DNA of 64,000 nucleotides from Octopus sinensis. Its lineage: Eukaryota. The translations under genes and the position numbers were made by a program. The notes below the pieces were generated by a model. The model saw only the letters and a list, made by a program, of their open reading frames with translations, did not search any database and was not told where the DNA came from. Shown here in pieces: positions 1 to 64,000 of this stretch (positions are counted from its first letter, which is position 1; every line of letters starts with the position of its first letter). The DNA is taken from contig NC_043002.1 in NCBI RefSeq assembly GCF_006345805.1, positions 89,094,001 through 89,158,000 on the forward strand, in the 5' to 3' direction.

Positions 1-300
1 TCGTCATCATCGTTTAACGTCCACTTTCCATGCTAGCATGGGTTGGACGGTTCGACCGGGCTCTGGGAAGCCAGAAGGCTGCACCAGGCTCCAGTCTGAT
101 CTGGCAGTGTTTGTACAGCTGGATGCCCTTCCTAACGCCAACCACTCTGTGAGTGTGGTGGGTGCTTTTTACGTGCCACCTGCTCAGGTGCCAGGCGAGG
201 CTGGCAACGGTCACAATTGGATTGGTTCTTTTTACGTGCCACCGGCACGGAAGCCAGTCAAAGTGGCGCCGGCATCGGCCACGTTCAGATGGTGCTTTTT
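1..300 (-). mobile_element. RTE 3'-UTR/tail-only copy
   Basis: (CAT)n-gtttaacgtcc-CCATGCTAGCATGG...GGATGCCCTTCC, as in the 3' end of the LINE at 16217. Confidence 0.85.
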
Positions 301-990
301 TACTCACATTGTAATTATCTGCTTGGTATAGCTATTGTGAAACACAGTGTATAATACACAATTTTTTTTTTCCCACCCAAATTAAGATTAAAAACAGGAA
401 GTTTATAATGCATGGCATTAGGTGGCAATGATTTTCACTCCACCCACTTGTATTGAGAAAAATGCAATGTAATAAAAATTACATTATTCGTCGTCATCAT
501 TTAACATCCATGTTCCATGCTGGCATGAGTTGGATAGTTTGACAGGATCTATTGTGTCCAATGTCTGCTCCGACAGGATTTCTACAGTTGGATGCCCTTC
601 CTAATGCTAACCACTTTACAGCACAAACTGTGTGCTGTTTCCATTCCACCTGCACTATTGAGGTCACCATGCAGTTTGCAGGACTATGAGCTCTGGGGAA
701 GTCAGTTTTATATTAAGCGACAAGTGGGTGGAGCAGGTTCCTGCAGAGGGATTACATGGCTACTCACATCTAGTAGGAGAAAAGCTGGGAAGAGAAGGAC
801 AAAGTGATCAAAAGAAGCTACAAAACATGAAATGAAATATAAATTGGTTTATAGTAAATCATCTACTTTCAAAGCACTTATTTACCATTACTACTGACAT
901 AGTATTATAGGTTTTTAAGACAATATAGGTCCCAAAATCAAGAGGTATATTTCACTTAGTAACATGTTGACATGATCTTTTATGGTAATA

Positions 991-1321
991 CTAGCACTAA
1001 TAGTGCTAGTGCATGCACACATACACACTAGGACTGTCCAAATCTCCAACCAATCACATACAGCTAGCTGGCATGTAATTGGCACATCAAGTTTCGGGCA
1101 TTTTGATTAGGTTTTGGATAAAAAAATTCGCAAAAAAGTCACTTCTATTGATTTTTTAATGGCTTTGCGGGGTGACTGGGGAAATGTAAAGATGTGCATG
1201 ACCACCCTTGGATGGTTTTGAATGACCATAGAAAGTGCGAGCCCTCTAACTGAAAAATTGTGGATCTGTATAAAGGACACACACACAGACAGACATTTTG
1301 CCGTTTATATATATAGAGAGA
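991..1321 (-). mobile_element. Non-autonomous Helitron-like element
   Basis: Minus-strand 5' A|TCTCTCTATATATA, subterminal (CA)/(GACA) tract, and 3' CTAG|T with an adjacent hairpin (ctagcactaatagtgctag). Confidence 0.45.
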
Positions 1322-1780
1322 TTATGACAAATACCTAGTAGATATTCAAGAAATGAGTTTACAGCCAATAAATAATCTTTTTATCTCAAGGTGATAAGCT
1401 TAAAATCAGTGAAATTTCAATTTGAATTTTTCTTTTCCTTCTATACTTTGGTAGTGTGATATGATTTCCAATCAATAAAACCGAAATATTTTCTTAAACT
1501 GAAATCAGAATTAAGAAGAGCTAATACCAAAATTCTAAAAAGATTTGAAATCATTTCTCTCAATCAAATTAATTTTCAATTCTTTTAATGAATTTTGATT
1601 TCGAGTTCAAATTTCATTTACAGTATATTTGGACTTTTTTTTCTTTTCTTTTCATATTTTTTCTTCATTTACTTCCGCATTTCCAGATTATGAAACATCT
1701 GTTTTGGTACTTTGGAATTTTAATTAAAATGGCTTATTGTAGGTCTTGCTAGTTATCAAATTCAAGTAAACAGCTGTTGG

Positions 1781-2572
1781 TATATATACATATATACACA
1801 CATATATATATACATATATATATATATATACATGCACGCACACTATATACACATATATATATACACATATATATATATACACATATATATATACATATGT
1901 ATACACACACACACTTATTATATACACACACACACACATATATATATACACAACACCACACACACATTATATATACACACCACACACATATATATACACA
2001 CACACACCCACACATATATATACACACACACACATATATACACACACACAACATTATATTACACACACACACATATATATATATATATATTTATATATAT
2101 TATGTATGTATCACTTGGCAATCCCTCAAGGTCGAGGATGATGGTCTTCGCGCAAATTTACTGGTGAGTCCGTAGGTGACCGATAAGACCAATTCTTGCT
2201 TGAAAAGATTGGTCGCAGTGCGGACATCTAGTGCCGGAAGGGAGAGTCGCACGTGGTTGTTGTTGGCGCTCCTTCCGTCGTCGTCTTTTCTCCTCCAGCT
2301 CTGCAGACCTTTTCGGCTCGAAAGTCGCCGTTCCCTCATGGATGATGGTTTTCCAGAGTGGTCTGTTTTTTGCCGTATACACATATATATATATGTATAT
2401 ACATATACATATATATATATACATATATATATACATATATATATATACATATTATACATATATACACATATATACACATATATATACACACATATATACA
2501 CACACATATATATACACACATATATATATATATTATATACACTATATATATATACATACACACATATATATA

Positions 2573-2607
<35 letters not shown>

Positions 2608-2608
2608 C

Positions 2609-2641
<33 letters not shown>

Positions 2642-2814
2642 CATACAACATATATATACATACATATATATATACATACATATATATATATACATACATA
2701 TATATATATACATACATACATATATATACATACATACATTATATACATACATACATATATATACATACATACATATATATATACATACATACTATATAAC
2801 ATACATACATTATA

Positions 2815-2846
<32 letters not shown>

Positions 2847-2881
2847 CATATATATACATACATTACATACATATATAATAC

Positions 2882-2915
<34 letters not shown>

Positions 2916-3493
2916 ACATACATACATATACATACATACTATATATACATACATACATATATATACATACATACATATATATACACACATACATATATAC
3001 ACACATATATATATACACACATCTATATATTACACATATATTATATACACACATATATATATACCACAATATAATATATACACACATATATCTATATACA
3101 CACATATATATAATACACACATATATCTATATATACACTATATATACACACATAATATATATATACACATATATATATATACACATATATAATACACACA
3201 TATATATATATTACACATATATATATATACACACATATATATATATACACATATTATATATATACACATATATATATATACACACATATATATACACACA
3301 TATATATATATATACACACATATATATACACACACATATATTACACACATATATATATATATACACATATATATATATATATATACACATATATATATAT
3401 ATATATATACACATAATATATATACATATATATATATATATACATACATATATAATATACATTATATATACATATATATACATATATATATAC

Positions 3494-3542
<49 letters not shown>

Positions 3543-3545
3543 CAT
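1781..3545. repeat. Long compound (TA)n/(CA)n/(TACA)n microsatellite
   Basis: Seen directly. Source of the Y/I/H/T pseudo-ORFs. Confidence 0.98.
2110..2376 (-). mobile_element. 3' end of a different RTE (BovB-like) LINE with a C-terminal C2H2 zinc finger, embedded in a TA/CA microsatellite
   Basis: [15 protein letters not shown]...[10 protein letters not shown]...[21 protein letters not shown], followed by a short 3' UTR with a hairpin. Confidence 0.85.
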
Positions 3546-4003
3546 TTCAACAATTAATCAATTTCACCAAGTGTTCAGTATGCAAAGGGACCATTCAAAG
3601 GGACCATACCGAAATAAGCATAGTGTTGATGATTTTAACCCACGCTGGTGGAAAGGGGAGAACAGAGATTCTTCGCTTGCTTATTGAATTTGTTGACACT
3701 GTTAGTTACGAGCAGATCTTCGAAAGGGTATGTTCTTATTTTCAGTGTTCCAAATCCAACCAAGGAATTCTGAGCTGATGATAGAAGTGTTGTTTTGACT
3801 AATCTTGAACGTACGTTCTCAAATAACCTTAGCATTTGATTTTTCGATGTCCTTACCCCCAAACTTTTGTGAGTTGAATTAAGCAAACACTATATATGAG
3901 AGAGATTTCTTTAAGTATTAGAAATAGCTTTAAAAAAGTTTTTTAGCTGCTATTTCTAATGAGTTCAGTATGCGGCAAAGTAATACATTTAACTAAGCCC
4001 TTT

Positions 4004-4067
4004 ATATAATATATATATATACATATATACATATAGATACATATATACATATATTATATATATATAC

Positions 4068-4102
<35 letters not shown>

Positions 4103-4204
4103 CATATATATACATATATATTTATTATATAACATATATATATATATATATATTACATATATATATACATATACATATATATATATACATATACATATAT
4201 ATAC
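4004..4204. repeat. (TA)n/(TACA)n microsatellite
   Basis: Seen directly. Confidence 0.97.
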
Positions 4205-4277
4205 TTCATGGAGGCTTTCTAGCAACTGCTATTTGGTGCATGAGAGAGTTCGATGCAGCTGCCCTCGGCAGGAGGGG

Positions 4278-4377
4278 NNNNNNNNNNNNNNNNNNNNNNN
4301 NNNNNNNNNNNNNNNNNNNNNNNNNNNNNNNNNNNNNNNNNNNNNNNNNNNNNNNNNNNNNNNNNNNNNNNNNNNNN
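4278..4377. other. Assembly gap (100 N)
   Basis: Run of N. Confidence 1.
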
Positions 4378-5125
4378 CACAGGTGCTTTTATGTGACACC
4401 AGCACCTGAAAGGACAAGCTTGTATGTGTAGAAGGTAGTGATTCTACTTAGCTTGACATATCTTATCAAGTACAGCGAACTGCCCGTCTCCCAGTCCTTT
4501 GTCATTTTCTCGGTGAAGACTGGCATCTGAAGATTCTGGATTTTTTCGGTTTGAACGGCAGTTTTTAACATAATTTCTAGGTAACTAAAAAAATTTTAAC
4601 TTCATATACTGGTAGAATGTGTTTATAAAACATCTTTTTCTCTTGGCTTTGAGAAAATTCTATAGTTTGTAAGATATTTGTTGTTTTTTTTTTCTTCAAT
4701 TTCTGCAATTTCAACCAATCAATGACCGTCTATTGAGGTGAAAACATTCTGTGCCGTATGAATATGTCCCTCGTTTAAGAAACAGATTGGGTTTATTTAC
4801 ATTTCTGAAGAAAAAAAAGATACCCTTCCCCCTAACCCTAAAACAGATTGAAATGCAATAGGTCGATACTAGGGTCATAATTATGGGTGACAATTTCATA
4901 TGACACCGCCAGAAAAAACTGCCGTTCAAACCGAAAAGATCCAAGATTCTTTCTCACTACTTCATCCTACATCTTCCTGAGTCCACCCCCTTCCACAAGT
5001 ACCCTCTACAGTTAGAGCTCAGCACTTCTTTATGAAGCTGTCCTCATCCAAACACAACACATGACCAAACACAGCACAGTCTTCTCTCTTGCACACAACA
5101 TCTGATGCCTTTTATAACCAGTTTT
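4378..5125 (-). mobile_element. Old RTE LINE 3' fragment interrupted by a Merlin-like MITE
   Basis: Reverse-strand similarity to the RTE C-terminus (ctctcttgcacac, catgacca, cttccaca) on both sides of the 4538-4942 insertion. Confidence 0.65.
4538..4942. mobile_element. Non-autonomous Merlin-like DNA transposon (MITE), copy 1
   Basis: ~28-bp TIRs GGAT(C/T)TTTTCGGTTTGAACGGCAGTTTT with GG..CC termini. 8-bp TSD AAGATTCT at 4530-4537 and 4943-4950. Confidence 0.85.
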
Positions 5126-5438
5126 CTAAGGGTTAAATATTACCATTTGAAAATAAAAGTATATCAATAATAGCATGCAACCATACAAGTTCTATAAATA
5201 AAACTTCTGTTTTCCTGCAACAGAAAGAGTTCAAAAAGCTAAATTAAGCCATTGAAGTAGGATTAACAATGGAAACAAAATTTTGTACACAATTATAGTA
5301 CAATGCTCTAATGAGAAGAGGGTGAAAGTAGATTAAAATCAACTTGAAAACCATAAAATGAGGATGAAAGAAGTCCCAGAAGTCTTCTACCATATATGTT
5401 TCATATTACAAAGTTTTTGAAAAAAAAAAATCAATAAC

Positions 5439-5608
5439 AGACATGGCTATGTGATAAAAAGTTTGCTTCCCAGCCACATGGTTCTGGGTTCAGTCCCACT
5501 GTATGGCATCTGGACAAGTGTCTTTTACTATTATAACCTTAGGCCAACCAAAGCCTTGAGTGGATTTGGTAAGGAGAAACTGACAGAAGTTTGTCATGTG
5601 TGTGTATA

Positions 5609-5668
<60 letters not shown>

Positions 5669-5880
5669 TATATGCTTGTGTGTGTGTGTGCGCATTTGTT
5701 CCCCACCACTGCTTGACAACCAGTGTTGATGTGATTAAATCCATGTAACTTAGCAGTTCAGCAAAGGAAACCAATAGAATAAGTACCAGACTTTAAAACA
5801 CAAGTACTGGGATTGATTTTAGTGGTATTGATTTCAAGGTGGTACAGTCTAATGATTGAAGCAAGTAAAAGACAAGAGGA
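5439..5880 (+). mobile_element. SINE family A, diverged copy
   Basis: Head, internal microsatellite and tail are recognisable. Confidence 0.8.
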
Positions 5881-6800
5881 AAAGGCAAAAAGACAGCAGC
5901 TTAGTTTGTTACAAACCAAATGACTTATTTTGTAAATAACAGTGATACACAGTCTCATCCAGAGTTTAATATCTAAAATGGATACTATAATTATATTTTG
6001 GATAAATTGCTTTAACCCTTTAGCATTCAGATTACTCTGCTTATTTATTCACATTGTTTTGAATTAATCATGCATTATCTTGTAGCTTCAAGATTTCAAT
6101 GCTGTGTTTGTATATTTTTAGAATGACATTGCAGGGTTAGATTTGGTCTGTTTTAACATAAATTAGGTAGAATATTTGAGCCAGATACAGCGAGATTAAA
6201 TATTAAAGAGTTAAATCATCCCCATCTAGTCAAAATGCTCCACCCGTCTTATGCTGGAAATGGCTAGATCCTGCCTCTCACACTTACCCTTCAAATGTCA
6301 TTCTAAAAACTAAGCGATCACATTTTCAAAATATGGAAGATGCAAAAATAATACATGATTAATTTCACAAAATGTGAATAAATAAGCAATATATTTGACA
6401 GAATAATCTGAATGCCTAAAGAGTTAAAAGAAAGCTGACACTCTTCAGCTGGTCTGAGACTATTGATTCACTTACACTTGTTGCATAGCTAGTCAGAAGA
6501 AAGTTCAACTAGAGTTCCATAAAAATATGCAAATAAATATAGACCTAAAAATAAACTTCTTTTGCTCTCACAACTTTTATTTTCTGAGAAAACATGCAGT
6601 TTTTTTTTTCCTCTTTCGTACTAATTTACATAATCATTCTAAATCTCATTATTTTTCTAATCTATAAATTTTCCAAGGTCAACTACATTACTTACAAAGA
6701 GGAAATACAATATTCTTGGGGGGAATTTTCGGAGAGGAGGCTGTCAGGGACTAAAATAAATTTTAGAAAACTTTAAATAGCCTGACTTACTCCTTCAAAA

Positions 6801-7103
6801 TGTATGTTCCTTCTCGAGCCATGCCTGGCTCATAAGGGCCGATTTCCCGGTTTCTTGGCATATAGGTTCCCCACCTAGATGGGATGCTGGTCCATCACAG
6901 GTGAGCTGCAAGATGCAGGAGGAAAGAGTGAGAGAAAGTTGTGGCAAAAGAGTCAGCAGAAGTTTCGCCATTACCTTCTGCCAGAGCCGCGTGGAGCTTA
7001 GGTGTTTTGCTCATAAACACGCACATCGTCCGGTCTGAGATTCGAACCCGCGATTCCTCGACCGCGAGTCCGCTGCTCTAACCACTAGGCCATGTGCCAC
7101 CAC
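6801..7103 (-). mobile_element. tRNA-derived SINE, full length, with TSD
   Basis: Minus-strand A box TGGCCTAGTGG and B box GGTTCGAATC. 12-bp TSD ACTCCTTCAAAA at 6789-6800 and 7104-7115. Confidence 0.85.
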
Positions 7104-7319
7104 ACTCCTTCAAAAGATGTCCATCTATGCAAAACTGGCTATGCATGTACAAAACTTTGCTCATCAACGTCCAACATACATATACATACATTCACTTTTT
7201 GATACCAAGATAAATACACATTGAAATATTCTTATTCTTTTACACATTTCAGTCATTTGACTGCAGCCGTGCTGGAGCACCATACAAACATACAGACACA
7301 CACACACATTTTTATATAG

Positions 7320-7484
7320 AAAGATAGATGGATGAATAGTGGGACGGATGGTCAGATTGGTGGGTAGGTAGGTAGGTAGATAGATAGATGGATCGATAGG
7401 TAGTTAGATAGATTGACAGATAGACAGATGGATCGATAGGTAGTTAGATAGATTGATAGATAGACAGATGGATCGATAGGTAGT

Positions 7485-7520
<36 letters not shown>

Positions 7521-7622
7521 CAGATGGATCAATAGGTAGTTAGATAGATAGATAGATAGATAGATAGGTAGGTAGGTAGGTAAATGAATGGATAGATGGG
7601 TGGACAAACAGACAGACAGACA
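7320..7622. repeat. (GATA)n/(GGTA)n/(GACA)n compound microsatellite with higher-order units
   Basis: Seen directly. The unit gatggatcgataggtagttagatagat recurs. Confidence 0.95.
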
Positions 7623-8234
7623 GTTTCAGAAATTTGCATTCTCATTTTGTCTCTGTGTATTAAAATGCAAAATAAAAATATACACTTTTTGTATATTTTG
7701 ATCATATGAAAAGGAACAATGCCTATGCAGAGTCCTTCCCAGGCTGGCTGACTGGTGTGTCAATAGAAACGACTTCTTATAATATAAACTTCATATTCTG
7801 TTGTTATTCACCTTCTAAAAAAAGAAAGAGAATTATATGAATGGTTGTAATGTACAGTTCTTCTGAGAATAGGCTGCTTGTAGTTTAGTTTATTTAGTAA
7901 ATAATGATGATTTTGTAAATGTTGAGAAACTATCAGATTCTAATATATATATATATATATATATATCGTTTAGCGTCCGCTTTCCATGCTAGCATGGGTT
8001 GGATGGTTCAACTGGGATCTGGGAAGCCAGAAGGCTGCACCAGGCCCAGTCTGATCTGGCAATGTTTCTATGGCTGTGTGGTAAAGAAGTTAACTTTTCA
8101 ATCACATGGTTCCAAATTCAGTCCCACTGCATGGTACCTTGGGCAAATGTCTTCTACTATAGTCTCAGGCCAACCAAAGTCTTGTGAGTGGATTTGGTAG
8201 ACGGAAACTAACCTAGCATTGATGGTCTATGTGT

Positions 8235-8610
8235 GAAGGTGCATGGCTCCATGGTTCGAGCGTCAGGCTCACAACCATGAGGTAGTGAGTTTGATTCCTG
8301 GACTGTGTTCTTGAGCAAGACACTTTATTTCATGTTGCTCCAGTTCACTCAGCTGCAGAAATAAGTTTGTGATGTCATTGGTGCCAAGCTGTATCGACCT
8401 TTGCCTTTCCCTTGCATAACATCAGAGGCATGGAGAGGGTAGGTTGGTATGCGTGGGTGACTGTTGGTCATCCATAAACAACCTTGCCCAGATTTGTACT
8501 TCGGAGGGTAACTTTCTAGACAGACAAACAGACAGACAGATAGATGAGTTATAGATAGATAGATAGATAGACAGATGTTTATGACCGAAGGGAGTCTTTA
8601 CCCTTTACCC
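8235..8610 (+). mobile_element. tRNA-derived SINE family B (partial reverse copy at ~27865-27990)
   Basis: A/B-box-like head, CTTGAGCAAGACACTT core and (CTTTAC)n-like tail. Interrupted by a GATA/GACA repeat. Confidence 0.7.
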
Positions 8611-9175
8611 AATGGTAGGAGCTGACTTCAGAATTGTGTGGTCCAGAGTTAATTCCCACTGCATGGTATGGTGGGCAGATATCTTCAATTATGGCTTTGT
8701 GAGTGGAATTGGTAGACAGAAACTGTAAGAAATCCAAGATGTGTGTATGTCTCTGTCTGGTGTTGATGTTTGCATGCTGATTGTAAAGTCAACTTTCATA
8801 CAAACAGATGTCACTGTTTACAATTTGCAGTGAAAATATTGCCTTGCTTGGTAACAAGTGAGGGTTGGTAGCATCAAGAACATCTGGCCAGAGAAAGTTT
8901 GCCTTAAGTTTTGTTAGAACTATGCAAGCAGCAAAAACTTGATGTCATAATGATGAAACAGGTCAAAAGTGGAGTAAGTTTTTTTTTTTTTTTTTTTTTT
9001 TTTTTCCAGAGAAAGTGGGGAAACGTGTGATATTTCATGCAGAAACCCTTCATTAAAGAGTGAAATTTTCTGATGATACCAAATAGATAACATGAGAAAA
9101 TATTTCCAACATTATGTTTTGTTTTAAATATTAAAATTGTCAGTTTTCCCATAGACACTAATTTGTCCCGGCTTT

Positions 9176-9655
9176 ATCATCATCATCATCGTTTAACGTC
9201 CGCTTTCCATGCTAGCATGGGTTGGACGATTTTGACTGAGGGCTGGCAAACCAGATGGCTGCACCAGGCTCCAATCTTGATCTGACAGAGTTTCTACAGC
9301 TGGATGCCCTTCCTAATGCCAACCACTCTGAGAGTGTAGCGGGTGCTTTTTACATGTCACCGGCACGGGAGCCAGTCAGGCGGTACTGGCAATGACCTCG
9401 CTTGAATCTTTTTACACGTGCCACCAGCACAGGTGCCAGTGAAGCAGCGTTGGTAACGATCACTAATATTTAGTGTCCAATTTCCATGCTGGCATAGGTT
9501 GGACAGCTTGACAGGAACTGATAAGGCCAGGGGATGCACCAGGTTCCGTTGTCTGTTTTGGCTCGGTTTCTACAGCTAGATGCCCTTCCAAATGCCGACC
9601 ACTCCACAAAGTATACTGGGTGCTTTTTATGCGACACCAATGCTTCTCATGTGGC
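9176..9655 (-). mobile_element. Two adjacent RTE tail-only copies
   Basis: Same tail motifs starting at ~9176 and ~9470. Confidence 0.82.
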
Positions 9656-11161
9656 ACTGTTTATAAACATAATACCATTTTTTGCCAAAACTAAGATCTG
9701 AGGAAACTAGCGATGATTGTCTATATCACATGTGGCTCTGTGTCAAGAAGTCTGCTTTGGAACCATGTAGCTTAGGGTTCATTTCAACATGTTGCTCACC
9801 CCCATGTTCACTATCCTGTTGTTGTTGGGTTTTGGGTTGCTTTTTTTTTTCTGCAGACACGCTAAAACCACGGTTTCTAGCATCATTATCATCATTTTAA
9901 TGCCCACATGGGATTTGTTGAGGCAGATTTCTTACAGCTAGATGCCCTTCCTCTTTGTGACTCTAACCTGTTTCCAAATAAGGTAATATTTCCCCATGAC
10001 CAGATATGTTTTCACAGAAGACTAGAATCAAAAGACACTGCTTGAATGATGGTGATACTTGTTTACAACTATCACATGATGTCAAAGGCAAGGAAAGAGT
10101 AATACACACCCATGCATATGTGCACACATGCATGCACTCACACAAATATATACATGTACATATATGATGTGCTTCTTTCAGTTTCCCTCTATCAAGTCCA
10201 GTCACAAGGCTTTGTTGGCCTGGGGCTATAATAGAAGACATTCAAAGCTGTCCTTTGTCTTAGAATGGTAAGATGTGATTTAAAGGAAGATTTGGTTATT
10301 TCTAAGCAAGTCAAACAACTACAGATAAGGTCCCTTGTTGGCTTTCGATAGTAGAAGTTTTAATCAACAGTCACGTACAGGTAAGATGACTTAAGAGGAT
10401 GGACCATTAAGCTTTTTATCGCCATTATACAATAGCTGGGTTACCTATATGCAACAGGTACCAAATCATTTTTAAAATTTAACACATTAGTTATAATCCA
10501 GAGATATATTAAGCACAAGCACATTCCCTTGGAGGAGGAAACAAAGACACTTTTGTGTCTATCCCCATCTTAATTAACATACAAGATAGGCCAGAAGAAA
10601 TTCTGTGTCCCTTCACATATACGTCGAGAAGGCAGGGCAAACTATTCTACTCTTGCCATACCTCTTCTTACTAACACCATACAGGATCCAAGACAAACTC
10701 AAAATTCAGCTGCTCCCGCCTCTTCTATTCATAAAATAATGAAAGAACTACTAAACTAGACAGCAGCTGTTACGGAATGCAAGTCTTTTTAAAATTCTTT
10801 CAACCACTTTGAAGTATGCTAACAGCTGAACATTACATTGGTCACCATTTTTCAATCATTTGTTCAAATAAACGTTTACAAACACACGTGTGTGTGTCAG
10901 TGTGTGTACGCGCGCTTAAGTCTTTGTTTACTTACGTAGTCACGTATGTTAGGAGAGAGATTTACACACACTCGCTGGAATTGTTTGTGCATATATACAT
11001 ATTACACACGAGCCAACGATAGACCCTCTAAGTCAGAGATTCTCAACCGGGATCCACACAAGATTTTGTTAAAATTTATGTGCAATAAATTGGGTTTACT
11101 TCTACTATACACAAAATATTTTAGCAGAATTTTTTAATACAATTCCTAATAATTCTTAATT

Positions 11162-11465
11162 ATAGGCGTAGGTGTGGCTGTGTGGTAAGTAGCTTGCTTA
11201 CCAACAACATGGTTCAGGGTTCAGTCCCACTGCGTAGCACCTTCGGCAAGTGTCTTCTGTCATATATATATATATAGTGTTTGTGCGTCTGTGTTTGTCC
11301 CCCCAACATCGCTTGACAACCGATGCTGGTGTGTTTATGTCTCCGTAACTTAGCGGTTCGGCTAAAGAGACCGATAGAATAAGTACTAGTCCTGGGGTCG
11401 ATTTGCTCGACTAAAGGCGATGCTCATGGCCACAGTCAAATGACTGAAACAAGTAAAGTAAGTAA
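11162..11465 (+). mobile_element. SINE family A, internally deleted
   Basis: Same head and tail as 26940-27354. Confidence 0.85.
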
Positions 11466-12026
11466 ATAGAAATATAATGGGACTTTTTTAAACATCGAAT
11501 GTTTATTAGATTAATCAAATGGCTCTATTGTTCTTGGCAATCATCGGATATGCTAGAAATATCAGTCAAAATTCCTTAAAACCAGACTCATATTGTCTTG
11601 GGAAATGGTACAAGAGATAATGTGTCTACGAATGAACTGCTCATGGTTGGAACTTTTTTTTTTGACAACAGGTCTACTCGATCAGAGCCTTTCATTGGGT
11701 AAATGAAAACTTAAATGCAGCAATATAATCCATATGCGAGTCTGTCTATGTTGTATTGAGCTACGATCAAGATTCCTAAAAATTCAACAGACTCCTAAAA
11801 GTATTGCAATCAAGTGTCAGATGACAGGTACCCTCTTCAAACATCTAATGTCGGTTGTTACAATGGGGGTAAAAAAAAAAGGGGGCCTCGAGAGGACCAA
11901 CACACCCTTACACACTCACGCGCTTCCGCATCTACCGCACGCGAAATCAGAAACGTGCGTGTGTGTGAAACAAGCTTCTATCTCAAGAGTAGATCTGAGT
12001 GGTCGGTAACGAATAAGTGACATTAC

Positions 12027-12044
12027 AGTACCATGAGCCGCCGC
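12027..12044 (-). CDS. Candidate 18-nt in-frame microexon (AAAHGT) in the first PPP1R14 intron
   Basis: Minus strand reads ~120 nt polypyrimidine tract ...tttcctgtttAG|GCGGCGGCTCATGGTACT|GTAATG. Phase 0-0, compatible with the exon-1 donor. No transcript evidence is available. Confidence 0.5.
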
Positions 12045-14196
12045 CTAAACAGGAAACACCAGATTAAAAACAAACAGATAAAGTGAAAGATGTAGAAAAA
12101 AAAAGAGGAAGGAATGAAATAGAAAGAAAGAAAAAAAATACCGTAAGAGCGAAAACGAGAGATAAGGAAAGAATATATTAAGATAGCGACGATTTCTTCC
12201 GCACACATCACACAGAAGATTGTATTTCATATTTAATAGCAATCTTATTTTCTTTTATCATTAAAATCTTAATTTTAGAAAGTACACGCGCGCACACACG
12301 CACACATCTCTGTTGGTGCAGGGACTAGTTTCGTTATTTCCATGACAAGGCTTTTCAGGTTTAAACTCACATTCAAAAACCATACAATATCAAAGCATTA
12401 AGAGATATTTGAAACACGTTTCAAAAGATCAATGGAATGAATATACTATACTGCAAACTGAATTATATATTTATAGTGGGATGTTGTTCTTTTAAATTTC
12501 CTCTGCAACACTTGCTGACACAGATTGTAAATTCAGATCGCGTCAACACTCTAGCATGCGGACACACATTTTATTGCCTGTATATTTTTTTTTTCTTTAC
12601 TATAAAGTATTCTTGTGTATGTAAAACAACCATCAATATTATGAATGCAATATCGAATTCACTATCCATTTGCAGGAAATTATTTTCTTTGATGTTGATG
12701 GTATCGTCAATTGACGGACATGAATCTAGAAGAAACTTTAGTACCATAAAGGTAGTACCAAAGGTGAAAGGAATTATTGTTAATGCACACGTTTTCGGAG
12801 AGGAAAGGCCCAAAAAAAAATTAATAAATAAAAAGAACCTTAAACCGGCACTTAATGCAGCCATTTTATCTACGTAAACTGCATGATGTCTCAAAAGAAA
12901 AAAAAAGTTCTCACACTGGTAGTTGCAGGAATTGGTGTCGGGTCACAGTGCCACTAAATCGACTTCATATGTAGGTGTGCTATGTCAAAGACATGAATTA
13001 CATGAAATCCTGTTTATTCTTTAAAAGAATGTTGCATCGTATATTAGAATATGTGTAATACCGTTATTGCACTTTAACTCCCGGTTCCCCCTCATCAAGC
13101 AGATCAATGATCAAAGGTGTCCCTATTTCGACCATCCTTTTATATCTATACACACACACACACATACAAAGAGACTATGTTGTCGAATGTTTATTTTTTT
13201 TTTTTTTTGTTATTATTATTAAGATGATTGAGTGAGGATTTAGGGAGTTGTGATAAGTGAAATTTTATGAAAACATCAGAAATTCATTTATCTAAAAAAA
13301 AATTTTGCAAACGGTAAAGCGATAACGCCAAGGGAAAATTTAAGTGCAAAAGTAACTATCACCTATGGTTATTTTCCACATGGCGCCCTGGCCCCATAAT
13401 ATAATCCAAGTAGATCTCCCAACAAATATACAACCTAATATCGTTTTCCCATTTAAAAAAAATTATTTTATTAGAGCCATTGGAATTATGATAAATAAAA
13501 AAAAAGGTATGAACATCTCAATTCTAATCTTTCTTCCTTAAAATGCAGAGTTTCGGCGCCTATTTAAAAATCGTGGTAAATAATCACAGGAAAGACGGAA
13601 ATATATTGAAATGAATGGAAAGATTAAGAGAGATTTTATCTAGATTTACAAATATTTAGAGAAACACTGATTTGCATTACATGTGGTTTAGATCTAAAGC
13701 GAATTCTAACAATCAATGCATACATTAACACATGCTAGTTTGAGAAGATACACAAACGTGTTATCGATATGGTGCTCGTTTGAATGTTGAATGCGTGCAC
13801 TTTGTCCCATTTCATATAAGCCGGCCTTCATGAAGAAAAACATTTTATATTCGATAGAATGAAAAAATTATATTGATTCTTTTTTATTTTTCCCATAAAG
13901 CACAAAACCAAAGTTCTATAGAATAAACCACAGTATATTACTGGTACAATGTATTTTATCGACCTCCAGGAAGATGAAGAATGAAGTCATCTGGCGAGAT
14001 TTTTATTCGGAAAACAGTGTTATCGAAATATTTTTAGATGAATGGGAAAATACGGAGAATTGTATAATCGATAATTTCTTGTTCAAAACAAAATTATAAT
14101 TTGAATACAGGAAAAAAATTAATAAAATATATATGCGTGAATTGAGAAGAAGATTTTAATGATTCAGTAAAATATGATGAAAACAAAGGTTCTTAC

Positions 14197-14475
14197 CTTG
14201 CAACCGTACAAGAACCGTAATCTTTCGTCAAGCCAATCTTCAACTTTTAAACGTTTCCTAATCAAAGACATTTGATGCTGACCATACTTGGCGGTCAAGT
14301 ATTTCTTTTTTTGTTCTTTAATCGCCTCTCGCTGTGTGTTGAAATTTACCGATCGGTTATGAGCTGATGATGAAGGGGATGTAGCTGAACGAGCAGCAGG
14401 GGAACGATGCTGGGAACTACTAGAATTGCTACTACCAGTGGCTACTTTGTCCAAAGAGTATGTTGTGGTCGCCAT
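14197..14475 (-). CDS. PPP1R14: Protein phosphatase 1 regulatory inhibitor subunit 14 family (CPI-17/PHI-1/KEPI-like), first coding exon (93 aa); later exons not found in window
   Basis: Translation has a Ser-rich N-terminus, an RSVNF (RVxF-type) motif and KYLTAKY...IRKRLKVEDWLDERLRFLYGC, which matches the CPI-17 core RVTVKY...RRLDVEKWIDGRLEELY. The exon ends at a canonical phase-0 donor AAG|GTAAGA (intron starts at 14196 on the minus strand). Confidence 0.9.
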
Positions 14476-15450
14476 TCTTAGAGAGAAGGTCCCAAATACA
14501 AGGAACCAGTCAACACTCCAAACTTTAGATTTTCAATTTGTTATGAATTATTTTAAATAATAAATAGAATCTGAAGTTCTCGTGTAAAAATGTTGGTAGC
14601 TATGAACTAATTCAGTTTCTCTTCTTTCTTTCTCCGGCTTTACGTTGTCTACCTATGCCGCCCTGGGAGATGAAGCAAAAAGTTAACTTTATCTGTTAAA
14701 CTAACTTTGAAATAAAAAACGAATTCAACTTCCAGTTGAGGCAGTAAATTTGGACACGTGTCCATGTAACTCTCTGTAAATTCGTTAATAATCCAAAACA
14801 AGATTGTTATACCAAGCACATTTTGTCTGTTTGTAGTTATATATTCTCTGCTTGAATTACTTGATGTTCATCAAACAATAACTGATATTTGTTTTTTAAA
14901 GTATACATATGTGTATGTGTATATATATATATAGTTATAGCAAATAATTATAACAAAATTAAAAGATACTATATACAAATTGATACTTCGATCATTAGTA
15001 ACGATACCTACAATCAACAATCTGCGAGAGCCAGTTTCGACTACGCGTATACTAAAGTAGTATCACAGATTTGAGTGCTTGCTTGCTAATATAACTTAAG
15101 GTAAAAATCATTCAATCTCAAGAAATTGGTGCTGGTCTACGGCGTCGGCAACAATTAGTCCACGAGAGAATTGGTAGAAGAGTTCACTAAAATCAGTCTA
15201 AATGCCGTGAGTGAGTGAAAAATCTAACACTTTGGGCTCTTGCTCGTCGTCTAAGAGCAACGAAAGTACACACGGTGTGTTGTTACTTAGGCTTCCAAAC
15301 TGCTGGACGAGATAATGTGTTTGCTTTTATACAAAGCACAAAAAAAACGATCGCTGCTGCTGCTGCTTCTGTTGCCTGACCTTGCATATAGACACACCCC
15401 CTCTTACTCGCTTTATCCCTTTTCTGCTTTCTCTTACACACACACATCAC
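14476..15450 (-). promoter_or_regulatory. Probable 5' UTR/promoter region of the PPP1R14 gene
   Basis: TE-free, CpG-retaining unique sequence directly upstream of the ATG. TSS not determinable. Confidence 0.4.
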
Positions 15451-15684
15451 TTTACTTTAGTCATTTAAAGTTACCTCCCTTGGAAGATGCTTTTTACTTC
15501 TTAATTTTAATCAGAAATTGAATTAAAATGTTATTTTCATGTGAAAGAAAATATAAATAAATACTGATCTTTTTCCTACTGTGCAATCATTTCAAACCAT
15601 AAAGATATGCGCAAAAGATTAAGGAAGTAATTTAGTCATTTATACACGCACACATACACACACATTATGAGCGTGTGTGTGTGA

Positions 15685-15734
<50 letters not shown>

Positions 15735-15759
15735 AGGTTTGGAGATGATGTACAGGTAT

Positions 15760-16076
15760 TATATATTAGAAGAAATGAGATACTCAGAAAATCGGATGGT
15801 TTATATTTACAGATATTTATTTGTATATTACATTTTTTATAATATCATCACTTAGATCATTAGCGCTTTCTCTCCCATTCTAGTGGGGTTTTCAAATCAA
15901 ACTAAGTTCCTCTCACACAGAACTTAGTTTGATTTGAAAACCCCACTAGATGGGAGAAAGCGCTAATGACTAGTTATATGTTTTATATGATATATATAAA
16001 AAATCTAATATACAAATAAATATCTGTAAGTATAAACCATCCAATTTTCTGAGTACCTCATTTCTTCTAATATATA
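15760..16076. repeat. Long inverted repeat (~150-bp arms, 10-nt loop)
   Basis: Perfect 30-bp core 15880-15909 / 15920-15949. The arms extend with a few mismatches and indels to the flanking (TA)n. Confidence 0.92.
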
Positions 16077-16090
16077 TATAATATATATAT

Positions 16091-16147
<57 letters not shown>

Positions 16148-16148
16148 A

Positions 16149-16182
<34 letters not shown>

Positions 16183-16216
16183 ATATATATAATATATTAT
16201 ATATATATCATTACAT

Positions 16217-18580
16217 ACATATCATCATCATCATCATCATCATTTAGCATCCGTTTTCCATGCTAGCATGGGTTGGACGGTTCTACTGGGGTCTGTGAAG
16301 CCAGAAGGCTTCATCAGGCCCAGTCAAATCTGGCAGTGTTTCACGGCTGGATGCCCTTCCTAACGCCAACCACTCTGTGAGTGTAATGGGTGCTTTTACG
16401 TGCCACCCGCACTGGTGCCAGACAGAGCTGGCAAATGGCCACGAACGGATGGTGCTTTTATGTGCCACCGGCACGAGGGCCAGGCGAGGCTGGCAATGGA
16501 CACGAAACGGGGCGGTACTGGCAACGGTCGCGAAACGGAAAGTTCTCTTACATGCCACCGGCACTGGTAACACATCTGCAATTTCCATTGATCGATTTCC
16601 ATGATCGATTTCGATTCTGATCCTCACTTGCCTCAATGGGTCTTCACAAGCAGAGTTTCGACATGCCACCGGCACTGGTAGCACATCCGCAATTTCCATT
16701 GATCGATTTCGATTCTGATCCTCACTTGCCTCAACACTCTTCACAAGTAGAGTTTTGTGTCCCAAGAAGGGAAGGTATGCATACGTAGGCTGGCTCCATC
16801 CCATGTAGAAGGCCACGGGTTGTGGACTCACTTGTCCTGCCGGGTCTTCTCGCGCACAGCACACTTCCAGAGGTCTCGGTCTCTAGTCATTTCCTCAGTG
16901 AGACCTAAAGTTCGAAGGTCGTGCTTCACCACCTCGTCCCAGGTTTTCCTGGGTCTGCCTCTTCCACAGGTTCCCTCAACCGCTAGGGTGTGGCACTTTT
17001 TCACACAACTATCTTCATCCATTCTCGCCACATGACCATACCAGCGCAAACGTCTCTCTTGCACACCACAACTGATGCTTCTTAGGTCCAGCTTTTCTCT
17101 CAAGGTACTTACACTCTGCCGAGTGTGAGTACCGGCATTACACATCCATCGGAGCATACTGGCTTCATTTCTAGCGAGCTTACGCATATCCTCAGCAGTC
17201 ACGGCCCATTTTCACTGCCATGTAGCATGGCTGTTCGTACACACGCATCATACAGTCTGCCTTTCACTCTGTGCGAGAGGCCTTTTGTCACCAGCAGAGG
17301 TAAGAGCTCTCTGAACTTTGCCCAAGCTATTCTTACTCTAGCAGTTACACTTTCAGCACACCCCGCCCCCGCTGCTGACTTGGTCACCTAGGTAACGGAA
17401 ACTATCAACTATTTCTAGTTTTTCTCCCTGGAAAGTGACGGAAGTTGGTCTCAGAGCATTTTCAATGTTTATTGTTCCTGAGCATCTGCCACATACAAAA
17501 ACCATCTTCCTAGTTAGCCTTCCTTTGACATTGCTGCATCTCTTATGTGTCCATAGCTTACACTTGGTGCATCTTATAGAGTTTCTACCTACACCTTTTT
17601 CTACAGATCGAGCAGGGCCATCTACCTGAAGGTGTTTGTGATTTGTCTACCTTCCTACTGATTACGACTTTGTTTTTAGCTAGATTGACTCTGAGGCCCT
17701 TCGATTCTAATCCTTGTTTCCACACCTGAAACTTCTCCTCCAGTTCTGATAGCGACTCAGCAATTAGAGCAAGGTCATCAGCATAGAGGAGCTCCCAGGG
17801 CATCCTGTCTTGAATTCCTCCGTTATTGCCTGGAGGACTATGATAAATAGGAGGGGCTGAGTACTGAGCCTTGGTGGACCCCTACCTCTACCCGGAATTC
17901 TTCACTGTACTCATTTCCAACCCTCACCCTACTAGCGGCGTCCCTATACATGGCCCGCACAGCTCTCACTAACCATTCATCTATCCCTAGTTTTCTCATT
18001 GCCCACCAGATAAGGATCGGGGGACCCTGTCGAAGGCTTTCTCCATGTCAACAAAAGCCAGGTACAGGGGCTTATCTTTGGCTAGGTATTTCTCCTGCAG
18101 CTGCCTTACCAGGAATATAGCATCAGTAGTACTTTTCCCTGGCACAAACCCAAACTGCATCTCATCTAAACTAACTCTCTCTCTAATTAGTTGGGCTATG
18201 ACCCTCTCCGTAACCTTCATCACCTGGTCCAACAGCTTGATACCTCTGTAGTTATTTGTATCTAGGGCATCACCTTTACCTTTGTAGCAGTTGACTATTA
18301 TACTGCTACACCAGTCATTGGGTATGACCCCTTTGTGTATCACCTGATTAACTATATGGGTGACTAGGCTATAGCCGACACTACCAGACATTTTGAGCAT
18401 CTCTGCAGTGATTCCTGATGGGCCTGGGCTTTCCCTGTCTTCATGCTTCTAATGCCTTAGCTACCACAGAACCAACTAGCTACGACTATCACTCGGAAGC
18501 TGGTCCTCTGTTGGGTCACATTCGGCAGACTCTCTTTATCCCATTCATTTTCTTCATTCAGCAACCTTTCATAGTGGCAT
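16217..18580 (-). mobile_element. RTE-clade LINE, 5'-truncated, frameshifted, relatively young; complete 3' UTR and (GAT)n tail
   Basis: ORF fragments contain NYRGIKLL, QFGFVPGKSTTDAIF, FVDMEKAFDRVPR, LLYADDLAL, RRLRWYGHVARM and GRGRPRKTW. The (CAT)n tail is at 16217-16243. Confidence 0.95.
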
Positions 18581-18930
18581 GTATGTATGTATATAGGAAA
18601 GTTTTTGAAAGTTTTTCAGTAACTAAAACACCTAGCGGTGGAGCAGTGTCAATACTTATCTGAGGTAAAGAAAAAGAACAATAGAACTATATCCCATAAT
18701 CAACAGGTACACTTGCCCAATCCTAGGCAAAATCAAAGTTATCAATATTCCCATTGCAAATTCATAGCAAAATCCATGCCTGGATAGAAATTACATTCAT
18801 ACATCTACCGCAAATAGATGCATCTTTTTTATTTTTTATTTTCTTTCCTTCTTTCTTTTACTCTCTTTAAGTCCATTAAAATCGCATTATTTATTGGATG
18901 ACCCCAATGTGTGTGTGTGTGTGTGTGTAT

Positions 18931-18961
<31 letters not shown>

Positions 18962-18974
18962 ACACATACACACA

Positions 18975-20190
18975 TTGGGGTCATCCAATAAATAATGCAA
19001 TTTTTTCAATTGTATGAACTAAAAGTCAGAGGGGGATGGGATAAAATAACGGCATCAACTTGCTATAATAGCAGGTAGTAATTTTACCTTGTACTGATTC
19101 TTAGTGCAAGATTTTGAAGAGTGCAGTTCGATTTTAATAGTTATTTTTTCAAAGCTATAACAGAAGTTGTAAAGGAGCATATTCAGCATATTTTGCTTTA
19201 TGAGTTCAACAAAGGTAGCAACACAAAAGAATGTGTGAGGAATATTAATACAGTATATGGGGGTCAGACAATAAGCACAAGCCAGTGTCAACGGTGGTTC
19301 CAGAAATCCCAAGCTGGAAACTACAGCTTAGAAGACAAGCCTCAGAGCTTGATGAGGATGTTCTGCAAACCCTGATGGTACAAAATCCCATCGTAACTGT
19401 TGAGGAACTAGCAAAGAAGCTTGGATTTGGTCGTTCAACCATTCATCGACACCTATGTGCCATCAGAAAAGTCAGCAAATTGGGTCAATGGGTTCCTCAC
19501 AAACTTCCTGAATCTAATCGCGTACAGAGAGTGAATGTGTGCTCTTCTTTGCTGTCATATCTCACGAATTAACCTTTTTTGGACTGAATAGTGACTGGAG
19601 ATGAGAAATGGGTTCTCTATAAAAATGTCAAGTGCTGAGGAGAGTGGGTAGGGAGAGGAGAAACACCAGTACCCCAGGCCAAAGAAGCTCTTCACCAACA
19701 TAAGGTGTTGTTATCTGTTTGGTGGGTATGAAAGGTTTAGTCCACTTTGAACTTTTAAATGCAAACCAAACAATAACAAAGGAGATCTACTGTGGGCAGC
19801 TTGAGTGGCTTAAGTCAGTGCCTGAAGAAAAACGACCATCTTTGGTTTCAAGACGAAAGGTGTTCTTCCATCAGGATAATGCTTGGCCACATACAGCAAG
19901 AATGACATTCCAAAGGCTGGAGCAGTTTGAATGGGAAATGATATCCCAGCCACCATATTCACCAGACACTGCCCATCTGATTATCATTTATTCTGTAGTA
20001 TTTTTCTGCAGAAGGAGTATTTTGCATCACGGACAAGTGAATTTTGGAAGAGGGGCCTTGCAAGTCTACCAGATAGATGGAAGAGAATTGTAGGAAATGA
20101 AGAAGAGTATATTTTAGATAAGAAAGGAATTTTTGTTTATCTTAATTTTGAAAAATAAGTGTAAAAAACCACATTATTTATGGGATAATG
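18975..20190 (+). mobile_element. Mariner (Tc1/mariner) element, near full length, transposase pseudogenised
   Basis: Fragments HILLYEFNKG, QRWFQK, WVPHKL, VTGDEKW, HQDNAWPH and PPYSPD. Left TIR ttggggtcatccaataaataatgc; degenerate right TIR at ~20165-20188. Confidence 0.92.
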
Positions 20191-20532
20191 TCATTACTCT
20201 GATATATAGAAGGAATGGCCATTGCAGTTTGGATATATGCTGTTCTGGAAGAAATTCATCTTAAGCATCCCAAGTAGTTGGTTATTGTCAATTGTTTTGA
20301 GCTAGCTGTTTTGATGAGTCATAGTATGTTTGGCATTACTGTTGTACTACAGGATGTTGTCAGAATTCTTCTGAAGGCATTGTATTGCTTTTTTCCTTTC
20401 TGGATTCAGGATACTCAGATCACAATATTTCTCTGGGTTGGGTTTTGTAAGTGACCATGCAAGTATCTTCTCCAGCAAGCTCAAGGTTAGCCTTATTCCT
20501 TGGACTGAATATATATACATATGTATATATAT

Positions 20533-20722
20533 ATCATCATCATCATCATCATCATCATCGTTCTCCATGCTAGCATGGGTTGGACGGTTCGACCGGGGAT
20601 CTGGGAAGCCAGAAGGCTGCACCAGGCTCCAGTCTTATCTGGCAGTGTTTCTACAGCTGGATGCCCTTCCTAACGCCAACCACTCCGTGAGTGTAGTGGG
20701 TGCTTTTTACGTGCCACCTGCA
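20533..20722 (-). mobile_element. RTE tail-only copy within (TA)n (partial repeat at ~20855-20960)
   Basis: Very similar to 1-190. Confidence 0.85.
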
Positions 20723-21299
20723 CATATATATATATATATATTCAGTCCAGTGTGGAATGAAAGCTGTGAAGGAAGCTGAAATGTATTGAGGGTGCAAAGA
20801 GATTGTTGGAGTAGTCTGTGAAAGATAGATAGAACTTAGTAACTAAAACACCAAGATCTGGCAGTGCTTCTACAGTGGGATGCCCTTCCTAACGCCAACC
20901 ACTCCATGAGTGTAGTGGTTGCTTTTTATGTGCCACTAGCACAGGGGCCAGAGGTGGCTGTGACTCCAGATCATCAGCATCACTCAGGCTCAACACAGAT
21001 TTCACATAAGACACATGTCTGCTGAAAGAATTTCACATTTTTCTGCTTTATTTCTAACCCAGATTACTTATTTGTCATATCTAGGACTATGTCTTTCTCC
21101 ATTTCTAGGTTAAGGGTGAAAAATAAAGCAAAACACAACTGATCTTTACACACAGACACACAGAATAACAGCAATCAAATAATGACAGCAGAGTGCACAA
21201 CAAACATCAACTATCTGGCTGTTGCCTGTACTCTTGACAAGAGATGCTGGTTAGGCTTGTTCATATTAGCCCATGTTGCTGGATAATGTTTCGTTCCTT

Positions 21300-22442
21300 T
21301 AAGAATATTATAGAATGGAAACTTTTCATAGATTGGAATTTAAATCCTAATCTCTATAGAAATTTATTGTTTCAAGAAGACATTGAATTTGAATTACTTT
21401 TAATTTTTACAATTATAGATGCCTGGAAAACGTGATAGTCAGTTGATGCAAGGCCTGGTGACTATGATGGATGACAGAGTACTTCCAAGTTCAGTTACTG
21501 TAACTTGAGTAGCATTCTTTGTGCAACATGTGGTCAAACATTGTCTTGCAAGAGAATTGGCCTGTCTCTATTGACCAATCTTGGTTTATTTACAAGTTCA
21601 CTCATCATTTCATCCGATTTGTTGATGTATACATTTGCTGTAATTGACTTACCAGATCTCAAGAAGATGTAGTGGATGGCACCAGCGCTGGACCATTAGC
21701 TTTTTTTTGGTGAATATTCTTTTTTGGATTGTGTTTTGGCGCTTCATCTCTATCCAACCACCATGCAGAATGCTTGCTATTGTTGAAAAGAATCCATTTT
21801 TCATCACATGTAACAATATGATGCAAAAATGGCTCACTTTTATGCCATGACAGCAAAGAACAGCAAGTTTCAAGACAATGTGTCATTTGATGTTCATTTA
21901 GTTTGTGTGGTAACCACTTGTCCAGTATATTTACCTTACCAATTTGTTTCAGATGGTCTAATACAGTTGGAATCAAAACATTAAACCTTGCTGCTAACTC
22001 AAGTAATTTGAGATGTATCAAACTACAGTTTCTAGTTCATTATTATCTACCTTTGTCTCAGGTCTACCATGAGGATGATTTTCAAGAGTAAAGTTACCAG
22101 ACCAGAACTTCTCAAACCATCGACATACAGTGTGCTCATTCACCACATCTTCACCAAACACCTCATCAATATTTCAAGCTGTCTGGGATGCATTAGTTCC
22201 ACAACGAAACTTATTTTCATAAACAATGCAAATTTTTTATCTATCCATGGGTTCACAAAAATTGATTTACAAGAGAAAACTCACAATATAATCAGACACC
22301 ATGAATAGCATTTTGAAAAGTGATAACGTAACTCTTCAATGTTGTAAAACAAAGAATTGTCAGCATAAAACATTAGATTTAACAAATGTCAAACTTGATG
22401 CATAAGAAAATCAGGCATTTCACACTTAATGACTTGATATAT
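21300..22442 (-). mobile_element. Second mariner relic (different subfamily)
   Basis: KWLPHKLNEHQ, FLHHIVTCDEKWILFNN and DYH fragments. TIR-like end next to (TA)n at ~22440. Left boundary approximate. Confidence 0.85.
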
Positions 22443-22532
<90 letters not shown>

Positions 22533-22630
22533 GTTTGTTTGTATTCCACCTGCCTTCGTCTTTTGTTTATTTCCGTAAACCTGCCTTCGTCTTTTGTCTA
22601 TTTTCATAAAGCTTCCCGTTATATATATAA

Positions 22631-23617
22631 ATAGCCTGGGAAAATTTCAGAGAGCTCTTACCTCTGCTTATGACAAAAGGCCTCTCGCTCAGAATAAAAG
22701 GTATGACGCATGTGTACATGGCAGCGAAACATGGGGTGTAACTGCTGAGGACATGTGTAAGCTCACAAGGAATGAAGCCAGTATGCTCCCATGGGTGTTT
22801 AATGTCAGCGTGCATACTCGACAGAGTGTAAGTACCTTGAGAGAAAAGTTGGACCTAAGACGCATCAGAGGTGGTGTGCAAGAGAGACGACTGCACTGGT
22901 ATGGCCATATGGCGAGAATGGATGAGGATAGCTGTGTGAAAAAGTGCCATACCCTAGTGGTTGAGGGAACCTGTGGAAGAGGTAGACCCAGGAAGACCTG
23001 GGATGAGGTGGTGAAGCATGACCTTTGAACATTGGGCCTCACCGAGGCAATGACTAGTGACCAGGACCTGTAGAAATATGCTGTGCTTGAGAAGACTCGG
23101 CAAGCCAAGTGAGACCATAACCTCGTGGCCTATGCCAGGGGTGTAACCAGCCCACTTATGCATACCTATCCTTCATTGGACACTAAACTCTGCTTGCAAA
23201 GACCTGTTGAGACAACTGAAATCGAAATCAAATTCGATGACTGGCATCCGTGTTAGTGGCGCACTAAGAGTACCATCCGAGCGTGATCGTTGCCAGAGCA
23301 TCAAACTGGCTTCTGTGCCGGTGGCACATAAAAAGCACCTTTCGAGCATGATCATTGCCTGCGTCGCCTTACTGGCACTTGTGCTGGTGGCACGTGAAAA
23401 AACATTCGAGTGAGGTCGTTGCCAGTGCCACTGGACTGGCTCCTGTGTAAGTGGCACATAAAAAGCACCATTTGAGCACAGCCATTGCCAGTACCGCCTG
23501 ACTGGCCCTCGTGCCGGTGGCACGTAAAAGCACCTACTACACTCTTGGAGTGGTTGGCGTCAGGAAGGGCATCCAGCTGTAGAAACTCTGCCAGATCAGA
23601 TTAGAGCCTGGTGCAGT
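22631..23617 (+). mobile_element. RTE LINE 3' fragment, same family, with 3' UTR repeat array
   Basis: HGSETW...RRLHWYGHMARM...GRGRPRKTW, followed by UTR units and the GGAAGGGCATCCAGCTGTAGAAAC motif. Confidence 0.93.
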
Positions 23618-24544
23618 GTGTATTTTACTGCCCCCTCCCTTGATAGTGCATGTTAGTTGGAAATGAATATCTCTGCTATGCAAGCAGTGTCCTTCATCCC
23701 TATTTTTCCATGAGAAAAGGAAGATCATGGGTAAATATCTTACTTGGAAAGAGTTGAGGGCTGCTGCTAACAGTTCTGCCAGCTCACCACCTTAATTAAT
23801 ATAAGCATTAACTTCAAACTAGGCACAAAACCACAAATTTTTGGCATGATTAGTCAACTAAATCAACCCAGTACTTCAACAGTTATTTTATTGATCCTAG
23901 AAAGATGAAATTCAAAACTGACCCAAGCAAGCTTTGAACTTAAAATATAAAGAATTTTGAATCAAACATCACAAGGTGCATTTTCTTTTCTTTTTCTCCT
24001 CTTTTTTTTTTTCCTTTGATGCTATAACACTTCTGCCAATCCACCACTTTAATTAATATAAAAACTAAAATGTAAGTTAATTACTAAGATATCTCTAATT
24101 GATAGCCTTCTGAAAATTAAAAGTACTTTTGTTGTTTTCTACTTGTAAAAAAAGGATTACATGTGGGGCTTTTAATTCTTTGTCTTGAAGACAAGGAGGG
24201 ACAGAGATTTTTATGGCCTCCTTAGAGTGTGAGATCAAAATACATACCATATATACTCAAGTAAAAGTCAAATTTTTTAGACCATTTTTTAAGGTCTAAT
24301 TTATGGAGTCAACTATTACATGGATACTACTTTTGAGGGGCTGAAATTCAAGCTAGAATCTGAAACCCAACTGATCTCTAAGCAAATAAAAACAAAAGCA
24401 CAATGAATTACAGTAATATTACTAATTCTATGCATCAAAACATGCGTCCTGGTAAATAACATAACCTATAAAGAAGGTCACATAGCTTTCTTGTGCAGTT
24501 ACCACTAAATGTCCATAATGTAGTGTCAAGTTGTTAATCTGGAG

Positions 24545-24663
24545 CAGGGATTCCCAAAATGTGTTCTACAAAACTCCAGGGTTCCCTGAAAGTTATCAGG
24601 GGTTCCACGTTTTTAAAAATAATGTCGAAGGATTCTGCGACATAAGAAGTTTAGGGACCACTG
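24545..24663. mobile_element. Small old hAT-like MITE
   Basis: CAGGGATTCCCAAA ... TTTAGGGACCACTG imperfect TIRs. TSD degenerate. Confidence 0.35.
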
Positions 24664-26939
24664 ATTTAGTGATTAACTAAATGTTTTTAAGCTTACCACA
24701 GTCATGCCTCTGTACAAATTCATACAGTGGTGTTTGCTGTTGTTCACCAACAGTGCTAGACAAACTAGACTCTCTCTCTCTCTCTCAGTCTGAGTATTGC
24801 TTTCTTGAAGAAGAAATTGGCTATGATCAAACCTGGAGAGGGCTTGTCAGGTCAAAAATATCTCTACAACATCTGTCTATTTCATCAGTATGTCATTTTT
24901 TAATATATAGTATATTTTAGAATTTCACGTAAAAATGCATGATGTTCCCACAAACCAATTTCATACAAGACAATTTTTTCATAATTTAATTATTACATAT
25001 ATAATGCCAAAAAGCACACTGGAGACTGATAGCCAATAGAATAGAAATTTTTAAATTTATTCTTTCTGTGCATCCCAGTACCAAATGCTTTATGGCCCAG
25101 TGTTGGTCTGCAGTCCAGTGGTTAGAGATCCCTCCCCTAGAGGACAGTTAATACAAAGAAGGTAATCATCGCTTCATACTATTTGATGGGATTAGAAGTC
25201 TGAATTTGAGTTTCTTAACACTTTCAATGTGGGAATCATCAACAAATGATTTGCTCATGGTATACTGACAGATAAAAGACATCAATAAGCAATTCTGATC
25301 ATCATATAATTTTAAAGACATAAAAATTCAGCTTCAAAATATTATTGATTTTCACAAATTTTGCAACCAAGAGGACATGCTTAGACATTAATTTACATAA
25401 CTAAAGTATTATGCTGAATAAGAGTTACTCATCTTCTATAATTATCTTCTAATAATATTGAATATTTTTCCAAGGGTGACAAGCTAGCAGAACTGTTAGA
25501 ATGCCAGGTAAAATGTTAAGCAGCATTTCATCCATCTTTACATTTACTCCTGTCAAGGTCAACTTAGCCTTTCATCATTTTGGGGTCAATAAAATAAGTA
25601 CCAATTCTCAACTGATTTTCACTAAACTTTACACACACATTACTTATGTCCCAGTGATGGTCATACACAATAACATTTTGCCCAGAGCTTCAGTGTATTA
25701 TTACTTGGTTAGAGAATATAAAAATGAAAGGATTTTATCTATTCATTTATTTTAACTGTCCAATAGCAAACAATCTTAATCTCCATAGTTAAACTGCATT
25801 AAACTTTGGCAATCTTACCTTTCCCTATTCTGAGTTACTTGAAAGGTGATGTTCTCTTCCCTCTCTTCTATTTGTTGATACCTTTGTTTACCTACCAATG
25901 CATTGTTTCACTTTAAGGATGCTTATTTACCCATCCATTATGATATTCCGAATGCAACATCTTTTCACTGCGAACTGCTAAAGATTCAAAACGGTATTCG
26001 CGTACTGAAGTCAAACTCTTTATATCTTCCTTTTTCATCACTGAAGTCAATTTCAGAGTGGTCATACACTGTAAGCATGTAGCAAATACATTGTTTTAAC
26101 TCTACTTTTTCAAGTAGGTATTATATTGCCATTTTTTAACATACCAATCATACTTCTCTCCAAAATGAATTAGCTCCCTTTGCTGTTGAATCAAATAAAC
26201 TCGCAGACGGGAAGTTTCAACATCTTCCTTCAATTTCCTTACACCATTCATGTGGCTGTTTCTGACAAGAAATTTCACTTCCATGTAAAACAACTATATT
26301 TTGTAGTCATTATCCATAATCTACTCCCCAAACACTTCAGTAGCTCTAATCTGTATCACTTGCAAACTTATATGTTCTATGACCATTAAAGTGCAATGAC
26401 TTCCACAATAACCAGTTTTCAATTTGGTTTTCATTCCTAGGTTAATCAGAAACATAGATTTGCGCGCTACTGATAAACCCTCTCCGTAGTTCAATTATTT
26501 GGTGAAAAAAATACCACCAAAGCAACTTAAACCATCCAAAGGACAGGTGTGTTTGCTAGTCCAGCTATAATTCACATAATTAAATATTCATTAACTCATT
26601 TACATGTTTCAGTCATTGAATGTAGCCAGGCTAAGGCACTGTCTTTTAGGGGTTAGTTGATCAAATCAAATCACCCTCTAGCATTTTAAATCTGGTATTT
26701 ATTTAATCAGTCTCTTTTTGCTAAACCACTAAGTTACAGGGATGAAAACAAACCTAATTGGCACCTAGCTGGTGAGAGACAAACACAAACACACACAACA
26801 GGTTTCTGCACAGTTTCCATCCATCAAATTCACTCACAAAGTATTGGTTGATCCAGGGCTGTATACTAGAAGACACTTGCCAATGGTGCTGCACAGTAGA
26901 ACTGAACCAAAAACCATATAGTTGCAAAATAAACTTCTT

Positions 26940-27354
26940 ATAGGCACAGGAGTGGCTGTGTGGTAAATAGCTTGCTTACTAACCACATAGTTCCGGGTTC
27001 AGTCCCACTGCGTGGCACTTTGGGCAAGTGTCTTCTACTATAGCCTCGGGCCGACCAAAGCCTTGTGAGTGGATTTGGTAGATGGAAACTGAAAGACGCC
27101 TGTCGTGTATATGTATATATATATATATGCGTGTGTGTGTTTGTGTGTCTGTGTTTGTCCTCCCCCAACATCGCTTGACAACCGATGCTGGTGTGTTCAT
27201 GTCCCCATAACTTAGTAGTTCGGCAAAAGAGATCGATAGAATAAGTACTAGGCTTACAAAGAATAAGTCCTGAGGTCGATTTGCTCGACTAAAGGCGGTG
27301 CTCTAGCATGGCCACAGTCAAATGACTGAAACAAGTAAAAGAGAGAGTAAAGAG
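26940..27354 (+). mobile_element. tRNA-headed SINE family A, full length, with an internal (TA)n(TG)n
   Basis: A box TGGCTGTGTGG, B box GGTTCAGTCCC, CORE-like CTTGGGCAAGTG and tail GAAACAAGTAAAAGAG. Many related copies in the window. Confidence 0.88.
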
Positions 27355-28033
27355 TTAAGCATACAACACTTTTTCTACTTTTTGTTCTTCTGAAGAATAT
27401 TGTTCCGTCTAACTGCAAATAAGTTACCTATTTTAGGAAAATCAATTGTTCTAGTAAAAATAAATTCACTAACACTATGTCCAACTTAGTCATATATAAT
27501 TAATAGCTTGCTTTGCATATGCATTCATACACAGTCATATATATTACATGTAATTGAGCACAATCTACATGGATAATGTAACTTAAATTTTCCTTTCTCT
27601 TGTACACACATCTTTTCTGTCTATAAGTTCAATAATTTTCACTAGGCTTACACATCTTTTAAAACATCCTGAGAGGAAGACTTCATCATAGTCTCTATTC
27701 AAATAGCAGCAGCAACACATGTATTTTGTTTTTCTTTTTTCTTTTCTTTTTACTGTTTTGTGGTAGGGGAAGGAGAGATCAACATCTATAACCCTTTATA
27801 TTTTTAGGGATTCTAAAACTGATGGAATGAAGAGATGAAGTTACTCCAAACCAGAGATCTATTTACAGCTTGGTACCAGTGACGTCACAACTCATTTCTA
27901 CAGCTGAGTGAACTGGAGCAACACGAAATAAAGTGTCTTGCTCAAGAACACAACGCACAGCTCAGTCCAGGAATCGAACTTATGATTGTGAGCCCAGGAG
28001 CCTAAGCTTTCAGATTACTGTCAAATTTACTTT

Positions 28034-28260
28034 TTTACTCTTTTACTTGTTTCAGTCATTTGACTGTGGTCATGCTGGAGCACCGCCTTTACTTGAGCAA
28101 ATCGATCCCAGGACTTATTCTTTGTAAGCCTAATACTTATTCTATCAGTCTCTTTTGCCAAACCGCTAAGTTACAGGAATGTAATCACACCAGCATCGGC
28201 TGATGTTGGCGGGGACAAACACAGACACACAAACATATACACACACATATATACATACAT
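28034..28260 (-). mobile_element. SINE family A, 3' half
   Basis: Reverse complement of the family tail, truncated at its internal microsatellite. Confidence 0.82.
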
Positions 28261-28287
28261 ACATACATATACATATATATATATTTA

Positions 28288-28347
<60 letters not shown>

Positions 28348-28351
28348 ATAT

Positions 28352-30032
28352 GCCAATGAGAAGCATCAATGATGCTATATTCCTGGTAAGGCAACTGCAG
28401 GAGAAATACCTAGCCAAAGATAAACTCCTATACTTGGGTTTTGTTGACTTAGAGAAAGCCTTTGACAGGATCCTCCGATCCCTTATCTGGTGGTGATGTG
28501 GAAACTGGGGATTGACGAGTGGTTAATATGAGCTGTACAGGGATGCCGTTAGTAAGGTAAGGGTTGGCAATGAGCATAGTGAAGAATTCTGGGTAGAAGT
28601 AGGGGTTCACCAAGGATCAGCCCTCAGCTCCCTCTTATTCATCATAGTCTTCCAAGCAATAACAGAGGTATTCAAGACAGGAGCTCCTCTATGCTGATGA
28701 CCTTGCTCTCATAGTGGAATCACTACCAGAACTAGAGAAGAAATTTCAGGTGTGGAAGCAAGGTTTAGAATTGAAGGCCCTTAGAGTCAATGTTGCAAAA
28801 ACTAAAGTCCTAGAAAGTAGGAAGGCAAACACATCACAAACCCCTTCAGGTAGATGGTCCTGCTCGATCTGCAGAAAAGTTGTAGGTAGAAACTCCATAA
28901 GATGTGCCCAGTGTGAGCTATGGATGCATAAGAGGTGCAGCAACATCAAAGGAAGGTTAACCGGGATGATAGCTTTTGTGTGTGGCAGATGCACAGGGGC
29001 AATAAACTCCGCAGATGCTCAGAAAATGGATTTTATCACATGCCGGGAGAGAAACAAGAAGTAGTTCATAGCTTCTGCTACTTAGGCAACCAAGTCTGTA
29101 CTAGGGATAGATACTCGGAGAGTGTTGCCACTAGAATAAGAATACCCTAGTCAAAGGTCAGAAAGCTCCTACCTCTACTGGTGACAAAGGGCCTCTTGCT
29201 CACAGTGAAAGGTAGATTGTATGATGCATGTGTGTGAACTGCCATGCTACACAGCAGTGAATCATGGGCCGTGACTACTGAAGACATGTGTAGGCTTGAA
29301 AGAAATGAAGATGGTATGATCTGCTGGATGTGTGATGTCAGTGTGCACACACAACAGAGTGTAAATGCCCTGAGGGAAATGTTGGACATAAGAAGCATCA
29401 AATTGGTGTGCAAGAGAGACAACTGTACTGGTATGGTCATGTGAATGGATGAGGAGAGCTGTGTGAAGTGTCACTCCCTAACAGTGGAAGGAATTCGTGG
29501 AAGAGGGAGGCCTAGGAAGACATGGGATGAGGTGGTGAAGCATGACCTCTGAAAGTTGGGCCTCACAGAGGCCAAGACCTCTGTGATTGAGAAGACCTGG
29601 CAAGTAAAGTGAGATCACTGCCATAGCCTATACCAGTGTTGCATAACCAGCCCATTTAAAAAGTACCACTGAATCGTCGGGTGACATGCCATGCTTGGAG
29701 AGACCTATTGAGTCAAGTAAAATCAAAAATCAAATCACAATCAAATGGAAATTGTAGTTGTGGCCATTGCAAGTGCCACCTAACTGGCTCTCGTGCTAGT
29801 GGCACGCAATAAGCATCATTCATGCATGGGTCGTTGCCCATGCCAGTGACACATAAAAAGCACCATCCGAACGTGGTTGATGCCAGCCCACCCCACATTC
29901 GGAGTGATTGATGCTAGGAAGGGTATCCAGCTGTAGAAACATTGCCAGATCAGATTGGAGCCTGGTGAGGCCTCCTGGCTTGCCAGTCCCCAGTCAAACC
30001 ATCCAACCCATACCAGCATGGAAAACGGACGA
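28352..30032 (+). mobile_element. RTE LINE, 5'-truncated and degenerate, starting at a (TA)n tract
   Basis: DAIFLVRQLQEKY, VDLEKAFD, YADD (ctatgctgatgac ~28690), Cys-rich insert, and the same 3' end. Confidence 0.93.
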
Positions 30033-31271
30033 TCAGAGATGCTATTATAATGTGATAGCTTTTAATAAATACTATTTACAAATGTTAGAAATACTTGCAT
30101 TGATAGGTGAAGTCCTCAATATGTGTGTAAGTGGCAAATCAGTTGTCATTACAGCATAGGAGAAAATGCTTTACAGTGTTTATTCCTACTCTCTGTGCTT
30201 AGCATTCAAATCTTATCATAGCATTTAAACCAAATTTTCTCAAAACAACTTGTCCGACCGTCCCATAGGCCTCCCCTTTGAGAAATACCACCAAAATTTG
30301 AGACACCAGCAAAAGAAGAAATAAAGATAGATTTTTTTTCTATTCCAAAGAGAAACGATTTCCCATGGCTTTATTGATCGCATTCTCACCTGGAATCGAT
30401 TTATGTAATTTTTTCAAGACTTAAACACGCCCTGATACTGTCGGTATCTACATATCAAATTTGAGCACGATTGGATGGAGGATGCCCGAGATCGTAGAAG
30501 CCACATACACACACAGAACGGATTTTATATAAGATATATATATATATATATATATAGCTTCTTTACAACATCTGGATCATCTCAAGAGCTAGGATTTGTT
30601 AACTCAGTGCTCAAGAGTTTTGGACTGGCTGCTAATGAGACAAAAAAAATGTTGGCAGAAAATTGTCAGAAGCCACTGAGAAAGCCAACCTTTCCATCTG
30701 GCTCATGAGAGAGGATGAGTGATACAGCAAGAATGAGCAGTGAGGGTGGTAGAAACATCTGGCCCAGAGGTGCAACATCTAACTCAATAAACTTTGTGTT
30801 GTCTGAGAGTTTTGTTACCTACATCGATCAGTGGCCCCAGGCAGCTCTGGCATAATGGTGGAAGAGGCTGAAACACCAACAGAACTGTTTCACTGCCTGA
30901 AGAGACATCAGCTCCTGCATTCAGAGATGGAATACAGCAGCACCCTCGGCACACGTGTTTACCCTAAATGTAATCCTTCACGACTTTTAGTTTTAAATTT
31001 TACACAACTCCAAAGCAGTGCACTAACAGAATTGTTCTTGTGCTGGGCCAAATGCTTACCGTTATTTTTACTGACTTCACGTTCTGAGTTTAAGTTCCAC
31101 CAAGATTGACTTTGCCTCTCGTCCTTTTGAGGTTGATAAAACATTGACACCAGTTGAGCACTAGTGTCAATGTAATCGACTTACCCACTTCCCCAAAATT
31201 GCTGGCCTTGTGCCAAAATATGAAATCATTATTAAGTAACTTGCTCTGATATCAACTTGATTACAAACACC

Positions 31272-31663
31272 AGATCTTTTCGGTTTGAACGGCAGTTTTT
31301 TCTAGCGGTGTCATATGAAATTGTCACCCATAATTATGACCCTAGTATCAATCTATTGCATTTCAATCTGTTTTAGGGTTAGGAGTGGGGGGAAGGGTAT
31401 CTTTTTTTCTTCACAAATGTAAATAAACCCAATCTGTTTCTTAAACGAGGGACATATTCATACGGCACAGAATGTTTTTTTTTTACCTCAATAGACATCA
31501 GTGATTGGTTGAAATTGCAGAAAAAAACACAAATATAGAACTTTCTCAATAAAGCCAAGAGAAAAAGATGTTTTATAAACACATTCTACCAGTATACGAA
31601 GTTTAATATCTTTTAGTTACCTAGAAATTATGTTAAAAACTGCCGTTCAAACCGAAAAGATCC
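31272..31663. mobile_element. Merlin-like MITE, copy 2, in opposite orientation to copy 1
   Basis: Same TIRs and internal sequence. 8-bp TSD CAAACACC at 31264-31271 and 31664-31671. Confidence 0.85.
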
Positions 31664-32329
31664 CAAACACCAAACAACACACCAAAAGTAATTTACTTTC
31701 TATAATCAGGAAGACTGTTTTTGCATGTATGCTCTCCCATCTGCTTGATATATCTAAAATAGTTTACATTTTAGATTCTTCAAGAGTTATCTTCCTTCTT
31801 TTGTATGCGTGGGCTGTTCTGCTAAACCCATATGTGAAAGAATATATTTATTTTTATTTTCCTGTGTATTTTATTCAAATAACTTTATTTGTGTTCAAGG
31901 CATACAGGTGTATAACCGCAAAAGAAGAATTAACAAATGAATTTGAATATAATGTTTATAGATATACTAAGACATCTGTAAACATTGCATCACATTCTAT
32001 TTAAAGCCATTACCATTTCCACAGTGCGGTTAAGAAATGAATGACAAAAATATCAAAATATCAAAAAAATATTCATGATTATATATGCAATTGGCGATCT
32101 ACCCCTTCTTTTCTCTCAACCATTAAAAAATTAAAATTTTGTTTAATAAAATTCGATTTATTGAACCGCAAAATTAAACGAAACACAACTGTTTTATTAT
32201 ATGTGAAAAAGGTCAAACAAAATTTTTTTTTTTTTTTACATATTTGAACGGAACCCTGTTTTTTTCTTGTTTTCTATTTTGATTTTTATATATGTGTAAA
32301 ATAAATAAACAGCAAAGAAATTAATCTGT

Positions 32330-32521
32330 TTTCCTTTGTGACGTATGCTTGTGATTTTCTTCGACGTTATTTTCATTCCGAAATGTCATTTCCAATAACT
32401 TCCGGTAACGCATGCTCGCGTCTCCAAAAATGGTTCCGTTCGTCGACTGTCTTGTGTAATGCCTGTCTAATTATTGCTTATGAATTATCCATAATTTGTC
32501 CCTTTTTTTAAATTTAAAACA
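32330..32521 (+). promoter_or_regulatory. Probable core promoter/5' UTR of the LRP11-like gene
   Basis: Local CpG enrichment just upstream of the ATG. Contains TGACGT (CRE-like, 32339), ACTTCCGGT (ETS, 32398), CGCATGC (NRF1-like, 32409) and AAAATGG (YY1-like, ~32427). Confidence 0.55.
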
Positions 32522-32968
32522 ATGATGAAACCTCTTTTTATCTTTCCGTGTATATTTTTATACTGTTTAGCTTCAGAATTTATCGCTGAGGACTTTGAAC
32601 AAGGACCTTCTATAGCTATTAGGTTGAGTAAGAGACTGGAACGATCGAAGCGGGGCCAACAGGATTTGTTGCAAAACAGTGATGATGCCCAGAGTGAAAC
32701 ACAAACACCCACCAAACAGGCAGATAATCTGCGAGGAAATATAAAAACACCCGATCGGGATAATTCGGGTACGTTATCCGTTTCTGGATCACAGGCTGAG
32801 CATGGCGTCTGCTACTATAACAAGAATACAAGCGTCATCATCAAAACAAACAGCTCTCTGACAGCGGGAGCAAAATTCATGAAATATGCCCAGGCTGTCA
32901 ATAGTATGGACTGTGCCAAAAAATGCTGTGACACAAAAGGATGCAATGAAGCTATATTCGAGAATAAG
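32522..32968 (+). CDS. LRP11: LRP11-like MANEC-domain protein, exon 1 (signal peptide, RSKR furin site, N-terminal half of MANEC)
   Basis: Hydrophobic leader MMKPLFIFPCIFLYCLAS. IIKTNSSLTAGAKF...CAKKCCDTKGCNEAIF resembles the LRP11/HAI-1 MANEC domain. Phase-0 donor AAG|GTAAAT. Confidence 0.85.
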
Positions 32969-33255
32969 GTAAATGTGCATTATATATATATATATGTTTA
33001 TATATTCATTATTATTTTTTATATTGAGGATATCCTAGCACAACATTTCACACACCTTTATAATCAAGTCAATGGAGGAGCCACTTCTTAATCGTGCAAC
33101 CTGTCATGCATAACTGCCAAATATCACTCAAAGTACGCTTTTCAATTACGTCTTAAATAAGTAAAACACACTATAAATGAGGTATAGAAAGGTGGGCTAA
33201 TTGCTTATATATATATATATATTAGAGCAGTTTGCTTTTGCTCTTATATATATAT

Positions 33256-33299
<44 letters not shown>

Positions 33300-33884
33300 A
33301 GTAGTTTGCTTATGCTCGATGTAATTCATCATAAGAAAGGATGGGTGAGGTCACGAAAACAACTGTTCTGTTTGTAGAATAGGTCCAACAGCTTTTTTTT
33401 TTCAAGTCGTCTCATTCAGTGATATGGCGATGTTATTTATACATACACATTCTCTCTCTTTCTTTCTAACGAATATACTTGAATACATATTTTGCTCCTT
33501 TCAGGGACAAAAATTTAGATTATCGAAAGCTGTACAAGAAAATTATTTACATAATTACAATGCATTATCACGATCACTACTCAGACCAATGAATTAAGGC
33601 CTCTACGTAGTTGCTCGATATGCTGGAAATAACAGAAGAATCTCCTTTAAACCACGCCTTTACTGACTTAAACAAGCAAGGATGTATTTTATTAGGTAAC
33701 CCAAAATATATTGCACGAAAAAGAAAGGAAAATAACCCAGTATGTTCAGGGTTAGAACACCCTTAATTGATCTATTCGGTCGAAACTGATATTGGGCTAC
33801 ACATTATAAATTACACACTTCTATTTTCTCCGTATAAATACATTCTTTTTTCTACGATACATCAATTCGAACTCTCTCTGTCTG

Positions 33885-33931
<47 letters not shown>

Positions 33932-34449
33932 GTATATATATATATCCCTCTGTCTTTCTCTTTCGTATATACATATACACATTTATGTCATAGGAACCTG
34001 TCAGTTAATATTTCAAATCTTTTGTAATCGATCACATATGTGTTTATGTGTCTTATTACATCGCTCCCATTTTTTTCTGCTACTGCTAGATATGCACTTG
34101 TCCCGGAGATTCTCTTCTTTCATTTTTCACTAACTGTAACAAGGAAAGGAGAAATTTCATGGATCCATTTAAGCATCACTAACCACCACCACCACTACCG
34201 CCACTTCATATTCAGAGTGAGAGAGCTTGTGTGTATGTGTGTGAGAGAGAGAGGGAAAACACATACGGAGCTTTATGAGTGGAGTCATTGCATAAATCTT
34301 TAATGACCAGATGTGCAATTTTCCATATTAATTTCTATTATTAACAAACATTGCCAGAACCACATACTGCAGTCATGTGTGCTCAACTATTGTTCGTAGA
34401 TCTCGTCCATCCCCCAGTTGCAAGCTCGTTTTACAGTAACTACCTGATG

Positions 34450-34491
<42 letters not shown>

Positions 34492-36199
34492 ACGAACCCA
34501 TCTGGTTTGCAGTCTAATTAGATTTCCATTCCAGTTGTTGCTTAGCCCCTTGGTCAGTGCTGATCAAGTTGACCTATAAATCAAAGGCAATCTAACCATG
34601 ACCATTTCTTCAATATTTTTTTTTTCAAGCTTTGGTATACTCTGAACTATATTATCGATTTGAGTCCTGTATTTTAAGGCAGAGTGGCGTGATTTTGGAG
34701 AGATTTTATTGCTATTTTAGCAGCGACCATTCTGAGGCTCTCTTGTTGACTCATTCAATCCAAATTACATTGTCAAATGGCGTTACTACTCTTGATTTCT
34801 TTTTGCAAATGATGGTCAGATGTTACATATGGAAGAAAATCATAGGTGCTTGCAACCAAGCTGCAAGTAGGCCCAATTGAGGAAATTATTTTATTTCATT
34901 TTATTTTTAGCTATTTTGGTGTTTTGCATTTGTCTAGATCAGATGGCGCAAAGTGTTGTGGTAACATTCCTGTATTGTATTAGTGTATCTACGTTTTCTA
35001 AAAAAGATTTGAATATTACATAACAGATGCTGCTGGATGAAAGCAGGTTTTGACCATGCATTACATCCTAACATATTTTGGGGCTTTTTCTTGCACTTCC
35101 GTATGCCTCTAAGTTGTAGAGTTAGTACATATCTAACTTCATTTTGCATCTCTGGTGTGTCTGACATTTGAATGCTTTTTCATTTACATTATAGTGACGA
35201 ATCAGATTTGACCAAAATAACAAAATTTGAAATGTTGTCATCCAGGGAATTATTATTGCTGTTATTCATAATGACTGGATAATTTCCAGAAGGTTAATCT
35301 TAACGGGCACCAAAAGAGGGAGATCTAAATATGGATCCTCTTTTGACTGGTTTTGGGTTTTTTCTTCTTTTATTTCCATTGTTACAGCATTGTACAGCAT
35401 TGCCTGTCATGACTGTCTTTTGTGCAATTGGGAAGCCACTGTATTATGATTTCCACCTGCTACAGCTAGCAACCAAATCTCCAATTCAGATTTTGTTGTT
35501 TCAAAAATGATTGGATACATTAGGTAATGTAGTCTTAGATACAGTGTTTGAGTAAAAAATAGTATGGTCATGGTTGGAACATCTTTCATTATAGTCAGCT
35601 TGGCCATTGCTGACCTGTGCTTAATAAACTAACAACCTTTCTCACTTCTTTTTTGTTGTCTTGGCTTTAAGTCTCTGACTTGACATTTGTGTCATCTGAA
35701 TAGTACTCCAAATATATGTTTAATTGATATATAGGCTTGCCTGAATTCCCTTATCTCTTCTTAGGGCTTACCATACTACATGGTCACAATCGTCACTAAC
35801 CCCATATATTCTTAAACAAGCAATGTCATCTACCATTCTCATCCTTAAGCATTTGACTTGAATTTTCTATGTGCAATATCATAAGAATATTTATGTATTC
35901 ACACAACCAAATAGCAATAGCAGTGAAATCACTCTCAAATCAAATTCTGCCATCTTAACATCACATCACTATCTCCTGTACAATTTATTTTCTGGAAATT
36001 TCAATTTATTAATTTCTAGAAATTTCAATTTATAAATGTCAAAATTTCATTGCCAGCCATGAGCAACTGTTGACTCTCTTGGAATATTATTTTCACCTTG
36101 AAACTGTTGAATGAAATATTGATTTTTCTATCAGGAAAAGAATCAGCTTTAAGTGAGATGTAGTTTGTACTTTTGCCATGACAGAGTACTGTTGATGCT

Positions 36200-36990
36200 C
36201 TCTTCCTAATGAGATAACTACAGAAATTCTCAACCAAAAGCAAGCTATTGTACCTTGCATTTTTTAACCTGAAGAAGGCTCATGATAGGACACCATGTCC
36301 TGAAGTTTCATGGTGTATGGTATAAGAACACCAGATGTAATTGAACTGTTTGTGAGAGCTGTGCAAGCCATATACAAAAATGTTGTCAGAAAGGTGAGAG
36401 CTAGAATCAAGTTCAGCTGAGAATTTAACGTGCAGGTAATTGATTGTCATGGTTTGGTTCTTAGACCCCCTCCTGTTTATTATAACTCTCTAGAATAAGA
36501 ATAAGATGAAAGAAGTTCAGAGAACTACTACCTCTGTTGGCAGTAAAAGAACTCTCTCAGAGTGAAAGCTAGATTGTATGCTTATGTGAGAACGGCTATG
36601 TTACATGGTAGTGAGACATGGGCTCTGGCTGCAGAGGACATGTGTAAACTGGAGAGGAATGAAGGTAGTAGGCTTCGTTAGATTTGCAACATCGGTGTGC
36701 ATGACCGACAAAGCACAACTGTTGAGAGAAAAGTTAGGCATGAATGGGATTAAATGTGGTATGCAGGAGAGGAGAATGCATAGGTTTGGACATGATACGT
36801 ATGAGTGAAAACAACTGTATACAGAAGTGCTTGTCACTGAAAGTGGATGGTATCTGCAGAAGAGGGAGGCCCAGGAAGATATGTGATGAAGTGTTGAGGA
36901 CTGATCTTAGGATGTTAGGGCTCATTGAGGAAATAACAATGGACCAAGCTGTTTGGCAATATGAGGTTCTTCCTGTCCATGAAACTTAAT
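36200..36990 (+). mobile_element. Old, internally deleted RTE LINE fragment
   Basis: Degenerate LHGSETW, MQERRMHRFGH and RRGRPRKICDEV segments. The YADD region is missing. Confidence 0.8.
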
Positions 36991-38300
36991 GGTAGAAGAT
37001 TTGTGTCCCACCCACATGTAACAACACACTTTTGCTGCTGCCTACTCTCTCTCTCTTTTCCTTGGCCACACTCTCTCCTCTTCTTGTTTTACCTCTGACT
37101 AGGTAACCAAGTATCTCCTTTACATCAGCACACTTGTTTCTGGCCTTTTTCTTGTACCTCTCTCTCACTCTCTATCTCTTTTCTCTTTCTCTCTCTCACT
37201 GGATAACCATTTACCTCCTCTATAGCAAGACACCTATTTTTGCCTCACTATTTCTCTGTTACACTCTAATCTATCATCCTCTGACACAAGTTCCCTTCCT
37301 CAAATGCTCTGCCCCTCTCATAATTCCTTGTCTTGCGAGTTACCTGGTCATCTTGCCAGTGCTGGTGCCACATTAAAAGCATTTAGTCCACATCGTAATG
37401 TGGTTGGCATTTGGAAGGGCATCCAGCTATAAAAATCATGCTAAAGTTATCCTTGCCTGTGCTAGTGCCACATAAAAAGCACTGAGTCCACTCTGCAGAG
37501 TGGATGGTGTTAGGAAGAGCATCCAGCCGTAAAATCCCTGCCAAAACAGACACAATAGCCTAGGGTAGTTTTCTAGCTGGTCAGCTCTTGTCAACTGTCC
37601 TACTTATGCATGCATGGAAGATGGACATTAAACGATGACGATGATGAAGAAGCAAAGCCTACAATCAAGAGGCCTTCAGGAGAGAAAACAGAATTTTACT
37701 ATCATCTGGAAAATGGCCATACTCAACATGCAGAAAAGGAGTTGGTAGGAATTACATATAATGTACCCAGTGTAAAGTATGAGTGCACAAAAGATGACAA
37801 AGATATTCATATTTAGCAGCTATGCTGTAAGAGTACTCATGAAATGAATTATTTCAATTGTTTGGAAGAATACTCTGGAAATAGCCTTAAAAAAAAAATA
37901 GAGTGATCCATACACTTTTGATGTCTCTAAAAGCTTAAACTCATCATCCTTTGCCAGCCTCTTGTTACATATAGATTACACTATCTCCTAAATTGATGTT
38001 CTATTGATTTTAAAATCTGAATCAATTCAAGCTACAGTAATTCTGATTTCACCTTGTATTCCTTTATTTTCAAACCTTAAGTGTTGATTATGAGTACCCT
38101 TTTCTCTTACACAATAAAATATCTATCATGTTCATCTATGTAGGTTGAACTTCATCGGCCAGCTGGCATTTTAGCTGTGGCCATTTTGTCTTTATTGTCT
38201 TTATTTAGATCCCTCTTGTCCTTAGATTTAAAACTTAAGCAAGTCACCCATTGTTAAAGATTATTGAATGTTTGAAGGAGATTTGGTTATTCCATTTTAG

Positions 38301-38740
38301 ATTAAGGATCTATGAAGTTGTGTTTTCTTGCTCAATTATGCCAGTCTTAGTTTAACTTTCAACCTTTCACTCACAATACAAGAAACCATCTTAATGCTCT
38401 GCATCATAACAGACCTCTCACACACATGCACACACACACACACACTATTAAGGATCTATGAAGTTGTGTTTTCTTGCTCAATTATGCCAGTCTTAGTTTA
38501 ACTTTCAACCTTTCACTCACAATACAAGAAACCATCTTAATGCTCTGCATCATAACAGACCTCTCACACACATGCACACACACACACACACTATTAAGGA
38601 TCTATGAAGTTGTGTTTTCTTGCTCAATTATGCCAGTCTTAGTTTAACTTTCAACCTTTCACTCACAATACAAGAAACCATCTTAATGCTCTGCATCATA
38701 ACAGACCTCTCACACACATGCACACACACACACACACACT
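38301..38740. repeat. Tandem triplication of a 146-bp unit
   Basis: Units start at 38301, 38447 and 38593 and are essentially identical. Confidence 0.95.
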
Positions 38741-39983
38741 CATCGACCTTCAGTCTTAATCCCTCCCATCTGGACCAATAAAGGAACCTTGGCATGATTC
38801 TTGTTCTCCTAAAAATATCCTATCATATGGGGTTATTAAATCACTTAGGATAGTACTCATGACACTTTCATGAGCATTCAAGATTGGTAGCAGAAAGTGA
38901 TCCTCAAGCAGGAGACCTCACCCAGATACTTGCAGCATGTGTGTGCTGTGTTAAAGGCACCTAAGAACCTGGTGGTGGTTTTCAACCTAGCAAAGATCAA
39001 ATTCTCCCACTCAAGAATAGGAATGGCTACTCCAGCAGGCTTCCACACTGATTCTACTCAGTCTTTGGTCAGTTAAACATTCTAGTAGAAGACACTGGTC
39101 TAAAGTAGTACTGTGCTGGATTGAACATAAAATCATGTAGTTGCAAAGTGCTTTTCTAGCAGACTTAGAGACCTCATTGACGTTTTTTATTGGTTTTCCT
39201 AGTCTAACCATCACCTAATATAATTATCTGGCAATAACATCTATTGCATTTTACTAATAGATGGAAACCTATTGTTGCATTATATCATTATTCATAGAAC
39301 ATTATATTAAGAACAAAGCAATCAAATTGTCATTAAAGGATATGTAATAAGAGATAGTTTACATTCTTTTTCACTTATAACCTACCACAATACAAAATCC
39401 AATCACAATTAACAACCTGGTTCATCAACTTATTGAAATTTCTAAGCTTATAACTAATCTCTAATGAACTACAGCATAAGCTGTATTGTGTTCCAGCATT
39501 ATTAAACTGTTTTATTTAAGTAGTGTTTATCAACAGAAATCTTGGCAAGTTTCATACAGCAATACCTCACTTCACAACCATCCATTTAATAATTCCCCAG
39601 TTTAATGATTTAAGAAAAGAAAAAAAAACAACATAAAATAAAAACTTAGTTAACTGTGCAAATAAATGATAAGCATTTATAATGATTGCTTTCAGAGTTT
39701 AATTACCACATGAACATACTACATTCATATTCTCTTTACTACTCTTTCATCTTAAAACTTTTTCATTAATCCATCTTTCCAAATCATGGTAGCTGATTTC
39801 TAGCTAAAGCTAGTGTTTTAGCATAATATAACTAACAAGAATTGTCACCTATCAGATAATTATAAATCTAGTGTTGGAACCCAAACTGAGTTGCAAAGAA
39901 ACATTCTGTAATGAATGAAAAATAACTGGAAATATTTGATTGTTTATTATTTATGACGTATTTAGTTAATCCAACCATTGGTT

Positions 39984-40290
39984 ATCATCATCATCATCAT
40001 TTAACGACCGTTTTCCATGCTAGCATGGGTTGGACGGTTCGACCGGGGTCTGGTAAGCCATGGAGGCTGCACCAGGCTCTAGTCTGATTTGGCAGTGTTT
40101 CTACAGCTGGATGCCCTTCCTAGCGCCAACCACTCCGCAAGTGTAGTGGGTGTTTTTTACGTGCTACCGGCACAGGGGCCAGAGCAGGCTGGCAAACAGC
40201 CACAATCAGTTGGTGCTTTTATGTGTCACCGATACGGACGCCAGTCAGGCGACGCTAGTATCTGCCACGTTCAGACTATTTTATTGCACC
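39984..40290 (-). mobile_element. RTE tail-only copy
   Basis: Same tail and UTR units. Confidence 0.85.
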
Positions 40291-42439
40291 TTATTTAATA
40301 GTTTTAAAAACTTCTTACATCCAGTCTCATCAGCAACAATGTACTCACCTTCCATATAATATTGTTTCTATATGAAATTGCCTCTGACTTAACGATCTCT
40401 CACGTAATGTGTAGACACTTAGAACCAATTGAATCATTAAGTCAATGTATTCCTGTACCCTCAAAGTTCATCATGTGGATATTTTTTTTCTCTTCAAGCA
40501 AACAATTAGAGAAGTCCAAGTATTGTTGCAATGATCAGTTATTAATTAAACCAGTTTATTTTACTGTAGACATTTTTAAAAACAAAAGAATTAATTTTCA
40601 TATAAAGTCTTTTTTTTTCTTTTACTATATAAATAAATGATTTTAGTTCATGCTTTCTGCAAATACACACAATTAAGAACAAATTCAAATAGCTGAATAT
40701 AGTTGAAATGAAATTCCTAGTTTTCCAAATACGCTAATAAACAATATTTGTCTAACCGTTTCCTTTTCCTAACCTTTTCATATTTTAGCAGTAATTAATT
40801 CAGTAAAATTATCTAATTAATAAAATATAACCTTTGTGTTGTTTTAGAAAGTCACTACAATACAAATTGGAAATAAAGGAGTGTAAACAAACAAAACAAA
40901 AACTAAACTTGACATTTTCCTCTTATTTTCCAGTATTTTGACTTCAAAAAACATTTATCAAAAGAAAATTGGGAGTTCAGTACAAATCTACATAATTATG
41001 TAGGGATGAAGGGTCCAATATGTGCAGCTTTTTAGTGTTATCCAATTAGTGTCACACATCTCTTGCCTTGTTGTTGATGGTGAGATTTATTTTATTCATA
41101 AGAATAGCTTCTTTTTTCCTCAGATTTCCAGTATTCCATTCTGGGGTTTTGATGATCACCACTATATCCTAGTTATAATATTTCTCCAAATGTTTTTTAA
41201 CGTAGGGAGCATTTACATGAATGTGTTCTTTAACACACAAAATGCAATTTGTGAATGGGGCTACCAATGTAAACTTACCCAGATTTATTCCTTACTATGT
41301 TGTACATCGTATAAACATATGTTCACATTGTTATTAGGGTAGTTGACCAGTGTACATACATTATTGCTGTGGGGTGAAGCTGGGAACTACACAGTCATTG
41401 TTTTCTTAGGAATGGCCCAAAATGCACCATTTGTCCCTCTCTACTTATCATCTAACAGATTGTAGCTGTGGTTCTGGCAATGAAGTGTGGCTGCTTTAGT
41501 AAGAGCTGTCACTGAAGGTGTGAACTTCAGAGTTTATTACCAAGGCAGTGTCTTACCTATATATATACACCTCACTTGGATTTTACCACTTCTGAGGTTC
41601 CACTTGCTATGAAACATAAGTAGCCTGGATTTTCCATACTCCATTCTGTAACTCTTGTATTCTTGTTTGCACACTTGCCTACCGTGGAATATAAAAAGAA
41701 CTTTTTCTCAGCTCATCGTTCTTTGATATAGAAAAAAATTCCGCAACCTTCCATCTCAATAAACCACTATTGTTTCTGAAAGTTGCTTTTTTTATATTCA
41801 CTGTGGATTGCTTGAAGCTAACTTTCTTCCTACACTTTGATCCCTGGATCTTACATTTATATATATATATATATGAAAAGTTTATGAATTATAAGAAAAA
41901 TTAGAATAATGTTTTATAATAAATAGGCTAAATTATCATAATTGAAGACAATTTTGGAGAATAAAATTATAGGTTGTTTGTCATGTCCAAACAATATTAC
42001 GTTGTTGTTTAGCTCTGTGTCAGTCCTGATTAAGCAGACCTGTAGTCACTGGCCTTCCAGTCCTGACCACCCTATTTTTTAAATACAATATATATATATA
42101 TATACGAGCAAAACATGCCCCCATCCAATGGACAGTGCTGAATCATATCTGCTGAATAAAAAGCAATCAGTATTTTCTTTTCATTAAAAAATAACTAAGC
42201 ATGCCTTTATTTTAATAAAATTTTTAGTTTTGTTAAACAAAGTTAAGGCAAAAAAATTCTTGAGAAACCAAATAGGCTTTCCTTCCTTCACGCCAAATTT
42301 GAAGAAAATATCTCTTTTGCATCTTACCTTTTTGGTCTCTTAAATATACTGCATTTTGTGGTATTATTTCAAACTATACGGCCTTTCTTGTGAAAACTGC
42401 ATGTGCATTTTTCTCGTGTACGTGTAGTATCGATTGCAA

Positions 42440-42603
42440 CAGCTTCATCAATTGCATTCTCACCTGGAATCGATTTTTGTAATTTTTTCAAGACTTATAC
42501 ATGCCCTGATACCGTCGGTATCTACACATCAAATTTGAGCACAATCGTATGGAGGATGCCCGAGATCCTGGAAGACACACACACACACAGACAGAACAGA
42601 TTT

Positions 42604-42640
<37 letters not shown>
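42440..42640. mobile_element. Dispersed repeat (Helitron-like), related copy at ~30370-30555
   Basis: Shared cattctcacctggaatcgattt...atcaaatttgagcac...ggaggatgcccgagatc...acacagaac..ttttatata. Left boundary uncertain. Confidence 0.55.
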
Positions 42641-42641
<1 letters not shown>

Positions 42642-43635
42642 CTACATTATTAAATGTGTCTCTTTTTAAGATGATAGGGTAAGATTTGATGACTACTATT
42701 TGTAACAAGTCAAGACCTTCTACTATCGCTCACAATATTGTATTATTATTGAAAGCAAAAATTGCAAAATAATATATTTTATGACAGAAGTTGTAATTGA
42801 TCCATTGTGAAAAAGTCATAGTTCTGTCATAGAACTTAGTTGTATACTAATAGAAGTTTTATTCTGTAGAGGCTTTAGTTAGTTCTGATTAAGCACACCT
42901 GTATCACATGGGTAATAAACTACTGTCTCGTTAATGACTTGCCTTGTTCTCAAGAAGACCCATCCACCACAGCAGAAGTGTTAAGGCTGCCCCCTTTGAT
43001 AAAGGGGATTGGCCTTCAAGAATTCTGTGTCTGTGCCATTTACAAGCGCTTGTGCTGGTGCCACTCCAGCCATAGAAACCAAGCCAAATCAGACTGGAAC
43101 CTGGTACAGTTCTCTGGATTACCTGTTCTGGTCAAAACACCCAATGCATGCCCCAGCATGGAAAGCAAACATTAAAAGATGATGATGATTATGATTGGCT
43201 ACATGTTTCATTATGTTAAATCCCTCAAATATAAATCAGCTATAGGAAAGTTCAATATCAGACTTTATAATCTACTAAATACATTTTAGTTATTTCATCT
43301 GTGATAGAATTTAATTAATAGACCATACTCCCACTTAAAATTAAGTTATTTAAATTCAGTTAAAAACACTTTGTTTTTTCAATAACCATTCTATCTGTAT
43401 TTTTCATGCTAGTTAAGAAAGAAATAGTGACATATGATTCCATGATATAAGATGGGCATCATCATCTTCATCAATTTTACATATTCTTTATCAGGCTTAT
43501 AGGTGTTGGGCAGGTCTTCTCCAACGTGTCTCACTATTTCTTGTGTTCCTTTGTCATCACTTGCGAAAAGTGGTTGGTTACTGAAAGAACATCCAGCCTG
43601 TGAAACAGTGCCAAAATCATGAAATACCATATATT

Positions 43636-43833
43636 CTTTTCTACTCTAGGAACAATGACCAAAATTTTTTGGGGAGAGGGTCAATCGATTAGATCAACAT
43701 CAGTATGCAACTGGTGCTTAATTTATCGACCCTGAAAGAATGAAAGGCAAAGTCGACATCAGTGGAATTTGAACTGAGAATACCGCAAAGCATTTCGCCC
43801 GGCGTGCTAGCATTTCTGCCAGCTCACTGCCTT
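43636..43833 (-). mobile_element. SINE family C with TSD (older copies near 23800, 25480, 31000, 46160, 52900, 62230)
   Basis: Core GTCGACTTTGCCTTTCATTCTTTCAGGGTCGATAAATTAAG on the minus strand. 17-bp TSD ATGAAATACCATATATT at 43619-43635 and 43834-43850. Confidence 0.82.
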
Positions 43834-45074
43834 ATGAAATACCATATATTGATAAAACAATAAAGATATATTTAACCAGCTACATGGTTTATTGAGAATC
43901 TCTCCAGTTGATTATTCAAGTTTTGTAAAGATTTGTGGCATAATAATTGGGTGGTTATAAAAAAAAACAGATTCTGAGATTCAAAATAAAACTGATCACA
44001 AAATATTTCATGTCTACTTTTTATAACAACAGAAGGTTTCTGGAGTATATTCTTTTGGTTCTTGTATTTATTAGGTATGTGCTCAGGTTATATGTTAGAT
44101 TTTTCAATGATTTCACAAGTAAATAGAGCTTGATACCTTTGCTTTCCTTATATTTCATTGTCATTCTTTTCGTCTTTGGGACTGATCATGAAACAAATGT
44201 CTTTGAATTGACAGTATAACTGTCGGTGACAGTATAAATGGCGGTGCCCCAGCATGGCCACAGCTCGTGAGCTGAAACTAGATAAAATAAAAAATGAAAT
44301 AACTCACAATGTCTGAATTGTGATTAGTTTATGTCATTTTACATCATTCTAACTCATTGCTTGTATTGTTATTATTTTTAAGCACAGAAAAAAAAGTTCA
44401 ACTTCTCTTATTATTATTGGATCCTAACCCAATTCCATTCACCTTTTGTAATTATATATCCTATGGTTTTTATTAAAAGTCTTTATTGCTTGTTATTGAG
44501 ACCTGTTGAACGACATACCTGTGATTGTTTATTGCTGTGTAAAAAAAAAAAGGAAGTTAAGAAAAAGAACATTGAGAGGTCTCTTTTTCCAATTACAATA
44601 AAAAGAAAATGTGAAGGAGCGTTTTTATGTGCAAGCATATGAACACATTTCAAGTGGAATAGAATTTGGATGCATTGACAAGTCATTTGCTAATTGTTTT
44701 TGACAAGTAAGCTATAGAGATGAAATTGGGAAAATGAACAATAAGGATTAACCCTTTCGATAACAACCCTCTTGTTTTAAAGTATCTATATTTTATGAGA
44801 AAACTAATTCTTCATTAATACCAGCTTAATTAATATGGAAAAGTGTTGTGTTACTATTTCATAAGAACTATGTTATCAGAAGGATTAACTGGTCGTATGT
44901 AGTAAAGTGGAGTAAAGTAAAAAAAAAAAACCTCAAGTAAATAGGCAATACAGGAAGACTGAGAGAAATCAGGAGAAATACTTTATTAATGATGATAAAA
45001 AAGAAAAACTTTTATTGTTGCTACTGCTGATGATTGTGATGCGATAGATTCACTGTTGTTGTTACTGGCTATGG

Positions 45075-45360
45075 TCATCATCATTGTTCAACCGTGGTTG
45101 AGACAATGGAATTTACCATGCTACGCCAGGCTTCATGGTCCATCATAGCATTATGGAGGTCCTGTTGCTGGATGCCTGTATCCCTGGAGATTACATCAGG
45201 GTAGGAGAGTGTGCACCCTCTGGTATCGCGAGTAGATGGCTTCCAGAGGAGAAGAGTAGAAATTGCCTCGTTTTCAGCTCTACAACAATGTCCAGCAAAC
45301 TGGACTCTCCTACCTTTCACAAGAGATGACACAGGTGGTAGTTTCCCATATATTTGCATT
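45075..45360 (-). mobile_element. 3' fragment of a third RTE-like LINE family
   Basis: IYGKLPPVS..VKGRRVQFAGHCCR...LLWKP...AMMDHEAWR followed by a (GAT)n tail. Confidence 0.8.
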
Positions 45361-45555
45361 TATATATTTGGCTATGGTAGTGGTGGTCGTAGCAACAGTT
45401 TCACTATTACTGCTGATATGATATGGTAGATTTTATTATAAACCATCTTAAAACATTGTCACAAAATGCATTTCCTTTATTCTTCTAAGATTAAATTGTT
45501 TTGCTCTTCACGAAAATTGCTTTATTTTTTTTTTTTTCATACTATAATTTTGCAG

Positions 45556-45829
45556 AAGGACCACAGCTGTTACCTTTTTGACTGTGGAAATCCAAGTGTT
45601 TGTGTTTTTGCCCCACACAACAGCTACATCTCCATGAATTTCCAGCAAATAAAAAATAAAGTGGAGACATCTCACGCACACCTTGCAATCAAACATGAAA
45701 GTGAACTGGCAGGCCTCGATAACCAAGGCTCTTCAAAGGACTCTATAGTACAAAGTACCACAACTACAACAACAACAACAACCCATACTACATTCCAGCC
45801 TACTACTTTGAAAAAAAGAACAAAAATAG
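45556..45829 (+). CDS. LRP11: LRP11-like exon 2 (C-terminal half of MANEC, Thr-rich linker)
   Basis: Acceptor ttttgcAG|AAG in phase 0. KDHSCYLFDCGNPSVCVFAPHNSY completes MANEC (CYLFxC...VCxF..H..Y). Poly-Thr follows. Phase-1 donor TAG|GTAACC. Confidence 0.85.
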
Positions 45830-46729
45830 GTAACCAAATGTTTATTTATTTTGCTATAGTTTTCTTTCTTTATTCTATGTACTTTTGCATGCTACATAAA
45901 AGCGCCCATGCACATAAAAGCACCTGTGTGGAGTCACGTAAAAGTGTTTGTACAGTACCCATGCAGTGCCATGTAAAAGTGCCTGTGCAGTGCCACATAA
46001 AAGCACCCAGCACACTTTGCAAAGTGGTTGGCGTTAGGAAGGGCATCCAGCCATAGAAACCAGGTCCAGTCAGACTGGAATCTGGTCCTGGCTTGCTAGC
46101 TCTGGTCACACCATCCAGTCCGTGCCAATATGGACAACAGATGTTAAATGATGATGATTGGTTTCAAATTTTTGCACGAGGCCGGCAAGTTTGGGGGAGG
46201 AGGTAAGTTAATTATATTGACCCCAATGCTCAACTGGTACTTATTTTATTGACCCTGAAAGAATGAAAGGCAAAGTTGACCATGGCAGAACTTGAACTCA
46301 ACATAAAGACAGATAAAATGCTGCTAAGTATTTTGCCTGGTGTGCTAACAATTCTGCTCCTGTTTCTTTTCTTTTTTTTTTTTTTCATTTATACTACATT
46401 CTAAAGTAACTGTCAAGGCCCTCTCTTACCCTTTTGATATCTATCCACATCTGATAGATTCCATGATACAAAACTGTTTTAAAGTGTTCATATTCAAATA
46501 TAAAATTTCTGTCATGATTTTAGTTAAGAACCTTTGTGCTAGAATTTTTCTCCAAACTGCAGCATACATATATATATGAGTATGTGTGTGTGTGTATCAC
46601 CAATGGGAATCAAAATGTATGCTGACTGAAAATACTTTGCAGTATCTAGTTTCACATTAGTTTCCTTTTGTACACCTACTTAACTCTACCTTTCATCTGC
46701 CTCCCTGTTTGATAAAATGCATCAGAAAA

Positions 46730-48881
46730 AAAGGAGTTTGCCAATGTTCAGCATCGTGAGGACCAAAGAACTGAAGTATTTTGGATTGCAAGACAGTGTG
46801 TGAGAGAAAATTGCGATGTCATAGGAGAGAAATGTGTCTGCATGGATGATGGTGCACTTGCTTTTAATGAGTCAACAAAGAAAGAGGCTTGGAGATGCCG
46901 TTATGAAAGACTGCTAAACGTGGAGAATGAATGGGAAGAGGAGAGTCTGCCAATTGAGGAACCAGCTACCTATCGACAGTACCCTGGTAGATAAAGCAAT
47001 TAAGGATATCAAGACAGGGAAGCCCCTGGCCCATCAGAAATCACTGCTGAGATGCTTAAAATATCTGGTGGTGTGGGTTATGGTCTAGTCATATATATTG
47101 TAAATCAGATGGCTCATGAAGGAATCATACCCAATGACTGGTGTAGCAGCACCATAGTCAACTGCTACAAAGGAAAAGGTGATACCTTAAATAGAAATAA
47201 TTACAGAGGTATCAAATTGTTGAATCAGGTGATAAAAGTTACAGAGAGGGTCATAGCCCAGCTAATTAGGGAGAGAGTTAGTCTATATTGGATGCAGTTT
47301 GACGTTGCATCAGATAGAAGCACCAATGATGCTATATTTCTGGTAAGGCAACTGCAGGAAAAATACCTGCCTTGCTACAAGTAAGGTGAGGGTGGGAAGT
47401 ACAGCGAAGAATTCAGGATACAAATAGGGGTTCACCAAGGATCGGTGCTCATCCCCCTCTTGTTCATCATAGTCCTTCAGGCAATAACAGGAATTCAAGA
47501 CAGGCTGCCCTTGGGAGCTCCTCTATGCTGATGACCTTGCTCTTATAGCTGAATCACACCTGAACTAGAGAAGAAATTCTAGATATGGAAGTATGGTCTA
47601 GAATCAAAGGGCTTTAGAGTTAACCTAGCAAAAACCAGTCATAGTAAGTAGGAAGGCAGACAAATCATAAATTCCTTCAGGTAGATGGCCCTGCTCAATC
47701 TGTAGAAAAGGTGTAGGTAGGAACTTCATCAGATGCACTTGGTGTAAGCTTTGGATACATAAAAGGTGCAGCAACATCAAAAGAAGGTTAACAGGGAAAC
47801 TAAATTTTGCATGTGGAAGGTGCACAAGTACAATCAATGCTGAAAATGCACTGAAAATAAATTCCATCAACTGCCAGTGAGGCAAGCTAGATGTAGTAGA
47901 TAGCTTCCATTATCTAGGTGACCAAGTTAGTAGTGGAGGTGGGTGGTCTGAGAGCATAGCTGTGAGAATAAGATTAGGCTGGGCAAAGTTCAGAGAGCTC
48001 CTACCTCTGCTGGCAACAAAGGGCCTCTCTCTCAGAGTGAAAGGAAATTGTTTGATGCCTGTGTGCAAACAGCTATGCTGCATGGCAGTGAAATATGGGC
48101 TATGACAGCTGAGGACATATATGTGTAGGCTTGAAAGAAACGAAGCCACTATGCTTCGCTTGATGTGCAATGTCAGTGTGCATGTTCAATAGAGTGTAAG
48201 TATCATGAGAGAAAAGTTAGGCATAAAAAGAACCAGATGCAGTGTACAAGAGAGATGACTGCTGGTATGGTCATGTGATGTGTATGGATGAGGACAGCTG
48301 TGTAAAGAAGTGTCAGTCTCTAACTGTGGAGGGAACCTGTGGTAGACGTAGACCCAGGCAGACATGGGACGAGGTGGTGAAGCATGACCTTCGAACTTTA
48401 AACCTCACAGAGGCAATGACTGAGACTTTTAGTGATGTGCTGTGCTTGAGAGGACTTGTTAAGCCAAATGCACCCATGCTAGTGGCATGTGAAGATCATC
48501 TTGCCTCACGGAGGCAAAGTGGCTGAGTTCCTTTCAAGTGTTGGGTTTCACAAAGGCAATGACGAAGACCTTTGGCATTATGTTGTGCTTGAGAAGACCC
48601 TTCAAGCTGAGCAAAATTGCAGTCATGGCAGATACCAGTGTCACACAAATTGGCACCTCTGCTGGTGGCACATAAACACACCCTGATATCATGCTAATGG
48701 CACCTGTGCCGGTGGAATGTAAAAGCATCCATTACATTCTCACAGTGGTTGGCATTAGGAAGGGCATCCAGCCATAGAAAACGCTGCCAAATCAGACTGG
48801 TGCAGCCTTCTAGCATGCCAGCCCAGTCAAACCATCCAACCTATGCCAGCATGGACAACAGACATTAAATGATGATGATGA
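46730..48881 (+). mobile_element. RTE LINE, 5'-truncated and degenerate (intron 2 of the LRP11-like gene)
   Basis: IPNDWCSSTIVNCYKGKGD..NYRGIKLL, YADD, GRRRPRQTW, 3' UTR and (GAT)n tail at ~48870. Confidence 0.93.
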
Positions 48882-49074
48882 CAGTGTATTGTGGTAGATA
48901 GAGTCATATAAAACCATGAATGCTGTGCTCCAGCATGGCTTCTGTACAGTAACAGATGCTACTAAAAGAATGAAAGAATTGTGTTTGTAGCACATTTCCA
49001 CTTGCATGTCAGAAAGCACTGTTGGTTCATTATTTTTTTCTTTAATGGTTTGCTGACTTCCACGATCAATAACG

Positions 49075-49225
49075 TCAACATTAATATTCATCTTAAATCT
49101 TTGCAAATCAACAACTGTGCAGATGTTTGCAGAGAGGGGATTCCAGAAGAGTGACGTCCTGGGAATGATGGATTGGGTGTAAAGGTTAGCACAGTGCCTG
49201 GTGGAACACAATATGGGAAACAGGA
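49075..49225 (-). mobile_element. 3' fragment of a CR1/Jockey-like LINE
   Basis: SIIPRTSLFWNPL...DLQRFKMNIN resembles the C-terminal PRT.LWN.L...FK motif. Confidence 0.55.
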
Positions 49226-49383
49226 GAGATGTTAAATACTTTATTCATGTCACTATTTAATATATGTTTAATTTGATATAAATATTTTTTATACACCATA
49301 TTTATTGATATCCCCATTTAGTGTTTTATACACCATACTGCCATTTTTAATTAAAATGGATTTGTGCAATATTTCTATTTTAG

Positions 49384-49497
49384 TGTCTCTTGATGATGTG
49401 TGTACACCAGCAGATGAATGTGAGGATAAACATGCAGAATGTATTCAAGAGAAATGTAGGTGTCAGGAGGGCTATATCATCAAATATGGAATTTGCA
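49384..49497 (+). CDS. LRP11: LRP11-like exon 3 (six-Cys EB/EGF-like module)
   Basis: Acceptor attttAG in phase 1. Encodes VSLDDVCTPADECEDKHAECIQEKCRCQEGYIIKYGIC. Donor GCA|GTGAGT in phase 1. 114 bp. Confidence 0.8.
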
Positions 49498-49886
49498 GTG
49501 AGTATCCCTTTTCAGTTCAATTTTGCTATCAAGACTCATGACTTGGAATATTTATATAGAATAATTTCTTGGAATGAAAGAAAAATTACCATAATTGCTT
49601 TTTAAATATCAGTCTTTTTTTTATTGTAGTTACCATTGTTTTTGTTATTTAGCCCCTGATCATTTCTGACTGAGCAGACTTATGATAAACAGTTGTTTCC
49701 ATTCATGACCATCCTAGTCTTCAATCAGGCATTGCAGATCAAAGGCTACATTTTTCAGTGCATCTCTTTCTTTTCAAGATGGTAGAGGATAAAGAGGGAC
49801 ATATGCTACTATTTCTAACAGATCAAATGGCTATGTAGTGATACTCACATTGGTTCAATAAACATTTTTATTCTTAGACAGAATGG

Positions 49887-50073
49887 CTGATTAGCAGTGT
49901 TATGGAATTTTCCTGATCTAATTAGTAGTTTTATAGGACTTTCCTGGTTTGATTAGCAGCCTTGTAGGACTTTCCTGGCTTGGCTAGTGGTTTTATGAAA
50001 CCCTCCTGATGTAATAAGTGGACTTATGAAACTCTTTTGCTGTGGTTAGTGGTCTTATAGGTATTTTCTTGGT
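49887..50073. repeat. Degenerate 31-bp minisatellite, 6 units
   Basis: Consensus approximately ytgattagyrgyyttatrgractttcctgrt. Confidence 0.8.
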
Positions 50074-50663
50074 CTATGAGGGCAAAATATTCTGTAACAT
50101 TCGTAAGATTATTGATTAGCTTTCACCATTATATAGAATAGGAGTAGTGTTGGCAGAGATAGAATCTAGGAGAGAAAGTGGTAAGTATAGGCTCTTTGAA
50201 AGAGGTGGAATGAAACACATAATGTTTAGGAGAATGTAGTAAAGTAAAGTAATGACAAGTAAACCCAATGTGATATTGGGCAAGTACAGAGAGGAATAGT
50301 ATATTAAGAGGTGTAGAGAAGTAACAATATCCCAGTAGGTGGTCAGTTATTAGTAACTTTATGGTGGTAAGTTTGTCTAACAAGTAAATACATTTTCTTT
50401 TTGTGACATGATCTGACACTTTAAAACATGAGGTACATATTAGATTTCCAAATACAGGACTACTTTTACAACATGGATAAGGAAAAGACATTATGAAGCT
50501 TTATAGCTGCTTAGGACTAAAGTATATATATATTTTTTATTGCTGAAAAGGAAACCTAATCTCCTTACTACTGTTTTAAAGACACCGAGATTGCAGGCTT
50601 TTGACAAGTTATTACTAATGATGTTACTAGACCTGGTGTGGAATTTGGTATACTTATAGTATT

Positions 50664-50706
50664 GAGTTAATCATTAGCTGGAATCATTCCAGCTAATGAT
50701 TAACTC
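50664..50706. repeat. Perfect 43-bp palindrome (21-bp arms, 1-nt centre)
   Basis: GAGTTAATCATTAGCTGGAAT-C-ATTCCAGCTAATGATTAACTC. Confidence 0.95.
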
Positions 50707-50929
50707 TGAAATTAATCTGAGTTAATCTGAAATACTCAGATTCTGAAACACCATTTTCTGGAAAAGAATATCTGTCTTTGAAACATTGCTAAAAAATTCA
50801 AGATATTGGAACTTAGAATGTCTTTTAGTTCTTTACTACAGGAAATCATGTAGACTATTGAAGGGTTGACTATGAATGACAACTGCAATTGATAGATAAG
50901 AATGGAGTTTGACATTATTATATAACAGA

Positions 50930-51175
50930 GCACAGGTGGCATGTGTAAAAAGATTCTAGCGAGGTCATTGCCAGTACCACCTGACTGGCCCCCGTGCCGA
51001 TGGCACGTAAAAAGCATCCACTACACTCTCGGACTGGTTGGCATTAGGAAGGGCATCCAGCTGTAGAAACTCTGCCAGATCAAGACTGGAGCCTGGTGCA
51101 GCCATCTGGTTTGCCAGCCTTCAGTCAAAATCATCCAACCCATGCTAGCATGGAAAGCGGATGATGAACGATGAG
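50930..51175 (+). mobile_element. RTE tail-only copy (older + copies at ~37330, 43050, 45900, 53320)
   Basis: Near reverse complement of 9176-9430. Confidence 0.85.
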
Positions 51176-53777
51176 AGCATATATTATTTATTTTATATCA
51201 AAATTTGTGAACTATATTATAGTTGGTTGTGGGTTCTAGGGACTAGTCCATTGAGAAGCTGTGTCAAGAGAGTGTCTGGTAGTTGATACAAAGAACTTCA
51301 TTCTCACAAAGAATTTTGTTCAAAGAACACCTGTTCTATCATTGATGCTTACATCTTTTGCTGACAAGTAACAGCAAAAGACATTGATACACATGCGCGT
51401 GCGTGCACACACACACATGCGCACACACACAATATGGGCATTTGTACAGTTTCCATCTGCCAAATTTCACACATTGTCTACCTGCTGCTACGAAAATCTC
51501 TTGCCAAAAATGTCTTGCAGTGGAACCAAATTTGTAACCACATAGCTATGTTGTAGACCACAGAGTTATATATGTACTTGGTTGAATACAGAAGGAGTCA
51601 TTCATTTGTTAACTACTCCATGTTTATCTGCAGTTGACACAACATTGTTATTTAGAGTTCCTCAAATCTTGGAATATTCTTTTTAATTTCCTTGATTTTG
51701 ATTTTTCTAGAATCTTCACAGTTTTCTTGAAGGTACTAATAAAGAAAACCTCTGAGTCAAAGCCTACCATCAGATAGTTAGGGTTTTAAGTATGGAGAAG
51801 ATACTTTTTAGCTGGTTTGTAATGTCTTATTGTCTTCTGAAGTTCATTCTAGTTTGTATACTGCTGTACTTTAATGTAAGATTAGATTTTTTTCATTACT
51901 GGCAACGAGAATATCTGTAACAGTGTTACAGCCTTATCTCTCTGTGATTGTAGAAAAGAACTTCAGTAAAAACAAATTAAACTATAAAGATTCTAGAAAT
52001 GACTGAACTTAACTGCACTTACATTTCTGTTTTTAATATCAGAAACAATATCTACTCTGAATTGGTTCCTTATTAATCACAGTTCGCTCAGATCCTATAT
52101 TATTTTGTCTAACATCATAAATTCATATTTATCTTGGCTATCTTAAGTTAGAGTCCAGTCTTTCCAAAATATCTTTATTTTCTGCTGCTAGTTTGAATAA
52201 ACTTGTTTTTATCTAGGTCACTTTGAAGATACCATTGTAACTAGTTATGCAAGTTTGGTTGAACTTATGACTCATTACATGGTGCCTATTTGGCTGAAAA
52301 ATATTCACTATTATTCTTCTACAGTTAAATAATAGTTAGATTGTTATGTGGCTGTTGCAAAATACATATCACTGCTTGCATAGAAAAGTGAATGTGCACC
52401 CATCACATTATGTAGTAGATTAATGGTTCTCAAACTGTCAAATACCAACCCCAGCCACCTACCAAGGTGTTAATGAAATTTTTTGCCCACTCCTCTTTTT
52501 ATGATGAGAAGACAAAATAGAATTCATTGACTAAGAGAACAGTCATTGAAAAGGTTGCAGATAGCAACAAAAGACCTTTGGACAACAAAAAACAAACAAA
52601 ATCAGACAATCAATTAGTTAACTGGATATTTAGCCAATTGACTGATAATGAAGGAGTGGAATTGAACCAGTGTGTGTGTTATTAATACTGGCATAATGAC
52701 TTTCCCTAGGCACAACAAAGTTTTGTTTTGTTTTAGTATTTTGATTAGGAAGGTAGTATCTGTGATACTTCACAGGGCTCTTCAAGACTAGTGGGAAGGA
52801 GGGAGGAAAGTATTTTCAAAATGGGCACCTGGCCTAAATGCTTGCAATAGAGTTGACTCCACTAAAGGCACCCAAGGTGCCAGGCTGGGGTGTTAGAGTA
52901 GGTAATGGATTAAGTCTAGTTTTCATGTAGGATTTGAATTCAGAATGCAAAAGACTGGAAGAGATACCATAAGGCTTCTCACCCAACACCTTAACAGTTC
53001 TAGACTGGTACTTTTCCATTGACTCTGAAAAAAAAAAACAAAGCAAGGTTGACCTTGGTTCTATTTGAACTCAGAAAGTTGGAACAAATACTCTGCAGCT
53101 CTAATGACTTTGCCAGTTCTGCATTCATATTATTGGTCTTCCTTCACTGTGAGGGTGGACAAGTTTTAAAAGTTTAAAACTATCTCCTCTACTGCACTTG
53201 TTTCTGTCCCTCTATAATTTTTTAAACTTCTCATTACCTGGCATAAAACTACTTTCATTAATACCCCTTGCCCCAGTTGAGGGGTCTTGTCTTGCAAATT
53301 ACTTGTTGACTTCACTTGTGTTGGTGCTATGTAAAAGGCACCCACTACACTCTGTGAAGCAGATGACATTAGGAAGGGTATCCAGCCATATATACCCTGT
53401 TAAAGCAAATATTGGAGCTTGGTGCAGTCAACTGGCATGTTGGCTCCTGTCAAATCACCCAGCCCATGCCAACATGGAAAATGGATGTTAAAAATGATAA
53501 TAATGGCAATTAATCAACTTCTTTCTCTATCTTCCTGAACCCCAACATTCACTTACAGATAGGGGCTGGCCCCTTCTCTGAGAAACACTGAAGTAGACAT
53601 TTTTTTTTCCTCTGGTAGAAATTCTTTGTTAATTGACTTAATGGGTGGGATAAACTTAAAATTGAAAATAGATTTATATTTGGATGAGCAAAATACATTT
53701 TAACCAGTTGTTATATTTTACAGGAGAATATTTTTGCTAATGATAAAAAGTTGTGTTATTATTGCTTATATTTTTAG

Positions 53778-53921
53778 GAAAACAATGTGACAAACATCAT
53801 TTTGAGTGTGAGGAAAGAGGTTCTAAGAGTATCGGTGTAGAATGCATTGAGCTGGCGAATGTTTGTGATGGAGTACCTCAATGTGGTGATGGTTCAGATG
53901 AGTTTGGATGTTCTTCTAATG
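53778..53921 (+). CDS. LRP11: LRP11-like exon 4 (LDL-receptor class A repeat)
   Basis: Acceptor tttttAG in phase 1. CDKHHFECEE...CIELANVCDGVPQCGDGSDEFGC is a typical LDLa repeat. Donor ATG|GTAAAT in phase 1. 144 bp. Confidence 0.88.
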
Positions 53922-56141
53922 GTAAATATTTTGTTTCTTATTTTTGCCTCTTCATTTTTGCCTTAGTTTAGCTAAACTAATGTCAAAGTGCTTTCTCGTA
54001 TCACGTTACTTTTTTTATTTATTCATTTTTTTTCCTTTTATCATTCTCTAAAACTATGTTTGTTTTTTATTGTCATATATTGTAAATATTTTGTTTGTTT
54101 TCTTATTTTTTTTTACTTTAATTTGAACTTAAAATGGAATGTTGCATGTTGATGCATTCTGAGAATGTAACGGAACCATTGGTCATAACTATCTTCCATT
54201 TCCTCTTTCAGTATTTATATTTAAATGTTATTACTATTATTTTGTGTCCTTGTGGCAAGTAAAGGAATCATTATTATAATTATTTTGAAATGTTTTATTT
54301 TTCTTCTTCATCCCTCCCTTCAGAAATTATGATTATTTTTTTTTTTTAATTTACAACCAAATGTATATTTTTGTAAATCTAGTTTCAAATACATCTTAAT
54401 TTCTACAATTCCTACTTCTCTATGTAGTTTACAAATCCTTCTTGTCAGCATCATTACTATCATCATCATGATCGTATTTTAAACATCAGTTTGTTTTTTC
54501 TCATGAACTGCACAATATATCACTACTTCTCTCAGTTTAGTGTCATCTTTTGTGTGAGGCTCATCAATAGATCTAACTTTCATCACTTCCTCTCATGTCC
54601 TGCTCCAAGATCATATATTATAATCAATGACATAAGTGATACCATGATCCAAATTGAAAACTGTAATATTTCAATTAGATACCATTTATCTCATTTTTCC
54701 TTATATATTTATTTCTTCAAATATTGTTTTTAATCTTTAATAAATTCTTTCTGTTATTTGTATCCTTGATAAAATATTATTCATGCAAAAAAAAAAAATA
54801 ACAACCTTGAATTGCTTTAATCCTCATCCCTTACTTTTTAATACTTTCTTTTTAAAGTCTATCATCTAGTTTTAATTTCCAGCTGAAACTCTTTCCTTCT
54901 GATTATATTGCTCATGCTTTTAACAATGATATGAATGTTACAACCCCAAATTTCATCTCATCTAAAATTCTCAGGCTTCATTTTTATGTAAAAAGCACAA
55001 TTATTTTAATATTCTATTTTTCAACTACTGCAATAAAATAATTACATTAAGTAAGTTTAATAATATGTTTGAGATGCAAAATAAATTACTACTACTTTTT
55101 AATGCAATAAAATTCAACATAACAAACGAGGTACAATTTTCTGTAATGAAGCGCTTAAATTACATTAAATAAGCAGATATACTTCTTTGCAAATCCTAAC
55201 TAGTAATGATTTAAAGAATGAAATTAAAACTATCCTCATAACATATCATTTTTGATATTTACAAATAGTAGCTCATGTTATATTTGCAGGACCAAGCTGT
55301 AACTCACATGACATATGCCATATACATTTCATTTATAGTTATCTATTTGCTTACATTACTTATGCCTAGTAGTGGAGTTGACACTGATAGTAAAGAGCTC
55401 TATGATATTTTTTAAAATACCAGTGCTTCATGCCAGAGTCAATTTTGCTTTGACTCTGTTAAAATATGTTCATGTACTGTACTAATGTTGAGAAAATTAA
55501 CTCTAAAAAGACCTTAAGCTTTAAGAAGTAATCAAATTAGTTGGATTATAGACTATTTTCTTTCGTATGGGATGTTCCTTTCAGCTTTAAGCTTATAGCT
55601 AAATTTTAAAAAAATTTACTCTACACCCCTACTATGAAACTGAATTCTTTGATCATTAAAAAGTTACAAATTTCATAATTTGTATTTAAAACAACCCTTT
55701 ATTTTTAAAACACTTTTTATAAAACTCTGAAGGTTGTTTTAGAGATTGAATTCATAGTAGATGTTAGATGTGTTTTGTCTCTTAAGATTAGAAAATAAAA
55801 TGAAAATGAAAAGAAATCTAATACCATAAAATGGTTCATATCACTTTAAAATGATTTATTTCAAAATTGTTTATGAATTATCCTCTGTGAAATGCTAAAT
55901 TATTTTGAGTTTTATCAATATTAATTTCTAAATTATATTTCTGAATGTTCATTTTGTGGTAATATTTTTTCTTTGTACTTCTATTAAAATAAAAGCATAC
56001 AGTTTTGTCAATTGCGAAGAGTTATTCAGTGTTATTTGAAATTGTTTTGCTGCTTTGAAGCAAAGACGGTACTTATAGTTTAACAAATGTCTTGTTTATT
56101 TATCTTGGCATTAACCTGAAATTTTTCGATGATTTGTTCAG

Positions 56142-57224
56142 CATTCAAAGATGGAAGGCAAAATGAAATTCTTTACCAAGTGGATGCTAATCCCAAGAAA
56201 ATGCCTACTGATAAGTTCAGAAAGATAAAATTGAAACCAGTCGGTCCTAGTGTATCTCGGCATGATGAAAGCAGTAATAAACTATTAAAACAGAAAGGTC
56301 AGTTACCAATAGCTAAGTATAATACTGAAACTATGATAAAAAAGGACAAACCAAAAGAAGCATTACTCAATCCAAAAGAATTTGCAACTTCAAATCCACC
56401 TGTTGCTCAGAGAGGTAAAGGACAACAATTTTCTAATCATAACACCAACATCAATCAAGGTTGGGTTAAAAGTGATGGCTCTAAGGATTTACTTCAAGAA
56501 AATGATGGAAATTCAAAGAAACTCTCTCTCGGTGAAGATATAATTCAGCCTTCATCACGAGAGACTGACAGACACAGAGCAAATTCAGCTTCTTCAAATA
56601 GAATATGGAATCAAAATCAGCTATCACAATATCAAAAACATCCTGATGTGAACCCTCAGTATGTTGGCAATAGAAATTTCATATCAAATTACCCAAACCA
56701 ACACCAGCAATTAGGCATAAACCAAGTTGATAATCAAGGTTTTGTAGGATCAGGACATAAACAATCTGGTCTGATTGCTGAAGAAAATCAAAAGTTTGCT
56801 ATAAACCAACCAAAGTCTTACAATAGACTCAATGGTGATTCTCAAGAGGAGTTGCTTCCTGGGGCTAATAATCAAGTTCAGTTACCACAAAGATCAAGAC
56901 AGCGCTATCAAACTGCTAACCAGAATTATATGGACAGTCAGTATATCTCAGACAATAGTCAGTTCCCTCAGAAACAGAACTTGTATGGTTATTCTGGAAA
57001 TAACTATGCTTACCAACAAAAGGTAGCTGCTACTTATAATAATGGTTATCCTGTTCTTCAACCTCAAAATTCTGGTATTAACCAAGATGGTGTCAACTAT
57101 GTCCAGAATACAGCACAGGCTTACAATTGGGGTGACTACCCCAATGATTACATGTACACAGACCAAAATTCAGACTACAGTAATTTGGCTGCCAACACAG
57201 CTCAAGGTTATCAGTATGCACCAG
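56142..57224 (+). CDS. LRP11: LRP11-like exon 5 (361-codon low-complexity K-rich then Q/N/Y/G-rich region)
   Basis: 1.2-kb stop-free ORF in very AT-rich DNA. Acceptor gttcAG in phase 1 matches exon 4. Probable donor CAG|GTACTA in phase 1. Assignment to this gene is inferred from strand and phase. Confidence 0.75.
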
Positions 57225-58467
57225 GTACTAACTGCTCTAACCTCTTTCTTCTCTTTCTTCTTCTTTACTTCAAAAACATCATACTTAGATTGGCAGAAAG
57301 AACATTTACATATATTTAATTGATTCCTATTAATTCTTTTTTATGTATACATTATATTTGATTCCTTTTATTTTGAATAGTACCAAACAATGCTGGAAAA
57401 GAGGATTGTCACTGTCTTCCATTAAACTGGGTGTTTTAGACTCCATGTTTTATTTTGATTTCCTTTATAAAATATGTTTGAAGAATTTTTACAAAGTTTG
57501 TCTTACTGTAAATCTTAGCTGCTAAAAGGAACTTTTGTTGTTGTTTGGCTCTTTTGTGATATGTTCTTCATAATCATTTCCTAAATTTCACTTTTTTTTG
57601 TTTTGTATTTTTTTTGGTTACATTATAGGCTCTTTCAAGAATGGATTTATATATGAATTATTAAGAAAATTTTACTGTCTTATGTCTCTAATATTTGAAA
57701 AATTATTCTGGCATGAAAAATATTTATTATTTATTTCATCCTTAAAAATATATTATTTTAATAATCTGTAATCAATCCCTTACTATAATTTTTTAACTTT
57801 TTCTCATTAACCTCTTTCAAGTTGACATTTCTATAAATATATTTCTCAAGAAACAGTTAAAAAAATTTTTTTTTTTGAGGATTTAGTCAGTGTGGGAGGG
57901 ACAGCACATGACTTTGTTCAGGGCTTCCAAGATTGAAAGGAAGAAGTTTTCTTCAGACTGGAGACCTGGCCCAAATGTTTGCATCAGAATGGACACCACT
58001 AAAGACACTCAAGGTCAGGGTGGTGGTGGTGGGGAGGTAAGCCAGCCGATAGATTAATTCTATGACCCAAGAGCAGGAACAATCCTTCTAATAGCCTTCC
58101 AGGGTTACATTAAAACAGTGATATATTAGATGAGCTATAAACCAGATGTGATCCGCACAAAATTTTTAGTGGGTCACAGTGACATTTGCATATTTAGGAC
58201 AACATTGTAACATGAGTTTTTCATAATCATGGTCTATAATTTGTTAGAAAAATATTGTTTCAAGAGTTTGATCATAATTGTGTTATTTAATTTTACTTAA
58301 TTTGATATTTGTATTCATCGTTTATGGCTAAAGGTGAGAATTATTATTTTTTTTAATTAAATTCATATTTCATTATTGGTTTTGGGGTTTATTTAGTTTA
58401 CATTGCGTGGGCCATGGAGGATATAAAAATTAATGTAGAGCAGGACCAAACAAAAAAATAGACAGTA

Positions 58468-58698
58468 AGGAGTGGCTGTGTGGTAAGTAGCTATAGGCGT
58501 AGGAGTGGCTGTGTGGTAAGTAGCTATAGGTGTAGGAGTGGCTGTGTGATAAGTAGCTTGCTTACCAACCACATGGTTCCGGGTTCAGTTCCACTGTGTA
58601 GCACCTTGGGCAAGTGTCTACTATAGTGTCAAGCCGACCAAAGTCTTGTGAGTGGACTTGGTAGACGGAAACTGAAAGAAGCCTGTAATATATATGTG

Positions 58699-58735
<37 letters not shown>

Positions 58736-58950
58736 TTGTGTGTCTGTGTTTGCCCCCCCCCTCCCAACATCACTTGACAACCTATGCTGGTGGGTTTACG
58801 TCCCCGTAACTTAGCGGTTCAGCAAATGAGACTGATAGAATAAGTACTAAGCTTACAAAGAATAAGTCCTGTGGTCGATTTGCTTGACTAAAAGGCAGTG
58901 CTCCAGCATGGCCACAGTCAAATGACTGAAACAAGTAAAAAGAGAGAGTA
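58468..58950 (+). mobile_element. SINE family A with a triplicated 33-bp head
   Basis: Colinear with 26940-27354. AGGAGTGGCTGTGTG recurs at 58468, 58501 and 58534. Confidence 0.88.
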
Positions 58951-61900
58951 CATCACTGAAAGAGAAGAATATTTAATACTTGTCCCAGGTGCTGTTCAAT
59001 GGAACCTCACTAGAGACCTCATCTTCATGCAGTCATTGAAAGGAGGATACACTTTCTCATTTCCTATTCCAGGCTCATTGAAGAATTTGTGCTCTGCACT
59101 TAAGATTTACCGTCTGTGTTCCTGATGCCTGTGTAAGACTAACTATGTCCACCATGCACTTTTTTATAATTAAATAAGCTGACCTGTGTGAGTTGTGTTG
59201 ACCATAGACACAATGTAGCATTAGTGATGCAAAAGTTAATGAGGTTCTATCAATTAAGCCAGTAGTTAAAAAAAACATTGAATAATTTTATGTCTTCTAA
59301 TTACACATCTACTATTTACACATCATCTTCATCACCATCATCATCATAATGTACACTTTTCCATACTCACATGGGTCAGATGGAAGGTATTGAGGCAGAT
59401 TTTCTTTGGCCAGTTGCCCTTTCTGTTGCCAATCCTTACCTATTTCCAGGCAAGGTAATATTTCCCATAACCGGACATGTTTTCATGGAAGATTGCAAAT
59501 GCAGGACACTGCTTGCATGACAGTGACCTTTGTTTACAACCAATGCATTAAGTCATGGCAAGGAGATCGTAACACACATATATACATATATATGCATCTG
59601 CATGCATGTGCACACACACACACGCACACACACATGACAGGTTTCTTTCAGTTTGTGTCTACCAGATCCACTCACAAGGCTTTGGTCAGCCTGGGGCTAT
59701 AGTAGAAGACACTGACACTTTTTGAAGGTACCTTACAGTAGGACTGAACCCAAAGCCAAGTGGCTGGGAAGCAAACTTATTACACTGCCATGTCTTATTA
59801 TAGCATTTGTTGTATAGTTATTATAAAGTATTAAATAACAGTTGTGGAAATATAATTCCCTTACAGTCTCGAAATACTGCCAAATATTTGTGAGACTTCC
59901 CTTTTCAAAATTAGGACTTCACAAATCAATGTCTTATTTTCTCACTTTCCACTGATAAAATATCAATGTTTTCTCTTTAAGTTTTGGTTACTTCATTTGT
60001 TTACATATTACTTGTTTTATTTTGTTTGTTTGTTTTTTAATCTAACCTGATGGTTATTTAGGGTTTTAAATAATTGACACTTTTAATGACACCATTTTTC
60101 TTGGCTTCTGAATGTCGACTAGAATTTTTCAGCTGTTACTTTTCTTCATATGAGTAATCAAAAGAGGAAAATCTTTCTCAATTTAGTAACAGTTTTTCAT
60201 GAAATTTCTTGTCTTTATTTTTATTAGGTTGTCATCTTATTTTATAAATAACATAGGATAATTAAATTAATCTGATCATATAAGTTATTGATTATCTTGT
60301 GATGGGAAAATATCTATAAATTCTATATTTTAACTGCTGAATTATATTATAATTATGAAATATTAATAAATTCTATGTACTTCTTCCATACTATCATCTG
60401 CTGAATTTTATAGTTTTTAAATTTCAAAAGGAGCAAACTTTAAAAATTACATTTTCTCTCTCTTCTGTCACTAAACATTTTTCTGCTAAAACCTTTAATT
60501 CTGCAATACACTCACTTTCATTATGAACTATTTCTACTTAGTAAATGTTTTCTTCAGCTTCATTAACCACTGAAATACAATGATACGTCATTGCATGTTT
60601 CTGTATTTTGTTTTTATTTACTATATCCATTTGTGTTTGTTTAAAATTAATAGCTTTTGTGAAACTTAGAATAATTCAGAAGTCAGTTTTGTTTTACTTT
60701 TACCTGATGGAATACATTCAAAATTTTGTTGATAATTAATTTTGCATTGCCAGTAACTGTGCATGTTAATTACCAGTGTGCTACAACTCTTATTTTAGTT
60801 GGTTTATTTTAGTTTTCCTCTTATTTTATTTACCAGCAGTCCTGTTTGCCCTAAAACACCTTTACATCAGAATATTCTTCGGCATTTGAAACCTGGCTAA
60901 TTCTAACTTAGTTATTTTTGTTGAAATTTTAGATACATATTTACAAATAGCTTTGCTGGATAAGAAAAGACATACATAGAAACAAAATGATACATATCGA
61001 AATAAAGCATCTTCATTTTTAATGAAATTTAAAAGTAAAATATCTTAATTCAGGACACAGTACAACTATTGAACCAGTTTGGTAAGAATGTTTTAAAATA
61101 AAATGAAAAGAAAATGTAACGCAAATAAATGTAATTTGCCAACAAGTAACTAAAGTTTAGACATGAAGATATTAGCATAGGATTTGTTTTCTTTTCATAT
61201 TGAATATTATAAGAATCATCATTATCATTACCATCATCATTTAATTTCTATGTTCTATGCTGGTGTGGGTTGGATCCATGCCAGCACGGAACATGGACTC
61301 TATTTTAATTATGATATTAAATAACTATTTTTTGATAGGTAATAGCTTATTATTTTTAACCCATTGTATCTTTTTATTTTTCACTCTGTTACCATTTCTG
61401 TACATACTAAACCAATTTATCATTACCTAATCACTCCTACCCACCACCATAAACCCTATGATACTTTAAATCAGCTAAGTGGTCAGAGTTCCACCAATTT
61501 CAAGGGCTATGGAAGGGCTAGTGACCTTGTTGGTTTGAAATGACTGGAGGTGTTTTTACATTGGTATGTATGTAGCAGCAAGACTGGGTAAGTGGATAAG
61601 GACTGTTTTGGAGGGTTAACCAATAATAAAATACAAAAATGTTTCTTATTCATTACACACAAAAGATTTCAATTTAGTTTTAGTGAACTATGATCATATC
61701 AAATTTAAGATGGGTGCAAGCAGAGAGGTAAATTCTCAGTAAAAGGAATTTGATAGCAAGTTTCATTTCCCAATTAAAATAACTCAAACTCTCATATTAC
61801 ATATGTATGTGTGTCTAATATTTGGTGTCTATGTTTTGTTTGTTTCTCTGTGGATAGTTTTAGCTAGTTTGCTGTTGCTATGAGCTTAATGTTGAGCAAT

Positions 61901-62837
61901 TTCACTATTAACCCTTAGCACACTGCATTTTCTCTAGAATTGTTTTCTCTGCCACTGCCCTGTTACTACAGGGGAGAAAACTCATATGATGACATGATGC
62001 ACCTACAATGTGCTAAAGGTTACATGCACCTAATAATAAATACCACCTCCTTTATAGAGTGACTTTTGCATGAAATTTCCAAAAATCTATATTTATCATT
62101 GAGTTATGTTTTCTTCTTCAATTGACTTGGAAAGTAAAACTAGAAACAAAACTAATTTGAATAACAAAAGTTAACATAAATTAGTTCACATATAAATTAG
62201 TTAATATGCAAAGTAGTTTGGTTACCAGGCTATTAGAGTAGTAGAATGATTAGTGTTTTTCAGTATTTACTTGTAGTTCTTCGTATTCTGATTTCAAATC
62301 CCACTGAGGTCAACTTTACTTTCATCCTTCCAAGTTCAATAAAATAAAGTATCAATAAAACACTGAGGTTAATTTAATTGACTATACCTATCTTCTGAAT
62401 TAGTAGTCTTATGCTGGTATTACAAATCAAATTAATCATGTTACTGATTCAGATTTGAAACTTTCAATACATTCTATTTTGTTTCCATGTGTTTTCCTCA
62501 TGGATATTTATTAAAAAAGGTTATGAAGTTTAACCATTTTTGTAATAATTATTAATTTTACAATAATGATATTGAAATAGTGTTTGATATTGTTGGCCCA
62601 CTAGGAAAATTATGAGTTCTTTTTAAAATAGTTTACCAGCATCAGATTAGCCTGTTTACATGGCATTGTTTTTTTTTACATATTTGGTCTTTAAATTTGT
62701 ATCTTAATTATTGTCTAGGAATTTCAATAGTTAATCATAATTGAAAAGGCCTGTAATATTCTGATAGTATACAAAATGGTTAAAAATATTCATTATCTCA
62801 GAATTCTTAAATACCAGAAACTATTAATTACTTTTTT

Positions 62838-62958
62838 TTTTACTTTTACTTTTACTTGTTTCAGTCATTTGACTGCGGCCATGCCGGGGCACCGCCTTTA
62901 GTCGAGCAAATCGACCCTGGGACTTATTCGTTGTAAGCCCAGTACTTATTCTATCGGT
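62838..62958 (-). mobile_element. SINE family A, 3' fragment
   Basis: ttacttgtttcagtcatttgactgcggccatg...gtacttattctatcgg. Confidence 0.8.
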
Positions 62959-64000
62959 TTCCTGTTGATAACCCTTATCTATAAGCTATTTTCATTACAT
63001 TGGTCCACACATGTTAAAAGCAACAATGTCACTGAAACTAAGGGGCTTTTGATTACTAAAAAGTGTAAAGAAACACTATTTTGTTGCTCAGGTGGTACTA
63101 GTGATAACACATGTAAATGACACTCACATACTCACACACACACACATGACTGGCTTCTTATCTAGCAATTCTACTCTAAAGCCATTGCTCAGTCTGAAGT
63201 TATATCAGAAAACACCCAAGGTGACATGGAGTGGACTTAATTGAAAGCACATACTTGTAAAGTGAACATTGTAACCACACTACCATGCCTGCAGACACAC
63301 ATGCACACACATATTGCATTGTTATCAGAAATTATTGATGATCTCCTATTCTTCTCATTTGAGGGAGCCCTCAATAAAAATGCAAGTGTCTAATTGTCTG
63401 CTCTTATAAATTCTTTTCTAAACCATTTTCTTTAAGTTTTGGTCATTTTGTTGTTTCTCTTATTCCATATTTCAGATTCATAATTTTTTTTTCACCCTGC
63501 TCCTAAATTATAGCATTAATTTTTGTTGTGATAAGATTTTCTTCTTTGTCACATTGGGAAAAGTCTAGAAAGTTGTTTTCTAACTGTATTTTTTTTTGTC
63601 ATTGTTTTTATGTTGGTGTCTTTTTAAACTTTATCTGACCACTCTCTACCATTGAAGTGGTTGTTATTAAGTATATATTTTTATTCCTCTAAATATATAT
63701 ATATATAATATATATATTGAAAACCCATGGACAGTGATATTTCTCTTTTCTAACAAATTGAAAAAAATTTGCCATATTTTTTGTTAATTTTAATTATTCA
63801 ATTTAACTTCCATAAAGCACCTGTCGTAGTGGTTTTCCAAATAACTAAATCATTTATCCTAAGAACTGCACTCAGACCATCTGGAATGAATCATATGGTC
63901 ATCTTGACCTCCTTTATATGTTCCAATCGGTCTTCTTGCTGGAAACCTGCCAGTCTAAGTATGAACACTTACTGTAACACTTTCCCCCCTAATAATAATG

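Follow-up and report, generated by a model that had tools for sequence, protein, structure and literature searches.

The divergent gene pair

The window analysed is a stretch of 64,000 nucleotides from Octopus sinensis. It contains coding exon 1 of PPP1R14 (CPI-17/PHI-1 family) on the minus strand (14475-14197) and, on the plus strand, a gene for an LRP11-like MANEC receptor. The divergent arrangement described in an earlier note on this DNA is borne out, with 18,047 bp from one start codon to the other.

PPP1R14 exon 1 encodes 93 aa and ends in a GT donor. Exons 2-4 lie outside the window (G000:C6:88983319-88983215, 88944832-88944773 and 88909202-88909161), 125-199 kb from exon 1; the first intron is 125 kb long. 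Against PF05361, the PHIN domain, exon 1 alone scores 21.2 bits (E 3e-4; cut-off 22.4); the full-length relative P0002, 96% identical over exon 1, scores 46.1 bits, above the same cut-off. An RVxF-type motif, RSVNF, occupies residues 41-45. Thr61 and Tyr64 align to Thr38 and Tyr41 of CPI-17, residues given as marks of the family in a passage of PMC7460850, and the PPP1R14 profile matches the CPI-17 structure 1J2M (E 1e-10) with the phospho-Thr aligned. The PF05361 domain and the aligned phospho-Thr are common to the octopus protein and CPI-17/PHI-1; the octopus differs in having three extra residues after TAKY and one gene rather than four. There is a single good match in its own genome, by a search which scores best candidates only; an initial PF05361 family search of that genome, of weak reach, missed PPP1R14. 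A passage of PMC7460850 calls the family vertebrate-specific. Invertebrate homologues recognised by their sequence contradict this printed view; databases already name such homologues.

Five exons of the receptor gene lie in the window, all on the plus strand. Exon 1 (32522-32968) encodes a hydrophobic leader and the first part of MANEC (PF07502, 38.6 bits), exon 2 (45556-45829) the rest of MANEC and a Thr-rich stalk, exon 3 (49384-49497) an EB module, and exon 4 (53778-53921) an LDL-receptor class A (LDLa) repeat. Exon 5 (56142-57224; 1083 bp) is Gln/Asn-rich; the short O. vulgaris model P0055 lacks it. Beyond the window (C6:89178013-89178557) lies the last exon, which carries the transmembrane (TM) segment and tail. 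These six exons have GT-AG ends and join in frame to give 868 aa with no stop; RefSeq models contain two further small exons. The phase-0 intron after EK in exon 1 is common to five of the six metagenome copies described below.

A search of the genome for MANEC, likewise scoring best candidates only, gives one good match; a second match reads like an apple domain. In P0249, MANEC scores 59.5 bits and EB is found in place of PKD, with no PKD family at E 0.01 (Pfam). LRP11 and HAI-1 (SPINT1) both carry MANEC, PKD and LDLa (PMC12580866). The octopus receptor shares with them MANEC, one LDLa and a single TM, the last read from the sequence; it differs in having EB where they have PKD, and in the optional Gln/Asn-rich exon. 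The Kunitz domains of HAI-1 and HAI-2 (SPINT1/2) are missing: no Kunitz family is found in any of 45 receptor homologues nor in P0249. Among PDB structures, the octopus MANEC matches HAI-1 best (E 2e-7). In Atlas searches, the isolated MANEC domain ranks KIAA0319-type clusters first (0.91), and the receptor tail gives syndecan-like leads only, all <0.9. Among the 120 listed of 589 matches to the tail profile there is no vertebrate or deuterostome name; the tail presumably resembles that of human LRP11. Source records name the homologues LRP11-like. On these sequence features, the octopus receptor is likely an LRP11-like pro-orthologue and, with PKD not found, not LRP11 proper.

The spacer (14476-32521) is about two-thirds repeats, and its CpG o/e is 0.16-0.50 over 17001-32000. 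Sequence repeated within 645 kb of flank makes up 57% of 16300-32200, or 67% once the stretches of mariner and a single dispersed repeat are counted as well. The elements are two decayed LINE fragments (16831-18448, minus, with reverse transcriptase and a PHD-like finger in broken frames; 28663-29441, plus), two decayed mariners (19118-20155, plus, with Mos1 HTH and Transposase_1; 21662-22305, minus) and a dispersed 0.8-kb repeat (25759-26560) with copies of 80-89% identity on many contigs. The description of the spacer as mostly transposons with no recognisable gene holds, as judged by a Pfam scan of ORFs, which a short-exon or non-coding gene would escape. Of the 101 ORFs of at least 55 aa listed, 99 were scanned, and these yield only RVT_1, PHD/C1, Mos1 HTH and Transposase_1; the PHD/C1 matches sit inside LINE frames of the spacer, which leaves LINE and mariner domains only.

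Linkage in other animals

PPP1R14 is borne on 32 genomic metagenome contigs. Six of these carry it head-to-head with a MANEC gene (L073, L075, L090, L084, L097 and L100), one carries the pair tail-to-tail, 17 are too short, and eight are without MANEC. The head-to-head contigs are bivalve-, annelid-, insect-, hexapod- and branchiopod-like; every MANEC exon on them is above the Pfam cut-off, and their receptors best match receptors of the corresponding phylum. Spacing, measured from start codon to start codon and not between transcript starts, is 0.46-5.8 kb, and 0.46-1.1 kb in four of the six. Consecutive identifiers are found in Argonauta (GAB1598313.1/GAB1598314.1), Mactra (ACF0H5_003132/003133) and Solemya (ScPMuIL_014732/014733), and in five more species the two genes are on sequences of equal size. 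In the other invertebrates whose gene order was checked, the two genes are again neighbours in molluscs, annelid-like contigs and arthropods.

The head-to-head link does not hold everywhere. The pair is tail-to-tail on the mite contig L077, and in Capitella the genes are on different scaffolds, of 206 kb and 35 kb. They are apparently unlinked in copepods: no MANEC gene is found upstream of PPP1R14 on six copepod contigs, one of them extending >10 kb, and a chitin-binding gene occupies the MANEC place on one. None is found on L070 (2.0 kb) or L098 (7.0 kb). In Drosophila, CG17124 presumably adjoins CG6495. Part of PMC3146426 places CG17124 in 31F4-32A5; the adjacency was not found in a literature search which included the supplement of that paper.

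PCMT1 is the third neighbour. Its exons lie beyond the window on the minus strand (C6:89240322-89236301), 57.7 kb past the receptor stop. The best solved relative is 1I1N (E 2.5e-20 for one exon), which we take to be human PIMT. The gene belongs to the PCMT family and is closer to PIMT than to PCMTD; a second copy, on C14, is a PCMTD and matches PCMTD1 at 1e-44. PCMT1 and the receptor gene are convergent in octopus, and the receptor gene and PPP1R14 divergent; we assume that human PCMT1/LRP11 and LRP11/PPP1R14C have the same orientations, respectively. The three-gene order is that of human 6q25.1 (PCMT1-LRP11-RAET1/ULBP-PPP1R14C). Octopus differs by the absence of a RAET1/ULBP cluster, and the block is not seen to extend beyond PCMT1, where a proline-racemase-family gene, a Prp19-type WD40 gene, Sec62 and 6-phosphogluconate dehydrogenase follow. 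PCMT1 is seen beside LRP11 in octopus and human only; as a third neighbour, it adds new support for an ancient block.

The vertebrate neighbours given in the earlier note are in print as to adjacency. The human order is LRP11-RAET1E-ULBP2-ULBP1-ULBP3-PPP1R14C (PMC3548333), goat SPINT1 adjoins PPP1R14D (PMC10763158), and ppp1r14a adjoins spint2 in Xenopus and zebrafish in a passage of PMC7460850; divergent orientation in human is presumed. An excerpt of PMC12666343 places mouse Lrp11, Pcmt1 and Ppp1r14c within Chr10 0-12 Mb. The supplements of PMC9023564, PMC7269912 and PMC12666343 contain no match for the locus, and the portions of PMC12984403, PMC9935665 and PMC9883250 consulted give no gene order for it.

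The PPP1R14 paralogues form a 2R quartet (C, B, D, A) of topology ((A,B),(C,D)) in PMC8040251, which notes that Simakov 2020 pairs the 1R copies of this paralogon differently. The listed part of the supplement of PMC8040251 includes none of LRP11, SPINT1, SPINT2 and PCMT1. Since SPINT1 and SPINT2 stand beside PPP1R14D and PPP1R14A, a sister pair of the published quartet, LRP11, SPINT1 and SPINT2 would descend from this one receptor gene, a single origin that we consider probable. The two vertebrate genome doublings would have copied the PPP1R14/receptor pair. One first-round copy would have given LRP11-PPP1R14C, the partner being lost at PPP1R14B; the other would have gained Kunitz domains once and given SPINT1-PPP1R14D and SPINT2-PPP1R14A.

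The head-to-head pair in octopus, its counterparts in DNA resembling that of bivalves, annelids, insects and crustaceans, and PCMT1 in the human order together indicate that the block is likely bilaterian-ancestral. The proposal that the pair predates the protostome-deuterostome split is supported by this recurrence, by the printed vertebrate neighbours and by PCMT1, and we hold the ancient linkage of PPP1R14 and the LRP11-like receptor to be very probable. A link confined to protostomes, with separate vertebrate neighbourhoods and a receptor ancestral to a MANEC lineage other than LRP11/SPINT1, would fit the EB module in place of PKD and the first rank of KIAA0319-type clusters; it is also compatible with gene trees that took in no vertebrate sequence and with a set of compared loci that includes no deuterostome invertebrate. 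It is quite improbable: it would require two adjacencies assembled independently, which is very unlikely, and it leaves aside the PCMT1-LRP11-PPP1R14 order common to octopus and human, the LRP11-like labels of the homologues, and the layout of MANEC, single LDLa and TM, in which 41 of the 45 homologues match the LDLa profile.

Promoters and maintenance of the linkage

A TATA-box match on the minus strand (15324-15331), about 860 bp before the start codon, marks a predicted PPP1R14 core promoter within sequence that has kept its CpG (o/e 0.8-1.0 over 11001-17000). Directly before the receptor start codon, on the plus strand, CRE-, ETS-, NRF1- and YY1-like motifs (32339-32434) lie in a stretch which also retains CpG (o/e 1.11) and is a predicted housekeeping-type promoter. 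A bidirectional promoter would have its starts <1 kb apart; in octopus the start codons are separated by 18 kb, and there are two CpG peaks. The two predicted promoter regions are separate, 17 kb apart, so what holds the genes together today cannot be a core promoter common to both. CpG is kept in the spacers of four compact contigs (o/e 0.90-1.26). Comparison of eight spacers across phyla finds no shared non-coding sequence, and the octopus motifs are not retained as a set in other spacers.

We favour, with confidence moderately above even, a block inherited from the last bilaterian ancestor and kept through cis-regulatory DNA common to both genes; shared regulation as the cause, taken by itself, is slightly favoured. 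The ancestral spacer would have been short and would have served both genes, so that breaks in it were harmful and the pair was retained. In lineages whose spacer was widened, by transposons or by the RAET1/ULBP cluster, the two promoters would have moved apart, leaving shared enhancers to hold the link today. Of the two genes, PPP1R14, with its TATA box and 125-kb first intron, has the look of a tissue-regulated partner, and the receptor that of a housekeeping one.

The linkage may instead be ancient but neutral. A spacer of <1 kb is a tiny target for breaks and would survive by chance, the octopus spacer having grown only after the coleoid reshuffling. Spacers of 0.46-1.1 kb in four of six contigs, the want of conserved non-coding sequence among the eight spacers compared, the altered link in the mite and the failure to see it on the copepod contigs all suit this account, as do the still recognisable elements that fill the octopus spacer. 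Against it, three of four vertebrate PPP1R14 copies have kept an LRP11/SPINT neighbour, the pair persists also at spacers of 5-18 kb, and the mite retained adjacency despite the change of orientation. Shuffling within chromosomes leaves 0.015 such pairs per genome (PMC3514665), a figure that ignores small targets. On balance we regard neutral survival as rather unlikely.

Human data bear on shared regulation. The variant rs7247241 is tied to SPINT2 expression (PMC11213234) and, by a title cited in that paper, to PPP1R14A isoforms; SPINT2 and PPP1R14A are both Th2-specific STAT6 targets (PMC3526425). Such co-regulation may be no more than neighbouring genes commonly show. The joint Th2 induction could also be a sign that the two proteins belong to a common pathway, running from receptor through kinase to the PP1/myosin-phosphatase inhibitor, and that linkage secures their co-expression. 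The inhibitor-site Thr and Tyr are invariant in all 22 aligned PPP1R14 proteins and the receptor tail end is identical in 44 of 45 homologues, as such a pathway would lead one to expect. Nothing in the analysis ties the two proteins, however, and the predicted promoters are of different types. SPINT2, which we take to be without MANEC and LDLa, stays linked all the same. A common pathway is most improbable as the reason for the linkage; common cis-regulatory DNA is the explanation that we prefer.

A conserved microsyntenic pair

Conserved ancestral microsyntenic pairs (CAMPs) are a well-known class of about 600; PMC3514665 describes 595 pairs, and 54.8% of the human ones are 5'-5'. The PPP1R14/LRP11-like pair belongs to this class. 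Like CAMPs, it consists of unrelated genes with at most four genes between them, is found in several phyla, and is 5'-5' with a short spacer. It differs in that the vertebrate partner of PPP1R14 varies by copy (LRP11, SPINT1 or SPINT2), and orthology pipelines may miss it. CAMPs are defined as non-paralogous genes with at most four genes between them in at least four major lineages; here three lineages are covered by sequence and vertebrates by print, the latter counting only if LRP11 and SPINT1 are co-orthologues, and the lineages differ from the eleven of PMC3514665. The main text of that paper does not mention the pair; the supplementary list may include it.

Membership of a well-known class limits the surprise of the pair. 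It does allow the origin of SPINT1 and SPINT2 to be put to the test, and it points to one invertebrate gene through which LRP11, whose function is barely known, can be studied with no paralogues in the way. The spacers, which vary between species from 0.5 to 18 kb, the mite rearrangement and the likely copepod losses form a natural series, which lets one ask what holds genes together after a shared promoter is lost.

The octopus pair and its spacer

PPP1R14 and the LRP11-like MANEC receptor gene form a divergent pair. Coding exon 1 of PPP1R14 (93 residues, with a GT donor at its end) lies on the minus strand at 14475-14197, and the receptor gene begins on the plus strand at 32522. The earlier note described the DNA between them as about 18 kb of mostly transposons with no recognisable gene, and this is confirmed. 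The two start codons are separated by 18,047 bp; repeats with copies within the 645 kb flank make up 57% of 16300-32200, or 67% when mariner spans and one dispersed repeat are included. Scanning 99 of the 101 listed spacer ORFs gave no domains except those of LINE and mariner. CpG is retained at the spacer ends (o/e 0.8-1.0 at 11001-17000; 1.11 at 32001-33000) and depleted in the middle (0.16-0.50). A TATA match at 15331, upstream of PPP1R14, and CRE-, ETS-, NRF1- and YY1-like matches at 32339-32434, upstream of the receptor, are candidate promoter elements; from sequence, two separate promoters are predicted.

Homologues of PPP1R14 exon 1 account for 53 of 57 candidates. They are labelled PPP1R14B/C-like in Argonauta, Lingula and chelicerates; the Priapulus match has an unnamed function. 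P0002, the full-length protein of a close relative (1,020-base contig), is 96% identical to exon 1 and exceeds the PF05361 cut-off. It covers four exons spread across 199 kb of contig C6, on which the window occupies 89094001-89158000 (G000:C6); PPP1R14 is therefore spliced and expressed in that relative. A profile of 22 invertebrate PPP1R14 proteins matches CPI-17 (1J2M; E 1e-10), and the two align at the inhibitory Thr. Intron 1 spans about 125 kb of a gene of about 199 kb, for a protein of only near 149 aa. No conspicuous nested gene was found among filtered ORFs in the intron (window 1-14196 and assembly pieces L010-L021).

Six receptor exons, one of them Gln/Asn-rich, join in frame to encode 868 aa; the domains are MANEC, EB and LDLa, and the protein also has a TM segment and a tail whose ending is identical in 44 of 45 homologues. 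The closest solved relative is the HAI-1 MANEC domain (E 2e-7), and the exons match the RefSeq LOC115213543 protein (Octopus sinensis) at 97-100%. An RSKR motif after the leader (32636-32647, plus strand) is a putative furin-type site. The 1083-bp Gln/Asn-rich exon (56142-57224, plus strand) is missing in a short model from O. vulgaris. Mollusc homologues mostly fall into two size classes (about 440-690 and 840-1200 aa), and the exon is likely a conserved alternative one.

Distribution of the pair in invertebrates

A metagenome scan gave 80 PPP1R14 loci, of which 48 resembled spliced transcripts and were excluded. Six of the 32 genomic contigs carry a MANEC exon upstream on the opposite strand, head-to-head with PPP1R14. 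Start codons are 564 bp apart in L073 (bivalve, 89% to Mactra by PPP1R14), 459 bp in L075 and 844 bp in L090 (both grouping with Capitella, on a long branch of a 59-column tree), about 1.1 kb in L100 (weakly branchiopod-like by PPP1R14), 5,288 bp in L084 (insect, 95% by PPP1R14) and 5,822 bp in L097 (hexapod-like by PPP1R14). All six MANEC exons exceed the Pfam cut-off, and their best matches are receptors from the corresponding phylum. Five share the octopus receptor intron position; the sixth is at most one codon off.

Both proteins were found in nine named species. Identifiers are consecutive on one contig in Argonauta hians (GAB1598313.1/GAB1598314.1), Mactra antiquata (ACF0H5_003132/003133) and Solemya velum (ScPMuIL_014732/014733), although identifier adjacency carries no strand and so no orientation. 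The contigs of the two genes are equal in length in Haliotis cracherodii, H. rubra (1.7 Mb), Tubulanus, Owenia and Dermatophagoides (2.1 Mb), which is weak where contigs are large. We estimate the chance that two single-copy genes would be adjacent and so oriented at roughly 1 in 1,000, even inside one chromosome.

The gene order thought ancestral in the earlier note recurs in bivalve-, annelid-, insect- and crustacean-like contigs, but not everywhere. In L077 (98% to Dermatophagoides) the last receptor exon lies downstream of PPP1R14, convergent; the mite pair is still adjacent, tail-to-tail (L077:1557-3347). In Dermatophagoides and Tyrophagus the annotation joins the receptor model to AP-2 sigma, which suggests that the mite receptor has acquired a new 5' neighbour. 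Capitella has the two genes on separate small scaffolds. No upstream MANEC exon was found in eight of the 32 contigs: L070 (2.0 kb), L098 (7.0 kb) and six of copepod type (1.2-10 kb), among them L072, L074 and L088, with 3.9-10 kb upstream of the PPP1R14 match. The link was likely lost in the copepod lineage. Five contigs of the L084 lineage stop short of the MANEC position, and 12 more have <0.9 kb upstream (approximate starts). Upstream of PPP1R14, L074 has a chitin-binding gene of peritrophin type, and downstream of it one that is AKAP7-like. An extra intron interrupts the conserved TAKYG-HQM core in some copies of copepod and branchiopod type (L093, L099-L104), at two differing positions.

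PCMT1 and the vertebrate copies

A minus-strand PCMT gene has its last coding exon 57,732 bp beyond the receptor stop. Two exons of this gene best match 1I1N, human PIMT (E 7e-14 and 2.5e-20); the family member on contig C14 is PCMTD. Eight selected ORFs in the receptor-PCMT gap matched no Pfam family. In human, we take PCMT1 and LRP11 to be convergent and LRP11 and PPP1R14C divergent. The human order is PCMT1-LRP11-RAET1E-ULBP2-ULBP1-ULBP3-PPP1R14C (PMC3548333), and differs in the RAET1E-ULBP3 genes placed between LRP11 and PPP1R14C. Through the shared PCMT1-LRP11-PPP1R14 order, the receptor of octopus is linked to the LRP11 locus independently of any tree.

Past PCMT1, the region L109:8350-8706 to L127:5933 (G000:C6:89256350-89433933) has a proline-racemase-family gene, divergent from PCMT1 with CpG-retaining DNA between them, followed by exons of a Prp19-type WD40 protein, Sec62 and 6-phosphogluconate dehydrogenase. 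PCMT-family genes with very short introns occur on unplaced contigs C1794 (L149:945-1746; L149 is 28% GC) and C8698 (L150:1192-2349). Dicyemids have tiny introns, and these genes may belong to another organism present in the assembly, for instance a dicyemid parasite.

The other vertebrate neighbours named in the earlier note are also in print as gene order: goat gene lists give SPINT1 and PPP1R14D one after the other (PMC10763158), and spint2 adjoins ppp1r14a in Xenopus, with synteny retained in zebrafish and cavefish (PMC7460850). LRP11 is described as homologous to HAI-1 along 79% of its length; both have MANEC, PKD and LDLa, and Kunitz is not common to them (PMC12580866). PMC8040251 assigns PPP1R14C, B, D and A to quadruplicates A-D, grouped as ((A,B),(C,D)), and remarks that this paralogon is paired differently in Simakov 2020. 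Kunitz is absent from all 45 invertebrate receptor homologues. Since, under that topology, SPINT1 and SPINT2 lie beside one PPP1R14 sister pair, the simplest account, drawn from synteny and domain content, is that Kunitz was gained once, after the first doubling.

Maintenance of the linkage

A published set of 595 conserved pairs is mostly 5'-5' with short spacers, held by co-regulation or by enhancers within the neighbour (PMC3514665). Four short spacers found here retain CpG (o/e 0.90-1.26), and the pair in compact genomes fits the co-regulated kind. In octopus the predicted promoters are separated, so that what holds the two genes together today, if anything does, would be shared enhancers. 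There are human hints of SPINT2/PPP1R14A co-regulation: rs7247241 is linked to SPINT2 expression (PMC11213234) and, according to a title cited there, to PPP1R14A isoforms, and both genes are Th2-specific STAT6 targets (PMC3526425). Shared regulation is, by a little, the probable cause of the kept linkage, although no conserved element was found among the spacers, the mite pair is rearranged and copepods apparently lack the link. Neutral survival, in which a small spacer is a small target for breaks, is rather unlikely.

In the literature searched, largely without subscription papers, neither invertebrate PPP1R14/LRP11 linkage nor shared ancestry of LRP11 with SPINT1/2 was found, though the pair may be listed in the supplement of PMC3514665. 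Six head-to-head contigs, three species with consecutive identifiers and PCMT1 in the human order support the ancient linkage proposed in the earlier note. The PPP1R14/LRP11-like linkage is real and ancient, a further case of the known class of conserved microsyntenic pairs.
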